Part shown: positions 1-64,000 of the stretch, piece after piece
Position numbering within the stretch: position 1 is the stretch's first letter
Layout of the letters: each line of letters opens with the position of its first letter
Source: an uncultured Bdellovibrionales bacterium
Lineage (GTDB): Bacteria; Patescibacteriota; Minisyncoccia; Moranbacterales; GWC2-37-73
NCBI GenBank assembly: GCA_964500125.1
Contig: CAZCMV010000003.1
Span: 11,523 to 75,522 of the forward strand
Direction: 5' to 3'
DNA length: 64,000 bases
Notes under the pieces: generated by a model
Databases searched by the model: none
What the model was told of the DNA's origin: nothing
What the model saw: only the letters and a program-made list of their open reading frames with translations
Made by a program: the position numbers and the translations under genes

Positions 1-2211
1 GAAGCGGTGGAGACGGTAAAGGGGCCGCTTTTGATTATTGCCGGAGCGGGATCAGGCAAGACCAAGACGTTGACACACCGCGTCGCATATTTGATTCAAA
101 ATGCCAAAGTGAGGTCGCAAAATATCTTAGCGGTTACTTTCACCAATAAAGCTGCGCAAGAAATGCGCGAACGAATCGGCAAAATCCTTGGTGTTGTTGG
201 TGATGTTAGGGGGATGCGGGGAATGTATAATTCGAAGCTGCCACTGATCGGAACATTCCATTCGATTTGTGTGCGGATTTTGCGCAGTGAAATTGAAATG
301 CTCGGTTATGCCAAGTCATTTCACATTCTGGATGATCAAGATCAGCAAGCTTTGATGAAGCGAGTGATGAAAGAATTGGAAATTGATACAACCCAGTTTC
401 ATCCCAAAGCATTTTTAGGTGCGATCAGTAATGCTAAGAATGATTTGATTGAGGCTGAGCAATTTGCCCAAGAGGCGAACGGTTATTACGAAGAACTGGT
501 TGCGAAAACTTTTGTTAAATATCAACAAGAATTGAAAGCAAGCAATGGTTTGGATTTTGACGACATTATTTTGCTGACCGTGAAGTTGTTCAAAAAATTT
601 CCGTTGGTGCTGGAAAAATATCAGCTTATTTTTCAATTCATCATGGTTGATGAATATCAAGATACGAATAAGGCGCAATATGTGCTGGTGAATTTGTTGG
701 CGAGCAAACATCGCAATTTGTGCGTCGTGGGGGATGACTGGCAGTCGATTTACAAATTTCGCGGGGCAGATATTAAAAATATTTTGGATTTCGAAAAGGA
801 TTATCCGGAAGCAAAAGTAATTCATCTGGAACAGAATTATCGTTCATCGCAGATCATATTGGATGCGGCATATGGTGTGATCTCCAAAAACATCAATCGC
901 AAAGATAAAAAATTGTGGACAGAGAAAAAAGAAGGACACTTGATTACTTCATATGAAGCGGAGGATGAAAAAGAAGAAGCGGAATTTATTGCAAGAGAAA
1001 TAATGAATGCCAAGGGCACAAAACGCTATGCTGACTATGTTGTGCTTTATCGCACTAATGCCCAGTCACGTATGGTGGAAGAAGTTTTTTTGCGCCGCTC
1101 GATTCCGTATCGCATTATCGGGGGCATCAAATTTTATCAACGCAAAGAAATCAAAGATATGGTTGCCTATTTGCGTTTGATATTCAATAATAGCGATGTT
1201 GTTTCTTTGGAACGCATCGTCAATGAACCGAAACGCAACCTTGGAAAAGCGACGCTTGATAAATGGGTGAAGATTGCAAGAGAAATGGAAATGAATCCAA
1301 TTATAATGGGATATCGGGGAGACCTGGGAAATCAGGTTGATTCAGGATTGGGAAAAGTTAAAGTCGATGCGATTAAAAAGTTTTGTGAGTTTATTGTGAG
1401 GATGGATGAAATAAGAAACAGGATATCTTTGTCTGATTTTATTCAAAAAGTTTTTGCGGAGAGTGGCTATGAAGCGATGTTATTAAAAGAGGGAACAGAA
1501 GGAGAGGTTAGATGGGAGAATGTGAGGGAGTTAATTTCAGTTGCACAAAAATATGACAGTGAAGAAGCTAATGATGTGGAGGATAAATTAGCTGCTTTTT
1601 TGGAAGAGGTTGCGTTGGCTTCGGATGTGGATAATGTGGATCAAAATCAGGATGCAGTTCACCTTATGACCATGCACAGCGCCAAGGGCTTGGAGTTCCC
1701 AACAGTTTTTATTATCGGGCTTGAAGAAGGAATTATGCCGCACTCGCGTAGCCAGCTTTCTTATGAAGATATGGAAGAAGAGAGGCGACTCATGTATGTG
1801 GGGCTCACACGTGCCAAAGAAAAAATATATTTGTTGTTTACCAGGCAGCGAACTATTTTTGGTGCAACGCAAGTGAATCCACCGTCGAGATTTTTGGATG
1901 ATATACCGAAGGAGCTAGTGGAACGATGTGAACAAGAGATGAAATACAAGATGGAAGAAACAAGAAATAAGAAACAAGAAACAAATAAATTTCAAATTTC
2001 GAATTATAAATTTTCGAACAAATCTCAGATCTCGACTCCCAAATCTCAAGTCTCAAGCAGGGCTTCTTTCCGAGATGGAGAGAAGGTGGCGCATGGGGAG
2101 TTTGGAGAAGGAATTGTGGTTTCTTCGGATGAAGAGATTGTGACTGTGGTTTTCAAAAAAGCGGGAATAAAAAGATTAAGCAAGGAATATGCAAAATTGA
2201 AGAAAATTTAA
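1..2211 (+). CDS. pcrA: ATP-dependent DNA helicase PcrA/UvrD family. 5'-partial: the reading frame is already open at nt 1.
   Basis: Walker A 'AGAGSGKTKTLTHRVAYL' and UvrD helicase motifs throughout. C-terminal 'GEKVAHGEFGEGIVVS' Tudor-like tail typical of PcrA/UvrD. Confidence 0.85.
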   Translation, partial: EAVETVKGPLLIIAGAGSGKTKTLTHRVAYLIQNAKVRSQNILAVTFTNKAAQEMRERIGKILGVVGDVRGMRGMYNSKLPLIGTFHSICVRILRSEIEMLGYAKSFHILDDQDQQALMKRVMKELEIDTTQFHPKAFLGAISNAKNDLIEAEQFAQEANGYYEELVAKTFVKYQQELKASNGLDFDDIILLTVKLFKKFPLVLEKYQLIFQFIMVDEYQDTNKAQYVLVNLLASKHRNLCVVGDDWQSIYKFRGADIKNILDFEKDYPEAKVIHLEQNYRSSQIILDAAYGVISKNINRKDKKLWTEKKEGHLITSYEAEDEKEEAEFIAREIMNAKGTKRYADYVVLYRTNAQSRMVEEVFLRRSIPYRIIGGIKFYQRKEIKDMVAYLRLIFNNSDVVSLERIVNEPKRNLGKATLDKWVKIAREMEMNPIIMGYRGDLGNQVDSGLGKVKVDAIKKFCEFIVRMDEIRNRISLSDFIQKVFAESGYEAMLLKEGTEGEVRWENVRELISVAQKYDSEEANDVEDKLAAFLEEVALASDVDNVDQNQDAVHLMTMHSAKGLEFPTVFIIGLEEGIMPHSRSQLSYEDMEEERRLMYVGLTRAKEKIYLLFTRQRTIFGATQVNPPSRFLDDIPKELVERCEQEMKYKMEETRNKKQETNKFQISNYKFSNKSQISTPKSQVSSRASFRDGEKVAHGEFGEGIVVSSDEEIVTVVFKKAGIKRLSKEYAKLKKI

Positions 2212-2263
2212 AAAATAAGACAGATAAGACTGATAGGACATATTGTTAATGCTTTTAAATAAG

Positions 2264-2291
2264 AAAAAGTGACACCGGTGTGTCATTTTTT
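2264..2291. terminator. Bidirectional intrinsic terminator between convergent pcrA and xerC.
   Basis: A-tract, stem AGTGACAC / GTGTCATT with loop CGGT, then T-tract. Overlaps the xerC stop codon. Confidence 0.5.
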
Positions 2292-3194
2292 CTTACTGTG
2301 GAATTTTTTGTGGATATCCTTGAGTCCCTGGTTGGTAACATGAGTGTAGATTTGGGTGGTGGTGATGGATGAATGCCCAAGCATTGCTTGCACGGATCTT
2401 ATGTCGGCACCGTTGGCAAGTAGGTCTGTTGCAAAACTGTGGCGCAAAGTGTGCGGATGCACATCTTTGACGATGCCGGCTTTAGTCGCATATTTCTTGA
2501 CGATTCTTTGGATGGAGCGTGGAGTTAAATTTGCACTTCCGTCCGAATATATGACTGCATTTCTGGAAAAACGGACAAAAAGAGCGTCATCTATGTCGAT
2601 TCGTTTTTCTGAATATTTTTCCAATGCTTTTTTGGCGCTATCGGAAATAAAAACGACGCGTATTTTGTTTCCTTTGCCGCGGATACTGAATTCTTGACGG
2701 TCAAGATTGATTTGATTGCGTTTGAGAGAGGATATTTCGGAAACACGCAGACCTGAAGAAAAAAGCAGCTCCAAAATAGCTCGGTCGCGCAACGATTTTA
2801 CATCAGAACTGCTGGCACTTTCCAATAATCTTGTTACTTCTTCTGCTTGCAGAAACCCGACTTCATTGGCGGGATTTTTCCCTACATCTATTTTTTCGGC
2901 TGAAAGTGAAGCTATATCCCTTTTGGCAAGATATTTGAGAAAGTTGCGCAGAGCAATGATATGGTAGTTTTGGGTTGCTTTTTTGAGCGTTTGATTGGTT
3001 TCATCTGTAAGTCGGTTAAGATATAGACGATAACTGCGAACTAAATCAGCACTGATTTGGTCGGGCTTGTTTATTTTTGCCCAATCGAAAAAACGTTTCA
3101 GATAATGACTGTAGTTTTCAATGGTTTTAGGCGAGCGATTGAGCTCTATTTCGAGATATTCAAGATAGTCGCATAGGAGCTTTTGAAGATTCAT
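2283..3194 (-). CDS. xerC: Tyrosine site-specific recombinase XerC/XerD.
   Basis: C-terminal catalytic motif 'HPHTLRHSFATDLLANGADIRSVQAMLGHSSITTTQIYTHV' (R..HxxR..Y). C versus D cannot be distinguished. Confidence 0.8.
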   Translation of the reverse strand: MNLQKLLCDYLEYLEIELNRSPKTIENYSHYLKRFFDWAKINKPDQISADLVRSYRLYLNRLTDETNQTLKKATQNYHIIALRNFLKYLAKRDIASLSAEKIDVGKNPANEVGFLQAEEVTRLLESASSSDVKSLRDRAILELLFSSGLRVSEISSLKRNQINLDRQEFSIRGKGNKIRVVFISDSAKKALEKYSEKRIDIDDALFVRFSRNAVIYSDGSANLTPRSIQRIVKKYATKAGIVKDVHPHTLRHSFATDLLANGADIRSVQAMLGHSSITTTQIYTHVTNQGLKDIHKKFHSKKK

Positions 3195-3331
3195 GGGGTA
3201 TTTGGGAATGTTAGGAAAGTTAGAGTGTTCTGACTGATTTAATTATAACTCAAACAAATTTTAGAGTAAAAGTAACCTAACAATAATTGCTTTAAATAAA
3301 GCAAAAAATATAAAATTTGTGCATAACTCAA

Positions 3332-3359
3332 TTGACAAAAATCTCACTATGAGTATACT
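3332..3359 (+). promoter_or_regulatory. Sigma70-like promoter: TTGACA, 16-nt spacer, TATACT.
   Basis: Near-consensus hexamers in the divergent intergenic region upstream of the LysM/CHAP gene. Confidence 0.4.
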
Positions 3360-3442
3360 GGTAAGCAGTTAAAAATTAGGATTGCAGATGATGGGCCGAG
3401 AGGGGCTGTTTTATTTTCCCTATTAGCTCTAAATCTCCAGTC

Positions 3443-4663
3443 TTGGAAGGATTGCGTACTATTAGTACCAAACAACGTTTTCAAAAAATTAGGCGGCTTT
3501 TTCGTGCTGTTGATGCAAACAAGCTTCATACCAAACTTTATATATATCAACGGGCGATTGCTGATTTTATTAAAAGGCATCGCAGCGTAAAATTATTACA
3601 TCTTTTACGCCATTATAGTGCTTTTGCAGTTGTTATCTCGAGCGCTCTTTTGGTGTCTGCGACGAATGCTGCATCCGGAAGGGGTGAGCAGGGAGTTCTC
3701 AATGGATATTGGGAAAATAGCACCGATTCTTCAGTTGGAGTTAAAACGAAAGGTCAAGAAAACAGAGAAAATGATCTAGCTTTGGTTCCTTTAGCTAAAG
3801 CGCCGATGGCTGTTGATCCTCAGTATAAGGAAGAAACTATTGCTCAGATGCCAAATCAAAACCAAGGATTGTATGCTTCTGCATTAATCCCCAATCAAGC
3901 CAAAGACCCTGAAGAAGACGGTGGAGTTAAAATGTATACAGTTCAGGAAGGTGATACGATAAGCTCAATAGCTCTCAAGAACAAGATTTCTATTAACACA
4001 ATTCTTTGGGCCAATGACATTGATAATGTAGATTCTATAATGCCGGGAGATACAATATTTATCTTGCCGGTTTCAGGACTTTCGCACAAAGTGAAAAGTG
4101 GGGACACTATTGATTCTATTGCGGCAAAATATAAAGCTGATCGTGGCAGGATTATCGCCTTCAATGAACTCCCGGCGAACGGTGATTTGAAAGTTGGTGA
4201 GGACATTGTTATTCCTGACGGTCAAGGTGTAGCGCCTCAACAAACCACCGAATCTTCAAATCAGGGGACTGGTATTGAAAGAAGACAATATGCCACATCG
4301 ACTGGAGGAACGCCGGAAGTCTCCAGTGGCAAGGTACTTGGTGGTAAGGCTGGTGCCGGTCACAAATTTCCATATGGCTATTGCACATGGTATATTGCCC
4401 AAAAACGTTATGTTCCTTGGGGTGGAAATGCCGGAACCTGGCTTTATCATGCTAAATCCATGGGATATGCGACCGGAAGGAAACCGCGTCCGGGAGCGAT
4501 TATGGTTACAACGGAAAGTCGTTATTATGGCCACGTTGCTTTGGTAGAAAAAGTAAGTGGTGATACGATTACTGTTTCGGAAATGAATTATGTCGGTTGG
4601 GGTAAGAAAAGCAGGCGAACTATTTCTGCCTCAAGCAGGGTGATCAAGGGCTTTATATATTAG
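3443..4663 (+). CDS. Secreted peptidoglycan hydrolase: N-terminal signal/TM, two LysM domains, C-terminal CHAP (NlpC/P60-like) domain.
   Basis: LysM repeats ('YTVQEGDTISSIA', 'HKVKSGDTIDSIAAKY'). CHAP-like 'GYCTWYIAQ...YGHVALVEKV' with Cys/His. TTG start in the ORF track; exact start uncertain. Confidence 0.7.
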   Translation: MEGLRTISTKQRFQKIRRLFRAVDANKLHTKLYIYQRAIADFIKRHRSVKLLHLLRHYSAFAVVISSALLVSATNAASGRGEQGVLNGYWENSTDSSVGVKTKGQENRENDLALVPLAKAPMAVDPQYKEETIAQMPNQNQGLYASALIPNQAKDPEEDGGVKMYTVQEGDTISSIALKNKISINTILWANDIDNVDSIMPGDTIFILPVSGLSHKVKSGDTIDSIAAKYKADRGRIIAFNELPANGDLKVGEDIVIPDGQGVAPQQTTESSNQGTGIERRQYATSTGGTPEVSSGKVLGGKAGAGHKFPYGYCTWYIAQKRYVPWGGNAGTWLYHAKSMGYATGRKPRPGAIMVTTESRYYGHVALVEKVSGDTITVSEMNYVGWGKKSRRTISASSRVIKGFIY

Positions 4664-4751
4664 GATAAACTGCAATAAAAATGAAACACACAAGGCAACG
4701 TTTGATCGTTGTCTTGTTTTTGTTTTGGTGGTTATGTGATATAATTATTTT

Positions 4752-6800
4752 GTGCATAGCTACAAAAAAATAGTTGAAAATAAAAATCACCCATTATTTC
4801 CGTTTATGGATTTTTTCCGCAGAAATAGAAAAACAGCCATATCATTACTCGCTATTTTTATCGTGAGTTTTTTGGGTGTATTCACAACTTTCAATCACGC
4901 TGACGCTGTGTTAATCCCTACTTATTATGCCGCTAAAGTTCTCACATCGGGGGCTTCTGGTGCTGGTGAAGCTATGGGGAACATGCTAGTAGTTGGCATA
5001 AAATACATTCTTGGTGCAATTCTTACTTTTGTCGGATGGCTGTTAATAATACCGGGAGTAATGCTGGATGCTCTTTTGAAAGTAGAAAACAATGCTTTAT
5101 ATTTGGACAGCACGGCAGTGCGAGAAGTTTGGGTAATGGTGCGCGATTTTCTCAATCTTTTTTTCATTTTCACCCTTCTTTTTTCAGCTTTTGCAACCAT
5201 TTTTCAGATCGAAAAATATCATATCAAAAAAATTATCGTCAAAATAATCATTATGGCTCTTTTGGTGAATTTCAGCTTTCCCATAGCCAGGTTTTTTATT
5301 GATATTTCTAATGTGATGATGTATTGGTTGCTCAATAATATATTTGGTGGTTCAGAAGGAGCAAGCATTGCTGCAACGCTAGCGTCAAGTTCTGGCTTAA
5401 AGGACTTGCTTATTCCTGAAAGAGCTGCTGAATATCAAGTACCGTATCTTATCGCAGCAATAATATTTACTTTTATCTTCGGCATTACTTTAATGATGAT
5501 CGCGGTATTATTTTTAGTAAGACTTATTGTTCTTTCTGTTTTGGTGATGTTTTCACCGGTTGGTTTTGTGGGTTATGTTTTTCCAGACACAGCAAAATAT
5601 GCCAAACAATGGTGGGATATGCTCTTGAAATATTCTTTTTTTGCTCCAATAATGACTTTCGGATTAGCAGTCACACTTAAAATGATGCAAAGTCTTGGTG
5701 CTAATAGTAGTGCCATGAGTAGTTTCAGAAAAGCGGCGGAAGATAACAGTGCAAATGTTGGAGCTGACGCAAATTGGATAGCGGCGGCAGCTTTTTTCAT
5801 TGTTCCGATAGTGATTCTCTGGATGTTCATGGGAGTTGCGCAGAAATTCAGCATTGAATTTGCAGGTGATGTACAGAAAAGGGGACAGGATTTGGCAAAA
5901 TGGGCCGGAAAACAACCATGGAGAGGAACAAAAGCATTGGTAAATGCCACTGGTGTCCCTGGTGGCGTAAAGGCGGGAATAGCAAAGTTCCAAAAGAGCG
6001 GTACACTTTTTGGTGTTAAAGTTTCGAGATATGGCGGAACAGATGCGCGTGAGGCGCGTGAGGCCCAATGGGCGGGATTGATGACGGGTGGTTCTTCTGG
6101 TATGAGATCTGCTACAGAAAACAGGAGGCGCAAACTTATTGCGGACAAAATGGAAGAATATAAAAAATCAGGACTGGGAGCAAGTCAGATTGAGAGAGAT
6201 CTTACGTCTAATGATGAGGTTACACGAATTGCGGCCGCGATGCACATGAATGAAAAAGGCGATCTCAATAATATTGATAGAATGAAAAAGGCACTTGCTG
6301 CTGTAGGTAATGATGCTGAAGCGCGAACTAAGATTGTTGATAAAATCGAAAATGTAGGCGCTATTTTCGAGAATAAGGATCATTACAATGATGCACTGGT
6401 AAGTGCACTTGATGGGATAGATGTGTCAACTTCTGATGGAAAACAAAAGGCTGATAAGATAAGAAAAAGTTTTGAAGCGAAGATGAAGAAAGAGAATCGC
6501 ATGGATCTTATCTTGGATCATGACGTGAAGTATGGTGTGCTTGATGCAAATTCATTTGCTTATGGAAAAACTGAAAAAGAAATATATGAAGAGCGTCTGG
6601 GCTCCCTTAATGCTGAAGGTCTTGGAAAGCAGCACAAGTTGCATAGCAAAATAGGAACAAATACTAATCTTCAAAACTTTATATTAGACAATATCGCTGG
6701 CGATTATCAGCGACATCAGGAAATGCACAGACACCTGAGTATTTCAAATCAAAGAAAATACGCTGACGAAGGTTTTGATCCAGGACCTACTCCTCCATAA
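4752..6800 (+). CDS. Polytopic membrane protein, VirB6/TrbL-like (putative type IV secretion / DNA-transfer channel component), with a C-terminal hydrophilic tail.
   Basis: Signal-like N-terminus and at least 6 predicted TM helices, then a charged roughly 300-aa tail. Lies immediately upstream of three pilin-like genes. Family assignment is by architecture only. Confidence 0.35.
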   Translation: MHSYKKIVENKNHPLFPFMDFFRRNRKTAISLLAIFIVSFLGVFTTFNHADAVLIPTYYAAKVLTSGASGAGEAMGNMLVVGIKYILGAILTFVGWLLIIPGVMLDALLKVENNALYLDSTAVREVWVMVRDFLNLFFIFTLLFSAFATIFQIEKYHIKKIIVKIIIMALLVNFSFPIARFFIDISNVMMYWLLNNIFGGSEGASIAATLASSSGLKDLLIPERAAEYQVPYLIAAIIFTFIFGITLMMIAVLFLVRLIVLSVLVMFSPVGFVGYVFPDTAKYAKQWWDMLLKYSFFAPIMTFGLAVTLKMMQSLGANSSAMSSFRKAAEDNSANVGADANWIAAAAFFIVPIVILWMFMGVAQKFSIEFAGDVQKRGQDLAKWAGKQPWRGTKALVNATGVPGGVKAGIAKFQKSGTLFGVKVSRYGGTDAREAREAQWAGLMTGGSSGMRSATENRRRKLIADKMEEYKKSGLGASQIERDLTSNDEVTRIAAAMHMNEKGDLNNIDRMKKALAAVGNDAEARTKIVDKIENVGAIFENKDHYNDALVSALDGIDVSTSDGKQKADKIRKSFEAKMKKENRMDLILDHDVKYGVLDANSFAYGKTEKEIYEERLGSLNAEGLGKQHKLHSKIGTNTNLQNFILDNIAGDYQRHQEMHRHLSISNQRKYADEGFDPGPTPP

Positions 6801-6896
6801 AATAATATATCAACACCGATATTTCTCTTTGTGATGTTCAGGTTCGATGTTTTATAATCGATCAAATGAGTTATCTTTTATGTTAGTATATTCAAA

Positions 6897-8348
6897 ATGT
6901 ATAATCAAGAAAATAATCAAAAAATAACAAATCCTATATATTTTCCCATGATCACCCCTTCAGTATTTGGAAGGGCAGATTCTGCTGATGTTAGAAAAAA
7001 AAGATGGGATATTTTTAATGCTTTGCCAGAACAAGAAAAGGATAAAATCCTTGCTCCTAATGTTGCGTTTACATTGAAAAATGTGGCTGAAAAATATGAT
7101 CTTTCCGATGAAGAGGCAATGAAAATATCAAGATTGGTGCGCGAACTTTTTTTTAGAAACATCTCTAAGGAAAATATAGCGGTTGAACTGCAAAGAAGGA
7201 TCTCAAGATTGACCAATTCCGAATTAAAAGACGTGGAAAAGATTATCATATACCAAATATTAACAGCAAATACTTCTCAAATAAAAGAAGCATCTTTTAA
7301 AACAACCAATATAATCAAATTATCTTTGGAAAATGCGCTTTCTCGATATCCAAATCTTGGTGAGCAATCAATAACAGCAAATCAGTTGCGATTACGGATT
7401 ACTCCAAATCCAGTGAAACCCTCAATCAAGAATTGGATCAGTGATTATTGCGAACAAATGGGATCGGGAAAACATGAAGCATTTGATCGTGGAAATTATC
7501 TTTTTCATAGTGAGAACACAAAAATTCTGACTGCAATCGAAAGGAAGAAACTTTCACTTGTGCTTAAATCCTTGGACGAAGGCATGTTGCTTAATGTTGA
7601 TCCGGAAAAACAAGAAGTTGTGTTTGAATTAGAGGGCAGCTCTAATATTCAAATGGAAACTTCTGTTTTGCGTCAATCAATAAATCATCTTGCGAGTCGA
7701 GGTGGGCAAATGAATAGAAATGATGAGAACATAGCAAGGCGAGAAGTTGGCAGCGGACAAAAACAAGATACGAGAAAAACAGGACCCGGAACGGGTGGTA
7801 TTGGACAGGAGGGTGGTTTCATGGATGGAATGAGAACATTGAAAGAAAAAAAAGAAGTTAAAGAAACAAAAGAAATGGAAACCTCTGCGCAAACAATATT
7901 CAGACAAAGCAATTTGCGTAATTTTTCAAATCAAAATACACGTGTTACACAACAATCTGTTGACATGACTGGAGTTAATGCAATGTCGCCAAATCAAGAA
8001 ACAAAAATAAATCAGTTTTTTGGAGAAAACTCCGTGTCTGATTTTGTCGGTAAGGGAAAAACGGAAAAATTTTCGCCGAAACCACAAGTGTCTGTTCATT
8101 CCACGGCTGTTCCGTCGAACTTTGCTGATGTTATACAAAAAAAACCAAGCAATCAAACACAAGAAAAAATAATCGAAAATGCAGCAGGAGCCGCCACGCC
8201 TGCCAGGATTGTTCCAAAATCAATGTTGTCGCAAAATGCTAATGGAGGTAGTGTAAGTTTTTCTTCGCCGCAACAATTGCCCATCGAAAAAAAACAGATG
8301 CCTTCAAAAAAATCACCTTTTAGAATTGTTCCGCATGGCGATTTGTGA
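6897..8348 (+). CDS. Hypothetical protein, 483 aa; low-complexity, Q/N/K-rich C-terminal half.
   Basis: Long ORF with no recognisable motif. Sits between the VirB6-like gene and the pilin genes. Confidence 0.5.
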   Translation: MYNQENNQKITNPIYFPMITPSVFGRADSADVRKKRWDIFNALPEQEKDKILAPNVAFTLKNVAEKYDLSDEEAMKISRLVRELFFRNISKENIAVELQRRISRLTNSELKDVEKIIIYQILTANTSQIKEASFKTTNIIKLSLENALSRYPNLGEQSITANQLRLRITPNPVKPSIKNWISDYCEQMGSGKHEAFDRGNYLFHSENTKILTAIERKKLSLVLKSLDEGMLLNVDPEKQEVVFELEGSSNIQMETSVLRQSINHLASRGGQMNRNDENIARREVGSGQKQDTRKTGPGTGGIGQEGGFMDGMRTLKEKKEVKETKEMETSAQTIFRQSNLRNFSNQNTRVTQQSVDMTGVNAMSPNQETKINQFFGENSVSDFVGKGKTEKFSPKPQVSVHSTAVPSNFADVIQKKPSNQTQEKIIENAAGAATPARIVPKSMLSQNANGGSVSFSSPQQLPIEKKQMPSKKSPFRIVPHGDL

Positions 8349-8389
8349 TGAATTGTGAATTGTAAAATATGAATTATGAATTAATCAAT
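8344..8389 (+). repeat. Heptamer-period tandem repeat (tgaattg/atgaatt units) spanning the stop of the upstream gene and the start of pilin gene 1.
   Basis: tgtgatg aattgtg aattgta aaatatg aattatg aattaat. Confidence 0.6.
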
Positions 8390-8653
8390 ATAGCGTACGC
8401 AGGAGTGATTTCAAGTGCGCCAACAATTTCTCAGATAGGATTACGCATCTTGAATTTTTTGTTGTCTATTTTTTCTTTTATTGTTATAATAACAATGTTG
8501 ATATCTGGGGTTATGTATTTTTTTGCTGCAGGTAATGAAAATATGATTGAAAAAGCAAAGAAATCTTTTCAATGGGGAATTGTTGGAATGATTGTAGGGA
8601 TAACAGGATTGATAATAATAAGATTTATTTCAGGAATTTTGAATGGTAATTAA
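8369..8653 (+). CDS. Small TrbC/VirB2-like pilin, paralogue 1 (CPR-type T4SS pilin-like).
   Basis: 94 aa with two hydrophobic helices. Shares the motif 'L..WLL....GV...VISG..Y..S.GD..MI..AK......VG..VG..GL.II' with the next two genes. Confidence 0.5.
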   Translation: MNYELINIAYAGVISSAPTISQIGLRILNFLLSIFSFIVIITMLISGVMYFFAAGNENMIEKAKKSFQWGIVGMIVGITGLIIIRFISGILNGN

Positions 8654-8683
8654 AATAAAAATAAAAATGAAAGGAGGTGCGCT

Positions 8684-9034
8684 ATGAATTTAATTAAAAA
8701 TATTTCCTATTCAGTTGCTTCCGCAGCACTTATTTTGCCTGTTAGTGTTTTTGCTCAAATAAAAAACCCTGACAATACCGGGCTTCCATCAGGCTCTATT
8801 ACGGAAATTATTACGAATTTAATGAGATGGTTGTTGATGATGGTGGGAATTTTTGGTGTTATTGGTTTTGTTATTTCCGGTATTTTGTATCTTACATCTA
8901 CGGGAGATCAGACTATGATTGATCGTGCCAAGAAAGCTATGTTGTATTCAATCGTGGGCGTATTGGTTGCTTTGCTTGGTTTGGTTATTTTCGCCGCCAT
9001 GCAAAAATTACTTACTGGAGGGGGCGAATTCTGA
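8684..9034 (+). CDS. Small TrbC/VirB2-like pilin, paralogue 2.
   Basis: 116 aa with a signal peptide. Strong RBS AAAGGAGGTG upstream. Same C-terminal two-helix motif as paralogues 1 and 3. Confidence 0.55.
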   Translation: MNLIKNISYSVASAALILPVSVFAQIKNPDNTGLPSGSITEIITNLMRWLLMMVGIFGVIGFVISGILYLTSTGDQTMIDRAKKAMLYSIVGVLVALLGLVIFAAMQKLLTGGGEF

Positions 9035-9136
9035 TCAAATTTCTTGAAAAATATTTTTCACGAAAACAGGCTTCTTGGGGAGCTTGTTTTTGTTATTTTC
9101 ATGTCGTATAATTGAATCAAGAATAAAAAACAAATT

Positions 9137-9706
9137 ATGAAATTGCTTTCAAAAAATTTTTTCCTACTCTTTTTTATAGCCTTGTTTTTGTCAGTCTTAC
9201 AGGCAGAGGCGGATGATCTTCCTTACATATATAAAGATAAGGCAGAATGTACCAACAGTGGTTGCAAAAATTGCCAAGAGGTGCTAACTGCCGGATATAA
9301 GACAATACAATGTGTGAAGACACCGACAAATACAACTTCTTCTTCAAATACAACTAAACAAAGTGTTGTTTCTCCCACCTTAAGTGTAGGAGAAGCTTCT
9401 TGTGAATCTGGATTTACAATGCAAAGCGGCGTTTGCATTCCCTCAAACACCGGACTGCCAGATAAGACAGTGCAAGAGATAGCGGTTAATCTTATGAATT
9501 GGCTTTTAGGTATATTTGCTGTTTTTGGAGTAATTGCTTTTGTTATTTCCGGGATACAATATTTAGTTTCCACTGGTGATACGAAAATCATAGAAACAGC
9601 AAAGAGAAATATGGTCTATTCTGGAGTTGGGATAATTGTGGGACTCTCCGGATTGATAATAATAAAGGCCATACAAGCTATTTTTAGTGCTAATTCAGGT
9701 ATTTGA
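9137..9706 (+). CDS. TrbC/VirB2-like pilin, paralogue 3, with a Cys-rich N-terminal extension.
   Basis: 189 aa with a signal peptide. 8 Cys in the first roughly 100 aa (CTNSGCKNCQ...QCVK...CESGF..GVCIP), then the shared pilin two-helix module. Confidence 0.5.
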   Translation: MKLLSKNFFLLFFIALFLSVLQAEADDLPYIYKDKAECTNSGCKNCQEVLTAGYKTIQCVKTPTNTTSSSNTTKQSVVSPTLSVGEASCESGFTMQSGVCIPSNTGLPDKTVQEIAVNLMNWLLGIFAVFGVIAFVISGIQYLVSTGDTKIIETAKRNMVYSGVGIIVGLSGLIIIKAIQAIFSANSGI

Positions 9707-9754
9707 CATAATGTCTTTTTTTAGCTATAATGGCTTTGTGGTGGGTTTTCAGGA

Positions 9755-9780
9755 AAGTTCGCTAGAGAAGCGGACTTTTT
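9755..9780 (+). terminator. Intrinsic terminator after the pilin gene cluster.
   Basis: Stem AGUUCGC/GCGGACU (one G-U pair), 7-nt loop, T6. Confidence 0.5.
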
Positions 9781-9897
9781 TCATAGCCTTACAAAATGTG
9801 AACCTGTTAGGAATTTACGAATGTGCAAATATAAAAGCATTGAAATTAGCATGCTGGTAAATTCGTATTAAGTGTATAATTAATAGAATATAAATTT

Positions 9898-11154
9898 ATG
9901 CCAAGAAAGAAAAAACAAGAAGAAGAATCGCAAAGTCAGAGCGGAAGACTCGGCGAATTCGGCAGTGCTATTATGCAGATTGCTGAAGAAAAAGGAATTT
10001 CCAAAGACAAAGTTATTGAAACTATCGAGGCTGCTTTGGCCGCCGCCTATAAAAAGGATTATGGCAAGAGGGGCCAGAGAATTCGGGCAGAATTCAGTCC
10101 GGTTTCGGGAGATATGAAATTCTTTTTAGTGAAAGATGTTGTTGATGAAACTGTGCGCGATTTTGCCGAGCCTGAAAGCGAGGAGGAAGAAAAAAATGTA
10201 CGTGAAAGTATTGAAGAAGAAATGGCTGAAGGCGAAGAAAAATTGCCCAGATATAATGTGGAAAGAGATATGCTCCTGGAAGAAGCAAAAAAGATCAAAA
10301 AAGATGCACAAATTGGCGATGTGATTGAACTCGAGCTTGAGTCTCATAGTGATTATGGTCGTGTAGCTGCTCAAACCGCCAAACAAGTCATCATCCAGCG
10401 TATTCGTGAAGCTGAGCGTGATGCTATGTTTTCGGAATATAAAGAAAAAGAAGGAGAAGTGCTTAGCGGAACAGTACAAAGAATTGAAGGACGTAATGTT
10501 TATATTGATCTTGGTAAATCAGTCGGTGTGCTTTTACCGAACGAGCAAGTACGAGAAGAACGTTATCGCATAGGACAGCGTTTGAAAGTATATATGCACA
10601 GAGTCGAATCTGATCCTAAAGGTCCTGGTATAATATTGAGTCGTACGCATCCGGAGATGGTGCGTAAACTCTTTGAATTGGAAGTCCCGGAAATATTTGT
10701 TGGTACCGTTGTTATAAAATCAATCGCACGCGAGGCTGGCTCAAGGTCTAAAATAGCGGTAGTTTCAGAAGAAGAGGGAATTGATCCAATTGGTTCATGT
10801 GTGGGACAAAAAGGAACACGCGTACAGGCTGTCATTGATGAGCTTGGTGGAGAAAAGATTGATATCATCGAATGGAGCGAGAATATTGCCAAATTTATAG
10901 CTGCAGCTTTGAGTCCTGCCAAAGTTCTAAATGTGGAGGCAAATGAGGAGAAAAAAGAGGCTACAGTTACGGTTCCGGAAGACCAGCTTTCTTTGGCTAT
11001 TGGCAAGAAAGGACAAAATGTCCGTTTGGCAGCTAAGCTTACCGGTTGGAAGATCGATGTTCTTGGCGGAGGGTCCGTGCAAGATAATGTAGAAGTAGAA
11101 GATGAAAATGCGGAAGAACAGGGGGATGTGGAAAGCGAGGAAGTTTTAGAATAA
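9898..11154 (+). CDS. nusA: Transcription termination/antitermination factor NusA.
   Basis: S1 and KH regions with 'ILSRTHPEMVRKLFELEVPEI' and 'GSCVGQKGTRVQAV' signatures. Acidic insertion near the N-terminus and an acidic C-terminal tail. Confidence 0.85.
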   Translation: MPRKKKQEEESQSQSGRLGEFGSAIMQIAEEKGISKDKVIETIEAALAAAYKKDYGKRGQRIRAEFSPVSGDMKFFLVKDVVDETVRDFAEPESEEEEKNVRESIEEEMAEGEEKLPRYNVERDMLLEEAKKIKKDAQIGDVIELELESHSDYGRVAAQTAKQVIIQRIREAERDAMFSEYKEKEGEVLSGTVQRIEGRNVYIDLGKSVGVLLPNEQVREERYRIGQRLKVYMHRVESDPKGPGIILSRTHPEMVRKLFELEVPEIFVGTVVIKSIAREAGSRSKIAVVSEEEGIDPIGSCVGQKGTRVQAVIDELGGEKIDIIEWSENIAKFIAAALSPAKVLNVEANEEKKEATVTVPEDQLSLAIGKKGQNVRLAAKLTGWKIDVLGGGSVQDNVEVEDENAEEQGDVESEEVLE

Positions 11155-11224
11155 GAGAAAATGAATCGCGAAACAATCTTAATTTATTCCTAATTGTCAC
11201 TAACAAATACAAGAAGATAAATAT

Positions 11225-12154
11225 ATGAATAGAATAGTAGTTATTGGGCATAAAAATCCTGATACTGATTCCATTGTTTCGGCTATTGCAATGCAAGAAT
11301 ATCTTGTTAAAGCTTTAGGGAAAGAAGCTGTTGCCGTGCGTGCCGGGGAAATTAACAATGAAACTAAATTTATCCTGGAATTTGTGGGTGAAGAGAAGCC
11401 TCAATTGATTGATACTTTGAGTGGTAGAGATGTTGTTGCATTGGTTGATCATAATGAGGCAAGTCAAGTTGCTGAAAATATCGATTATGGCAAAGTGGAA
11501 TATATTTTTGATCATCATAAATTGATGGTTTCTACGGAAAAGCCGATATTTTGCAGATGCGAGCCTTTAGGAAGCACTTCTTCATTAGCAGCAAGACTAT
11601 TTGAAGAAAATGGAAGTATTCTTTCGGAAAAAATGGCCAAGCTTTTGCTTGCAGGAATTGTTTCCGATACATTAAATTTTACTTCTCCTACGACAACTAA
11701 TGAAGATAGGGTCATTGCGGATAAACTTAACGCCATTGCCAAGTTGAATATAGAATCTTTTGCGAGTGATATGTTTAAGGCAAAATCAAGTCTGGAAGGC
11801 ATAAGCGTGGCGGACATGGTGTCATTAGATTATAAGATTTTTGAGATGGGTAGTGAAAAAGTAGGAGTAGGCACCTGGGAAACCACTGATCCTGACACTG
11901 TTAATGAAAAGAGCGCTGAAATTAAGCAGCAATTGGAGGCAAAAAAGGAAGCTGATGGATTATCTATGATTTTTTTCATGGTTGTGGATATAATCAAGCA
12001 AAATTGTTTTTTGTACACCGTTAGCGAAAAGGAGCAGATGGTGGCTGAACAGGTTTTTGGTGTTGTCGCGAAAGATGCTGTTTTGGAACTTGTCGGAGTT
12101 GTATCTCGCAAGAAACAAATTGTGCCACCACTTACGGAATATTTGGTAAAGTAA
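11225..12154 (+). CDS. ppaC: Manganese-dependent inorganic pyrophosphatase (family II, DHH-DHHA2).
   Basis: 'VIGHKNPDTDSIVSAIA', 'VDHNE', 'FDHHK', 'GIVSDTLNF' motifs. Confidence 0.85.
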   Translation: MNRIVVIGHKNPDTDSIVSAIAMQEYLVKALGKEAVAVRAGEINNETKFILEFVGEEKPQLIDTLSGRDVVALVDHNEASQVAENIDYGKVEYIFDHHKLMVSTEKPIFCRCEPLGSTSSLAARLFEENGSILSEKMAKLLLAGIVSDTLNFTSPTTTNEDRVIADKLNAIAKLNIESFASDMFKAKSSLEGISVADMVSLDYKIFEMGSEKVGVGTWETTDPDTVNEKSAEIKQQLEAKKEADGLSMIFFMVVDIIKQNCFLYTVSEKEQMVAEQVFGVVAKDAVLELVGVVSRKKQIVPPLTEYLVK

Positions 12155-12242
12155 AATTGAAAATATAATTGCTTTATGCAATTTGTTTTCAAATTGGAAT
12201 GAGTCTCTATGCGCTTTGACGATTTTTTTCAAGGAAGCGCTC

Positions 12243-12256
12243 CGCCGGTTGGCGGA
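12243..12256. repeat. Variant copy of the recurrent palindrome (CCGCCGGTTGGCGG), embedded in a roughly 70-bp inverted-repeat structure (GGAATGAGT...ACTCATTCC).
   Basis: Flanking motif GAAGCGCTCCGCYGGYTGGCGG is shared with the copy at about 43186-43210. Confidence 0.5.
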
Positions 12257-12335
12257 TACTCATTCCTTTGTTTCAAACAAATTCATAAAGCATTAAGATG
12301 AGAGAAAATATAAGACGGATAATTTTTACAAAGAA

Positions 12336-13628
12336 ATGATTAAATCAGAAGTGAAAAAATTAGACAAATCGCAAGTGGAGATAGTTATCTCTGTTTCTTG
12401 GGATGAATGGCAAAAATATTTGGAAATGGCAATTGCCGATATCTCCAAGGAAATCAAGATCGAAGGTTTTCGCAACGGAAAGGCGCCAAGAAAGATGATT
12501 GAGCAGAAAGTTGGAACAGCAATGATTTTGGATGAAGCTGCCAATAAAACCGTACAAAAAACATATCCTGCGGTTTTAGTGCAGCAAAAAATAGAAGCTA
12601 TCGGACAGCCAAAGGCTCAGATTAATAAGCTTGCCGAGGGTAATGATCTGGAATACGCAGTAGTTACTTCAGTTATGCCTGAAATTAAAATAAATCCTTG
12701 GAGAGAAAAGGCTAAAAAGATAAACAAGGAATTTGCCAAACAAGAAACTGAAGTAAAAGATGAGGAAATCAAAGAAGAGCTCAAGACCTTGGCCAATAGT
12801 CGTGTGCAACTGGCTACTGTTGAACGGGAGGCTAAAGATGGCGACAGTGTAGTTATCGACTTTAAGGTTTTACAGGATGGTGTGCCAATTGAACACGGAA
12901 CTGCGCAAGATCACCCGTTGATTTTGGGAAAGAAAGTTTTCATCCCAGGATTTGAAGAGCAGGTTGTAGGGATGAAAAAAGGAGAAGAAAAAGAATTCGT
13001 ACTAAATTTCCCGGATTCCTATCATGAAAAAAGTCTAGCTGGCAGGCCGGCAACTTTTCAAGTCAAACTTAAGGAGGTCCAAGAAAGGAAAACTCCGGAA
13101 ATCACAGATGAATTTGCCAAATCTTTGGGAAAGTTTGAAAATGTAGATGCCTTAAAAAAGAATATTCGCGAAGGCGTTTTGGAGGAGAAGAAGCAGCACG
13201 CTCAAGAAGAAAGACGCGCGAAACTTTTGGAAATGCTTGCAGAATGCGCAGAGGTGGAGATCCCTGAGATTCTCATTGATGAGGAAGTGAAAAAAATGTT
13301 CGGTGAATTTGAAATGCAGCTATATGGTATGGGCATGGACATGGAAAAATATTTGGAGCATACGAAGAAAAAACGTGAAGAAATAGAGCAAGAATGGCGT
13401 CCGCAAGCGCAGAAAAGGATTGTTATTGCTTTAGCTTTGGAACAACTGGCAAAAGATGAAGAAATAAATGTGCCCAATGAACGTATAGAAGAAGAAATGA
13501 ATAAAACCATGGCTCGCTATAAGGACATCAAAGATGTTAAGAAGAATATCGATATTCAGAAAGTATATACTTATGTCAAAGGAACTTTGATGAATGAGAA
13601 AGTTTTTGAATTGCTGGAATCAGTATAA
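12336..13628 (+). CDS. tig: Trigger factor (ribosome-associated chaperone / PPIase).
   Basis: N-terminal ribosome-binding 'GFRNGKAP' signature, FKBP-like middle domain. Followed by clpP in the conserved order. Confidence 0.85.
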   Translation: MIKSEVKKLDKSQVEIVISVSWDEWQKYLEMAIADISKEIKIEGFRNGKAPRKMIEQKVGTAMILDEAANKTVQKTYPAVLVQQKIEAIGQPKAQINKLAEGNDLEYAVVTSVMPEIKINPWREKAKKINKEFAKQETEVKDEEIKEELKTLANSRVQLATVEREAKDGDSVVIDFKVLQDGVPIEHGTAQDHPLILGKKVFIPGFEEQVVGMKKGEEKEFVLNFPDSYHEKSLAGRPATFQVKLKEVQERKTPEITDEFAKSLGKFENVDALKKNIREGVLEEKKQHAQEERRAKLLEMLAECAEVEIPEILIDEEVKKMFGEFEMQLYGMGMDMEKYLEHTKKKREEIEQEWRPQAQKRIVIALALEQLAKDEEINVPNERIEEEMNKTMARYKDIKDVKKNIDIQKVYTYVKGTLMNEKVFELLESV

Positions 13629-13665
13629 ATCGAAAATCAAAATGCAAAAATCAAAATGAGTAACT
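13627..13665 (+). repeat. Heptamer-period repeat tract (aaaatca / aaatgca units) in the tig-clpP spacer.
   Basis: aaatcg aaaatca aaatgca aaaatca aaatgag. Confidence 0.5.
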
Positions 13666-13769
13666 TCGACAAATTGAAGATGGGCAATGAAAATGTAAAA
13701 TTCGGCGTTATTTTAATTTTGAATTAATATTTTGCACGTTGAGATTTGCATTTTGTATTTATTAAGATT

Positions 13770-14366
13770 ATGACTAAAACAACAAATCAATACCTGATAC
13801 CAACCGTTATTGAAAAAACAAATTATGGCGAGAGGGCATATGATATTTATTCCCGCTTACTTAAGGATCGCATCATATTTTTGGGCACGCAAATTGATGA
13901 TGGGGTAGCCAATGCGATTATTGCACAGTTGCTTTTTCTGGAACAGCAAAATCCTAAGGAAGACGTGAAATTATATATCAATTCTCCTGGTGGTGTAGTC
14001 AGCAGCGCGCTGGCGGTATATGACACCATGCAATATATTCGTCCGGATGTGCAAACAATTTGTGTTGGATTGGCGGCTTCAGGTGCAGCAATGCTTTTGG
14101 CGGCTGGCGCCAAGGGAAAACGCATGGCTTTGCCAAACAGTGAAGTGATGATCCATCAGGTTTTGGGAGGCGCACAAGGACAAGCTTCGGATGTTGATAT
14201 TCATGCCAGGCATATTCTAAAAACCAAGGATCTTCTGAATAAGTTATTAGCCAAACACACAGGGCAAAAGATCGCTAAAGTGGAAAAAGATACAGATCGT
14301 GATTATTTCATGAGCTCCGAGGAAGCATTGAAATATGGCATTGTGGACAGAATTATTGGTAAATAG
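13770..14366 (+). CDS. clpP: ATP-dependent Clp protease proteolytic subunit ClpP.
   Basis: '[16 protein letters not shown]', '[21 protein letters not shown]', '[14 protein letters not shown]' with the Ser/His/Asp triad context. Start moved to MTKTT by homology; the track ORF starts 24 nt upstream. Confidence 0.85.
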
Positions 14367-14403
14367 CTTGAATTTTTAGAAAAATTTCCCTACAAGTTAA
14401 GCA

Positions 14404-14431
14404 AAAACCTGGATTTGTGACCAGGTTTTTT
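14404..14431 (+). terminator. Intrinsic terminator after clpP.
   Basis: Stem AACCTGG/CCAGGTT, 8-nt loop, T6. Confidence 0.55.
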
Positions 14432-14501
14432 GTATTGTCAATAAATTATTCTTTTCAAGATGAACTTTTCAAATGTCTAACTAGAATAATCTAATGGGCA
14501 T

Positions 14502-14510
14502 CCCCCCCCC
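14502..14510. repeat. Homopolymeric C9 tract in AT-rich intergenic DNA.
   Basis: gggcatCCCCCCCCCtaag. Confidence 0.6.
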
Positions 14511-14718
14511 TAAGATATAGAATTAAAACATAAACCAAAACTTTTCGCAAAAAAAATGAAAACAAAACAAAAACATCTCTTGCCCCTCGTCATAGTCATC
14601 TTAGGCATAATAACCATAATCTATCTTGGCTAAGACAAAATAAAAGAAATAGTCCCTAACGATGAACCTTTAGGGAAGTTGGCGCCATAAGGGAAAGTGA
14701 ACGCAATGATTCTGTGGG

Positions 14719-16293
14719 TTATTTTTTGCTTGTTAATATTGGCAGAAGACTTTCGCCGTTCATTTCAGAAGGTTTTTTAATTTCCAATAATTCGAGTATT
14801 GTTGGGGCTATGTCATTAAGCAGGCCACCGATTTCTCCCTGTTGTTGAACTATTTCTTCTGAAGATTTTTTATAGTGATTATCGGGAGTGATAAACCAAA
14901 GAGGGACTGGATTTGTTGAATGTTCAGTATCTATTTCTCCAGTATGAATATTTTTTAATTCCTCGACATTTCCATGGTCGGCCGTTATCAAAAGACACCC
15001 TCCTTGTGATAAAACTTTGGGAATGAGTAAGGATAAATTTTTATCAAGAGTTTTTACGGCTATTTTGCAAGCTTCATAATTTCCCGTATGACCAACCATG
15101 TCAGCATTGACGTAGTTTACTATTATAACGTCATATTTCTTTGAGTCTATTGCGTCGAGCAGTTTTTCAGTGACCAATGACGCGCTCATCTCAGGTTCTT
15201 CGTCAAATTTGGAAACTGCTGGCGAAGGAATAAGAATCCTATCTTCTCCTGGCCAGGGTTCTTCTTTGCCGCCATTAAAAAAATACGTAACATGTGCATA
15301 TTTTTCCGTCTCCGAAATACGCAATTGTCTGAGTTTGTTAGCACTTAATATTTCTCCTAATCCGTTTTTTATTTCTTCTGGACCGAAGGCTACGGATACC
15401 GGCAAATCTTTTTCGTATTCAGTCATGGTCACAAACTCGATATCCAAACTTTCTTTTTTGAATTTGTCAAAAGATGGCAGCACAAATGCTTTTGTAAGTT
15501 CACGAGCCCTGTCTTCACGGAAATTGAAAAATATAACAGAATCCCCGTTTTTTATCGTTGTGATTGGTTTGTCGTTTTCAATAAATACACTTGGCTCTAT
15601 GTATTCATCAGTTATTTCTTTGGCGTAAGAATCCTGAAGGCACCGTATTGGATCCTCAAATGGAATTCCTTTTCCTTCAGTAAGCAGTCTATATGCCTTT
15701 TCTATGCGATCCCAGTTATTATTGCGATCCATAGCCCAATTGCGTCCACAAATGGTTGCTATTCTGCCTATTCCTATTATCTGCATACGTGATTGAAGGT
15801 CTTTTATAGCTTTTGTGCCAGAAGTAGGGGAGCTGTCTCTCCCATCAGTAAAAGCATGCACAAAGAGTTTTTCGATACCGTTTGTCTTAGCCATTTCCAA
15901 GAGAGCATATAAATGTTCCATATATGCATGAACACTTCCTTCACCGATTAGTCCCATGATATGCAAAGCAGAATCCTTTTCTTTTGCGTTGTTTATTGCC
16001 TTAAGCAAAGAGGGATTGCTAAAAAAAGTTTTGTCCTGCACAGAGAGTGTTATGCGTGGCAAATGCTGATATATTATTTTGCCCGAACCAATAGCCATAT
16101 GTCCAACTTCACTGTTTCCACTTTCTCCCCAAAAAAGACCTACTGAAATTCCCGAAGCCTGGAGTGTTGTCATTGGATAAAACTGCTCAAGTTTCTCTAT
16201 TGTGGGGAGTTCTGTTTCTTTCAAAACATTTCCTTGCGAATTATTGCTTAATCCCCAGCCATCAAGAACAACTAAAACAATGGGTTTATACAT
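14719..16293 (-). CDS. gpmI: 2,3-bisphosphoglycerate-independent phosphoglycerate mutase.
   Basis: 'IVLVVLDGWG' N-terminus, 'ITADHGN' metal-binding context; about 520 aa, typical of iPGM. Confidence 0.85.
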   Translation of the reverse strand: MYKPIVLVVLDGWGLSNNSQGNVLKETELPTIEKLEQFYPMTTLQASGISVGLFWGESGNSEVGHMAIGSGKIIYQHLPRITLSVQDKTFFSNPSLLKAINNAKEKDSALHIMGLIGEGSVHAYMEHLYALLEMAKTNGIEKLFVHAFTDGRDSSPTSGTKAIKDLQSRMQIIGIGRIATICGRNWAMDRNNNWDRIEKAYRLLTEGKGIPFEDPIRCLQDSYAKEITDEYIEPSVFIENDKPITTIKNGDSVIFFNFREDRARELTKAFVLPSFDKFKKESLDIEFVTMTEYEKDLPVSVAFGPEEIKNGLGEILSANKLRQLRISETEKYAHVTYFFNGGKEEPWPGEDRILIPSPAVSKFDEEPEMSASLVTEKLLDAIDSKKYDVIIVNYVNADMVGHTGNYEACKIAVKTLDKNLSLLIPKVLSQGGCLLITADHGNVEELKNIHTGEIDTEHSTNPVPLWFITPDNHYKKSSEEIVQQQGEIGGLLNDIAPTILELLEIKKPSEMNGESLLPILTSKK

Positions 16294-16557
16294 AATATTT
16301 TTTGTTTCTTATGCTTATTTCTTGCTAATTATAGCATGTATATTTTTTTGACAAAAGATGCCGCATGATATACCATGTTCGGTAGAGGTAAAATATATTT
16401 TTTGGTGTCCAGCAGATAGAAATGCTGCAAATAAAGCGATTATGAGCCATATTAGAAAAAAAAGCTACTTTCTTGTATTGAAATATATGGAAACATCCCC
16501 TAGAGGATGCTTGCTTGGTGTGGGTATTTTGGATCTGTTGAACAACAACTAAAGAAC

Positions 16558-18090
16558 ATGGAAATTGGCATAATAAATGCTTTTGGTTTGCCAATAGCAT
16601 TGGTTTTTGGGGTTTTTGGAGGATATTTGATTCGTCAGTTTATTGCCAAAAAACAACTTACTACTGCAGAGGGAAAAGTTGAAAAAATGGTCGAAGATGC
16701 TGAAAAAAAGGCTCAAGAAACCGTTATTTCGGCTAAAAACAAAGCTGTTGAAATCTTAGAGGAGGCCAAGAAAAAAGAAAAGGTTCGCGAGGATCAGATT
16801 TTGCGCTTGGAACAAAGATTAGTTAAGCGTGAAGAGACTTTGGATCAGAAAATAGATGATTTGGATCGCGGGAAAAAAATTCTGGAACAAAAAGCAGAGG
16901 AAATTCGTGCAATCCGTCGAGAGACCGAACAAGCTCGCAAAAAGGAAATGGAAAGACTGGAGAAGATTGCGGGACTTTCCAAAGAACAGGCTAAAAATAT
17001 TTTATTACAGCTTACGGAGGAAGAACATCGCGATCTGATAGCTAAGCGTATAGCAAAACTAGAAAAGGAAAGCAAAGAGGAAATTGAGAAAAAAGCTCGC
17101 AATATCATGACTGGTGTAATTCAAAAATATGCTGGTTCTCATGCGGCGGAAATAGTAACTACAACAGTAGCCATTCCTTCTGATGAGGTAAAAGGCAGGA
17201 TCATTGGGCGTGAGGGACGTAATATCAAGGCGCTGGAACGTCTGACTGGTATTGAAATAATTGTGGATGATACTCCGGAAGCAGTGGTGCTTTCTGGGTT
17301 TGATCCTGTGCGTCGTGAGATTGCACGTATATCTTTGGAAAAATTGATCAATGATGGACGCATTCATCCGACTCGCATCGAGGAGGCGGTTGAGTTTGCC
17401 AAGAAAGAAATTGAAAATAAAGTGCGTGAAGCTGGTGAGGCTGCGGCATATGATCTAGGAATTGCTGGTTTGGATCCAAAATTAATAAGTGTGTTGGGAA
17501 GATTACGTTATCGCACAAGTTTTGGTCAAAATGCTTTGCTGCATTCCTTGGAGGTGGCTCACCTTTCAGGGGCTTTGGCTGCTGAGTTAGGGGCGGATGT
17601 TAACATTGCCAAGAAAGCAGGACTTTTGCATGATATTGGTAAAGCTGTAGATCATGAGATTCAAGGGACACATGTGGAAATCGGTATCAAGATATTGGAA
17701 AAGTTTGGTATGTCCAAGGAGGTTATTAATGCTGTGAAGGCTCATCATGAGGATTATCCGTTTGAGTCGGCAGAATCTTTTATTGTCGCTGCTGCAGATG
17801 CAATTTCAGCAAGTCGTCCGGGAGCGCGTAAAGATACTTTGGAAAATTATCTTAAGCGATTGGAAGAATTGGAATCAACGGCTAACTCATTTGAGGGAGT
17901 TGATAAGACTTATGCAATTCAGGCTGGTCGTGAAATACGTGTTTTTGTGAAGCCGGAAGAGGTGGATGATTTGGGCGCATTGCGTATGGCGCGTGAAATT
18001 GCCGATAAAATAGAGCAAGAATTAAAATATCCCGGAGAAATAAAAGTAAATGTAATACGTGAAACGAGAAGTGTTGAATTTGCACGATAA
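16558..18090 (+). CDS. rny: Ribonuclease Y.
   Basis: N-terminal TM helix, coiled-coil, KH domain, HD domain 'LLHDIGKAVDHE'. Start set at MEIGII. Confidence 0.85.
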   Translation: MEIGIINAFGLPIALVFGVFGGYLIRQFIAKKQLTTAEGKVEKMVEDAEKKAQETVISAKNKAVEILEEAKKKEKVREDQILRLEQRLVKREETLDQKIDDLDRGKKILEQKAEEIRAIRRETEQARKKEMERLEKIAGLSKEQAKNILLQLTEEEHRDLIAKRIAKLEKESKEEIEKKARNIMTGVIQKYAGSHAAEIVTTTVAIPSDEVKGRIIGREGRNIKALERLTGIEIIVDDTPEAVVLSGFDPVRREIARISLEKLINDGRIHPTRIEEAVEFAKKEIENKVREAGEAAAYDLGIAGLDPKLISVLGRLRYRTSFGQNALLHSLEVAHLSGALAAELGADVNIAKKAGLLHDIGKAVDHEIQGTHVEIGIKILEKFGMSKEVINAVKAHHEDYPFESAESFIVAAADAISASRPGARKDTLENYLKRLEELESTANSFEGVDKTYAIQAGREIRVFVKPEEVDDLGALRMAREIADKIEQELKYPGEIKVNVIRETRSVEFAR

Positions 18091-18099
18091 AGTGTGCAA

Positions 18100-18255
18100 A
18101 TTCAAGCAACAAACATCAAGTAACAAATTCCAAACAATACTCAATAACCAAATTTTAATAATCAAATGAATATTAGAAAATTGTAATTTTGTAGTTTGTT
18201 TGGAATTAGAAAATTGATTATTGGAAATTCCTTGCGAAGCAAGGTGTTGTGGATA
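18100..18255 (+). repeat. Long heptamer-period low-complexity tract downstream of rny.
   Basis: caaattc aagcaac aaacatc aagtaac aaattcc aaacaat ... ttgtaat tttgtag tttgttt ggaatta. Confidence 0.5.
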
Positions 18256-18337
18256 AGGTGATTTGCTTTATTTTCGGGAAAAAACTAGAATAGATGTAGA
18301 TAAACATATACATAAAAAACTAGAAGGAGGTGGCAAC

Positions 18338-18619
18338 ATGGCAAATGTAAACAAAGATGCATTAATCGATGTAATTTCATCGAAAAACGACATCTCCAAA
18401 AAAGATGTTGAGCGTGTTATTGAGACTCTTCTCGACACGGTTACGGAAGAAATCCGCAAAGGAAACAAAGTTACCTTGACTGGTTTCGGAACATTCCGCG
18501 TTTCAGCTCGCGCAGCTCGCGAAGGAATTAATCCTCAAACCAAGGAAAAGATTCAGATTCCTGCAATGACTGTGCCAAAATTCACCGCTGGAAAAGCTCT
18601 CAAAGAAGCTGTGAAATAG
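18338..18619 (+). CDS. hup: DNA-binding protein HU.
   Basis: 'MANVNKDALIDVI...GFGTFRVSARAAREGINPQT' HU signature. RBS AAGGAGG 7 nt upstream. Confidence 0.9.
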   Translation: MANVNKDALIDVISSKNDISKKDVERVIETLLDTVTEEIRKGNKVTLTGFGTFRVSARAAREGINPQTKEKIQIPAMTVPKFTAGKALKEAVK

Positions 18620-18673
18620 TTGTGTAAATCCGCAAGGATTAAATAACGAAGACACATACAAAAAGATAGCGGC

Positions 18674-18704
18674 AAAATCCCCTGCAACGGGGATTTTGCT
18701 TTTT
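18674..18704 (+). terminator. Intrinsic terminator after hup.
   Basis: Stem AAAATCCCC/GGGGATTTT, loop TGCAAC, then T5. Confidence 0.6.
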
Positions 18705-18819
18705 ATAAACAAAAAACCATCCAAAAGGTGGTTTGTTGTCTGTTGCGGGTTGTAGATAATGTTAGAATTGTATTTTAGCAGAATACTGATTATGTCTATG
18801 TATCTGATTTAGGAACATA

Positions 18820-18862
18820 AAAACAGAAAACCCACCGAAGCGGATTTTCCGTTTGGTGGGTT
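18820..18862 (-). terminator. Intrinsic terminator (usable from both strands) downstream of the small zinc-ribbon gene.
   Basis: Stem AACCCACC/GGTGGGTT with internal loop, flanked by A-tract and T-tract. Confidence 0.45.
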
Positions 18863-19007
18863 ATTTTTTGTCTTTTTCTATATTCTTTTCCTCTACGAGC
18901 TGGCCACATTTTTCACAAGTGTACTTATCCATTGTATAGATAAATCGCACTCTGCCCCCACATTTTTTGTGGGTTCCCCATGTAGTCATAGCCATGGATC
19001 TACTCAT
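18861..19007 (-). CDS. Small zinc-ribbon protein, 48 aa (CxxC...CxxC). Not in the ORF track because it is under 60 aa.
   Basis: Translation MSRSMAMTTWGTHKKCGGRVRFIYTMDKYTCEKCGQLVEEKNIEKDKK. RBS AAGGAGG 6 nt upstream. Terminator directly downstream. Confidence 0.45.
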   Translation of the reverse strand: MSRSMAMTTWGTHKKCGGRVRFIYTMDKYTCEKCGQLVEEKNIEKDKK

Positions 19008-19215
19008 AAAATGCCTCCTTGTCTGTAATGATTTAGTCTTCGCCAGGTTAGGTATCTTAGAGGATATTAAATAATATATGATATAAAAAAATTTATCCAG
19101 CTATTTAAAAATTTAGTTCTGATCCCAGTTCCATATCAAAAAATAATTACTCGGTTAAAGCTTTTATGGAAAATATTTAGCATAAAGTCAGAAACAAGGA
19201 ATTTATTTCAACTAA

Positions 19216-19241
19216 AAGAAAAACCCACCAAAAAAGGTGGA
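19216..19241 (-). terminator. Intrinsic terminator downstream of tRNA-Pro.
   Basis: Stem CCACC/GGTGG with 6-nt loop, followed on the minus strand by a U-rich tract. Confidence 0.4.
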
Positions 19242-19254
19242 TTTTCCTGTATGT

Positions 19255-19327
19255 CGGGGCGCCGGGATTCGAACCCGGTCTAAATGTTCCCAAAACACTC
19301 GTGCTAGCCGTTGACACTACGCCCCGC
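19255..19327 (-). tRNA. tRNA-Pro (anticodon TGG).
   Basis: Cloverleaf folded by hand. Acceptor CGGGGCG/CGCCCCG (C1-G72, typical of bacterial tRNA-Pro). T-arm CCGGG-TTCGAAT-CCCGG. Anticodon loop TTTGGGA. No encoded CCA. Confidence 0.75.
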
Positions 19328-19450
19328 AAAATACCTGTCAATTTTATAATAGATGCGATTGAAAGTCAATATTTGCCTTATATAAACTGCTCAATTGAAA
19401 TTTTACACAGTTATGCTTAAATAGAGAGGTAATAATTTATAAATAAAAGC

Positions 19451-19660
19451 ATGCAAGAGCAAACTATTGGTAGTTATCGAATCACGTTTGAAGATGAGGC
19501 AAGAGCAGGGTTTGATTATTTGAATAGAATCGATAGAACGGAATCGAAAGTGTTTTTTACTTACGCCTACGAACACAGGGAAGCACCATTTCAAGATGAT
19601 AACAGACGTAGATATGTGTTGTCATATGAAAACGGGACATATATTATTGATCGAAAGTAA
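19451..19660 (+). CDS. Hypothetical small protein, 69 aa.
   Basis: ORF only; no motif or convincing RBS. Confidence 0.25.
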   Translation: MQEQTIGSYRITFEDEARAGFDYLNRIDRTESKVFFTYAYEHREAPFQDDNRRRYVLSYENGTYIIDRK

Positions 19661-19721
19661 TAGAATTATGGAACAAAGGGCGTTAGAAGTAGGTTTGGTC
19701 TTAGGAAATTGGAGGTAGGTT

Positions 19722-20378
19722 ATGAAAAGAAATATACTTAGGGTAGACAAAAAAGAAAAAATGCGAAAGGAATGTGCAAAAATTATTGTGCGTGAACTTA
19801 GAAAACTTTTTCCTGATGCAAAAATAGCTCTCAACTTTTCCAATAGCTGGGAGCTTTTGGTTGCAGTTATTTTGAGCGCGCAGTGCACGGACAAAAAAGT
19901 AAATGAAGTGACGGAGAAACTTTTCAAAAAATACAAAACATTAAATGATTACGTGCGTGCAAATATAAAGGAATTTGAAAAAGATATTTATCAAACCGGA
20001 TTTTATCGGGCCAAAGCAAAGAATATTTTAGCCTCAGCGAAGATTATAAAAAATCGCCATAAGGGCAAAATTCCGTGTTCTATGGAGGAAATGATCGAAT
20101 TGCCAGGAGTTGCCCGCAAGACGGCGAATATAGTGCTCCAGGCGGTTTGTGGGGTAGTCGTAGGCATTCCAGTGGACACGCATGTGAAAAGGTTATCAAA
20201 ACTTCTTGGTCTTACGGATAACACTGATCCAGTGAAAATCGAAAAAGATTTAATGGAACTTTTGCCCGAAAAAGAATGGGGAACAATATCGTACCGCCTT
20301 ATTGAATACGGCCGGCAATATTGCCCAGCAAAGAAACATGACCATGATAAATGTCCCTTAACTATAGCTTTGAAATAA
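19722..20378 (+). CDS. nth: Endonuclease III (DNA glycosylase/AP lyase).
   Basis: HhH-GPD 'LVAVILSAQCTD', 'ELPGVARKTANIVL'; C-terminal 4Fe-4S Cys cluster. RBS GGAGGT. Confidence 0.85.
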   Translation: MKRNILRVDKKEKMRKECAKIIVRELRKLFPDAKIALNFSNSWELLVAVILSAQCTDKKVNEVTEKLFKKYKTLNDYVRANIKEFEKDIYQTGFYRAKAKNILASAKIIKNRHKGKIPCSMEEMIELPGVARKTANIVLQAVCGVVVGIPVDTHVKRLSKLLGLTDNTDPVKIEKDLMELLPEKEWGTISYRLIEYGRQYCPAKKHDHDKCPLTIALK

Positions 20379-20432
20379 AAAAAGAGGCAGAAGGATTTTT
20401 CCTTCTGCCTTTAAATTTAACCAAAACCTTTT

Positions 20433-21728
20433 TCACTCCTCAATTTTTTTGAGAAGCTGCATAACATGGGCATTGAACCGATCCGTAAAGATTCGATCTT
20501 TGGCTTTACAGCCAATATTCACGCATGTCGGTTCGGCATAATTTCTAGTCCTTTTCCACGCCCACACTATGCCACGCGAAACCAAATCTTCAGGAGAAAC
20601 GTTGTCTCTCCATTCGCTGTGGTCGGCGCCGGGGCAACGGAAAGGCACGCCAGTTTCTCTCATCAGAATACCATTGCATAACTGGAAGCAATGAAATGTG
20701 CCGGCGTACGGCGAAGGGCCGTATTTTTCCACATATTCGCGTGCAATTATGCCACGCTTCACTGAGTGATTGATAACGGTGGCGTAATATTCCGCAAACT
20801 TCCTAAGGAACATTTTGCCAAGACTTCTGTAAATCTTTCCGCCACAACCGCTCTGCATTGAGGTCGTGGATGTTACCAGCAACCCGAAGTCTGTGAAATA
20901 TTTGAAGATTTCAGGGGACTCCTCAATTGTTTCCTCGACGATCGGGGTGTTGATGATTACGAGCCGTGCTTCTCTTCCTTTTCCAAACTCATCAACTGCG
21001 AAGTAGCGGTACAGTAACTGCAAAGCCCTAGTCTGTACGGTTTTGTAATTGCCAACGTAGTCTTCTTTCCCCGCGTATCCACCGCGCACCATTTTATTGG
21101 TGAGCTCTTCGTCAAAGGTGCGGAAGTTGAACAGAATGCGAAGTTTTTTGTAAGAGGCGAGCTTCTTAATAAATTCTTCGGATGTGTGAATTCCGATGTT
21201 CCCGAACAGCGTTTCAACTTCTTTGTCAGATCCAAACATCGGATCTTTTGCAAAGATGTTAATGATAACATCCAGTGTTGCAAGGCGATCGAGGTGTTTA
21301 AATACGTTTACATCGCGGAAGAATTCCGTGGGGCCGAGATATGTTACTGATTCGGTCCCGAGATCCCGTACTGCTTCTTCAATGAGATCAATCATTGCTT
21401 CTGGATGAATCAGGTCGCGACCCTGAAACAGGTCGTCCTTCTTTGCGTAACAACCAGGGCAATTCAACTTGCAATTGCCGTAGACTTTCTTTACGAGAAC
21501 TTCTTTTTTCTCTTCAGGCGTTGAAGCATTGTTGTATGCTTCAACAACTTCGCTCGGCAACCAACAGAACTGGAAGCTAAGCAGCTTTTTTAGTCCAGAT
21601 ACGCTTTTTGCTGTCATCATTTCGAGTGTTGGGGAGATGCCCTCAAGACTAGGGTTTATTTTTACTGTCAGTTTTCCATCAACTCCAACTACTTTTTCGA
21701 AGTCATTCAGTGGGTATACTTTAGCCAT
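20433..21728 (-). CDS. Radical SAM domain protein of unknown function, about 431 aa.
   Basis: CxxxCxxC ('CKLNCPGCY') about 95 aa from the N-terminus. Extra C-terminal Cys residues. Start set at MAKVYP with RBS AGGAGA. Confidence 0.6.
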   Translation of the reverse strand: MAKVYPLNDFEKVVGVDGKLTVKINPSLEGISPTLEMMTAKSVSGLKKLLSFQFCWLPSEVVEAYNNASTPEEKKEVLVKKVYGNCKLNCPGCYAKKDDLFQGRDLIHPEAMIDLIEEAVRDLGTESVTYLGPTEFFRDVNVFKHLDRLATLDVIINIFAKDPMFGSDKEVETLFGNIGIHTSEEFIKKLASYKKLRILFNFRTFDEELTNKMVRGGYAGKEDYVGNYKTVQTRALQLLYRYFAVDEFGKGREARLVIINTPIVEETIEESPEIFKYFTDFGLLVTSTTSMQSGCGGKIYRSLGKMFLRKFAEYYATVINHSVKRGIIAREYVEKYGPSPYAGTFHCFQLCNGILMRETGVPFRCPGADHSEWRDNVSPEDLVSRGIVWAWKRTRNYAEPTCVNIGCKAKDRIFTDRFNAHVMQLLKKIEE

Positions 21729-21956
21729 GGTATTTCTCCTTTTTGTTTGATTATGCTTCCGGCCGGAGAGCACAACCATTAAGGAGAACTATTGGTTTGT
21801 AAATGAACAATCCTTTTTCCATCTCAACACCACAGTATACAACAAATTGTCAAATAATGTGGAATAGTTGGTGTTAAATTGTTGTTAAATTGACAATTTA
21901 TAGCTTATTTGATATACTTAATATGTCGATATATTTTCCACAACTGATATAAAAAA

Positions 21957-22721
21957 ATGATCAAAAATCTTCTCTCTGAACTAAACTTTTCCGAAAAAGA
22001 ATCGCAGGTATATCTGGCGCTGCTTGAGGTTGGCAGTGCAAAAGCTCAGGAAATAGCCAAAAAAACAGACTTGAATCGCACGACCATATATGACATTTTC
22101 GAAGTCTTAATGCATAAGGGCTTGGTTAGTAAATATAAAAAAGGCGCGACAAACTATTTCAACGCCTTGGAGCCAAGACACCTTTTGACCTATCTAGAGC
22201 GAGAAAAGGAAGAACAGGCTAAAAAAGTCGAAAAACAAAAACAAAAAGTCAGCGAACTTCTGCCGCAGTTGATTTCTATGCAGAATATCTTCGGAGCAAG
22301 CAAACCGAAAGTACAGTTTTTCGAAGGTGAAAAAGGGATGCGCGAGGCGTATGAAGACACACTTTCCAGTAAAGAGATTATTTTGGCCTACGCCAATGCC
22401 GAAACGATGCACAAGGCATTGCCGAATTTTTTTCCGGAATATTATAAGCGCCGGGCTGAAAAAAGAATTTTTATCCGGGCCATCATACCAAGAAACAAGG
22501 TGTCGATCGAGCGTGTTTCTCATAATCAAGAAGAAATGCGCGATACGCGCTTTCTACCGAATGAGGAAATAACTTTTTCTCCGGAAGTGAACATATACAA
22601 CAATAAAATTTTGGTTGCCTCGTGGAAAGAAAAGATGGCAATTTTGATCGAGTCGAAAGAATTGGCTGATTTGCAAAAACTGACGTTTAATTTGCTTTGG
22701 GACACCTTGCCAAGGAATTAA
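21957..22721 (+). CDS. TrmB-family (archaeal-type sugar-regulator-like) HTH transcriptional regulator.
   Basis: N-terminal 'FSEKESQVYLALLEVGSAKAQEIAKKTDLNRTTIYDIFEVLMHKGLV' winged-helix typical of TrmB. Confidence 0.6.
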   Translation: MIKNLLSELNFSEKESQVYLALLEVGSAKAQEIAKKTDLNRTTIYDIFEVLMHKGLVSKYKKGATNYFNALEPRHLLTYLEREKEEQAKKVEKQKQKVSELLPQLISMQNIFGASKPKVQFFEGEKGMREAYEDTLSSKEIILAYANAETMHKALPNFFPEYYKRRAEKRIFIRAIIPRNKVSIERVSHNQEEMRDTRFLPNEEITFSPEVNIYNNKILVASWKEKMAILIESKELADLQKLTFNLLWDTLPRN

Positions 22722-22728
22722 GCCCCAC

Positions 22729-22751
22729 CCCTCTCCCAATGGGAGAGGGGG
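22729..22751 (+). terminator. GC-rich hairpin (CCCCTCTCCC-AAT-GGGAGAGGGG) after the trmB-like gene; weak T-tract.
   Basis: Perfect 10-bp stem. Downstream sequence is only moderately U-rich. Confidence 0.35.
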
Positions 22752-22771
22752 TAACAATAAAGTATATTTAT

Positions 22772-23257
22772 ATGAAAAAAATACTGACACTGTGTTGCGT
22801 ATACAATGACACGCACATCCTGCTGGGGGAAAAGAAATACGGCAAATTGGCAGGCTTGTGGAACGGGTTTGGTGGGAAAGTTGAGGACGGCGAGACGATC
22901 GTCGAGGCGACCGCGCGCGAACTCACTGAAGAATGCGGCATCACGCCGCTGGATATGAAAAAGCGCGGCGTCATTCTTTTCGAGTTTGATCCGGACGGTA
23001 ATCCATTTGACGGTAAGCCGCTAGTGGAAGTACACATCTATTCCGTGACGAAATTCGAAGGCGAGCCGGTCGAGACAAATGAAATGCTTCCGCAGTGGTT
23101 TACCCACGGCAAAATCCCCTACTATTCCATGTGGCCGGATGACAAATTTTGGCTACCCTTGCTCTTGGACGGTAAGAATTTTGAAGGAACCTTTCATTTT
23201 GCCGACAAAGATAATATTTCTTCATATGAACTGAAAGAAGTTGCTTTTATTAAATAA
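22772..23257 (+). CDS. NUDIX hydrolase (MutT/MTH1-like).
   Basis: Nudix box 'GGKVEDGETIVEATARELTEECGI'. Start set at MKKIL. Confidence 0.75.
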   Translation: MKKILTLCCVYNDTHILLGEKKYGKLAGLWNGFGGKVEDGETIVEATARELTEECGITPLDMKKRGVILFEFDPDGNPFDGKPLVEVHIYSVTKFEGEPVETNEMLPQWFTHGKIPYYSMWPDDKFWLPLLLDGKNFEGTFHFADKDNISSYELKEVAFIK

Positions 23258-23282
23258 AAGGGGCTATAATAAAGCGTAATTT

Positions 23283-23354
23283 GCTCTCATAGGCCAACGG
23301 ATAGACCGTGGGTTTCCGGTACCCAAAATCCAAGTTCGATTCTTGGTGAGAGCA
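23283..23354 (+). tRNA. tRNA-Arg (anticodon CCG).
   Basis: Acceptor GCTCTCA/TGAGAGC. Anticodon stem TGGGT/ACCCA with loop TTCCGGT. T-arm CCAAG-TTCGATT-CTTGG. Confidence 0.75.
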
Positions 23355-23355
23355 C

Positions 23356-24276
23356 ATGATTAAATATTATCACCAATCAAAAGAAAAAAGAGAGCTCAAG
23401 CAGCAAGATGAATTCATTGCTGATTCTTGGATTTGCGTTGAATCTCCCAAAGACGAAGAAATAGCTTCATTGGTTGAAAAATTTTCCTTGGAGGAAGGAC
23501 ATCTGCGGGATGCCTTGGACCCATATGAGGTTCCCCGTTTGGAAGTTGAGGATGGGACAGTATATATGTTTACGCGTGTTCCGGTTCAAAAAGACAGGCA
23601 GACCATAACTGTTCCCTTGTTGATAGTGCTGGGAAAGGATTTCATACTTTCGGTTTCCTGTGAAAAATTGGATTTATATGAAAGTATCATCCGTCGTAAA
23701 AGAGATATATCGTCACATTATCGCGTCAATTTCTTTTTGCATCTAATTCTTGCTGCCACGGATTCATATGGAAAACATCTGAAGAATATAGCTCGCACTG
23801 TAAGGATGGCTCTTCCTAGAATTGACCGTATCAAAAACAAGGATATTGTAAAATTTGTTGAATACGAACAAGTGCTGAATGATTTTCTTTCCGCGCTTGT
23901 GCCAACGGCCGCGTCTTTGCGCACTTTGCTCAAAGGCAGAACCATTATGCTTGAAGAACATGATGAAGATCTTACGGAAGACTTGTTTTTGGAAACGGAG
24001 CAGTTGATCGAAACCAGCAGATCGACGCAGAAGAACATCGTCAATATTCGCAATGCCTATTCAACCATCATGACCCAAGAATTGAATCGCGTGATGAAAG
24101 TGCTCACTGCTCTGACAATTATTTTCACGGTTCCAACAATGATTTCCAGTTTTTATGGCATGAATGTTCAGTTGCCCTTGGGAAATCAGCCGTGGGCATA
24201 TGCGGTTATTCTCGCGATTACTTTTGTTTTTGTTTTAGCACTTATCGGGCTTTTTATTCGTAATAAATGGTTGTAG
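23356..24276 (+). CDS. corA: Magnesium/cobalt transporter CorA.
   Basis: C-terminal 'YGMNVQLPL' GMN motif followed by two TM helices. ATG lies 1 nt after the tRNA-Arg 3' end. Confidence 0.8.
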   Translation: MIKYYHQSKEKRELKQQDEFIADSWICVESPKDEEIASLVEKFSLEEGHLRDALDPYEVPRLEVEDGTVYMFTRVPVQKDRQTITVPLLIVLGKDFILSVSCEKLDLYESIIRRKRDISSHYRVNFFLHLILAATDSYGKHLKNIARTVRMALPRIDRIKNKDIVKFVEYEQVLNDFLSALVPTAASLRTLLKGRTIMLEEHDEDLTEDLFLETEQLIETSRSTQKNIVNIRNAYSTIMTQELNRVMKVLTALTIIFTVPTMISSFYGMNVQLPLGNQPWAYAVILAITFVFVLALIGLFIRNKWL

Positions 24277-24285
24277 AAAAAAAGT

Positions 24286-25410
24286 ATGCTTTCATATATT
24301 GAAATATCAAAAGATAATTTGTTGCATAATTTCAAAGTTATCAAAAACTTTGTGCATCCCGAAACGAAGATTGCGGCTGTGATTAAGGCCAATGCCTATG
24401 GGCATGGGCAAAATGAAATCGCCAAGCTATTGGAAAATGTTGTCGACTATTTTCAAGTTGATGATTTGGAAGAATTGCGATTGCTTCGTCAAGTTACGCA
24501 AAAACCTGCCTTGGTATTGGGCTATGTTGCCAAAGATGAACTGGAAGAAGTAATTGATCTTGAGGGTACGCTTTCTATATACGATGAAGAAAGACTAAAT
24601 ATGGTTGATGATATTGCTAAGAAAAAAAATAAGCGAGTGGGTGTGCATGTGAAAATAGATGCTTATCTTGGACGCCAAGGCGTGTTGGTTGATCAAGTGG
24701 ATGCTTTTATAAATCTAATTAAGCAATGCAAAAATATTGAGGTTAAGGGACTTTATTGTCATTTCGCTAACATAGAAGATACTTCCGATTTTTCACATGC
24801 GCAAAAACAAATCGACGGTTTTTCCGAAGCTATTGGCAAGTTTCGTGCTGCTGGGTTTTCAGATTTTGAAACCCATGCGAGCGCGACATCAGGAGTGTTG
24901 GTATATGAACAGAAAAATTTGTCCAACACTTTGATACGTCCTGGAATCGGGGCATATGGCATGTGGCCGTCGGAAGAGTTGAGAGGGAGATTTGAGAAAG
25001 AAAATTTCACGTTGAAACCGGTAATGCGCTGGATTAGTCATGTGGCGCAAGTTAAAACAGTTCCGGCGGGATATTCGATTGGTTATGGTTTAACATATAT
25101 AACTTCAAAGCCTACAAAAATAGCAGTTATTCCACAGGGATATAGCGATGGATTTGATCGCGGACTTTCCAATGTCGGGGAAGTCTTAATAAGAAAGACT
25201 CGCTGCAGGGTGCTCGGTAGGGTTGCAATGAACATGTTTGTAGTGGATGTTTCTCATTTGGAAGATGTAAAACAAGAGGATGAAATTGTGCTTTTAGGTA
25301 GACAGGGAGAGGAGGAAATAACTGCAGAGGAAATTGCCGCTCACTTAGGGACAATAAATTATGAAATCACAACCCGTTTCAACCCGTTGCTCAGAAGGAT
25401 TATAGTATAA
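24286..25410 (+). CDS. alr: Alanine racemase.
   Basis: PLP-site 'AVIKANAYGHG', about 370 aa. Confidence 0.85.
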   Translation: MLSYIEISKDNLLHNFKVIKNFVHPETKIAAVIKANAYGHGQNEIAKLLENVVDYFQVDDLEELRLLRQVTQKPALVLGYVAKDELEEVIDLEGTLSIYDEERLNMVDDIAKKKNKRVGVHVKIDAYLGRQGVLVDQVDAFINLIKQCKNIEVKGLYCHFANIEDTSDFSHAQKQIDGFSEAIGKFRAAGFSDFETHASATSGVLVYEQKNLSNTLIRPGIGAYGMWPSEELRGRFEKENFTLKPVMRWISHVAQVKTVPAGYSIGYGLTYITSKPTKIAVIPQGYSDGFDRGLSNVGEVLIRKTRCRVLGRVAMNMFVVDVSHLEDVKQEDEIVLLGRQGEEEITAEEIAAHLGTINYEITTRFNPLLRRIIV

Positions 25411-25425
25411 GAATGCTTTACGTTT

Positions 25426-26139
25426 TTGCTGAATTGCTGTATAGTTTATGGATGCAGAAAGTCCCCCAAGAGGGGCACTGCATTTAAAAAAATTAGTGAT
25501 GGCGTGCGTATTGAAATGTGCGTCATTCCACAAATGATGAAAGAAAAAAAGATGCTGCATCCAAGTGATGCACTTTCACATATGAAGGATGAGGAGCTGG
25601 TTGCCGAATCATTGAAAAACCCTCAGATCTATGGATTGTTGATGGAAAGGTATGAAGATAAATTGATGCGCTATATCATGCGCATTTCGGCAAGCTCAAG
25701 AGAAGACGCGGAGGATATTCTTCAAGACGTTTTTTTGAGTGCATATCGCAACCTCAATGAATTTGATCAGGATTTGAAATTTTCATCTTGGATATATCGC
25801 ATTACCCATAACAAAGTGATCAGTCATTATCGAAAGGTTAGCGTGCGTCCCAAAACAACGACATATGAAGGTGATAATGAACTGCTAAACATTTTGGCAA
25901 GCGACCATGATGTGGAAGCTGATCTGCAGAAAAAATATGATGCCAAAGCTATTCATGATATTTTGGAAAAAATGGATGAGCGTTATCGCGAAGTGTTAGT
26001 ACTCAAATTTATCGAAGACAAAGATTACAAAGAAATTTCCGATATTTTGCAAAAGCCGATGGGAACTGTTGCTACGCTAATTAATAGGGCCAAGAAACAG
26101 TTTCGTGAACGATTATCATCTGGCAGTGTCATTAAATAA
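25426..26139 (+). CDS. ECF-type RNA polymerase sigma factor (sigma-70 regions 2 and 4). True start probably 30-50 codons downstream of the ORF start.
   Basis: Region 2 'DILQDVFLSAYRNLNEFD...SWIYRITHNKVISHYRK'. Region 4 'YREVLVLKFIEDKDYKEISDILQKPMGTVATLINRAKKQFRE'. Confidence 0.75.
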   Translation: MLNCCIVYGCRKSPKRGTAFKKISDGVRIEMCVIPQMMKEKKMLHPSDALSHMKDEELVAESLKNPQIYGLLMERYEDKLMRYIMRISASSREDAEDILQDVFLSAYRNLNEFDQDLKFSSWIYRITHNKVISHYRKVSVRPKTTTYEGDNELLNILASDHDVEADLQKKYDAKAIHDILEKMDERYREVLVLKFIEDKDYKEISDILQKPMGTVATLINRAKKQFRERLSSGSVIK

Positions 26140-26152
26140 TCCAAAAATCAGT

Positions 26153-26866
26153 ATGACCAAATTGAGCGAAAAAGTGCTCAGCACGATAGAACAAGATCAT
26201 CTTACTCCGCAACCACGTTGGAAATTCCAGGCAAAAAATTACGGCATATGGATGGCCTTTGGTCTTTCTGTGTTTTTGGGAAGTGTGGCTTTTGCGGTCA
26301 TGATGGAAAGGATAGTTAAGGGTGATTGGGATGTGTATGCGTATTTGGACAGGGGTTTCATCGGTTTTGTGTTGTTGCTTTTGCCATATGCTTGGATTGT
26401 TTCATTGGTAGCCTTTGGTATGCTTGCATACTACAATTGTCGTCACACCAAATGCGGCTATCGATATGCGCCATGTGTGGTTGTTCTGCTAAGTATCGGA
26501 ACCAGTCTCGTTGTGGGAGAAATTTTATTTATTTCAGGGACTGGAAGAAAAGTTGACCGCATCCTCGTGCGTTCAATCCCGTTTTACCAGCAGATGAAAA
26601 TGCAAGAAAGAAGGGATATTTGGATGCATCCCGAAAGAGGTTTATTAATGGGTGAAGTGATGGAAATAGGCGAAGGTGGAACTATACTTATTAGAGATGT
26701 GAAGGGAAACGTGTGGCGTATCAATAAGAGAATAGACCATGTTTCCGTACCACATCCTTCGGAGCAGCGTTCCATTCTTAAGATAATCGGTGAAAATGTT
26801 CAAGGGAGAGAATTCAATGCTTACGATATCAGGCTTTGTGATTGTGAGGAAGAATTTGATAGATAA
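26153..26866 (+). CDS. Membrane protein co-transcribed with the ECF sigma factor; possible anti-sigma factor.
   Basis: Starts 14 nt after the sigma stop. 3-4 predicted TM helices, then a roughly 110-aa soluble C-terminal domain. No recognisable anti-sigma domain motif. Confidence 0.4.
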   Translation: MTKLSEKVLSTIEQDHLTPQPRWKFQAKNYGIWMAFGLSVFLGSVAFAVMMERIVKGDWDVYAYLDRGFIGFVLLLLPYAWIVSLVAFGMLAYYNCRHTKCGYRYAPCVVVLLSIGTSLVVGEILFISGTGRKVDRILVRSIPFYQQMKMQERRDIWMHPERGLLMGEVMEIGEGGTILIRDVKGNVWRINKRIDHVSVPHPSEQRSILKIIGENVQGREFNAYDIRLCDCEEEFDR

Positions 26867-26890
26867 TGTTTTTGAACTGAAGTTGATATA

Positions 26891-26922
26891 AAAATCCTAG
26901 ACATTCAATGTCTAGGATTTTT
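26891..26922. terminator. Palindromic hairpin terminator module AATCCTAGACATT-c-AATGTCTAGGATT with A/T flanks. A second copy lies at about 52639-52670.
   Basis: 13-bp perfect arms, A4 upstream and T4 downstream. Confidence 0.55.
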
Positions 26923-26964
26923 AGTAGTAGATATCTTCCTCGGTTGTTTTATGTGCGATGCGCC

Positions 26965-27045
26965 TTTTTTATTGCTTTTTATTGATTTTTATTGTATTGT
27001 ACTTTATGAGCTTTGGACTTTATAACTTTATGAACATTTAATTTT
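26965..27045 (+). repeat. Heptamer-period tract (ttattgc/tttttat/tgatttt/tattgta units) upstream of ychF.
   Basis: ttttttattgctttttattgatttttattgtattgtactttatgagctttggactttataactttatg. Confidence 0.5.
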
Positions 27046-28107
27046 ATGTCATTGCAAATAGGAATCGTGGGGCTGCCCAATGTGGGAAAATCTACTTTGT
27101 TTAAGGCGTTGACGCGCAACCCGGTGGATATTAATAATTATCCGTTCTGTACGATTGAGCCGAATGTGGGAATCGTGAAGGTTCCGGACGAACGTCTGGC
27201 AAAATTATCGGAAATGTCACAGACGGAAAAAATCGTGCCGGCTGTGGTGGAGTTTGTCGACATTGCAGGGATTGTGAAAGGCGCATCGGTTGGTGAAGGA
27301 TTGGGCAATAAATTTTTGGCCAACATCCGCGAAGTGGATGCGATTGCGCAGGTGGTGCGTGTTTTTGACAATGACAACATTACGCATGTGCACAACAAGA
27401 TTGATCCGCTGGGTGACATTGAGGTGATCAATACGGAACTTATTTTGGCTGACATGGAAACGGTTGCTAAGACAGAAGCTCGAGTTGAGAAAGAGAAAAA
27501 AGGAAACAAGAAGGGCGCGGACAAACAATTGGAAGCGGTGCAAAAAATCAAAAAAACTTTGGAAGACGGCAAGCTTGCTAATCAAACCGAAGGACTGGAA
27601 GAATTATTGAAAGAAGAAAATAGCAAAATTATCATTCGTGAGATGTCACTGCTGACAATGAAACCGTTCCTCTTTGTTTTCAATGTGGCGGATCCGGCGC
27701 AAAAATTAAGCGACGATTTGGAAAAACTGCCGCACATCAAATTGGACATCAAGATTGAAGAAGAGCTGATCGATATGACCGAAGAGGAGGCGGCGGAAAT
27801 GGGACTCAGATCTGAAATCGGCAAACTGGTAGTGGCAGCATATGATCTTTTGGGCCTGCAAACATTTCTCACAACTGGCAAACAAGAAACGCGCGCCTGG
27901 ACAATCAAAAAAGGTGCAACTGCTCCCGAAGCCGGTGCGGCGATCCACACGGACTTTCAAGAAAAATTCATCCGCGCGGATGTAATTGCTTGGGATAAAC
28001 TTTTGGAAATCGGTTCCTGGGGCAAAGCCAAAGAACTCGGCGCAGTCAAAACCGTTGGTAAGGATTATATGATGAATGATGGAGAAGTGGTGGAGTTTAA
28101 AGTGTAA
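27046..28107 (+). CDS. ychF: Ribosome-binding ATPase YchF/Ola1 (Obg-family GTPase).
   Basis: '[19 protein letters not shown]' G1, '[10 protein letters not shown]' G3, C-terminal TGS domain. Confidence 0.85.
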
Positions 28108-28366
28108 GAAATAGGCCTTAGGCTGTTAGTCATTAGCTAGTTAGGGAATATATACACAGATAATTTGCTTTTGAACATCAATCGCCTGGTTTTTAAGAAA
28201 TAATAAATCACAAAGATGAAAGATTGGTCTGTTTGGATTATTTAAGCTATTAGCCAAAATTTCTGCTAATTTTAGGGTAATTTGTAAATATTTTCAATAT
28301 GAGTTATAATGAACTAAAGATTGATGCATTATGTAATAACAAGTAAATAATCATTTTTTAAAAACT

Positions 28367-28726
28367 ATGGAAGAGACAAACCAGGAGCAGAAAGCTGCCC
28401 CAACCGTGGATAAAGCAGATGCGGAAAAGAACAAAGCAATGGCAATCGTGGGTTACATTATCCCGATCTTGTTCTTCGTTCCATTGGTAACTGATGCAAA
28501 AAACAGTGTGTTTGCAAGATTTCATGCCAACCAGCAACTAAATCTTTTGTTGGCTTGTATTGCGGTTAATGTTGTTGGAACATTAATTCCTTTCCTGGGC
28601 TGGTTTATCATCCTTCCTATTGGTACGATTATCCTGATTGTTTTGGCAATTATGGGAATCATTAACGGTGCTAAGGGAGAAATGAAAAAACTTCCGATTA
28701 TTGGTGGTTTTGAGTTGATCAAATAG
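28367..28726 (+). CDS. Small membrane protein, DUF4870-like.
   Basis: 119 aa, two TM helices; 'AIVGYIIPILFFVPLV...FHANQ' resembles DUF4870 family proteins. Confidence 0.45.
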   Translation: MEETNQEQKAAPTVDKADAEKNKAMAIVGYIIPILFFVPLVTDAKNSVFARFHANQQLNLLLACIAVNVVGTLIPFLGWFIILPIGTIILIVLAIMGIINGAKGEMKKLPIIGGFELIK

Positions 28727-28743
28727 ATTACAGGCTTTTGTAG

Positions 28744-28772
28744 CGGGTGACCTTTGCGGTCACCCGTTTTTT
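28744..28772 (+). terminator. Intrinsic terminator after the DUF4870-like gene.
   Basis: Stem CGGGTGACC/GGTCACCCG, loop TTTGC, T6. Confidence 0.6.
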
Positions 28773-28789
28773 ATTTTATTATGTATACA

Positions 28790-28925
28790 TAAGAAAAAAT
28801 TTCGAATTTCTAATTTTGAATTTCGAATCAGTTTTGAATTGTCAATGTTTGAATGTTTCAAAATTCAACCAGTAGGATTTTATTCAAAATTTGAAATTCA
28901 TAATTTAAAATTCTATAAACTATTT
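28790..28925 (+). repeat. Heptamer-period tract (ttcgaat/tttgaat/ttcaaaa units) filling the pyk upstream region.
   Basis: ttcgaat ttctaat tttgaat ttcgaat ... tgaatgt ttcaaaa ttcaacc ... caaaatt tgaaatt cataatt taaaatt. Confidence 0.55.
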
Positions 28926-30356
28926 ATGGATAAGCGAACAAAAATTGTTGCCACATTGGGGCTTGTGTCTGATACCAAAGAAGTGCTCAAAAAAATGATT
29001 GATGCTGGGATGAATGTGGGCAGACTCAATTTTTCCCACGGTTCATATGAATGGCATGGCAACATCATCAAAGTTTTGCGTGAACTTTCTGAAGAGAGTG
29101 GTCAATCAATCGGAATCTTGGCTGATCTTCAAGGACCACGCATTAGAACAGTAGTTGAGAAAGAGATAGAGATAGAGAAAGGGGAAATGGTGCAGGTTGG
29201 CGATATATCTGTTTTGGAAAATCACAAATCACAAATCTCAAATCTCAAATCTTTCCTGCTTGATGTTCCGAATATTGTAGATGATATTGAAGTGGGGCAT
29301 GAAATCTTAATTGAGGATGGGATTATTAAAGTTGTTGTGAAGGAAAAGAGTGAAGGAATGCTTCTTTGCGAGGTTGTTGATGGGGGAACGGTGAAAAATC
29401 ACAAAGGCGTAAATATTCCTGATGCCACTTTGCACATTGATCCGGTTACGGAAAAAGATGAAAAAGATTTGGAGTTTGTACTAAAAGCAGAGGTTGATTT
29501 TGTGGCACTTTCTTTTGTTAGTGATGGTAAGGACATTGAAAATCTTCGTGACCGCATGAAGAAAATTTTGGGCAGAGAGGATAATCTACCCCAAATAATT
29601 GCCAAAATAGAACGCAAAGAAGCGATCAAGAATTTGGATGATATTATTGAACATACTGATGCGGTTATGGTAGCACGTGGTGACCTGGGAATCGAAATGG
29701 ATGGCACGAAAGTGGCAGTACTCCAAAAAGAGATAATTAAAAAATGTTTGAGCAATATGAAGCCAGTGATTGTGGCTACTCAGATGCTAAATTCTATGAT
29801 TGAAAATCCTCGCCCAACTCGCGCCGAGGTAAGTGACGTGACCAATGCCGTCATTGATCATGCTGATGCCGTGATGCTTTCAGGAGAATCTGCAAATGGT
29901 AAATACCCAGTGGAAAGTGTTGAAGCTATGGCTAATATCATTCGTAACACTGAAGAGTCTCCTTTTGATGATCTGATAAAACCACTTTCCTTGGAATGCA
30001 AATCAGACTTTGCTTGTTTGGTCAAAGGCGCCTACGAGCTTGCAAAAAACAGTACTGCTTCGGCGATTATGCTTGCCAGTGTGAGTGGCTATACTGCTCG
30101 CCTTGTGTCTCATTTTCGTCCGGAACAGCAAATGTTGGTAGTAACCAACAATATTCTTACATACAGACAGTTATCTTTAGTATGGGGAATAAAGCCTTTT
30201 ATGACCGAGGAGAAAAATTTGCTTTCTGCGATTGATTTTCTTGTCCAGGCAAGTAAAAGAGATGGACTCTTGAAAGATGGACAAAATACTGTTATTATAC
30301 TCGGCAGTGTTCCGGGAGGCGAAAGAATGCAGCTGGTGGGGGTAAAAAGCGTTTAG
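28926..30356 (+). CDS. pyk: Pyruvate kinase.
   Basis: 'MDKRTKIVATLG', 'RLNFSHGS', 'MVARGDLGIE' signatures. Start set at MDKRTK. Confidence 0.85.
   Translation: MDKRTKIVATLGLVSDTKEVLKKMIDAGMNVGRLNFSHGSYEWHGNIIKVLRELSEESGQSIGILADLQGPRIRTVVEKEIEIEKGEMVQVGDISVLENHKSQISNLKSFLLDVPNIVDDIEVGHEILIEDGIIKVVVKEKSEGMLLCEVVDGGTVKNHKGVNIPDATLHIDPVTEKDEKDLEFVLKAEVDFVALSFVSDGKDIENLRDRMKKILGREDNLPQIIAKIERKEAIKNLDDIIEHTDAVMVARGDLGIEMDGTKVAVLQKEIIKKCLSNMKPVIVATQMLNSMIENPRPTRAEVSDVTNAVIDHADAVMLSGESANGKYPVESVEAMANIIRNTEESPFDDLIKPLSLECKSDFACLVKGAYELAKNSTASAIMLASVSGYTARLVSHFRPEQQMLVVTNNILTYRQLSLVWGIKPFMTEEKNLLSAIDFLVQASKRDGLLKDGQNTVIILGSVPGGERMQLVGVKSV
29219..29253 (+). repeat. Five tandem 7-bp units (aaatcac x2, aaatctc x2, aaatctt) in frame inside pyk, encoding ...NHKSQISNLKS...
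   Basis: ggaaaatcacaaatcacaaatctcaaatctcaaatcttt. Confidence 0.7.
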
Positions 30357-30357
30357 T

Positions 30358-30438
30358 ATTTTGTATTCAGTATTCAGTATCCAGTATTATTATAGTATGG
30401 AATCCATATACATCATACTATATACTAGATACTGTTTT
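30358..30438 (+). repeat. Heptamer-period tract (ttcagta / atactat units) between pyk and tRNA-Ser.
   Basis: ttttgta ttcagta ttcagta tccagta ttattat agtatgg aatccat atacatc atactat atactag atactgt. Confidence 0.5.
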
Positions 30439-30525
30439 GGAGGAGTCGCATAGCGGTTTAGTGCACCACCTTGGAAAGGTGGCATATCCGAAAGGGTATC
30501 GGAGGTTCGAATCCTCTCTCCTCCG
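30439..30525 (+). tRNA. tRNA-Ser (anticodon GGA), class II with long variable arm.
   Basis: Acceptor GGAGGAG/CTCCTCC. Anticodon stem CCACC/GGTGG, loop TTGGAAA. Variable arm ATATCC-GAAA-GGGTAT. T-arm GGAGG-TTCGAAT-CCTCT. Confidence 0.75.
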
Positions 30526-30821
30526 CTTTAAGTTTGGTGCATAAAGTGTGCAAAAAATGCGGACATTTTTTCAAAGAAGACGAGGATGTCTGTAATTCTT
30601 GGGAAAAGAAAGGAAACCAATAACTAAAATTCTCAATAAAAAACAATAGAAATAATAAAAAAGATGAGTTTGTTAAATTTACTTATCAGAAGCGGAACAA
30701 TGAGGTTTCGCTTAAATTTTACCTTAAATATTGCTATATTGCGGAAAATGCTTCATGATGGGGATGGTTGAAATTTTCTTGTTTCAAATGAGTATTAAAG
30801 GGCAATAGCAACACGGAAATA

Positions 30822-32660
30822 ATGCGTTCAGATGTCGAAGAAATAAAATCAAGGCTTAATATTGTCGATGTTGTCGGCGAATATGTCAGATTAACTAAGG
30901 CAGGGGCAAATTGGAAAGGCCTCTGTCCTTTTCATCATGAAAAAAACCCTTCTTTTATGGTACACGAGGAAAAGCAAATTTATCATTGTTTTGGTTGTCA
31001 AAAAGGCGGTGATATCCTTTCCTTTATCATGGAAATAGAGGGTTTGGAGTTCCGTGAAGCGCTTAAAATATTGGCAGAACGGGCTGGTGTGCAGCTTAGT
31101 AATCAAGCGCCTCAGCAAAAAACAGATGACAAGAAAAAGATTCTAGAAATAATTGAATTGGCAACCAAATTCTATGAAGTTCAACTCTGGAAAGGTGTTG
31201 GCAAAGAAAATGTGATGGGTTATTTGCGTGAGCGTGGCTTAATCGAAGATACCATTCGCAATTTTCGTTTGGGTTTTGCGCCACAGGGCTGGCGTAATGT
31301 GCTTAATTTTCTGACTGAAAGAGGATATAAGGTGGAAGATATTGAAAGAGCAGGACTGATAATCAGGAAAAATCCTAAATCCGAAATCCTAAATCCTAAA
31401 CAAATTCAAAATTCAAAATTCAAAATTCAAAATTCTTTTTATGATCGTTTTCGTAATCGCATTATGTTTCCCATTTGTGATGGTATGGGCAAGGTGATTG
31501 GATATAGCGCACGTGTGGCGCCGGGAGATGATGAATCACAAGCCAAATATATCAATACTCCGGAAACGAGTGTTTATCACAAAAGCGAGGTGCTGTATGG
31601 CTTACATCTTGCCAAGCAAGCAATTAAACAAAAGAATGCTGTATTGTTGGTGGAAGGTAATATGGATGTGATCGCTTCACATCAAGCAGGTCTTAGCAAT
31701 ACGGTTGCTGTTTCGGGTACCGCGCTTACATCAAAACAGATAGATATTCTCAAAAGATATGCTAAAAACATCCAGATGCTTTTCGATATGGACAGTGCAG
31801 GAAATCAAGCGCTCAATCGTAGTGCTGATTTGGCCTTTAATAAGGATGTAGAAGTGTCTGTGGTGCGACTGGGGGAAGGAAAAGATGCAGCTGATGTGGT
31901 ACAAAAAGATGCTTCCAAACTTGTTTCGGCTGTTGAGGCAGCAATGCCGGCGATGGAATATTTTTTTCAAGCGGCTGTCTCAGAATATGATTTGCGTGAT
32001 CCACAACAAAAAAAGCAGTTTGTCCAGGATTTGGGGCAGCATGTGGCAAATATGGAAAACCAAATCGAAAAAATGCATTGGATTAAAAAAATAGCTCATG
32101 AAATAGATTCAGCGGAAGAAACAGTGTTGGAAGCGGTGTCTTCTCTTAAAGAACACAATCCCTATCGGCATGAAGAAACAAATGATGTCGTAGTTGAAGA
32201 TAATTCATTTGCTGAGCGTAGCGATTTAGTTAAAGAAAAATTAATAGGACTCATGCTTAGTGATAAGGACGCGTGGCAATGGTGCGCTGAAGAATATATT
32301 ACGGATCCGTATGTTAAAGAAGACAAATTTTTGCAAACACTTTTCAAAGAAGGTGCAAAACATGGATATGCGCTCGAACAGATGTTATTTTCGCTTGAAG
32401 ACGAGAAACTGCGGGGCAGGTTTGCTAAGCTGGCTTTCGATAGCAAATACCGTTTTGAAAGTGCAGATGCAATGGAAAATAGCAGCGAAGAAATAAAAGA
32501 ACAAATAAAGCAATATATGGCACAATTTGTCAAAGAATTGCAAAAACAGAAATTGCGTAGTATCATAAGAGATATCAAAAAAGCCGAACAGTCGGGTGAT
32601 AGAAACCTGCTCGGTGAGCTAATGAGTGAGTTTACAAAACTTTCTCAAGAATTAACTTAG
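30822..32660 (+). CDS. dnaG: DNA primase DnaG.
   Basis: Zinc ribbon 'CPFHHEKNPSFMV...YHCFGCQKGGD'. TOPRIM 'LLVEGNMDVIASHQAG', 'DMDSAGNQA'. Confidence 0.85.
   Translation: MRSDVEEIKSRLNIVDVVGEYVRLTKAGANWKGLCPFHHEKNPSFMVHEEKQIYHCFGCQKGGDILSFIMEIEGLEFREALKILAERAGVQLSNQAPQQKTDDKKKILEIIELATKFYEVQLWKGVGKENVMGYLRERGLIEDTIRNFRLGFAPQGWRNVLNFLTERGYKVEDIERAGLIIRKNPKSEILNPKQIQNSKFKIQNSFYDRFRNRIMFPICDGMGKVIGYSARVAPGDDESQAKYINTPETSVYHKSEVLYGLHLAKQAIKQKNAVLLVEGNMDVIASHQAGLSNTVAVSGTALTSKQIDILKRYAKNIQMLFDMDSAGNQALNRSADLAFNKDVEVSVVRLGEGKDAADVVQKDASKLVSAVEAAMPAMEYFFQAAVSEYDLRDPQQKKQFVQDLGQHVANMENQIEKMHWIKKIAHEIDSAEETVLEAVSSLKEHNPYRHEETNDVVVEDNSFAERSDLVKEKLIGLMLSDKDAWQWCAEEYITDPYVKEDKFLQTLFKEGAKHGYALEQMLFSLEDEKLRGRFAKLAFDSKYRFESADAMENSSEEIKEQIKQYMAQFVKELQKQKLRSIIRDIKKAEQSGDRNLLGELMSEFTKLSQELT
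31369..31428 (+). repeat. Tandem 7-bp units (aaatcct x4 then aaattca x4) in frame inside dnaG, encoding NPKSEILNPKQIQNSKFKIQNS.
   Basis: aaaaatcctaaatccgaaatcctaaatcctaaacaaattcaaaattcaaaattcaaaattc. Confidence 0.7.
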
Positions 32661-32708
32661 GCTAAAAACTGGGAATGTCCCGGTTTTTGGCTGTTATATG
32701 CTTCAATT

Positions 32709-34160
32709 ATGAAAAAAGTGACAAAAAAGAAGGTCGCTAACAAACCGGCTACTAAGAAAGTCGCGCCGAAAAATAAGATGCAACCGAAAAAAATTGCTAA
32801 AGGTTTACGTGTTGCAAAGGCTGCTCCAAAGAAACAGATCAAAAAAAACACTAAGCTTTTAAAAAGCAAATCTAATTCTACTGCAAAATCTAAAAATCAA
32901 AACAAGAAGGTTTTTGCCAAAAAAACCAATGTTTCAAAAGTTTCAAAAATAAAAGCAAAAAAAACAGTTGTTCCAGTTAAAAATGTTCCCAAAAAAGAAA
33001 AAATGACAATCAAGAATATCAAAAAACATAAAGAAGAACATAAAGAAGAAGTTGAAGTTATTGGTACAGCCGAACTCGTTGCAGGTATTATTGAACGTGG
33101 CAAGCAGCGTGGTTTTGTTACTGAAGATGAAATAATTCATCTGATACCTGACATTGAAGAGGAAGTTACTGAGCTGGAAAATCTTTATGAAAAGTTGGAA
33201 ACTGCGGGTATTAAGATTGTGCAGTCCGACGAGATGCTTAAGATTGATACGGATAAGGAAGTGGAGGCATATGAAAAAAGCAAAAAAGATAAAAATGTAG
33301 ATGCATTTCTGGCAGATGGTATTGAAGATGGAAGCGCAGATTTGGTGCAGATGTATTTGCGTGAAATCGGACGTGTGTCTTTGCTAAGTGCTGATGAAGA
33401 AGTGCGTCTGGCTAAATCTAGTGAAAAGGGAGATTTGATTGCCAAACAGAAACTTACGGAGGCAAATTTGCGTTTAGTAGTTAGTATCGCCAAGAAATAT
33501 GTCGGTCGTTCACATAATCTGTCATTACTTGATCTGATTCAAGAGGGAAATATAGGTCTTTTTCGAGCAGTGGAAAAATTCGATTATCGTAAAGGATTTA
33601 AATTTTCAACTTATGCTACTTGGTGGATTCGTCAAGCAATCACGCGCGCCCTGGCTGATCAATCCAGAACGATTCGTATTCCGGTGCACATGGTTGAAAC
33701 GATAAATAAATATACGCAAGTGATGCGTCGTTTGGTGCAGGAACTCGGACGTGAACCTTTGCCGGAAGAAGTCGCCGCTGAGATGAATATGGAAGTGGAA
33801 AAAATTCGTCACATCCAAAAAATTTCTCAAGAGACCGTTTCTTTGGAAACCTCAGTGGGTGACAGTGATGATGACAGTGTTTTGGGCGATTTCATTGAAG
33901 ACACAGAGACGGTCATGCCTCATCAGGTGGCTTCTCGCAAGCTTCTTAAAAGCCATGTGGGACAAGTGCTTAGTGAACTCTCTCCGCGCGAACAGAAGAT
34001 TCTTAAGATTCGTTTTGGACTTGAGGACGGAGTGACTCACACATTGGAAGAAGTCGGCAAAGAATTCGGTGTTACGCGCGAGCGTATCCGTCAGATCGAA
34101 GCTAAAGCTTTAGACAAGATACGACAGCATCAGATGGTTAACAAATTGAAACATTACTAG
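32709..34160 (+). CDS. rpoD: Primary RNA polymerase sigma factor (sigma-70, RpoD), with a Lys-rich N-terminal extension.
   Basis: '[40 protein letters not shown]' (regions 2.x) and region 4 HTH. dnaG-rpoD is the conserved operon order. Confidence 0.9.
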
Positions 34161-34198
34161 CTTTTTCATAATGCTTATAACGCTCAATATAAATAAAT

Positions 34199-34220
34199 GC
34201 GCCTGAAAGGGCGCTTTTTG
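34199..34220 (+). terminator. Intrinsic terminator after rpoD.
   Basis: GCGCC-TGAAAG-GGCGC followed by TTTTTG. Confidence 0.55.
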
Positions 34221-34273
34221 TTTATGAAAATTGAAAATAAAAAACAAGATATGTGTTCGATTTTTCAACAAAC

Positions 34274-34303
34274 AAAAATTACGTAATTAATTACGTAATT
34301 TTT
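34274..34303. promoter_or_regulatory. Perfect 30-bp palindrome AAAAATTACGTAATTAATTACGTAATTTTT containing two TTACGTAA half-sites.
   Basis: Exact reverse-complement symmetry, located between convergent rpoD and the HEAT-like membrane-protein gene. Confidence 0.5.
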
Positions 34304-34326
34304 GTTAAGCTCAATTGGCCGTAAAT

Positions 34327-34734
34327 TCAGTCTCGCCAGGTAAAAGCTGAAATATTTCTTTCACTCTCAAGCAGCTTGATAGCTTTTCGAAGTTCGTACT
34401 GGCTGATCCCTTCATTCCAAGGTTCGTGCTCAGGAAGGGGTTTTCCGTTGTCATACTTTTGGAGAAAAGGCAAAGCTTTTTTATCTCCAATTTGTCCCAG
34501 TGCCCAAATAGCGCCATTCTTGCCGGCTGTTTTCGATTCGTCAGCAATTTGACTCATGAGAGCATCAACACATTCGCCACCATAGAAAATTTGAGCTATC
34601 TCGCAGCGAGTTTTCACATCCCTTCCGATTTGGATCGAAACGATAATGAACATAAAAATAATGATTAAAAACGCAACCCCTAGGGAATAGATGATGAAGT
34701 TTTTGTCTATTTTTTTGAAAATTTCCATATGCAT
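34327..34734 (-). CDS. Small membrane-anchored protein with a HEAT/PBS-lyase-like repeat.
   Basis: N-terminal TM helix; 'GAIWALGQIGDKKALPFLQKY' HEAT-like repeat. Last gene of a 3-gene operon. Confidence 0.4.
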   Translation of the reverse strand: MHMEIFKKIDKNFIIYSLGVAFLIIIFMFIIVSIQIGRDVKTRCEIAQIFYGGECVDALMSQIADESKTAGKNGAIWALGQIGDKKALPFLQKYDNGKPLPEHEPWNEGISQYELRKAIKLLESERNISAFTWRD

Positions 34735-34738
34735 TAGT

Positions 34739-34939
34739 TTAATAAATAAAAATATCTTCAATTTTTTTCTCAAAAACATTGGCAATTCGAAAGGCTAGCT
34801 CCAAGGAGGGAAAATATTTGTTCTTTTCAATAGCAATAATGGTCTGGCGAGTGACGCCGATCTTGGTTGCCAATTCTTCCTGGGTAATATTATGCATGGC
34901 CCGGAAAACTTTTATATTATTCGTCATCTGTTTCTCCAT
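34739..34939 (-). CDS. XRE-family (Cro/CI-type) HTH transcriptional regulator.
   Basis: '[39 protein letters not shown]' canonical HTH_XRE. Confidence 0.8.
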
Positions 34940-35324
34940 ATTTTTTACTCAGATATTTATATGAAATCGAATATAGGGCCAGATTAAAAAGAACGATATA
35001 GCTGAAAGTAACTCCCAAAAGTTCAATATTTGGTTGGGTAGGAATTGCCTTGCGTCCGATCATTATGAAAAACAAAGATAGAAAAGCCAGAACAGCAGTA
35101 GTGATCGTATATGTAAGCCGGGATGCTTTTCCACTGATGCTTTGGATTCTTTCGTCAACCAATATTATTTTGGTGGTTTTTTTCATTAGGATGATAAAAA
35201 CTGTGCCGATTAAAATTGCGGCCAAAGCCAAAATAAGGTCATTATTGACAATTGCGATTGCTACTGTGGCTGAGATGAAAGCAGCAATAAGTGCATTTAT
35301 TTTTTTAAACCGGCTGTAGTTCAT
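34917..35324 (-). CDS. Small multi-TM membrane protein (DUF2178-like), partner of the XRE regulator.
   Basis: 135 aa, 4 predicted TM helices. Overlaps the XRE start by 23 nt. HTH plus DUF2178 pairing is a recurrent arrangement in Firmicutes. Confidence 0.45.
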
Positions 35325-35464
35325 ATTTTTATAAATGTTAAGTTTATATTACTAATTGTAATGTATACTTTACATATTGTCAATACTTCTGCCCACCGAG
35401 ACAATGAAAAACAAGGTCATTGCGACCTTGTTTTTTGCATATTTCGAAATATATTAACCCTACT

Positions 35465-36196
35465 TTACTGAATTGTCCAACCTCCATCGACCACGATAAC
35501 TTGTCCGGTAATGTAGCTGGATTTTTCAGATGCTAAGAAAACGACCGCATTGGCAATGTCTTCAGGTTCTCCCATCCGCTTAAGTGGAACTCCGGCCACC
35601 GTTTGCTTTTCAGCCTCTTCGTTTGATTGGGCGCCGGGTGTTCTGATCGCTCCGGGAGCAACGGAGTTGACAGTGATCTTTTTCGGGGCAAGTTCCAATG
35701 CTAAAGCTCTTATCATTCCATTGACTCCGCCCTTGGAGGCACAGTAATGAACTAATCCGGAAAATCCCTGGATCGAGGCGATTGATGAAACGTTGATGAT
35801 TCTTCCTCCCTCCGGCATTGTTTTGATCGCTTCTTTGGTGCAAAAGAAGACTCCTTTCATATTGACATCCATGACCTTATCCCAATCTGATTCCTGCATT
35901 TGTTCGAAAGGAGTGAATGGATATATCCCAGCATTGTTGACCAGGACATTGACTCGTCCGAATTCTTTCGCAGTCTGCGCAAAAAGATCGGCAACTTCTT
36001 CGGATTTTGAAATATCGCATTTGATTGCGATTGATTTTGCTCCAAGCTGGGCTATTTCTTCAGTAACCTGCTTGGCGTTTTCAACATTAAGGTCGGCCAC
36101 TACAACGTTATAGCCGATTTTGGCCATTTCTAGAGCTATGCCCCTTCCAATACCTACTCCGGCTCCTGTGACGATAGCCGTTTTTCTGTTTTGCAT
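35465..36196 (-). CDS. Short-chain dehydrogenase/reductase (FabG-like 3-oxoacyl-ACP reductase family).
   Basis: 'TGAGVGIGRGIALEMA' Rossmann motif, 'NAG', catalytic 'YCASKGGVNGMIRALALE'. Confidence 0.75.
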   Translation of the reverse strand: MQNRKTAIVTGAGVGIGRGIALEMAKIGYNVVVADLNVENAKQVTEEIAQLGAKSIAIKCDISKSEEVADLFAQTAKEFGRVNVLVNNAGIYPFTPFEQMQESDWDKVMDVNMKGVFFCTKEAIKTMPEGGRIINVSSIASIQGFSGLVHYCASKGGVNGMIRALALELAPKKITVNSVAPGAIRTPGAQSNEEAEKQTVAGVPLKRMGEPEDIANAVVFLASEKSSYITGQVIVVDGGWTIQ

Positions 36197-36343
36197 TTTT
36201 TTGTTTTTTACTTGTTATGAAATAAAAAGACGGGAAGTACCCATCTTTTCTCATCTTCTTCAATTATAGCACAAATTTTCACCAAAGTCTAGACTGTGTA
36301 CTTAAAGGTAGCAGAAGGGAACATGGATAACACTTCAAAGTCT

Positions 36344-37984
36344 CTACTTTTTCAATTCCAGGACTATTTTGAATCTTGGAATCTGCAAGACATCAAAACC
36401 TATGAGTGTTATTTGCTTATTCTCGTTTAAATTTTTGTTCAAAATATCAAGAGGGATGCCATTATAGACCGAAACTTCTTCAATCCGGAAGTTTTCCAGT
36501 CGTTTTGTTAGTTCTTCTTTTGAAACCCAATTTCCCATTGTCTGATTCGTTGCGCTAGTCCACTTTTTTACTTTAGGAATTAAATCGATCGCATCAAGAA
36601 CTTTTGTTTCTTTAGGATAAATAATTTCATAAATGTTTGAGTTCAAATTTTTATAATCAGGAGTTGATAAATATGCGCGCAGTGAATTAATCCCGCTATC
36701 TTTAACCAATTCAAAGTCTTTTTCCGCAATCTCTGAGGTTTTGATAATTCCTCTATCATGGATATTTTTTTCTGGACTTCCCCAAAGTTTTGTTTGTTTT
36801 TCATTGGAAAGAGCCCCGAATTCTTCCAGGGAAGCAAGTCCGCTAGATGTTCCATCCAAGGTGGCATCTTTTTCAAAAGGATAATAACTGAAAGCCCCTT
36901 CTTGGGGGATATAGAACTTTTCAAATTTAACATTAATATATTTTTCAACCAGCTTTTTTGCATTTTGTTTATTCTCATCGGAAGCATTTTTCCATAAGTA
37001 TCTGGTGAGTGTTCGCAGTCCTTTGGGAGTCTCAAGCCCCCATTCATGCCATTCATCCAGGTCATCTTTGCCTTCTGGAGTTGCTTTTTCTAATTCTGTA
37101 AGCACTGACTGAAATAATTCATCCCTGTATCTTAGCGGAAATTCTTCATAAATATCATTTCCTTCGCTATCAACAAATGTTTTTAATATTGGCGCGGTAT
37201 TGCTGACATCCATCTTTACTAATTTTCCATCTTTTGATTTTGGCCCCCAAAGCCCTGTTTCCGGGTCTTGATAATTATAAGCCCACTCTAGCAGTGCGTG
37301 CTTCCATTCAGGGGAAAAATTATAAAGATTATGTTTCTGGACCATGCTCACTTCATCTTCATTATGATGTTCATAATCTCTGGCCAGACTTATCAAATCC
37401 CGAACATTATGAAAAGAAGTTTGAGGAAATTTCAAGGCTAACCATCCGACAGTGGACCAATCTTCCAGAATAGGAATAAGTTTTTCCGTAGTATTAAAAT
37501 TATCCAAGAAATATAAAGGATATTTTAGTTTCAAAGGTTGTCCAGTCTCCTTTGCCAAAGCATCAAGATGCAGCAAAACATTTTCAGTTGTTTTATAGTA
37601 AGTGTTTAAGGGATAAGAATCATCTATGAACGCTCCGGTCTTTGGATTCTGCAGGCTAAGATAAAAATCAAACTCTTCCTCTTTTGTTTTGAATTCAGGC
37701 ATTTTAACGAGACCTTCTCGGGTTTTCATCTGATAATGCAACTCATTAAGCTTTTTTATTGCGGTATAATAATGCCCTTTATCCAACCAGTAAGATATAC
37801 CCAGCATTTTGAATTCAAATTCTGCCATGTAATAATTTTCCTCCTGAAGTTCTTTGTTTAAGCGGAACATTTCTTTTACTTGTGATTTTGTATGCAACAC
37901 TACGAGGGTTAATAAGAGGGAAGTAATGACAAACAGCATCAAGGCAATCAGAGTTTTTTTATGTTTGATATTTTCTATTTTCAT
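36344..37984 (-). CDS. Hypothetical membrane-anchored protein, 546 aa (N-terminal TM, large extracytoplasmic domain).
   Basis: Long ORF with Trp/Tyr-rich extracytoplasmic region; no recognised motif. Confidence 0.5.
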   Translation of the reverse strand: MKIENIKHKKTLIALMLFVITSLLLTLVVLHTKSQVKEMFRLNKELQEENYYMAEFEFKMLGISYWLDKGHYYTAIKKLNELHYQMKTREGLVKMPEFKTKEEEFDFYLSLQNPKTGAFIDDSYPLNTYYKTTENVLLHLDALAKETGQPLKLKYPLYFLDNFNTTEKLIPILEDWSTVGWLALKFPQTSFHNVRDLISLARDYEHHNEDEVSMVQKHNLYNFSPEWKHALLEWAYNYQDPETGLWGPKSKDGKLVKMDVSNTAPILKTFVDSEGNDIYEEFPLRYRDELFQSVLTELEKATPEGKDDLDEWHEWGLETPKGLRTLTRYLWKNASDENKQNAKKLVEKYINVKFEKFYIPQEGAFSYYPFEKDATLDGTSSGLASLEEFGALSNEKQTKLWGSPEKNIHDRGIIKTSEIAEKDFELVKDSGINSLRAYLSTPDYKNLNSNIYEIIYPKETKVLDAIDLIPKVKKWTSATNQTMGNWVSKEELTKRLENFRIEEVSVYNGIPLDILNKNLNENKQITLIGFDVLQIPRFKIVLELKK

Positions 37985-38183
37985 AGATATATTTTTATAG
38001 ATTTAAATCATCTATTTGTTCTGCAATTATATCATTACACCTTTAAAATAGAAAAACTCAAATTTCGCTTGAGCGTCCGAAATAAAGACTAATTAAAAAC
38101 ATTTCATATAGCCCCATTTTTGGAATTGCTATCTTTGATTTTTAAAAAAGCAAAAACCACTCAAAAAGAGTGATTTCATATAT

Positions 38184-38258
38184 TGGCTCCGCGACCAGGA
38201 CTCGAACCTGGAACCAATTGGTTAACAGCCAACTGCTCTACCATTGAGCTATCGCGGA
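38184..38258 (-). tRNA. tRNA-Asn (anticodon GTT), CCA encoded.
   Basis: Acceptor TCCGCGA/TCGCGGA. D-arm GCTC-AATGGTA-GAGC. Anticodon loop CTGTTAA. T-arm CCAGG-TTCGAGT-CCTGG. 3' GCCA. Confidence 0.8.
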
Positions 38259-38500
38259 ATATGTTTTTTAATAAATTCTCTCCCTCTATAGCTTTTAAGC
38301 TGTTTTTCTCTTGCTAATGCCTCTGATCTTGAATTTACTTTTTCACTATAAATCAGCTCCCACTTTCCATCAAATCTTGAAGTATAACTGTGAGGAAAAC
38401 CTTTGCTATTATGTAGAGCTAGTCTTATTGTCAAATCTTCACATTGACCAATGTAAATCTTATTATGTTTATCATTATAAATGGCATATATATGATACAT
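38249..38500 (-). CDS. GIY-YIG nuclease-domain protein, about 83 aa. Its last 3 codons overlap the tRNA-Asn 5' end.
   Basis: 'MYHIYAIYNDKHNKIYIGQCEDLTIRLALHN' GIY...YIG motif with conserved Arg/Glu downstream. Start set at MYHIY; the track ORF extends 35 codons upstream through the palindrome. Confidence 0.55.
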   Translation of the reverse strand: MYHIYAIYNDKHNKIYIGQCEDLTIRLALHNSKGFPHSYTSRFDGKWELIYSEKVNSRSEALAREKQLKSYRGREFIKKHIPR

Positions 38501-38527
38501 GCCACCATAATAGCAGAACTGCTCTAC

Positions 38528-38543
38528 CTCCGCCAGCTGGCGG
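38528..38543. repeat. 16-bp perfect palindrome TCCGCCAGCTGGCGGA (copy 1; identical copy at about 43547-43562).
   Basis: Exact self-complementarity. Confidence 0.7.
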
Positions 38544-38558
38544 AGAGCTATCGCGGAA
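38544..38558 (-). repeat. 15-bp direct repeat of the tRNA-Asn 5' end (GAGCTATCGCGGAAT). Partner copy at 38246-38260 within the tRNA.
   Basis: Exact 15/15 match, same orientation, about 298 bp apart, bracketing the GIY-YIG gene. Confidence 0.7.
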
Positions 38559-38764
38559 TGTATTTTGTTGTAAAAAATTGCCCTTTCAAGCAACAAAAAC
38601 AGCATATCAAATATTTACATCTTTGGCAAGGGTGGACGAAGAAAAAAATCCTTTTAACATCAACTCCTTACCTCTTTCATGCTATACAGGCACTATGAAA
38701 ACAGAAGTAGAGATTTTGTCCCTATTTTACATTCATTAAGTTGAGGGTCGTTCTAAACCTGATT

Positions 38765-38791
38765 TAGGTTCGAGTCCTACTCGCGGAGCCA
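38765..38791 (+). pseudogene. Pseudo-tRNA: 3' fragment (T-arm, acceptor, CCA) homologous to tRNA-Asn, inverted relative to the intact gene; no 5' half.
   Basis: TAGGTTCGAGTCCTACTCGCGGAGCCA versus tRNA-Asn CAGGTTCGAGTCCTGGTCGCGGAGCCA (24/27). Confidence 0.55.
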
Positions 38792-38797
38792 AATTGC

Positions 38798-38822
38798 AAA
38801 AGAGCCAAATTAAGGCTCTTTT
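38798..38822 (+). terminator. Hairpin terminator (AGAGCC-AAATTAA-GGCTCT, T4) immediately 3' of the pseudo-tRNA fragment.
   Basis: Looks like the original terminator of the lost tRNA copy. Confidence 0.4.
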
Positions 38823-38886
38823 GTGATATTTCGTGGGTTCTAACATACTATGTTCAAACCTGCCAAATAATATTACCCAAAACATA

Positions 38887-39031
38887 AATGTTAAATAAGG
38901 AATAGCTGGCATGATAAATAACGGTTTTTATTATGATAAATAATTGAAAATACTATATCCCATAAAAACGCTTGACTTAGCTATTAATAGGCATATAATG
39001 TTAAATAATGAATATTGTAAATGTTAAATAA
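38887..39031 (+). promoter_or_regulatory. Three direct repeats of (A)TAAATGTTAAATAA at about 38887, 38997 and 39020, the last two overlapping the -10 and leader of the Fic gene promoter.
   Basis: 12/12-nt identical cores. Repeats 2 and 3 are spaced 23 bp apart. Confidence 0.5.
38972..38999 (+). promoter_or_regulatory. Near-consensus sigma70 promoter: TTGACT, 16-nt spacer, TATAAT, 38 nt upstream of the Fic ATG.
   Basis: Both hexamers at most 1 mismatch from consensus. Confidence 0.55.
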
Positions 39032-39036
39032 GTTAT

Positions 39037-40200
39037 ATGTCTATAAAAATTTATGACCCCAAATACGGAAGCAAACTTACTGGTGTAATTTTTGAATTAG
39101 AAAAACTTCGAGTTAAAAAGCTGGGTGGGCCTGTTTCTCCTCATGTTTTTTTTCAAATAAAAGATATTTTTCAGATGCTGGAAAGCTTGGGCTCTGCAAG
39201 AATAGAGGGTAATAATACTACATTAGCGGAATATGTTGAGAAGGTTATTGAAAACAGATCAAAGAAAATTGTTGCCGATGAAAAATTTAAGGAGATTGAA
39301 AATATAGACAAAGCAATTGGTTTCATTGAGAAAAATGTAAATAAGCTAACCAAGTTTGACAGAGCTCTTATTTCTGAGATACATAAAATTCTTGTAGAAG
39401 GACTGACACCTCCTCCTACAGGGGAGGGTTCTTGTTATCCTGGAATGTTGCGATCGATAAATGTAACTATACAAAAATCAAGTCATATTCCTCCGGAAGC
39501 AATAAAAGTTCCAGAGTTATTTGATGAGCTTATGGATTTTGTTAATCAGCCGCTTGATACGCAGTACCATTTGTTGGCTATAGCATTATCTCATCATAAA
39601 ATGGCATGGATACATCCTTTTGATAATGGAAATGGTAGGCTTGTAAGAATGTTTACTTATGCATTTCTTATAAAACAAGGATTTCAGGTAAAAAGTGGAA
39701 GAATATTAAATCCAACCGCAATTTTTTGCATGGATCGAAATAGATACTACGAAATGCTTTCGTTGGCTGATTCCGAAGAAGAAGATAATGTCTTGGAATG
39801 GTGCTCGTATGTTCTCGAGGGGTTGCGTTCCGAAATAGAAAAAATAGATAATCTTCTCGATTTGCAATATATAATTGATGTTATTTTATTGCCTATGCTT
39901 TCATATTCTTTAGAGCGTGAGCACATAACGAAGCGTGAGTATCAGATACTTACTGCTATCGTTAAAAATAGTGAAATGACTATTAAATCTGCAGATCTTG
40001 AAAAAATCCTTGGTGAAGAATCACCCGTGCAGCGTTCTCGGATATTAAAAAAATTAAAGGATAGAGCAATGCTTATATCGCTTAAAGAGAACGGCAGAAT
40101 TTATACCATAGGTTTTGCAAATAACTACTTACTTCGTGGCATAATCCATGTTTTGCGGGAAAATGGATTTATTCCAGGATCATTGGATAGTAAAAATTAG
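39037..40200 (+). CDS. Fic/Doc-family protein (putative AMPylase/toxin-like) with a C-terminal winged-helix-like region.
   Basis: Canonical Fic motif 'HPFDNGNGRLVRM'. 387 aa. Confidence 0.8.
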   Translation: MSIKIYDPKYGSKLTGVIFELEKLRVKKLGGPVSPHVFFQIKDIFQMLESLGSARIEGNNTTLAEYVEKVIENRSKKIVADEKFKEIENIDKAIGFIEKNVNKLTKFDRALISEIHKILVEGLTPPPTGEGSCYPGMLRSINVTIQKSSHIPPEAIKVPELFDELMDFVNQPLDTQYHLLAIALSHHKMAWIHPFDNGNGRLVRMFTYAFLIKQGFQVKSGRILNPTAIFCMDRNRYYEMLSLADSEEEDNVLEWCSYVLEGLRSEIEKIDNLLDLQYIIDVILLPMLSYSLEREHITKREYQILTAIVKNSEMTIKSADLEKILGEESPVQRSRILKKLKDRAMLISLKENGRIYTIGFANNYLLRGIIHVLRENGFIPGSLDSKN

Positions 40201-40255
40201 TTTTGTTGTATTAATGTTCTGAGTTCTTTTATTTATAATTCTTAAGGAGGTAAAT

Positions 40256-40546
40256 ATGGGAACAAAAGGGCATAGGAATGGAGGTAAAATAGGCGGTAGG
40301 CATACTACAGTTTCGGAACATGCCACAAAAGTCGTCGATTTTGCTGAAAAACTTCCGGAGGTGACCCGAATAAGTATCGGGCGTCTGACGGCGGGAATCA
40401 AAAACGCACCGCATTGCATCAAACTGGTAGAAAGATCAGGAGGATTATTGGTTAAAGTTCGTGGTAGCAATACTATTCAAGAGTTCACAATATATTCGAA
40501 TGATGTGAGGAGAACCATTAATGCAATCAAAGAAAATTTTAGTTAA
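40256..40546 (+). CDS. Hypothetical small protein, 96 aa, Gly/Lys/Arg-rich N-terminus.
   Basis: Strong RBS AAGGAGG with 5-nt spacing. A -10 TATAAT about 20 nt upstream. No recognised domain. Confidence 0.55.
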   Translation: MGTKGHRNGGKIGGRHTTVSEHATKVVDFAEKLPEVTRISIGRLTAGIKNAPHCIKLVERSGGLLVKVRGSNTIQEFTIYSNDVRRTINAIKENFS

Positions 40547-40654
40547 AAGTAGAGCACCATTTATTTAAAGTCGTGTGATAAAAGATCATGCGACTTTTTT
40601 GTAATTAAAATAAACACCGCATTTCTTGTTTGAAATGCGGTGTGCGTTTTAGAA

Positions 40655-41212
40655 TTAAAGCTTGCGCCCATTCTTTTCAGCGGTTATTGTCTTCAAATCA
40701 AGATCATCCAACAGAATGAGGCGATGTGCCTTTTCCCGGAGTTCTTTTGACAAAGTTCCTCTTGTGGAAACCACTGTAGTCTTGATGTCGTAGTTATTCG
40801 CCTCGTCAATTAAGTAGGCGAAATCGGAATCGCCGGAAATAAGGATTATTTCCTTGCAATCTCTTCTCCAAATACAACGGCAGATATCCACGGCAATTTC
40901 AACATCGAAATTAGCCTTGTTTTTGTCGCCGTTTTTGGTGCAAATAGTTTTACAATCTTTTGTGATTACTTTAAAACCAATAATTTGCAGGAAATCGTGA
41001 AACTTTTTCAATTTTTGCACTGCTTCAGCATCGCCATTTCTTTTTTCCGTGTAAATGTTTTTTGTGGCTATTTCCGATCCTAGGGTTATGGTGCCGATCA
41101 GTTTTTCAAAGTCAATACGCGTTCCAGAGTTCATGTTGCGGGATTTTTTGATTTGTTCGAGGCCACTATTGATATTTGCCAACTCGATAAAAACTGCTAC
41201 GTTGCTGTTCAT
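40655..41212 (-). CDS. NYN-domain (LabA/DUF88-like) putative ribonuclease.
   Basis: 'VAVFIELANI', 'FDVEIAVD', 'LISGDSDF' acidic NYN/PIN-like motifs. Start set at MNSNVAVF with RBS AGGAGA; the track ORF has 55 extra upstream codons. Confidence 0.6.
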   Translation of the reverse strand: MNSNVAVFIELANINSGLEQIKKSRNMNSGTRIDFEKLIGTITLGSEIATKNIYTEKRNGDAEAVQKLKKFHDFLQIIGFKVITKDCKTICTKNGDKNKANFDVEIAVDICRCIWRRDCKEIILISGDSDFAYLIDEANNYDIKTTVVSTRGTLSKELREKAHRLILLDDLDLKTITAEKNGRKL

Positions 41213-41632
41213 GCAATTTCTCCTTCTGGTGCTGAGACTTTTGGGATAAATACAAAAGGTGCAACAATATCGTGCTACTGAATAATTGCTACAACACCAC
41301 CTCCTTTCAAAGAACATCATTTTAATGTAAATGTTTAATTCAAATATGTCAATATTTCGTGGGCGTAAATATTTCAAACAAATATGTTATAATCAAATAA
41401 CATGTTTGTTAATTTTAAAAATAGAAAATGAATCCTAAGGCAGGCGCTAGTAATGGGAATTTTGCTGTTTAGTGTGGTCGTTGATAAATTTTTGAAATAT
41501 CAAAATGGCCGATAAGAATACGAAAAATGAATGTATGCAAGTAAGAAAGAAAACTTCAATCGGATGGTTCAGGTGTGGCTTGTTCTGGTTTGTGCTGTAA
41601 ATTGGCGCTTTGTAGAATACCAAGTAAATTAA

Positions 41633-43084
41633 ATGGACAAGAAAAAAAATGAAAAAAATAAAATAAAATTCTCAAAATTGTTCCATGTCCATCTTACGCT
41701 TACGGGAACAATTTTTGCTATGTACATAATTTTTTCCTTGGTTTGGTCGCCGGAATTCTTGCTTGCCGATATAAGGAACAAATTCCAAGCGTTGGCTGAC
41801 GAAATAGTTAATATTTCTGCACATGTAGTCGGTCCACCTCAAAAACCTATAGTTTCAGCTAATGCAGTTTGTAACAACGGCAATCTATATGTCAATTTGG
41901 ATTGGGCGGATGATGACGGTTCGGAAAGTTTTGATGTTGAAAGGGATGGAAGCATTTTGGTGGCGGGCATAAATTCTTCCGAGTATAAGGATAGTAATTT
42001 AACAGTGGGAAACATTCATTCCTATGTGGTAACAGCAAGGGGATCAATGGGGCCTGGTTTTGCCGTTTCTGATCCTGTGACAGTGACGACTCCGGCGGAA
42101 TGTAAAGTGGTGTTGCCTCCACCAAGCGTGACAATTACTGGTATAAATAAAGGCAGTGTTAATGGAGTTATGCAAATGATTGCAACTACTTCTCAAACCC
42201 CCGTCATTTACGGCACTACTAATGTAGCGAATGCTTTGGTGGATATAGTTATCAGCGGAAATGTTAATTTTGTTTCGCAAGAGATCGCCAGCAGTAACGG
42301 TTATTGGCAATGGCAGCCGCCAACGAATTTGCCATACGGTGATTATAATATTTTTGTCACTGTGAATGATCCTAATGATTCTGATAGGACAGTAACCGCG
42401 CAATATGCCTTGCGTGTGTCCAAAGAAAAAGAAGAAGAAAAAAACAGCGGCAATAAAAAAGGGGAAAAACCAAAAAGTGTCAGTTCGGAATTAATAAATG
42501 ATCCGCAACAAGAAAGTGAAAATAAGCAAAATGTTAACCAGGAGGAACCAGAAATTCCGCTGACATATAGCCTGTTTTTGGGCAGTGTGGAAGTTTTGCA
42601 AGGAAGGAATCTGAGCGCTTCAATTGTTATTGAAAATGTGGCTGAAAAATTTTTGGGACGTGAAGCAATTGTTAGATATTCAATCTTTGATAGCAAGGGT
42701 AAATTAATCAGTGAAGATTTTACCAGTACTGTTTTGGAAAAAGGCAAAAGAGTTGATAAATATTTGCCTATTTCCAAATCAATGCTTGCAGGTGGATATA
42801 ATTTGAACAGCGAAATAATTTTCAGTGACTATGATGTTAGTCGAAATGCCAGCTTCATGGTGCTTGCTTTACCGGCGGTAAAACTCGGTGGGGGATTTGT
42901 GATTAATTATCAGGATCTGCTGAGTGAAATTGGCACAGTTTCCTTGTGGTTTTTGGTTGTATTGTTTATTTGGCTGGGCATTCTTTCGCGTGAATATTGG
43001 CTTTCCATGAATGCGCTAGATCATATTACAGAAAAAAGTTTGACCAATTTGGGTATGGTGCCGATGCGAAAGAAAAAGCGATAG
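41633..43084 (+). CDS. Cell-surface protein, 483 aa (N-terminal signal/anchor, beta-rich ectodomain, C-terminal TM anchor).
   Basis: Hydrophobic N- and C-terminal segments. Lys/Glu-rich linker 'KEKEEEKNSGNKKGEKPK'. Confidence 0.5.
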   Translation: MDKKKNEKNKIKFSKLFHVHLTLTGTIFAMYIIFSLVWSPEFLLADIRNKFQALADEIVNISAHVVGPPQKPIVSANAVCNNGNLYVNLDWADDDGSESFDVERDGSILVAGINSSEYKDSNLTVGNIHSYVVTARGSMGPGFAVSDPVTVTTPAECKVVLPPPSVTITGINKGSVNGVMQMIATTSQTPVIYGTTNVANALVDIVISGNVNFVSQEIASSNGYWQWQPPTNLPYGDYNIFVTVNDPNDSDRTVTAQYALRVSKEKEEEKNSGNKKGEKPKSVSSELINDPQQESENKQNVNQEEPEIPLTYSLFLGSVEVLQGRNLSASIVIENVAEKFLGREAIVRYSIFDSKGKLISEDFTSTVLEKGKRVDKYLPISKSMLAGGYNLNSEIIFSDYDVSRNASFMVLALPAVKLGGGFVINYQDLLSEIGTVSLWFLVVLFIWLGILSREYWLSMNALDHITEKSLTNLGMVPMRKKKR

Positions 43085-43185
43085 CGTGATATAATTAAAA
43101 TAGTTTTTACAAAGATTATTTTTCAAACTCATGCGATTTACAATCAAGTCGCAATGAGCCGCTATACGCCATGACAAATTTATGC

Positions 43186-43210
43186 AATGAAGCGCTCCGC
43201 TGGCTGGCGG
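43186..43210. repeat. Second copy of the GAAGCGCTCCGCYGGYTGGCGG element (variant palindrome CCGCTGGCTGGCGG). Compare the copy at about 12233-12256.
   Basis: 21/23-nt match between the two copies. Confidence 0.5.
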
Positions 43211-43229
43211 GTAATTATTTTGTAATTTA

Positions 43230-43538
43230 GTGTGTTGTATGGAAAAATATTTTTATCTCGTCAATGCCATCACTATCGCCGCATTATTATTGGCGATTGC
43301 TTATACTGCTGGTATTGTATGGCGCACAGAAAACGAGCTGGACGTGTCGTATAAATTTTTTCTGGCAGGAGTTGTATTTTTATTGATAGCGGAAGTAGCG
43401 GATCTCTACTATGCAATTGATAGGCAAATGATTATTGCGTTGCTTATAAAAATCCTGAAAGCCTTGTTTGCTGTTTGCTTTTTAGTTGGCACGCTTTTCA
43501 TGCGTGACATTATGCGCAAACTTGATGGAGAGAAATGA
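43230..43538 (+). CDS. Small 3-TM membrane protein, about 100 aa.
   Basis: ORF with three hydrophobic helices. Confidence 0.35.
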   Translation: MCCMEKYFYLVNAITIAALLLAIAYTAGIVWRTENELDVSYKFFLAGVVFLLIAEVADLYYAIDRQMIIALLIKILKALFAVCFLVGTLFMRDIMRKLDGEK

Positions 43539-43546
43539 GGTGTAAA

Positions 43547-43562
43547 TCCGCCAGCTGGCGGA
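43547..43562. repeat. 16-bp palindrome TCCGCCAGCTGGCGGA (copy 2), 9 nt after the preceding stop codon.
   Basis: Identical to the copy at about 38528-38543. Confidence 0.7.
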
Positions 43563-43601
43563 CAAAATATAAAATACAACAAAGGAAATACAAAAGGCTT
43601 T

Positions 43602-44318
43602 ATGGCTAAGTATCATTTGAAAAATATATTTGCAGCAATTTCAATCGTCGCATGTGTGTTTGCGGCCTCTTTTGCTCAAGCTGATATGAGCAGCTCCAGT
43701 TATTCCATCAGCGCTGACGCAATCAACATCGGGGGAGGCAGACAAGTTTCTGAAGAATATGTGGAGCAAAATATGTTGGGCGAAGTCGGTACTGGCGGTT
43801 TGCGCAGTTCGACGTATATCATGGATGCCGGTTTCTTGGCGATGGTTGGCAATGAGGAGATACTTACTTTTGAGATGACCAAAAACACAGCAGATCTGGG
43901 CACATTGGTCAGTAACTTGGTCAAAGCGGATACGGCAACTTTTCGTGCTGCTACCACAGCCAAAAGCGGTTATGCAATTTCCGTATATGGCAATTCGCTT
44001 TCTTCAGTTTCACACACTATTGAGCCGCTTTCCAGCGCCTCCAGTTCTTCCACAGGCAATGAACAATTCGGTTTTAATTTGAGGCAAAACAACAATCCCA
44101 CAATAGGAAGTGATCCCAGTGGGGGAAATGGGCAGGCAGCAATGGGATATTCAACTACGGATGCATATAAATTCACTTCTGGCGATATCATTGCCGAGTC
44201 CTCTAATCAGTCAACATATACTAATTACACTGCATCCTTCATTGGCAATATCAGTAATATCAGTGATGCAGGAGAATATGCTACAAGTCTTACGATCGCG
44301 GTAACTGGCAGGTTCTAA
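43602..44318 (+). CDS. Secreted beta-rich surface protein, paralogue A (WxL-domain-like C-terminus ending ...GEYATSLTIAVTGRF).
   Basis: Signal peptide. Ser/Thr/Gly/Asn-rich. C-terminal motif shared with the next gene. Confidence 0.5.
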   Translation: MAKYHLKNIFAAISIVACVFAASFAQADMSSSSYSISADAINIGGGRQVSEEYVEQNMLGEVGTGGLRSSTYIMDAGFLAMVGNEEILTFEMTKNTADLGTLVSNLVKADTATFRAATTAKSGYAISVYGNSLSSVSHTIEPLSSASSSSTGNEQFGFNLRQNNNPTIGSDPSGGNGQAAMGYSTTDAYKFTSGDIIAESSNQSTYTNYTASFIGNISNISDAGEYATSLTIAVTGRF

Positions 44319-44414
44319 AAATGGATAAGTAGCCATAGGGGATTTGACAAAAGTATGTTATTATACACATGGAAGGAAAGATGCTTTTGAAAAGTAAAAT
44401 AAAAATATAAACAT

Positions 44415-45497
44415 ATGCAAAAAAATGAATTTAAAGTGAAATATGTTTTGCTAGTTTGTAGAGATTTGTTAACACTTTTGTTGTTAGTTTGTATTATTGT
44501 GCCAGCTTTTAATGTCAAGGCAGCATCAATGCCTGCTCGTGATTACATGAATCGAAACACTGCTAATCTCACAACTGGCGTAACGCATGAAATAATTTTT
44601 ACTCCAGCAACAATGACCTCAGGAAGCTTGATATTGATATTTCCTGATGCTGATGATGGATTATGGTGTCGCACCGCAGGTTCTTTAGCTACCGCAACAA
44701 CTTCGCTTCATGATTCTGCAACAGCTCTTCCTGGGACACTTTCGGCAAGCTGTACGCAAGGTTCTGGAGCCTCAAATTATGACACTATAACCATAACGGG
44801 CATGGGAAGTATAACCGGTGGTTCAACATATGGAGTTAGAATTTCCGGAAATACTGGAGCACTGGGAACAACAAGTTCAGCAACAACTTCAATTGTTACA
44901 GTTAAGACAAACAATGGTAGCGATGTTGACTCCAGAAATATCGCTCTTGTTACTGTGGCTAATGATCAGATAAGCATCACTGGAAAAGTTGATCCGACTT
45001 TTACTTTTGGTATAACTGACACTCAAATCGGTTTTGGTACTATCACTTCTGCCGCTTTGCGTCACGCCACAGCTGATGAAGTCGGCGCCGCTTCCGCTCC
45101 GGAAAATGGTGCGCCAACCACAATTTCAGCTTCAACAAATGCGCAGTCGGGCCTTGTTATTGAGGTGAGAGATCAGAATGCAGCAGCCGGAAGCGGTATG
45201 TATAATTCCAGCCCGGAAACTACTTTGACTTCTCGCGCCAGTACAGCGGTTTCCGCAGGTACAATTGGTTTTGGTGTATATGGAAAAAATGCTTCCAATA
45301 TAACTTTAGATGAAGGTTTTGATCATGATTCCGATTCTGATTTGGCAATCAGCACTTCTTTTCAGACGATAGCTTCCGCTGCTGCGCCAGTATCTTCAGC
45401 ATCTTTTGACTTGGCTGCGGTATCGGCTGTGGCTGCTTCCACGGCGCCTGGTGATTATGCCGATACTTTGACGCTGGTGGCAACTGGAAGATTCTGA
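44415..45497 (+). CDS. Secreted beta-rich surface protein, paralogue B (ends ...GDYADTLTLVATGRF).
   Basis: Signal peptide. Thr/Ser/Ala/Gly-rich. Same C-terminal G-[DE]-Y-A-x-[ST]-L-T-[IL]-x-[AV]-T-G-R-F motif as paralogue A. Confidence 0.5.
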   Translation: MQKNEFKVKYVLLVCRDLLTLLLLVCIIVPAFNVKAASMPARDYMNRNTANLTTGVTHEIIFTPATMTSGSLILIFPDADDGLWCRTAGSLATATTSLHDSATALPGTLSASCTQGSGASNYDTITITGMGSITGGSTYGVRISGNTGALGTTSSATTSIVTVKTNNGSDVDSRNIALVTVANDQISITGKVDPTFTFGITDTQIGFGTITSAALRHATADEVGAASAPENGAPTTISASTNAQSGLVIEVRDQNAAAGSGMYNSSPETTLTSRASTAVSAGTIGFGVYGKNASNITLDEGFDHDSDSDLAISTSFQTIASAAAPVSSASFDLAAVSAVAASTAPGDYADTLTLVATGRF

Positions 45498-45528
45498 ATA
45501 ATTGAAATGGGGGTATAAAATAGTTTAT

Positions 45529-46518
45529 ATGAAAAATTATTTCGCATTTACCGCTAGTATCATTATTTTTGCCAGCATTCTTCTTGGCGTGCGCGATGCG
45601 CACGCTCTTACTGTTTCTCCGCCGGTCAAAGAATTAGCCGGCGATCCTGGTTCGGTCGTGCAGTATGTTGTTAAGCTTTATAACGAAACCAGGGATGCAG
45701 TGACTGTGAAAGCAACAGCAACTAATTTCACTGCCAAGGAAAATGGCGCGGGCGAGCCTCAGTTTGCAGATTTAGGAACCGAAAGAGAAGCGACGCATGA
45801 CCTTGCCTCTTGGATGTCTGTGCCCGAGGGTTTGATTACAATTAATCCGCTTGATTGGCAAACTGTCATCATTAATATTAATATCCCTAAGGACGCTGAA
45901 CCGGGCGGGCACTATGCAGCCGCATTTTTTACGCCGAATAAAATCGAAAACACCGGTAAAGATGGCGTAAGTGTGGATTATAAAACAGGATCCCTGGCAT
46001 TGCTTACTGTTACGGGTGAAGCCAGGCAAGGTGGCAATGTCAAAAGTTTTACTCTTAGAGGCGACAAATCTTTTTATGAATATGTCCCAGTAAACATGGA
46101 ACTGCGCGTGGAAAACACAGGCAACGTGCATTTTAAACCGGGTGGCATGGTGGAAATTAAAAATATTTTCAACAAAAAAGCTGGCGAAATTGCCGTAACG
46201 GATTCTGATTCCGGTGGCAATGTCTTGCCGAATAGTACTCGCAGATATGATTTGACCTGGGAAAAACAAGAAGACAAAAATGGTCCGCAAGATTTTTGGT
46301 CTAAAGTGCAATATGAATTCAAACATTTTCGCTGTGGACGCTATGTCGCTACTGCTTCTGTGGACTTGCCACAGGGTCAAGCTGCTCCACATACTCTTTC
46401 TTTTTGGATTATTCCGTGGCAACTGTTGTTGGTAGTTATTATAGGTCTTACTTTATTGATTCTCTTATTTAGAACGTATAATCGCTGGATAATCAAGAAG
46501 GCAAAAAATGGTTGCTAA
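45529..46518 (+). CDS. Surface protein with signal peptide and C-terminal TM anchor plus short basic tail (DUF916/DUF3324-like, CscA-like architecture).
   Basis: 'ALTVSPPVKELAGDPGS' after the signal. C-terminal 'FWIIPWQLLLVVIIGLTLLILLFRTYNRW'. Start set at MKNYF; the track ORF starts at TTG 27 nt upstream. Confidence 0.45.
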   Translation: MKNYFAFTASIIIFASILLGVRDAHALTVSPPVKELAGDPGSVVQYVVKLYNETRDAVTVKATATNFTAKENGAGEPQFADLGTEREATHDLASWMSVPEGLITINPLDWQTVIININIPKDAEPGGHYAAAFFTPNKIENTGKDGVSVDYKTGSLALLTVTGEARQGGNVKSFTLRGDKSFYEYVPVNMELRVENTGNVHFKPGGMVEIKNIFNKKAGEIAVTDSDSGGNVLPNSTRRYDLTWEKQEDKNGPQDFWSKVQYEFKHFRCGRYVATASVDLPQGQAAPHTLSFWIIPWQLLLVVIIGLTLLILLFRTYNRWIIKKAKNGC

Positions 46519-46582
46519 AGTTTTTAAGTTGCAAAATCCAAAAAACATATAAATTTCTTGTCAATATTATTTCGTTCCCTAA

Positions 46583-46606
46583 AGCTCCCATCCAGGGGAG
46601 CTTTTC
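46583..46606 (+). terminator. Intrinsic terminator after the anchored surface-protein gene.
   Basis: AGCTCCC-ATCCAG-GGGAGCT then TTTT. Confidence 0.5.
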
Positions 46607-46612
46607 AATTAA

Positions 46613-46641
46613 TTGACTTTAGGCAAAAAAACTGCTATAAT
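46613..46641 (+). promoter_or_regulatory. Consensus sigma70 promoter: TTGACT, 17-nt spacer, TATAAT.
   Basis: Perfect -10, 5/6 -35, optimal spacing. Confidence 0.6.
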
Positions 46642-46664
46642 AGATGTATATAGAAGTGGAGGAA

Positions 46665-46686
46665 AACGGGTGAAAGCCCGTTTTTT
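46665..46686 (+). promoter_or_regulatory. Leader hairpin plus U-tract (AACGGG-TGAAAG-CCCGTT-TTTTTT) in the 5' UTR of the 957-aa gene. Paralogous copy upstream of the gene at 60159.
   Basis: Terminator-like structure roughly 20 nt downstream of the promoter and roughly 25 nt before the ATG. Confidence 0.5.
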
Positions 46687-46712
46687 ATCTATTTCAGGTC
46701 AAAAATTTAGGC

Positions 46713-49586
46713 ATGCGCATCAAAATTCATACAAAAACAAAATCCGTAACTAGGGGGCTACGAGTAGGAGAGCTACTCTTTTTTGTGGCCATTTTTTCAT
46801 CTTTATTCCTGGGAACTTCTTCGGCAAAAGCTGCTTTCAATGAAAGCATCAACTATCAAGGCAAGTTGACTGATGGAAATGCAATTCCTGTATCTGACGG
46901 GGCATACGACATTGTTTTTAAGCTTTATGATGCGGCTGCGGGTGGCTCAACAGTCTGGAATGAATCTTTGACTAGTTCCAATCTTTGGACTGAGACGGTG
47001 AGTACGACAATAACGCGCAACGCTGCAGGTTGTGGAGGCAGTGGCTTCACTAGTATCGTTTATGCTACGGGAACTAACGAGGCATCTATTGCTATTGGAC
47101 AGACGATTTGGAACACTACTTTGAAAGAATCAGCAGTGGTTACAGACATAACAACTGGCACTAATACGCTTTGTGTTTCTAATCCCTATTCTTCTTGGGC
47201 TAATTCGGATGATCTTACTAATCGGGTGTATATTAAAAGCGGACTTTTTTCGGTGATGTTGGGAAAGTATGAAAGTCTTTCTTCTGTGGACTTCAATCAA
47301 ACTCTTTATCTTGGTGTGTTAGTCGGAAACGATTCGGAAATGGTGCCTCGCAAGATGATTGGAGCCGTTCCGGCTGCTTTTACGGCCAAAACACTTAATA
47401 ATAACGGAAGCGCTGCGATTGCTACAAATGATGGCGCCACTTTGAATATCGGTAATACCACGGGAGCTGTTACAATGAATTCAGGCGGCGTTTCTGCATG
47501 GACAAATACGGCTGGAAATTTGACCATTTCTACAGCAACTTCCGGAATATTAACCTTAAATTCGGCAGGATCGCTTGATTTGACTGGCGCTTCAGCTTCC
47601 AGTTTTGCCACTACGGCAGGCAATATTACTTTGCAATCAGCCGGCTCAAGTACTGTTGGTACCGTGCAAATTGGTGCTGGGGGAGTTGGTTCTATTACGC
47701 CTGATTTTTTTGGTTTAGACGTGAAATCAGACACCGGTGATCCCGCTGGTGGTTTCGAAGGTGCTATGTATTATAATACTTTCGATAATAAGTTTAGATG
47801 TTATCAAAACGCTGGTTGGACCGATTGCATCAGCGCTGGCGGAAGCACTACATTGCAAAATTCCTATGATCAGACAAATGGGAACACAATTGTTTCTACT
47901 TCAGGAAAAAACATAGCGCTTACGCTTGAAGAAGTTGACACGCCAACCTCATTTGCGATTGAAAATCAAGACACTTCTGGAATCAATGCAGAATATATAA
48001 ATAATTCAATCACTTCGGGAACATTGGCAAATGCGCTTACAATTGACAATACAGGTGCTGGTACTATTACTAATGCGATTAATATTTTAGAAACAGCTGG
48101 AACAATAACGACGGGGATTAATATTGGTAATAATGTAGGAACGGGAATTTCCATCGGGACTGGCGCGACCACAGGTATTTTTGTTGGTTCAGGTGGTGTT
48201 ACGATTGCTGCCGGTGCATTGAATGTCAATTCTGATGAAATTATTTCAGATGGTTCTACGCTTACTATAAATGCCGGAGGAATAGTCGATATTCAAGATA
48301 TTCTAAATGCAGATTCAATCACTTCTGATGCGGGTGTCTCCATTGCTTCTGGTGGAAGTTATACAGGCGCTGGTGCAGTAACACTTTCTTCAGCTTCTGC
48401 TTCGGCACTTACGATTGATTCGGGAACAACAGGAAATCTCGATATAGGCACCGGGGCAAATGCTAAAATAATTACGCTTGGAAATTCCACTGGTGCTACC
48501 GTGGTCAATATAAATTCCGGCACTGGCGGCATTAGCTTTCAGGCAGCAGGAACCGGAACAACAGATACTATCCAAATTGGTGAAGGGGGAAGTGGTTCTT
48601 CAACGCCTGATATTTTAGCACTTGATGTGAAATCTGATTCTGGAGATCCGGTAGGTTTTGAAGGAGCGATGTACTATAACAACAATATTAATAAGTTTCG
48701 ATGTTACCAAGATACAGCATGGACGGACTGTATCGGTGCAGGGGGCGGTAGTGGTGGTGATAATATAAGTATTAATGGAACTTCCATAACTGATGCTGAT
48801 TTTGACAATGTTACCCCGGCTTCTCCCATGGGAGGAGTAAATATGAAATGGCAAAGAGATTCTTCTACGCCTAATAATGTAAGCGCTTATTTTGATTTTG
48901 CAGATTATGATGGAGCTTTTAAGAAAAAGCCGACCTATGCATCTGATTTTATTTCCGGAACAGCAGTAGCTTATAATCTGCCATTTGTTGGGGCGGGTAT
49001 TTCTTCCGGAACAGTAACTGCTCCTTTGGCAGCGGCTATTGATAGTGATCACCCTGGTATTATGCGCTTACGTTCAAATACAACTGCCAATGGAGGGTAT
49101 CGCTATCAAGCTTATGCGGACTCAATTCGTTTTAAGGGCGGAGAAATATTTAATGCAGTTTTATATCATGAAAATATTGATACGACGATCGTAAGAATGG
49201 GATTTAATGACAATACAACTTACGCTGATGCGGTTGATGGTTGTTATTTTGAAGTTCCAACAACCGGAGTTGTAATTGGAAAATGTTCCAATGATTCAAC
49301 GAGAACGTCAACAACAGGAAGTTATACGATTTCAACTGGTACGTGGTATTCATATAGGGTCACTTTGAACTCTGATGCCACATTGGCGACGTTTGAAATT
49401 TTTGATAGTAACGGAAATTCTCTTTGGACAAGCAATAATACCGTTTCGTCCAATATACCGACTGCAGCTGGCAGAGAAACAACTGCGGGCATAATCGCTA
49501 CCGAGTCCTCAACTACGGCAACGTATATGGTTGATTTGGATTATATGAGTTTCAGTTTAGGAACCGCAAGCCCATTGGCGCGTTAG
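46713..49586 (+). CDS. Large secreted Gly/Thr/Ser-rich surface protein, 957 aa, with internal repeats.
   Basis: Signal peptide. Repeated about 40-aa module 'LDVKSD(T/S)GDP..GFEGAMYYN...NKFRCYQ...WTDCI' twice (about aa 330-375 and 640-680). C-terminal roughly 250-aa beta-rich domain. Confidence 0.6.
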   Translation: MRIKIHTKTKSVTRGLRVGELLFFVAIFSSLFLGTSSAKAAFNESINYQGKLTDGNAIPVSDGAYDIVFKLYDAAAGGSTVWNESLTSSNLWTETVSTTITRNAAGCGGSGFTSIVYATGTNEASIAIGQTIWNTTLKESAVVTDITTGTNTLCVSNPYSSWANSDDLTNRVYIKSGLFSVMLGKYESLSSVDFNQTLYLGVLVGNDSEMVPRKMIGAVPAAFTAKTLNNNGSAAIATNDGATLNIGNTTGAVTMNSGGVSAWTNTAGNLTISTATSGILTLNSAGSLDLTGASASSFATTAGNITLQSAGSSTVGTVQIGAGGVGSITPDFFGLDVKSDTGDPAGGFEGAMYYNTFDNKFRCYQNAGWTDCISAGGSTTLQNSYDQTNGNTIVSTSGKNIALTLEEVDTPTSFAIENQDTSGINAEYINNSITSGTLANALTIDNTGAGTITNAINILETAGTITTGINIGNNVGTGISIGTGATTGIFVGSGGVTIAAGALNVNSDEIISDGSTLTINAGGIVDIQDILNADSITSDAGVSIASGGSYTGAGAVTLSSASASALTIDSGTTGNLDIGTGANAKIITLGNSTGATVVNINSGTGGISFQAAGTGTTDTIQIGEGGSGSSTPDILALDVKSDSGDPVGFEGAMYYNNNINKFRCYQDTAWTDCIGAGGGSGGDNISINGTSITDADFDNVTPASPMGGVNMKWQRDSSTPNNVSAYFDFADYDGAFKKKPTYASDFISGTAVAYNLPFVGAGISSGTVTAPLAAAIDSDHPGIMRLRSNTTANGGYRYQAYADSIRFKGGEIFNAVLYHENIDTTIVRMGFNDNTTYADAVDGCYFEVPTTGVVIGKCSNDSTRTSTTGSYTISTGTWYSYRVTLNSDATLATFEIFDSNGNSLWTSNNTVSSNIPTAAGRETTAGIIATESSTTATYMVDLDYMSFSLGTASPLAR

Positions 49587-49631
49587 ATTTATGAAAAATA
49601 TTATCGAAAAGTGCAAAATAACTAGAAAAAT

Positions 49632-50405
49632 ATGAAAAAAAAAGATTTTTTTAAAAAATTTTTTGTCAAATTGATTTTTATTGCAAGCATTCCTTTTTCG
49701 GCAAATGCTTTTGATGGCATATCTTTTGAAAAAAATATTCTAAAAGCTTCCGGTTCTTGCGACTCAAATATTGTGTTGCAACTTTTTGCCGATGAATCTT
49801 TGGAAAAGTCAATCTATTCCGCCGGAGTGGTCTGCAAGGACGAAAAATATTATTTTTCTGACGATCTTTCCAAGTGGAATGTTCCGGAAGGAGAATATGC
49901 CATAGTTATTGATGGGGAAAAAACAAATGTACAAAGCATTGAAATAAAATATGAAAAACAGTTATTATCCAATGCAACGGTCAATCAAACGAATAAGCAG
50001 GAGGAGAAGAAAAATAAGCAGTCGGAAGTGAAGCAGAAAGAAAAATCGGCTGACGTGAAATTTCTTGAAGCGTTTGCTTCTTTTCAACAGTCGATTTTGG
50101 ATATGCACTCATGGCTTTCGAAGACAGAATATCCATCTTGGATAAAGGAGGGAATTGACTTTACCCTGAATGGCATTGATGAATTAGTTGTTAAAATAAG
50201 TGAGACGTTGTTTTCGGCGGATAGCTCGCAAAATGAGACAAGCGACATTGAACAGGAGACGAACGATACAGAACAGGAAACAGGGGACGTGGGACAAGAG
50301 ATGGAAAATGTGCAACAGGAAAAAGGCGATACAGGACAAAATGTGGGCAACATGGGACAAAATGCGGACGAAACGCAGCAAGCAGATAATGAACAGATTC
50401 AATAA
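49632..50405 (+). CDS. Secreted protein with acidic Gln/Glu-rich C-terminal repeats.
   Basis: Signal peptide. 'ETSDIEQETNDTEQETGDVGQEMENVQQEKGDTGQNVGNMGQNADETQQ'. Confidence 0.5.
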   Translation: MKKKDFFKKFFVKLIFIASIPFSANAFDGISFEKNILKASGSCDSNIVLQLFADESLEKSIYSAGVVCKDEKYYFSDDLSKWNVPEGEYAIVIDGEKTNVQSIEIKYEKQLLSNATVNQTNKQEEKKNKQSEVKQKEKSADVKFLEAFASFQQSILDMHSWLSKTEYPSWIKEGIDFTLNGIDELVVKISETLFSADSSQNETSDIEQETNDTEQETGDVGQEMENVQQEKGDTGQNVGNMGQNADETQQADNEQIQ

Positions 50406-50433
50406 ATAATTAACTAAAGCAAACAAGCAAAAA

Positions 50434-50458
50434 CTGCCAGATGCGCGGCAGTTTTTTT
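50434..50458 (+). terminator. Intrinsic terminator.
   Basis: CTGCC-AGATGCGC-GGCAG then T7. Confidence 0.55.
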
Positions 50459-50509
50459 GTTTTGCTTTTTGTTGTATAATTGATTTGTAAAATAAAATTA
50501 CAAAAACAT

Positions 50510-51361
50510 ATGAGTTTCTGGGAAAAATTAAAAGAACAAAATGAAAAAAAGAAGGAGATCTTAATTGATTTGCCAGAGCATGGCACGAAAGACGAAATAA
50601 CAAAGAAGAATAAATCGGCAAAAAAAACAGTTTTGAATGTGGCAATGATTGTCGTTATGCTTGGTTCACTTGCAGCTGCGGGTTATTTTTATTACCAATA
50701 TCGCAACATGAAGTTGGCGAAAAATACGCCAGCGCAAGAACAGAGTGAGGTTAGTCAGTTGGTAGCAAAAATTTCTCAATTTATGGAATTGCCGCAAGAA
50801 GAAACACCCGTTTTGGCAACAGTTTCAGACAAAAGCAAGCTGAATAGTCAACCTTTTTTCACTAAAGCGGAAAATGGTGATAAAATTTTGGTCTACAATA
50901 ATGCGGGACAGGCTATTCTTTATCGTCCTTCAACAGGCAAGATTATTAATGTGTCACAAGCAACTTTGGAAAGTCAAAATGAGCAAGCACAGCAGCAAGC
51001 CGTTGCGTCTCAGGAGGAGCCAGTCAATGGGCAATCTGCGGAAGCCAAAGTCGCAGGTGAGGAAACCGATGCACGTTCTGGGAATGTCGTCGCTCTATAT
51101 AATGGTACCAATAAAAAAGGCGTTACTTATGCTTTTGAGAAATACTTGACCAAAGAAATAGCTGACATTACGGTGGGTATTAAAGAATCAGCAGTAAAAC
51201 AGGATTATGCTAAAACGGTAGTGATTGATCTAAAAGGCGATAATGGGTATGTGGCAAAGTCTATTGCGGATAAAATTTCTGCCGAAGTTGGTTCTCTTCC
51301 GCAAGGCGAGACCTCTCCTGATGCTGATATTTTGATTATTTTGGGCAGTGATAGATTGTAG
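50510..51361 (+). CDS. Membrane-anchored LytR_C (LytR/CpsA/Psr C-terminal) domain protein.
   Basis: N-terminal TM; C-terminal 'NVVALYNGTNKKGVTYAFEKYL...VVIDLKGDNGYVAKSIADKI' resembles the LytR_C domain. Start set at MSFWEK; a -10 TATAAT lies about 30 nt upstream. Confidence 0.5.
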   Translation: MSFWEKLKEQNEKKKEILIDLPEHGTKDEITKKNKSAKKTVLNVAMIVVMLGSLAAAGYFYYQYRNMKLAKNTPAQEQSEVSQLVAKISQFMELPQEETPVLATVSDKSKLNSQPFFTKAENGDKILVYNNAGQAILYRPSTGKIINVSQATLESQNEQAQQQAVASQEEPVNGQSAEAKVAGEETDARSGNVVALYNGTNKKGVTYAFEKYLTKEIADITVGIKESAVKQDYAKTVVIDLKGDNGYVAKSIADKISAEVGSLPQGETSPDADILIILGSDRL

Positions 51362-51462
51362 CTGATTGTGGCAAGGTTTGTATCTAGCGGACCGTTCGTG
51401 TCAAGCGGACAGTCCGCTTTGCAATATAGCTTTCTTTTAGGCGTACTAAGTTAGTAGAGCTT

Positions 51463-52617
51463 ATGCAAAAAACTATAAACACCTTTCTTGCGTTTTTCAT
51501 AATTGCAGCCGCCTCTTTGGAGGTGGGTCTTTTTACTGTGCGGCAGGTACGTGACTTGAAATTTCCTGGTCCTGTTATGCCAACAATGTTAAAAAAAAGT
51601 CATAAAATTCCGGAAAAATTTGGCAAAGTAGAGCGTCCAAAGCCGGCTGCAGTTTCTATGGCTCGTTTTAAAAAACAGGGATGTGTGGCGGACGGGCTGC
51701 TTTCGGAATATAATCCGGACACTGAGAAATATATAGAAATGGTAAATCGTTCAAATTGCTATTATTTGCATCGGGCGGTTGAAACATGGCTCACTCCACC
51801 GGATTTTCAGACCATTGACTATGTGATGAATAATATTACCAAAAAGGATGTGGTTTACGGCATGTTTATTGCGGAAGCGCTCAAGACCAATGCTGACTAT
51901 TTTAATGAATACACAAAGGAATATTTTAACTTCAGAACAATGTGTCGCGAGGGCAGCAAGAATGTTTGGGGTGAACATTCCTGCAAGCCGACTTTCGGCA
52001 GTGCGGCTTATCGCGAATATCTTGAATATATTACGCACAAGGCAATTGATTTGGGCGTGCAGAGCTTTATGTTCGGGCAGATATATATGCAAGAGGGTGG
52101 AGACAATGATTATGCCAAAAAAATCATCAAGGACATGCGCGACTATGCCAAAAAGAAAGGGGTTGATATTGTGATTGGCGCGCAAACCGGAGCAATAACC
52201 GATCAAGAATACCTTTCACTTTTTGATTATATCGAAGGGGGAGTGGGACTTTATCCGGATGGCACGGTGGAAGAAGGAGCATGCCTTTCTTGGCGCGGTG
52301 GCTGTTGGGCATTGCTCTGGCACGATAATTACGCTTCCAAGGCAGATCATGTATTGTTGCATTTGGATTGGACTGGTATCAAAAGCGATGACCTGGATGT
52401 TTTTGCGCGTATGGATCAGCAAAAACGCGCCGAGACTTTGCGAAACTTATATAACAAATTTACTTCTCAAAATATGGGCTTTTTGATGCCACTGTTTGGC
52501 GTGCTCGACAAAGAAAACGGCGGTTGTTATGGTCCCAAGAAGCGTTTCTATTCTGCTGATAAGGCGTACGGTTGCAAGGATGAAGATGTGATCAACAAAA
52601 TACTCATTGGAAAATAA
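51463..52617 (+). CDS. Hypothetical secreted/anchored protein, 384 aa, Cys-containing; slightly GC-richer than its neighbours.
   Basis: N-terminal hydrophobic segment; no recognised motif. Confidence 0.45.
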   Translation: MQKTINTFLAFFIIAAASLEVGLFTVRQVRDLKFPGPVMPTMLKKSHKIPEKFGKVERPKPAAVSMARFKKQGCVADGLLSEYNPDTEKYIEMVNRSNCYYLHRAVETWLTPPDFQTIDYVMNNITKKDVVYGMFIAEALKTNADYFNEYTKEYFNFRTMCREGSKNVWGEHSCKPTFGSAAYREYLEYITHKAIDLGVQSFMFGQIYMQEGGDNDYAKKIIKDMRDYAKKKGVDIVIGAQTGAITDQEYLSLFDYIEGGVGLYPDGTVEEGACLSWRGGCWALLWHDNYASKADHVLLHLDWTGIKSDDLDVFARMDQQKRAETLRNLYNKFTSQNMGFLMPLFGVLDKENGGCYGPKKRFYSADKAYGCKDEDVINKILIGK

Positions 52618-52638
52618 TTTGAGCTTCTATTCAATTCA

Positions 52639-52670
52639 AAAAATTCTAGACATTGAATGTCTAGGATTTT
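52639..52670. terminator. Second copy (opposite orientation) of the AATCCTAGACATT...AATGTCTAGGATT hairpin terminator module.
   Basis: About 28/30 identical to the reverse complement of the copy at about 26891-26922. Confidence 0.55.
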
Positions 52671-52714
52671 AAAACTATTGCTATTTGTTATTTTACGTGT
52701 TATGCTTATCCATT

Positions 52715-53974
52715 ATGCATGATAATGACATTCAATTTGACGTGGTGGTGATTGGCGGCGGTCCAGCGGGGATGATGGCTGCTGTTTGCGCTGCCAAAAA
52801 AGGTGCGCGAGTCGCCTTGATTGAGAAAAATGATCGTCTGGGTATTAAGCTTCTGATGACGGGTAATGGGCGATGCAACTTCACACAAAATGAAAAGGAT
52901 ATCAATGAATTGGTTAAAAAATATGGCAAAAATGGCAGATTCTTGTATTCAGCATTGTCTACGTTTGGTCCCAAGAACACGATTGATTTTATGGAAAGAG
53001 CCGGCGTCAAAACGAAAGTTGAAAAAGATGGCCGCGTTTTTCCAGTCAGTGACCAAGGCAAAGATGTGCTTGGCGCGTTGGAAAAAATACTTAAGGAAAA
53101 TAACGTTACTTTTTTTCTCAAGTCCACTATTGAGGAAATCGAAGCTGAAAATGGCAAGATCCGTAAAATTATTTTGAATAAAAAAAGAGAAGTGACGGCG
53201 CATAGCTATATTTTTGCCATGGGTGGCAAATCATATCCGAGCACTGGCAGTGCAGGGCAGGGCTATGAATGGGCCAAAAAGCTGGGGCACACCATTGTCG
53301 AGCCGCAGCCTCTTTTGGTTCCAATTGAAACAAAAGAAAAATGGGTGGCTGAACTAGCTGGAATAACCGCACATAGTTGCGCCATCAGTATTTGGCAAGG
53401 TGGCAAGAAGCAAACAACTTCAGAAGGGGACATGCTTTTCACGCACCTGGGTGTGAGTGGTCCACTGGTACTTAATTTAAGTCGCAGCATAAGACCTATT
53501 TTAGCAAGCGGCGAAGTAAAGCTGAAAATAGATCTCAAGCCCTATTTATCATTTGAGCAGTTGGATGAAATCGTGCGCAAAGATTTTGAAAAAAATGCAT
53601 CCAAAAAATTAGCCAATTGTCTTGCTGATTTATTTTCTCCAAAATTACTTGAATTTTTGCTGAATTATAGTGGTGTTGATTTGGAAAAGCATGCCGCCAA
53701 AATAAGCAAGCAGGAAAGACATAAGCTCATAGAATTGTTTAAAGGCTTGGAACTTACGGTTGAAAAAATGTTCGGTTTTGAGCGCGCCATGGTTACAGGT
53801 GGAGGCATAAGCACGAAAGAAATTGATTCTAAAACCATGAATTCTAAAGTTATCCAAAATCTTTTTTTTGCCGGGGAAATCATCGATGTTGATGGTCCGA
53901 CCGGTGGCTATAATTTGCAATTGTGTTGGACAACAGGGCATTTAGCAGGTTCAAGCACAGCCAAACAACAATAA
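52715..53974 (+). CDS. FAD-dependent oxidoreductase of the HI0933/BaiN (aminoacetone-oxidase-like) family.
   Basis: 'DVVVIGGGPAGMMAAVCAAKKGARVALIEKN...GNGRCNFTQ'. Start set at MHDNDI. Confidence 0.75.
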   Translation: MHDNDIQFDVVVIGGGPAGMMAAVCAAKKGARVALIEKNDRLGIKLLMTGNGRCNFTQNEKDINELVKKYGKNGRFLYSALSTFGPKNTIDFMERAGVKTKVEKDGRVFPVSDQGKDVLGALEKILKENNVTFFLKSTIEEIEAENGKIRKIILNKKREVTAHSYIFAMGGKSYPSTGSAGQGYEWAKKLGHTIVEPQPLLVPIETKEKWVAELAGITAHSCAISIWQGGKKQTTSEGDMLFTHLGVSGPLVLNLSRSIRPILASGEVKLKIDLKPYLSFEQLDEIVRKDFEKNASKKLANCLADLFSPKLLEFLLNYSGVDLEKHAAKISKQERHKLIELFKGLELTVEKMFGFERAMVTGGGISTKEIDSKTMNSKVIQNLFFAGEIIDVDGPTGGYNLQLCWTTGHLAGSSTAKQQ

Positions 53975-53990
53975 CCAAAATGCTAAATTG

Positions 53991-54140
53991 AAGATACAAG
54001 AAACAAGATACGAAATACAAACAAAACTCAATATTCAAATTTAAAATATTCAAATCGCCCTGGTTTGGTTTTTTGTTTTTTGGAATTTGTAATTTGTTTG
54101 TATCTTGGTTCTCGTATCTTGTCCCTTGTGCCCCGTATCT
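53991..54140. repeat. Two blocks of heptamer-period repeats in inverted orientation (gatacaa/gaaacaa/gatacga... versus ...gtatctt/ggttctc/gtatctt) flanking an AT-rich core. Potential long imperfect hairpin.
   Basis: The left block is approximately the reverse complement of the right block; both are 7-bp periodic. Confidence 0.5.
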
Positions 54141-54441
54141 TTTAAGAGTTCCCGCGATTTGCTATAAAAAACAGTGCAAATTGTAATAAATTTACACAAA
54201 ATATTTCTGCAAAAAGCCTTATACTTATTCAGATAAAAACAATACTGATTGTGCTTTTGCTGTTTACGATTGTGGGAGGCTATTTATATCGTTCTTATCA
54301 CGACTTGTCTAAGATGATAAATTCAAGTAGCAATTTGCAACAAACAACAGTCAACTTACAACCGATAATCCGCAACAAGCAGTAAATAATTTACAACAAT
54401 CAACGGGTGATTCACGAATACAAAGTCCGATTGAAAATGCA

Positions 54442-54915
54442 GTGGGAAGAGTAACTAAAAAACCGTTTGGAATATATATTACATCCAAAACTTCACCAGT
54501 GCAGCCGGAAAGATTCCAAGGTTATCACACCGGCACTGATTTTGAAACTACGATTGATGAACAAAACATTGATGTGCCCATAAAAGCTATGTACAATGGC
54601 AAGCTTTTGGAGGCGCGACATGCCAGCGGTTATGGCGGCGTGGCAATTCAGGTATGTACATTGAATAATGAGCCAGTTACGGTGACGTATGGGCACCTTG
54701 AGCTTTCTAGTATGGTTGCAAAAGTTGGTGATGAATTAAAAGCGGGTGAATTTCTGGCAAATCTCGGTACGGGATATTCAACTGAAACTGATGGTGAGCG
54801 AAAGCATTTGCATCTAGGAATTCATAAAGGCCCCGCCATCAACATTCGTGGCTATGTTTCATCCAAAGGTCAACTTTCTGCTTGGCTGGATGCTTGCACA
54901 TTAGTTTGCAAATAA
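54442..54915 (+). CDS. M23 (LytM-type) metallopeptidase domain protein. GTG start, no signal peptide as called; probably the C-terminal part of a frameshifted longer gene.
   Basis: 'GYHTGTDF' (HxxxD) and 'HLHLGIH' (HxH) M23 motifs. Confidence 0.65.
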   Translation: MGRVTKKPFGIYITSKTSPVQPERFQGYHTGTDFETTIDEQNIDVPIKAMYNGKLLEARHASGYGGVAIQVCTLNNEPVTVTYGHLELSSMVAKVGDELKAGEFLANLGTGYSTETDGERKHLHLGIHKGPAINIRGYVSSKGQLSAWLDACTLVCK

Positions 54916-54968
54916 AAGAGGGAGTAAGACTCCCTCTCTATCTTTATCTCAATTCTCTATCTAATCCT

Positions 54969-57900
54969 CTATCTCTCGTCATTTTTGACGAACGTTTTAA
55001 ACAAGATCGGAATAATAAAGAGGGTAAAGAATGAAGAAATGGTGAGGCCGAAGATTATGGCACTGCCCAAGGCAGTCCACATCTCATTGGAAAGTGTGAT
55101 CGGGATGATGCCGGCGATAGTGCAGATAGAAGTGATGAAAATCGCTTCCAGTCGAGATTTTCCTGCGTCGACAATGGAATCATCAAATCCAATGCCACTC
55201 TCGATATTTAAATTTATTTTATCAATAAGGATAATAGCGTTTTTCACCACGATACCAAACAAAGCCAATATGCCGATGAGTCCGGGAAAACTCAAGGATA
55301 CGCCAAACGTCGCCATACCGATAAACACGCCAATTAGAGCGAGCGGCAAAGTTACCAATACAATTATTGATTTTTTGAAAGAGTTAAATTGAATGATCAA
55401 AGTTGAAATGATCAAAACTGCGGCGACGGCCATGGCGCGGACAATGGATAGAACAGATTCTTGATTCTGCTCGTTTTCGCCGCCATAAGTTATTTCATAT
55501 CCCTGGGGAAGCTGGTATTCTTCGGCAACTTTTTTCTGAAATTGAGTAAGGACATCATTTGGTCTGGTTTTGCCTTCAACTCCAGCGCTGAGAATGGCTA
55601 CGCGCTTTTGATCAATGTGGCTGATTGTTTCTATGGATGGTTCTAGTTTTATCGTTGCGACATCTTTGATAAATACGGGGTTTCCTTGCAAGTTGGTGAG
55701 TTGGATGTTTTGAACAGCTTCAAGATTAGGCAGTTTGTTCTTGTCGAAACGAGCTGTCACGTCATATTCCTTGTTGTTTTTGATAATTGTGGAAACATCA
55801 ACGCCGGAAATTGCCATACGGATAGAAGAACCAACATATGTTGCGTTAAGACCGTATAATTCCATTTTCACGGGATCAAGTGTAAAAGTATATTGGGCCG
55901 GAGCTTCTTTAAGGGAGGAATCTATATTTACAACACCGTCGATTGTGGTCAGCTTCTTTTCCAAGTCTTTTGTTATGTTGTCTAAAACTTGCAAATCATC
56001 ACCGCTAATTTGCGCCTCAAAAGCACTGCCTGATGGCGGACCGCCCTGTTGTGATTCTACGGTAATATTTGCTCCCTCAATGCCGGATAGCGTTTCTCGG
56101 ATGTCTTTTTCCAACTCATAGGAAGTTTTATCACGACTTTCCTTATCAACTAGGGTTATTGTTATTGCGGCCAAGTGAGTTGAGCCGGAAGAACCACTTT
56201 TACCAACGATCGTGGAAAAGTTCTTAATTTGAGGGAATGTCAGCAGTTTTTCTTCAACTTGTTTTGCAATATTGTCTGTCTTGGCAAGATTTAGACCGAT
56301 AGGGGCTTCTAAATCTACGTAGATAGTTCCTTGGTCGGATACTGGAAAAAATTCGGAAGGAACTACGCCGGTTATGGGCAGGATTATTGCTCCGATGAAT
56401 AAAACAAGAGTGGTTAATAAAGTAGTCCAACGCCTTTTTTTGGTGGATAGAACTGCCTTTAAATATTTTTCATATATGGGAACAATTTTGTCAAAATGAA
56501 TAATTCCGTGTATTAGTTTGCTGGAAAAAGATGAATCTTCAGCGCTACCCTGCAAGGCTAATTTTTTCTTGATAAGTTCATCATCTTTCCATTCTTTTTT
56601 GGCTAAAGCTTCATTGGCGAGTAATTTTCTTTTACCTTTGGTGCGATACCACCAAAAAAGCCAAGCTGCCATAGTCAAAGAAATTGCGGTTAACGCGCTG
56701 CCAAGAGTAGATTTGCTGGCAAAACCTGCTATCGCTAGGCCTAAAAGAATAACTATATTGGTGCGAAAGATATTACGTGTGAAGCGGATGCGTTCCAGTA
56801 CGGCGGCAAGTGGATGATTGACTACCAGAGCAATAAGTAGGGAGGTTATAAGTGTTACCGAAACAGTTATCGGAATTGAGCGTATATATGAACCAATAAT
56901 TCCGCTTGAAAAAAGAAGTGGTAAAAACGCCCAAGTGGTCGCCAAGGTAGTCGAGGTGAGAACGACTTTGAAATCGTTAAGCACGAGCAAAACCGCTTCT
57001 TCTGGCGTAAATTTTCCCGTACGCATGTATTGTTTGGTTGCGCTTACTACCACAATTGCATCATCAACAAGCAAACCCAAAGAAAGCAGCAAAGAAAACA
57101 AAGAGAGAAAATTCAAGGTTATGCCCGTAAGAAGCATTATTCCGAATGTTGCGAAAAATACCAAAGGTATGGCTAGACCAGCTACAATCGCCTCCTTGAA
57201 ACCTACAATAAGAAACAAGATAGTCATCACTAACGCCAAGGTCAGAATAAAATCATGAGATAGTTGGTCGAAATCATCGCGGATGAATTCGGACATGTCA
57301 GTGGTTGTATCATGGGAAATTCCTTCGGGAAATGTTTTAACCATTGTCTCAATGGTCTTTTTGCATTCATCGGTGGTTTCTATTATAGATCCACCGGTTT
57401 TTTTAATGATGCTTATGGTGACTGCTTCTTGCGGTTTGTTGCCATTAATTGAAAGACGCGAATACACATTTCTTTCGATCGCTGTTTCTTTAACTGAGGC
57501 AACATCCTTCAATTGAACTATTGCCATGCCATTGTGTTTGATGGGGATTTCGCCTAATGATTGTTCGTCAAAAAAGCGCGCGTCTGTGCGTACGGGATAA
57601 TTAAAAGAGGTTCCTTCGAAATTTCCGCCAGCTATTGCAACGTTGGTTGCACTTATAGCTGAGTTTGCTTGACTTGCAGTAATGCCATAGAGGGAAAGTT
57701 TTTGTGGGTCATAGGCAACCTCAAATTCTTTTTCGTCTCCTCCCGATATGTTTACCTCGCGGACTCCGGAAATTTTTTCCAACTCATCTTGTAATTTCTC
57801 TGCATAAGTTCGCAGAGTAAGACCGTCATATGGTCCAGAAAGAGAAAAAGTAAAAATCGGACTGTCATCAAATGAAATTTCGTTTACAAAAGGGTCGTTT

Positions 57901-58331
57901 GCATCAGCAGGCAAGTCCTTTATTGTTGAAACCTTGTCGCGTAGGTTGCGCAAAGCTTCATCTTGATCTTCGCTGCTATCAAATTCCACCGCAATTGAAG
58001 AGATTGAGTTGAAAGAGTCGGAAGTGATTTTTTTTACTCCCTTGATGCTGGAAATTTCAGTTTCAATTTTTTTGGTTACCAACTCTTCAATATCGGAAGG
58101 TGATGTTCCAGGGAAAGATGTTACTACCATTGCATAAGGTATTTTCACCTCCGGATTGGATTCACGGGGAAGGCTTATGAAGGAATATGTTCCCCAAGCA
58201 CTAAGCAGAATAATCAAAAGAATAACTACGCGAAAATTGGTTACGAAAAAATTAAGCCATGTTTTGCGAAGTTCCGGTTTGAATTCAAGTTTTTCCAGAT
58301 ATCTGGAATCTGAAGATTGTTGTTTTTTCAT
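54969..58331 (-). CDS. RND-family efflux transporter permease (AcrB/HAE-like, 12-TM), 1120 aa.
   Basis: Two large extracytoplasmic loops and two 6-TM bundles. Length and hydropathy typical of the RND superfamily. Confidence 0.75.
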   Translation of the reverse strand: MKKQQSSDSRYLEKLEFKPELRKTWLNFFVTNFRVVILLIILLSAWGTYSFISLPRESNPEVKIPYAMVVTSFPGTSPSDIEELVTKKIETEISSIKGVKKITSDSFNSISSIAVEFDSSEDQDEALRNLRDKVSTIKDLPADANDPFVNEISFDDSPIFTFSLSGPYDGLTLRTYAEKLQDELEKISGVREVNISGGDEKEFEVAYDPQKLSLYGITASQANSAISATNVAIAGGNFEGTSFNYPVRTDARFFDEQSLGEIPIKHNGMAIVQLKDVASVKETAIERNVYSRLSINGNKPQEAVTISIIKKTGGSIIETTDECKKTIETMVKTFPEGISHDTTTDMSEFIRDDFDQLSHDFILTLALVMTILFLIVGFKEAIVAGLAIPLVFFATFGIMLLTGITLNFLSLFSLLLSLGLLVDDAIVVVSATKQYMRTGKFTPEEAVLLVLNDFKVVLTSTTLATTWAFLPLLFSSGIIGSYIRSIPITVSVTLITSLLIALVVNHPLAAVLERIRFTRNIFRTNIVILLGLAIAGFASKSTLGSALTAISLTMAAWLFWWYRTKGKRKLLANEALAKKEWKDDELIKKKLALQGSAEDSSFSSKLIHGIIHFDKIVPIYEKYLKAVLSTKKRRWTTLLTTLVLFIGAIILPITGVVPSEFFPVSDQGTIYVDLEAPIGLNLAKTDNIAKQVEEKLLTFPQIKNFSTIVGKSGSSGSTHLAAITITLVDKESRDKTSYELEKDIRETLSGIEGANITVESQQGGPPSGSAFEAQISGDDLQVLDNITKDLEKKLTTIDGVVNIDSSLKEAPAQYTFTLDPVKMELYGLNATYVGSSIRMAISGVDVSTIIKNNKEYDVTARFDKNKLPNLEAVQNIQLTNLQGNPVFIKDVATIKLEPSIETISHIDQKRVAILSAGVEGKTRPNDVLTQFQKKVAEEYQLPQGYEITYGGENEQNQESVLSIVRAMAVAAVLIISTLIIQFNSFKKSIIVLVTLPLALIGVFIGMATFGVSLSFPGLIGILALFGIVVKNAIILIDKINLNIESGIGFDDSIVDAGKSRLEAIFITSICTIAGIIPITLSNEMWTALGSAIIFGLTISSFFTLFIIPILFKTFVKNDER

Positions 58332-58338
58332 ATGATAG

Positions 58339-59427
58339 TTAGTCCTGAATTTTTACTTTGCTGCCATCTTTGAGAAGCTTGCTTCCTTCGATTGCTATTT
58401 GTGCATCTTCTTTTAAATCAGCTTTTATTTCGGCGTTTTCTCCAAAAATTCGGACAATTTCGAAACCTACTTTTTTAGCCGTGTTGTTTTCAATTACAAA
58501 AATATAATTTTCATTTTGAGCTATATTCATTGCTGAAAGAGGCAATAAGATATTTTGCTCATCGATAACACTGTCGGTTTGCCGTATCTTCACGGAAAGA
58601 ATTGCCCCTGGTTTTAGGGAGAGGGTCTGATCTGGTTGTGCGTCTATTTGAAATCTTTTTGTTATGTTGTCCGCTTGCGGCGATATGTTTGTTATGGTGG
58701 CTTCGCTTGTTGAGCCGTCGGATGAAACGACAGAAATCTTGCCCCCTATTTTTAGAAAGGGTACTCTTTCTTGCTCCACAAAAAAGCTGAGTTTAACTTT
58801 ATTAGTTTTGCTGATAACGGCAATTGTTTGTCCAGCAGTAACAGAATCTCCCACGGATACATTTTTAGAAACAACTGAGCCACTAATTGGCGAAGTTATG
58901 TTATGAGAATCCAGGGCGCTTTTTAAGGATATGTTTGCATTTTCCAATTGAAGCTTGGCAAGATCTTTTGCTGTTCTAGTGGTGGGTGTGCTATCCTCAT
59001 TTTTGTTTTTTTTAGCCAATCTTAAATTTTCTTCTGCTTGCTGGATCGCTATTTCCAACTGTTGAATTTGAATGCTTTTGAGATTGTTTTCACCCGTTCC
59101 CAGATTGAAGCCAGTATCGTCAATTTTTGCCAAAAAACTGCCAGCGGCAACGTTTTTGCCGAGATCGAAATTGAGCGCCGTGATTGTACCTGAAGTTTTT
59201 GCGGTGATCGTGGCCTCTTGATCCGCGTTTACTGTGGCTGGATATTCGTTGATGTTGATAATACTTTTACTTTCAGAAACATTTTGCGTGCTTACGGATA
59301 TGGATTTTTCGGGAGCAGGAGTGGTTTCGCCGGTTGATTTTTCGACGGAACTTCTGAAAATTATTAATCCTGTGAATAAAACGATAGGTAATATTATAAA
59401 AAATATGTTTTTCTTCATGATTTGCAT
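58339..59427 (-). CDS. Efflux periplasmic adaptor / membrane fusion protein (HlyD/AcrA-like).
   Basis: N-terminal TM, coiled-coil 'LEIAIQQAEENLRLAKKNK', beta-barrel/lipoyl-like regions. 8 nt upstream of the RND gene. Confidence 0.7.
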   Translation of the reverse strand: MQIMKKNIFFIILPIVLFTGLIIFRSSVEKSTGETTPAPEKSISVSTQNVSESKSIININEYPATVNADQEATITAKTSGTITALNFDLGKNVAAGSFLAKIDDTGFNLGTGENNLKSIQIQQLEIAIQQAEENLRLAKKNKNEDSTPTTRTAKDLAKLQLENANISLKSALDSHNITSPISGSVVSKNVSVGDSVTAGQTIAVISKTNKVKLSFFVEQERVPFLKIGGKISVVSSDGSTSEATITNISPQADNITKRFQIDAQPDQTLSLKPGAILSVKIRQTDSVIDEQNILLPLSAMNIAQNENYIFVIENNTAKKVGFEIVRIFGENAEIKADLKEDAQIAIEGSKLLKDGSKVKIQD

Positions 59428-59438
59428 GGCTTTGCTTG

Positions 59439-59897
59439 TTATTTATTATGACTTAACTCCAATCTTTTCTCTTCTTTGGCGATTACTTGCTGTAATCTAT
59501 CCATAAAGGCAAAATGGGCGGCAAGTTCCTTTTTAGAAAAATATTTTTCCAGGTACATATTTGCTTTTTCGATATATTTTTCGGCTTCCGAAAGTTTTTT
59601 CTTGCCTTTTGATGTTAGCGATAAAATTACTTTTCGTTTGTCGGATTTAATATCGGCGTGTTTCCTGGTGACGAGACCTTGTTTTTCCAAGAAGTCCAAT
59701 CGCTGGCTTATATTCGACCTGGTACCACCTATGATTTCCAATATTTTGGTAGGCGTTTTGCATTCGGGGCATTTTTTGAGGACAAACATTATTTTAATGC
59801 TTGCCGCAGTCATGCCAAATAAGCTAAAAATGTGCTTGTTGCCGATGTTCTCCAGACGCATGGCAGTATGGATAATTGTTTCCGAAATAGTTTTCAT
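59439..59897 (-). CDS. MarR-family transcriptional regulator.
   Basis: wHTH 'RSNISQRLDFLEKQGLVTRKHADIKSDKRKVILSLTSKG'. First gene of the marR-MFP-RND operon. Confidence 0.75.
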   Translation of the reverse strand: MKTISETIIHTAMRLENIGNKHIFSLFGMTAASIKIMFVLKKCPECKTPTKILEIIGGTRSNISQRLDFLEKQGLVTRKHADIKSDKRKVILSLTSKGKKKLSEAEKYIEKANMYLEKYFSKKELAAHFAFMDRLQQVIAKEEKRLELSHNK

Positions 59898-60050
59898 AAA
59901 TTAAAAAGATATTCTCGTTACTAATTAATCCATGAATAGTTTACCCATTAACAAAATAATTGTCAAGAGTTTTTAATATTAATTATGAATAAATCCAGAA
60001 CCTTGATTTTCATGTGTCACATTTATAACGTGGTTTTGTTAATGGAGGAC

Positions 60051-60079
60051 TTGCTTTTTGTCTTTAAATGGTGTATAAT
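60051..60079 (+). promoter_or_regulatory. Promoter-like element TTGCTT, 17-nt spacer, TATAAT. Paralogous to the promoter at about 46613.
   Basis: Downstream leader agatatagaaatgtgag... matches the leader of the 957-aa gene. Confidence 0.4.
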
Positions 60080-60109
60080 AGATATAGAAATGTGAGAAAC
60101 AAGCGAAAA

Positions 60110-60132
60110 AACGGGTGAAATGCCCGTTTTTT
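60110..60132 (+). promoter_or_regulatory. Leader hairpin plus U-tract AACGGG-TGAAATG-CCCGTT-TTTT. Second copy of the element at about 46665.
   Basis: Near-identical stem to the other copy; loop differs by 1 nt. Confidence 0.5.
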
Positions 60133-60158
60133 CTTTATTTTTTACAAAAAACAAAAAA

Positions 60159-60770
60159 ATGACTAAAAAAAGCAAAAAAAACATATATTTGGGACTTGAT
60201 TTGGGTAATGTTAGTCCGTCTCGTGCCCGTATACTGGGACTTATTATCGCTATTATATTTTTAGAGACTTATTTGGTCGTCTATCAAAATATTCAACGCG
60301 AAGAAGTTGTTATGGTGCCTACGATTCAGAAAGTATCCCCTAAAAAAAGTACGGTTTTGGAAAAAGAGATCAAAGAGATGGTTAAGGGATATCCGATTGA
60401 AGAAATGACACCCTATATTGCATCATATGATCGTGAGGTGGCTGCATTTTTGGTGGGTATTGCTAAAAAGGAAAGCAATTGGGGAAAAAGAAAACCTGTG
60501 CTTGCCGGCGAGGATTGTTACAACTATTGGGGATTTCGCATGAAGTCCGAGCGCATGGGCAGTGGAGGTCATACTTGTTTCGATAACCCCAAGGAAGCGG
60601 TTGATGCTGTGGCCAGTCGTATTGATCAAATGGTTAAAGAAGAAAATCTTGATACTCCTAAAAAAATGGCGGTGTGGAAATGCGGATATAATTGTACTCA
60701 TCCCACAGCCAGTGTGAAAAAATGGGAACAAGATGTTGAATATTATTATGATCAGCTTGCTGATAAATAA
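60159..60770 (+). CDS. Secreted/anchored protein with a lytic-transglycosylase-like 'ES' motif (putative cell-wall hydrolase).
   Basis: N-terminal TM; 'AAFLVGIAKKESNWGKRK' resembles the SLT catalytic Glu-Ser region; 4 Cys. Start set at MTKKSKK; the track ORF begins inside the leader hairpin. Confidence 0.4.
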   Translation: MTKKSKKNIYLGLDLGNVSPSRARILGLIIAIIFLETYLVVYQNIQREEVVMVPTIQKVSPKKSTVLEKEIKEMVKGYPIEEMTPYIASYDREVAAFLVGIAKKESNWGKRKPVLAGEDCYNYWGFRMKSERMGSGGHTCFDNPKEAVDAVASRIDQMVKEENLDTPKKMAVWKCGYNCTHPTASVKKWEQDVEYYYDQLADK

Positions 60771-60976
60771 TTTATGAATTTTTTTAGGAAGGCTATTGGT
60801 ATCACGATAGCCTTTTTTCGTTTTTCAAATCATGCTAAAATAACTTAGTAACAAATTAAGTAAGTTTCTGTTTATAATCTATTTGAGTATCTCGAAGCAT
60901 GTTATTTGTATATTTGTACAGATTCGTATTTCGTAGGGCAGGCGTTTATATTTTTACAGAAACCTAGATAACTTTC

Positions 60977-61348
60977 ATGAAAGACATCCAAGGAGTGTTC
61001 GATCGGATCCGAGAGATCAGAAAGGAACAAAAAGAACTCAAAGAAATGTATAAAGACGCTTTGGTGCAGGCGGACAAATATGAGGAAATAACCGAGCAAA
61101 TCAAAGAATTGCGCGAACAGAAAAAGCAAATTGAGGCGCGCATCCAGGCGGAGATGGGTAAGGCCTATGAAAAACTCGAAGATTTGAAACATGAGATGGA
61201 ATCAGAAAAGGAAATGATGAATGACATTGCTATTTCTACACTTATGAAAGGCGAAACGGTGGTGGTAACCGATGAATATCAAAATTCATACGATCCGCAA
61301 TATTCGGTTAAGTTCAAGAAAGCGGATTATGGAAAGACAGCAGAGTAA
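60977..61348 (+). CDS. Hypothetical coiled-coil protein, 123 aa.
   Basis: Highly charged E/K-rich heptad-like sequence. Confidence 0.45.
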   Translation: MKDIQGVFDRIREIRKEQKELKEMYKDALVQADKYEEITEQIKELREQKKQIEARIQAEMGKAYEKLEDLKHEMESEKEMMNDIAISTLMKGETVVVTDEYQNSYDPQYSVKFKKADYGKTAE

Positions 61349-61366
61349 CTTTTAGGCGTTAGCTTC

Positions 61367-61383
61367 TTCGCCAGCTGGCGGAA
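61367..61383. repeat. Palindrome-family copy CTTCGCCAGCTGGCGGAAG (core CGCCAGCTGGCG), 19 nt after the preceding stop.
   Basis: 12-bp perfect core shared with the copies at about 38528 and 43547. Confidence 0.6.
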
Positions 61384-61505
61384 GATTGTAGCTTTTAGGA
61401 AATACAAAAAGGCTCGCGGGAAATCGCGAGTTTTTGATACATATTTTACTGGTTATGTGTCTTGTCTAAAAGTGAAAAATAGATGATAATTAGGCGAACT
61501 TTCAT

Positions 61506-62465
61506 ATGGAAACTAATTTTTGGAAAAAATTGAAGAGGCCTTTTATTGCTTCGGCGCCGATGGCTGAGATTACAGACGTGGCTTTTCGCCAGATGCTTGT
61601 TAAATATGGCAAACCGGATGTTATTTATGCGGAATTTGTTTCGGCGGACGGGCTCAATAGTGAAGGGAGAGACGCTTTGATCGGCAGGCTGAAATTTGAA
61701 GAAAATGAACACCCCATTGTAGCGCAGTTTTTTGGCGCGAATCCCGAGAATATGCGAGAGTGTGCTAAATTAGCTGTGGAGCTTGGTTTTGACGGCGTGG
61801 AAGTGAATATGGGTTGTCCAGATAGGGCTGTAATTAAGCAAGGTGCAGGCAGCGCGCTCATAAAAAACCCTACGCTAGCGCGCGAGCTGATCAGGGCTGC
61901 CAAAGAAGGTGTGGCCGGCAAAATCCCGGTTTCGGTCAAAACGCGTATCGGTTATTCAACAAATGAAATTGAAACATGGATCCCGCAAATTCTGGCGGAA
62001 AAACCAGATGCACTCATCATTCATGGGCGCACGCGCAAGCAAGCATTTGCCGGCAGCGCTGATTGGGAAGTGATTGGTAAAGTTGCCAAGCTTGCTAAAG
62101 AAGCGGGCGTCACAGTGATTGGCAATGGTGACGTGAAGACAAAACAAGAAGCTTTGCAAAAAGCCAATAAATATGGGGTGGATGGTGTGATGATAGGACG
62201 CGCGTTTTTTGGTAATCCATGGCTGTGCGGCGAAAAAAACATGGAAGAAATATCTATCAAAGAGAGATTGGCAGCACTTGTTGAATATCTTAAATTAAAT
62301 TTAAAATATTTTCCTGGTGCTAAATTTCACGACACTAAAAAACATATTGCCATGTATGTACGCGGTTTTGACGGGGCGAGGGAATTGCGGATGAAGTTGA
62401 TGGATGCAGATAGTCTCGAAGATGTTGAAAAGAGGATTTGCGAATATTTATTAGTGAAGATATAA
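61506..62465 (+). CDS. dusB: tRNA-dihydrouridine synthase (Dus family).
   Basis: 'FIASAPMAEITDVAFRQM', 'GVEVNMGCP', 'HGRTRKQ' FMN/TIM-barrel Dus motifs. Confidence 0.8.
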   Translation: METNFWKKLKRPFIASAPMAEITDVAFRQMLVKYGKPDVIYAEFVSADGLNSEGRDALIGRLKFEENEHPIVAQFFGANPENMRECAKLAVELGFDGVEVNMGCPDRAVIKQGAGSALIKNPTLARELIRAAKEGVAGKIPVSVKTRIGYSTNEIETWIPQILAEKPDALIIHGRTRKQAFAGSADWEVIGKVAKLAKEAGVTVIGNGDVKTKQEALQKANKYGVDGVMIGRAFFGNPWLCGEKNMEEISIKERLAALVEYLKLNLKYFPGAKFHDTKKHIAMYVRGFDGARELRMKLMDADSLEDVEKRICEYLLVKI

Positions 62466-62472
62466 TTTTTTT

Positions 62473-63459
62473 ATGGATAAGAAAAATACTTTGAGAATTT
62501 CTTTTTGGTTGTTTTTTTTGCCGGTATTTGTAGCCGGTACTTTTTTGTTGAAGCAAAAATACGTTGAAAATTATGTTTGGATACCAACAGGAGATATTTT
62601 GGTTGTTGATTCTAAATCGAACGCAAAAAAGGAAAACGGATCTGAAATTTATCCTTTTCGAACTATAAATGCAGCTTTGGAAGCTGTGGCTAATAAAAGG
62701 GATTTTCACAAAATTGTCATAAAGGAAGGATTGTATGCGGAAACTTTGCAATTGAACGGAGATATTTCTCTGATAGGTTTAGGTGAGGTAAAAATAGTAA
62801 ATGATGATATTTTGAAAAATACTATAGAGATAATATCCGGAAGACCTTTTTTGTATAATTTAGAAATTTCAGGAGGGAAGGATGCGATTTTCTTGCGTAA
62901 AGATGCTGGGGCAAATATCAATCATTGTGAAATGATGCGGGCTAATCATTATGGAATTTCGAATGAATCACAAGATGCAACATCGGATGAAAAGGGTATT
63001 AACGTCTATCATTCGAAGATTGCTTTTAATGGTTCACAGGGAATGTATTTGCGCAAGGCAAAAATTTTTGTGGCCAATTGTCTTGTTGAGAAAAATGATG
63101 AAGAAGGAATTGATTTACACACAGGTGTTCTTGGTGTGATTAGAGATAATGAAATAATCGATAATGGTGAAGGTGGAATTGAAACTGAAATTGGAGATAA
63201 CGATTTGATTATTGAAAACAATAAGATTATGCGCAATAAAGCAAGTGGTATAAATTTGCAATCTTCAATTGAAAACGCTCGTGTTTTAATAACAGGCAAT
63301 GAAATAAAAGAAAACGCGAATTTCGGTATTCGTTGCTCCTATCACAGTGATGTTATTCGACCCTACTTTGCCAAATATATGACAATTGTGCCGGATAATG
63401 ATATTTCAAATAATGGCGAGGGATCAATGCCTGGAACTTGTACAAACAAGGATAAGTAA
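62473..63459 (+). CDS. Membrane-anchored parallel beta-helix repeat protein (pectin-lyase-fold-like).
   Basis: N-terminal TM; repeated 'NNGEGGIETEIGDNDLIIENNKIMRNKASGINL' PbH1-type units. Confidence 0.5.
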   Translation: MDKKNTLRISFWLFFLPVFVAGTFLLKQKYVENYVWIPTGDILVVDSKSNAKKENGSEIYPFRTINAALEAVANKRDFHKIVIKEGLYAETLQLNGDISLIGLGEVKIVNDDILKNTIEIISGRPFLYNLEISGGKDAIFLRKDAGANINHCEMMRANHYGISNESQDATSDEKGINVYHSKIAFNGSQGMYLRKAKIFVANCLVEKNDEEGIDLHTGVLGVIRDNEIIDNGEGGIETEIGDNDLIIENNKIMRNKASGINLQSSIENARVLITGNEIKENANFGIRCSYHSDVIRPYFAKYMTIVPDNDISNNGEGSMPGTCTNKDK

Positions 63460-63465
63460 AAAAGG

Positions 63466-63493
63466 TTGATTGTTTTCATATATGGGATATAAT
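63466..63493 (+). promoter_or_regulatory. Sigma70-like promoter: TTGATT, 16-nt spacer, TATAAT.
   Basis: Followed by RBS AGAGGAGG and the ATG at 63534. Confidence 0.45.
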
Positions 63494-63533
63494 CACTTTT
63501 GAGTAGTAAAATACCAATAAGAGGAGGATAGGG

Positions 63534-63716
63534 ATGGATATCTTTAAAGTTGTTACCGTGTTGGCGATGGTTGGTTCTTCTGTTATTGTGATTGCAAATT
63601 ATTTGGCGAGTTTTGATGTCAAACACACGTTCTTTGGCGAATTTGCAGGAAAAATGATGATGACCGGAGTCGGTATTGTTTCTTTTTGTTCGTTTTTTAT
63701 GGCGCTAGATATATAG
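63534..63716 (+). CDS. Small two-TM membrane protein, 60 aa.
   Basis: Strong RBS GAGGAGG with 7-nt spacing; hydrophobic. Confidence 0.45.
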   Translation: MDIFKVVTVLAMVGSSVIVIANYLASFDVKHTFFGEFAGKMMMTGVGIVSFCSFFMALDI

Positions 63717-63782
63717 CAGCCGGTTATTTAAAAGGGTTACACAAATTGTTTGCGTAACCCTTTTTTCATTTCCACGTATTTT

Positions 63783-63977
63783 TCACGCGGCTTTTTCTTG
63801 TTTATTTTGCACGAGAGACTCCAAGCGATCCAACCAAGATTTATTACCGTTACTTTTTTCCAACATGTCAATTAATTCTTTGATTGAATCGAGATATGAT
63901 TCAATATTTTGTTTGCTGGAAAAAAATAGATAATTGCGAAAAACTTTTTCAGGTAGGTTGCAAATATAATCAAGCAA
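63783..63977 (-). CDS. Hypothetical protein; may extend beyond the window end.
   Basis: ORF only. Confidence 0.2.
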   Translation of the reverse strand: MLDYICNLPEKVFRNYLFFSSKQNIESYLDSIKELIDMLEKSNGNKSWLDRLESLVQNKQEKAA

Positions 63978-64000
63978 TGATCGTTCGCTTCCTAATGGGA

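What the first reader, a model, noticed from the sequence alone, without database searches (positions are those of the whole stretch)
46613..46690. Conserved promoter-leader-terminator element upstream of two unrelated secreted-protein genes
About 70 nt upstream of the 957-aa surface-protein gene there is a consensus promoter (TTGACT, 17-nt spacer, TATAAT). A leader follows (agatgtatatagaagtggagg...) that ends in a terminator-like hairpin plus U-tract (AACGGG-TGAAAG-CCCGTT-TTTTTT) before the ATG. A paralogous element with a near-identical -10, a similar leader and the same hairpin (loop TGAAATG) is at about 60051-60135, upstream of the SLT-like gene at 60159. A promoter-proximal intrinsic terminator implies attenuation or antitermination control, or a small RNA, shared by cell-surface genes.
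Basis: seen in the sequence. Interest (0 to 1): 0.55.

Follow-up and report, generated by a model that had tools for sequence, protein, structure and literature searches.

The report
Conserved leader hairpin before envelope genes
Both copies are real and belong to a previously uncatalogued family, found across Moranbacteria-type (CPR) genomes, of strong promoters followed by a terminator-like RNA hairpin with an invariant CGGGUG motif, placed directly upstream of cell-envelope genes and probably throttling their transcription.

Summary
Copy A has its promoter at 46613-46641 and its hairpin plus T-run at 46661-46686. Copy B has its promoter at 60051-60079 and its hairpin at 60105-60133.

The element is far from unique. 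More than 55 distinct copies occur in Moranbacteria-like CPR genomes and metagenomes, always co-oriented and 8-160 nt upstream of a gene. The genes include:
- homologues of the 203-aa gene, a membrane-anchored protein with a GH73-like peptidoglycan-hydrolase fold;
- homologues of the 957-aa surface protein;
- CAP-domain secreted proteins;
- an enolpyruvyl-transferase gene;
- other genes.

The stem shows compensatory and G·U changes, so the constraint acts on the + strand RNA. CGGGUG at the junction of the 5' arm and the loop is nearly invariant. It is present in 47/49 promoter-proximal hairpins but in only about 1-4% of other terminator-like hairpins.

No Rfam family matches. No alternative antiterminator fold exists, and leader length is variable (about 13-55 nt). 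A classical riboswitch is therefore unlikely.

Best reading (about 0.45): a promoter-proximal intrinsic terminator (attenuator) whose read-through depends on a trans-acting factor that recognises the CGGGUG hairpin. This would define an envelope regulon. Rivals are an mRNA-stabilising or translation-related 5' hairpin, and a short sRNA. The function is inferred, not shown.

The parts
46613..46641 (+). Copy A promoter: -35 TTGACT (46613-18), 17-nt spacer with extended -10 TG (46633-34), -10 TATAAT (46636-41)
   Evidence: 11/12 match, best in 20 kb. The same 'type 2' promoter (TTGAC..AAAC(C)TGCTATAAT) is seen in L013, L035, L059 and L061.
46648..46660 (+). Copy A purine-rich leader. The transcription start is inferred at about 46648, 7 nt after the -10. 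The leader forms the 5' arm of the outer helix.
   Evidence: the MFE fold pairs 46653-46660 with 46688-46695. The start site is inferred, not shown.
46661..46686 (+). Copy A terminator-like hairpin GGAAAACGGG-UGAA(AG)-CCCGUUUUUU. It includes the invariant CGGGUG (46667-46672) and the T-run (46681-46686).
   Evidence: leader -23.2 kcal/mol, z = -5.4. CM R1 scores 76.7 bits.
46713..49586 (+). Downstream gene A: a 957-aa protein with a signal-peptide-like N-terminus and an SO2946-like C-terminal domain
   Evidence: Homologues in four other genomes carry the same element upstream.
60051..60079 (+). Copy B promoter: -35 TTGCTT (60051-56), 17-nt spacer, GGTG + TATAAT (60074-79); 'type 1' promoter
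60086..60104 (+). Copy B purine-rich leader (start inferred at about 60086)
   Evidence: it pairs with the U-rich tract downstream of the hairpin.
60105..60133 (+). Copy B terminator-like hairpin GAAAAAACGGG-UGAAAUG-CCCGUUUUUUC, with CGGGUG at 60112-60117 and the T-run at 60127-60132
   Evidence: -23.7 kcal/mol, z = -5.7. CM R1 scores 76.4 bits.
60159..60770 (+). Downstream gene B: a 203-aa membrane-anchored protein ('family 1') with a predicted GH73-like peptidoglycan-hydrolase fold
   Evidence: In one search the top PDB matches are FlgJ, LytB and Ecd09610 glucosaminidases (prob 0.9-1.0, TM 0.44-0.57, E only 0.07-0.4).
36212..36304 (-). Copy C, a weaker relative. Promoter AGACTTTGGTGAAAATTTGTGCTATAAT (-10 at 36268-36263), leader tgaagaagatgagaaa, hairpin AGAUGGG-UACUU-CCCGUCU (36246-36228) plus a T-run, then the ATG at 36196 of a FabG-like SDR (35465-36196). 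It has GGGUA instead of GGGUG.
   Evidence: 31.6 bits, E 0.006; -15.8 kcal/mol, z = -3.4. The same stem, AGATGGG/CCCGTCT, occurs with GGGTG in L111.

Best explanation
The element is a cis-acting 5'-leader RNA. It belongs to a conserved family in Moranbacteria-type CPR bacteria.

Proposed mechanism:
1. A near-consensus sigma-70-type promoter starts transcription about 7 nt after the -10.
2. After 10-50 nt of purine-rich leader, RNA polymerase transcribes a GC-cored hairpin flanked by an A-run and a T-run. This has the anatomy of an intrinsic terminator.
3. By default most polymerases stop there, giving a roughly 40-60-nt RNA. Only read-through transcripts carry the downstream gene, which often begins 8-30 nt after the hairpin and so has no promoter of its own.
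4. No competing antiterminator helix is encoded. The only universally conserved nucleotides beyond the stem are CGGGUG(A), at the junction of the 5' arm and the loop. Read-through is therefore most likely set by a trans-acting factor that recognises this hairpin. That factor could be an RNA-binding antiterminator or terminator-enhancer, or a general factor such as NusA or NusG.
5. This would link a peptidoglycan hydrolase, large surface proteins, CAP-domain secreted proteins and envelope-biosynthesis enzymes into one regulon.

Shown: the conservation, the RNA-level pairing, the terminator anatomy, the motif specificity and the gene association. Inferred: the start site, actual termination, regulation and the factor.
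For: (1) Both window copies are real and non-random.

(2) A genome-collection scan for the hairpin found about 22 CPR loci (Moranbacteria, Parcubacteria and unnamed MAGs) with the same order: promoter, leader, hairpin, T-run, ATG.

(3) A search blind to the RNA gave the same result. Eighty metagenome loci were chosen only by homology to the 203-aa protein (44-64% identity). About 40 of them carry the element upstream (R1 hits of 31-98 bits). These are the loci in which the gene has the window gene's short N-terminus.

(4) Homologues of the 957-aa gene (47-65% identity) in four other genomes all carry the element, each with a different hairpin sequence.

(5) The stem is supported by covariation: 92% of cells are paired, and 8 of 13 pairs show changes on both sides. 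No shuffle out of 500 reached this, and slid controls gave 48-63%. Stem variants include ACGGG/CCCGT, GCGGG/CCCGC, GCGG/CCGC, AGAUGGG/CCCGUCU and GCGAG/CUCGU. G·U variants (TCCGT, CCTGT, TCTGT) pair only in the + strand RNA. A C-G to U-A swap separates the close relatives L001 and L153.

(6) The T-run is more conserved than its A-run partner. T columns are invariant or at least 90% conserved, while the 5' A-run tolerates C and U. This is what a functional U-tract predicts.

(7) GGGTG is present in 47/49 promoter-proximal terminator-like hairpins but in only 14/361 others. About 10 of those 14 are leader copies missed by the strict promoter rule. The motif persists whether its third G is paired or lies in the loop, and even when the loop is replaced by an extra helix, as in L150.

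(8) The arrangement is selective. Only copies A, B and C and the nusA leader show it among the roughly 40 intergenic regions listed for the window.

(9) The distance to the ATG is too short for another promoter in most copies.

(10) The hairpins look like genuine 3' terminators of the same genome, for example 50429-50456.
Against: - There is no transcript data, so termination and its regulation are inferred.
- No alternative (antiterminator) structure exists. The MFE fold is a single long hairpin in which the U-tract can pair fully with the purine-rich leader. This also fits a purely structural 5'-UTR hairpin.
- Placing a strong terminator behind a near-consensus promoter, in front of genes that are conserved across the clade and probably highly expressed, seems wasteful unless read-through is substantial.
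- No candidate antiterminator gene is syntenic. The conserved neighbours are a 123-aa coiled-coil protein, Dus and a small membrane protein.
- Most copies are orthologous (upstream of family 1), so the number of independent observations is smaller than the number of sequences.
Confidence: 0.45

Rival explanations
1. The element is a 5'-UTR stabiliser or translation element, not a terminator. The long hairpin starts about 5-8 nt from the 5' end and would protect highly expressed envelope mRNAs from 5'-end-dependent decay by RNase J or RNase Y. It might also organise the SD-less ribosome-binding region just downstream. The SD-like GGGUGA could bind the 16S 3' end, as the STAB-SD element of cryIIIA does.
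For: - The MFE folds of A and B are single hairpins of about 20 bp beginning 5 nt from the inferred 5' end.
- The extended helix is 91% pairable in 24 type-1 copies.
- The organism has RNase Y (window 16507-18090), and a relative has RNase J.
- The promoters are near-consensus and the genes encode surface or secreted proteins.
- From my own knowledge, ompA, S-layer genes and cryIIIA use such stabilisers.
- GGGUGA is complementary to the canonical anti-SD UCACCU (own knowledge). Some window genes use canonical GGAGG SDs.
Against: - A stabiliser does not need an uninterrupted T-run straight after a GC stem. That T-run is the most conserved part and is better conserved than its A-run partner.
- The extended helix shows almost no covariation beyond its composition (shuffled mean 89.8% against 91.2% observed).
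- In several copies 25-45 nt of unpaired leader, or extra hairpins, precede the element (L097, L116, L152). This conflicts with a strictly 5'-terminal stabiliser.
- GGG of the motif is usually sequestered in the stem.
Confidence: 0.25
2. The element is a small-molecule riboswitch with a terminator-embedded aptamer, as in the HMP-PP/thiS class. It would sense an envelope-related metabolite such as a peptidoglycan precursor or a nucleotide sugar.
For: - Conserved nucleotides lie inside and on the shoulder of a terminator stem.
- The downstream genes share a theme: a peptidoglycan hydrolase, an enolpyruvyl transferase and surface proteins.
- From my own knowledge, there is precedent in cell-wall hydrolase genes controlled by the ydaO (c-di-AMP) riboswitch.
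Against: - Leader length (about 13-55 nt) and sequence are not conserved between subtypes.
- Only about 6-7 nt are invariant.
- Loop length varies from 4 nt to an inserted helix.
- No second helix, pseudoknot or alternative pairing is detected.
- This is too little conserved structure for a selective binding pocket.
Confidence: 0.08
3. The element is an independent small-RNA gene. The terminated RNA of about 45-60 nt, with a purine-rich 5' tail, a hairpin and a U-tail, would be the functional product and would act in trans.
For: The architecture (promoter, short single-stranded 5' region, terminator hairpin, U-tail) is that of many base-pairing sRNAs.
Against: - Every one of more than 55 copies is co-oriented with, and immediately upstream of, an ORF that has no room for its own promoter.
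- The 5' tails differ between copies, while the hairpin is the conserved part.
- Multiple copies per genome sit in front of different genes.
Confidence: 0.08
4. The element is a DNA-level operator: an inverted repeat bound by a repressor such as the adjacent MarR-like protein, acting as a roadblock downstream of the promoter.
For: - AAAACGGG-N6-CCCGTTTT is a perfect DNA palindrome at about +20 to +45.
- A MarR-like gene is divergent from copy B, and the same is seen in close relatives.
Against: - The variants keep RNA pairing through G·U. These would be A/C mismatches of symmetry on DNA and occur only on one arm.
- Spacer (loop) length varies from 4 to over 15 nt.
- The MarR neighbour is present only in a minority of loci, whereas the element precedes at least 5 gene families.
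Confidence: 0.04
5. There is nothing special here: two ordinary terminators that happen to lie after promoter-like sequences.
For: The same 21-mer hairpin occurs as an ordinary 3' terminator in unrelated bacteria (Brevibacillus, Clostridia and others).
Against: The same promoter-hairpin-gene order is conserved across dozens of genomes whose proteins are only about 50% identical, and it shows compensatory changes.
Confidence: 0.02

Closest known systems
Promoter-proximal intrinsic-terminator attenuators whose read-through is set by a factor rather than by an encoded antiterminator. Examples are LoaP-dependent leaders of polysaccharide/polyketide operons, NusA-autoregulated nusA leaders and the B. 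subtilis pyrG leader (own knowledge).
   Same: - A short leader and a canonical terminator hairpin before the first gene.
- No competing helix encoded.
- Association with envelope or surface functions, as in the LoaP and RfaH regulons.
- The nusA gene of this very window also has a promoter-proximal terminator-like hairpin.
   Different: - No NusG paralogue or other factor has been identified.
- The conserved recognition motif (CGGGUG) lies in the terminator hairpin itself, not in a separate upstream hairpin or ops-like DNA site.
- There is no sign of reiterative transcription tracts.
HMP-PP (thiS) riboswitch, a terminator-embedded aptamer (own knowledge)
   Same: Conserved nucleotides are embedded in and around an intrinsic terminator stem; the element is very small.
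   Different: There is no conserved second pairing element, the leader is variable, and the loop tolerates large insertions.
Lambda nut boxB / rrn leader antitermination signals (own knowledge)
   Same: - A small GC hairpin with a purine-rich, GNRA-like loop close to a promoter.
- The following U-rich segment (UUGCU(C)UUUA) loosely resembles boxA.
   Different: - boxB is not itself a terminator.
- The boxA resemblance is explained by stem extension and U-richness.
- No N-like protein is known in these genomes.
- Nothing here was tested beyond sequence.
5'-UTR mRNA stabilisers (ompA 5' hairpin, S-layer gene leaders, STAB-SD of cryIIIA; own knowledge)
   Same: A strong promoter, a stable hairpin near the 5' end, an SD-like sequence remote from the start codon, and abundant surface proteins.
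   Different: Those elements carry no U-tract and are not terminator-shaped.
Rfam cis-regulatory motifs upstream of cell-wall genes (ydaO/c-di-AMP, lysM-TM7, lysM-Actino and others)
   Same: The genomic context (peptidoglycan-related genes). lysM-TM7 also comes from a CPR lineage.
   Different: No match to any of the 4227 Rfam 15 models at gathering threshold. The weak E-value hits are unrelated families far below threshold.

Membership tests
Intrinsic (Rho-independent) terminator | GC-rich stem of at least 5 bp with a 3-8 nt loop | tested here: met
   flags 46661-46686 and 60105-60133. One search gives -23 kcal/mol for the leaders. Covariation is shown.
Intrinsic (Rho-independent) terminator | U-rich tract immediately 3' of the stem | tested here: met
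   T5-T6 follows the stem in nearly all of the 55 aligned copies. The T columns are invariant or at least 90% conserved.
Intrinsic (Rho-independent) terminator | Transcripts actually end in the U-tract | not testable with these tools
   Needs Term-seq, 3'-end mapping or in vitro transcription.
Transcriptional riboswitch | Conserved multi-helix aptamer of fixed architecture upstream of, or overlapping, the terminator | tested here: not met
   The distance from the -10 to the hairpin varies from about 13 to 55 nt. Leader sequence differs between subtypes, and only one helix is found.
Transcriptional riboswitch | Mutually exclusive antiterminator pairing | tested here: not met
   The MFE and centroid folds of A and B show only the terminator hairpin, extended. 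The leader is purine-rich and cannot pair with the G-rich 5' arm.
Any Rfam 15 family | Score at or above the family gathering threshold | tested here: not met
   One search finds only 4 tRNAs in the window. In some searches the best hits are 13-23 bits against thresholds of 40-114.
Trans-acting sRNA gene | Stand-alone transcription unit whose position and orientation are independent of the next gene | tested here: not met
   All copies are co-oriented and 8-160 nt upstream of an ORF.
Leader-peptide (ribosome-mediated) attenuator | Conserved short ORF overlapping the terminator | tested here: not met
   A GUG lies in the loop of nearly all copies. However, loop indels shift the frame, and the peptide, its length and its stop are not conserved (read directly from the sequences).
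STAB-SD-type stabiliser | SD-like sequence in the 5' UTR complementary to the 16S rRNA 3' end and accessible to 30S subunits | tested here: inconclusive
   GGGUGA is complementary to the canonical UCACCU (own knowledge). However, the 16S gene of this organism is not in the window, and GGG is normally paired in the stem.
Palindromic repressor operator | Symmetric half-sites at fixed spacing | tested here: not met
   One-arm C-to-T changes (G·U in RNA) and spacer lengths from 4 to over 15 nt.

The most novel reading that the evidence does not exclude
The CGGGUG hairpin is the RNA operator of a so far unknown RNA-binding antiterminator (or a terminator-embedded ligand sensor). It would coordinate peptidoglycan remodelling, surface-protein production and envelope biosynthesis in Moranbacteria-type CPR bacteria. 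This would be the first regulon-level riboregulatory system defined for the Patescibacteria, which are uncultured and whose gene regulation is essentially unknown.
Probability: 0.3. Interest if true: 0.72.

Novelty: new member of a known kind. Interest (0 to 1): 0.55.

Why it matters
CPR/Patescibacteria have tiny genomes and few recognisable regulators, and no genetic system exists for them. Almost nothing is known about how they control their cell envelope, which is the interface with their hosts.

This is a compact, easily recognisable cis-element. It marks the promoters and 5' UTRs of a peptidoglycan hydrolase family (about 2,000 homologues, all annotated as hypothetical), of large surface proteins and of CAP-domain proteins. 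It offers three things:
- experimentally testable promoter and leader parts;
- a way to enumerate a putative envelope regulon by scanning genomes;
- a bait (the CGGGUG hairpin) for finding the cognate factor.

It is also a candidate new family for RNA-motif databases.

Tried and rejected
- Rfam: gathering threshold on the whole window, and E-value mode on both regions. Nothing relevant was found.
- Alternative antiterminator folds: none. The leaders fold into one hairpin. RNAalifold on the MAFFT alignment recovered only the core stem.
- Leader peptide or upstream ORF from the loop GUG/AUG. In copy B such an ORF ends in an ATGA overlap with the gene start, but frames and lengths are not conserved among copies (sequences).
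- TTG/ATG N-terminal extensions in frame with the gene. These are inconsistent across loci, and gene callers use the 60159 start.
- K-turn/K-loop, T-loop, anticodon-loop and T-box resemblances. I considered these from memory and rejected them on sequence: there is no GA adjacent to the 3' stem strand, the loops are variable and the leader is too short.
- ops/RfaH-like DNA element: only 5/12 matches.
- Conserved neighbour genes as candidate regulators: only a coiled-coil protein, Dus and a small membrane protein are syntenic.
- Viral contig scan for the hairpin: three irrelevant hits.
- Literature: two full-text searches found no description of such a motif in CPR.
- PDB sequence search with the family-1 profile: nothing. 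Only the fold comparison gave the GH73-like hint.
- A generic scan for 'strong promoter followed by hairpin' across 642 kb found almost only GGGTG-type elements, plus a nusA leader.

Full report
**1. Observation**

Reading the window confirms every detail of the finding.

Copy A:
- TTGACT at 46613-18, a 17-nt spacer containing an extended -10 TG, and TATAAT at 46636-41.
- A leader, then AACGGG-TGAAAG-CCCGTT at 46665-82, T6, and the ATG at 46713.

Copy B:
- TTGCTT at 60051-56, a 17-nt spacer, and TATAAT at 60074-79.
- AACGGG-TGAAATG-CCCGTT at 60110-28, T6, and the ATG at 60159.

The hairpin pattern is found twice against 0.09 expected. The copy A promoter is the best of the 50 promoter-like sites in 20 kb, and both hairpins are called terminator-like. 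The copies share TATAATAGAT and a 24-nt hairpin/T-run block.

The gene upstream of copy A ends with its own terminator (46579-46605), ahead of the promoter. Copy B lies between divergent genes.

**2. The organism**

The window proteins are identical to entries from an NCBI MAG contig of 88 kb. Their homologues are named Candidatus Moranbacteria or Moraniibacteriota, so this is a CPR/Patescibacteria genome of about 39% GC.

**3. The element is a family**

*Scan by hairpin sequence.* An exact-pattern scan of 185,579 species genomes for the hairpin gave 63 loci. In Firmicutes and other phyla the hairpin is an ordinary 3' terminator. In about 22 CPR loci it sits in the same arrangement as in the window: -35, 17 nt, -10, a purine-rich leader, the hairpin, the T-run and then an ATG.

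Two promoter/leader subtypes appear:
- Type 1: TTGACTTTT..TGGGTGTATAAT with leader GAAUAGAUAGAG. Copy B belongs here.
- Type 2: TTGACAAA..AAACCTGCTATAAT with leader AUAGUGAAU... Copy A belongs here.

*Search blind to the RNA.* Because that scan required the hairpin sequence, I repeated the test without reference to the RNA. I fetched 80 metagenome loci solely by homology to the 203-aa protein (44-64% identity). A covariance model built from the first set (R1) hits directly upstream of the gene in about 40 of them. These are the loci whose gene has the same short lysine-rich N-terminus. The distant subgroup, with long N-terminal extensions, lacks the element.

*Homologues of the 957-aa gene.* Homologues in four further genomes (47-65% identity) all have a promoter plus a CGGGUG hairpin plus a T-run immediately upstream, each with a different stem or loop.

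*Further copies.* The model also found two more in this genome, both with different hairpins and with nearly identical promoters:
- Copy C, at 36304-36212 on the minus strand, lies before a FabG-like reductase.
- Copy D lies 1.4 kb beyond the window end, before a 345-aa protein.

**4. Anatomy and constraint**

*The stem.* Across 41 distinct sequences the 13-bp stem is 92% paired, and 8 pairs change on both sides. No shuffle out of 500 reached this, and slid controls gave 48-63%.
- Variants include GCGGG/CCCGC, GCGG/CCGC, AGAUGGG/CCCGUCU and GCGAG/CUCGU.
- Several one-sided C-to-U changes give G·U pairs.
- Copy D shows a C-G to U-A swap between close relatives.
- G·U pairs and loop lengths from 4 nt to an inserted helix (L150) point to an RNA structure on the + strand rather than a DNA operator.

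*The T-run.* It is better conserved than the A-run it could pair with.

*The CGGGUG motif.* CGGGUG(A) at the junction of the 5' arm and the loop is nearly invariant, whether or not its last G is paired. It occurs in 47/49 promoter-proximal terminator-like hairpins but in only 14/361 other terminator-like hairpins in the same DNA. Most of those 14 are leader copies that my strict promoter rule missed.

*The leader.* It varies in length (about 13-55 nt from the -10) and in sequence, and it is purine-rich. In copies A and B the whole leader folds into one long hairpin (-23 kcal/mol, z about -5.5) in which the purine-rich arm pairs with the U-rich tract. In 24 type-1 copies an 18-bp helix is 91% pairable, but this is mostly a matter of composition. 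No alternative antiterminator pairing is seen.

**5. Genes served**

- Family 1 (window 60159-60770) has about 1,960 homologues, all hypothetical, and no Pfam or PDB sequence match. An AlphaFold model (pLDDT 82) resembles GH73-type peptidoglycan glucosaminidases such as FlgJ, LytB and Ecd09610. Probability is 0.9-1.0, but E is only 0.07-0.4 and TM is 0.44-0.57, so this is a hint and not proof.
- The 957-aa protein has a signal-peptide-like N-terminus and an SO2946-like C domain.
- Type-2 copies in other genomes precede CAP-domain secreted proteins. Two copies precede an enolpyruvyl-transferase (MurA/AroA family) gene 245-300 nt away.
- With FabG-like copy C, the common theme is envelope biogenesis rather than secretion as such.
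- The distance from the hairpin to the ATG is usually 8-30 nt. That leaves no room for another promoter, so the mRNAs must include the hairpin.
- The arrangement is selective. Among the roughly 40 intergenic regions listed for the window, only A, B, C and the nusA leader have it.

**6. Mechanism**

The most economical reading is a promoter-proximal intrinsic terminator, that is, an attenuator. Since no competing helix is encoded and the only conserved non-pairing information is CGGGUG in the hairpin, read-through is probably set by a trans-acting factor that recognises the hairpin. I give this reading about 0.45. That the element is a functional cis-acting RNA hairpin of the 5' UTR I hold at about 0.85.

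The main rival, at about 0.25, is a 5'-UTR stabiliser or translation element. The organism has RNase Y. The hairpin starts near the inferred 5' end in some copies, and GGGUGA is SD-like. But an uninterrupted, highly conserved U-tract is unnecessary, and even counter-productive, for that role.

The other rivals are weaker:
- A terminator-embedded riboswitch: the conserved part is too small and the leader too variable.
- A free sRNA: every copy is always glued to a gene.
- A DNA operator: the G·U changes and the variable spacer argue against it.
- Chance: refuted by the conservation.

**7. Comparison and novelty**

No Rfam 15 family matches, and two literature searches found no description.

In kind, the element resembles factor-dependent leader terminators (LoaP-type leaders, NusA autoregulation) and, more loosely, boxB-type hairpins, the HMP-PP terminator-embedded riboswitch and STAB-SD/ompA-type stabilisers. 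It meets the sequence definition of an intrinsic terminator and fails the tests for a riboswitch, a leader-peptide attenuator, an sRNA gene and an operator (see the membership table). I therefore class it as a new member of a known kind: a leader attenuator or cis-regulatory hairpin motif. It is specific to a CPR lineage.

**8. Caveats**

- Transcription start sites, termination and regulation are inferred.
- Many copies are orthologous, so counts of sequences overstate the number of independent events.
- The CM-derived alignment leans towards the modelled structure.
- The hydrolase assignment rests on a moderate fold match.
- The factor is unknown.

Noticed in passing
window 9704-9782 (+), upstream of nusA (9898-11154); also L142:3190-3290: The nusA gene has its own consensus promoter (TTGACA-17-TATAAT) followed by a terminator-like hairpin, AAAGUUCGC-UAGAGAA-GCGGACUUUUUU, without the GGGUG motif. 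A second promoter lies closer to the gene. A similar promoter plus hairpin precedes nusA in metagenome locus L142. This may be a NusA-autoregulated leader terminator.
   Followed up: partly
window 36212-36304 (-) and L001:12643-12740 (about 1.4 kb beyond the window end): Two further promoter-proximal hairpins (copies C and D) share a nearly identical 28-nt promoter, (A/G)GACTTTGGTGA(A/G)AATTTGTGCTATAAT, but have different hairpins. They precede a FabG-like SDR and a 345-aa protein with no Pfam match. The copy D hairpin shows a compensatory C-G to U-A change in relative L153.
   Followed up: partly
L015, L017, L037, L040, L050, L052, L058, L067-L070, L083 (between the hairpin and the ATG of the family-1 gene): A second conserved block, aAAATTAGCCTATATAAGCCATTATT, with AGCC repeated 11 nt apart, lies 20-45 nt downstream of the hairpin in the subset of loci with long (60-90 nt) spacers. 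It may be a protein-binding site or a second regulatory element. It is absent from the window copy.
   Followed up: no
L154:9849-9987: In a close relative (protein 78% identical) the copy B leader carries an insertion of about 35 nt. It begins with a partial duplicate of the hairpin 5' arm (AAAAGACGGGC...) ahead of a complete CGGGUG hairpin, which suggests local duplication or slippage at the element.
   Followed up: no
window 28741-28775 (+): The 3' terminator of the 119-aa gene 28367-28726 (GCGGGTGACC-tttgc-GGTCACCCGT plus a T-run) also contains CGGGUGA. Here it is part of a longer stem and has no promoter upstream. It is one of the few GGGTG-bearing hairpins that is not a leader.
   Followed up: partly
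L153:18528-18824 and L154:16390-16686 (relatives; would lie beyond the window end): A 98-aa RRM_1-domain RNA-binding protein is encoded 6-8 kb downstream of the copy B locus in two close relatives. It is a possible, untested candidate for an RNA-binding factor.
   Followed up: no
window 24286-26866 (+): Alanine racemase is followed directly by an ECF-type sigma factor (25426-26139) and an overlapping 253-aa ORF without a Pfam match, possibly an anti-sigma factor. This is another candidate envelope-stress regulatory module.
   Followed up: no
window 2283-9706: A tyrosine integrase (2283-3194, minus strand) and a LysM+CHAP peptidoglycan hydrolase (3443-4663). These are followed by two large ORFs without Pfam matches and three consecutive T4SS-pilin-like small genes (8369-9706). 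Together they look like a surface-appendage or conjugation-like cluster.
   Followed up: no
L006, L017, L041, L048, L051 (genome contigs records): MAGs labelled 'uncultured Bdellovibrionales' carry Moranbacteria-type loci: the family-1 gene, the CAP gene and the same promoter-hairpin element. This suggests mis-binning or mis-classification of those records.
   Followed up: no
window 16507-18090 (+): RNase Y is encoded in the window, and RNase J in relative L152. This indicates a Firmicute-like mRNA decay machinery, which bears on the stabiliser hypothesis.
   Followed up: no
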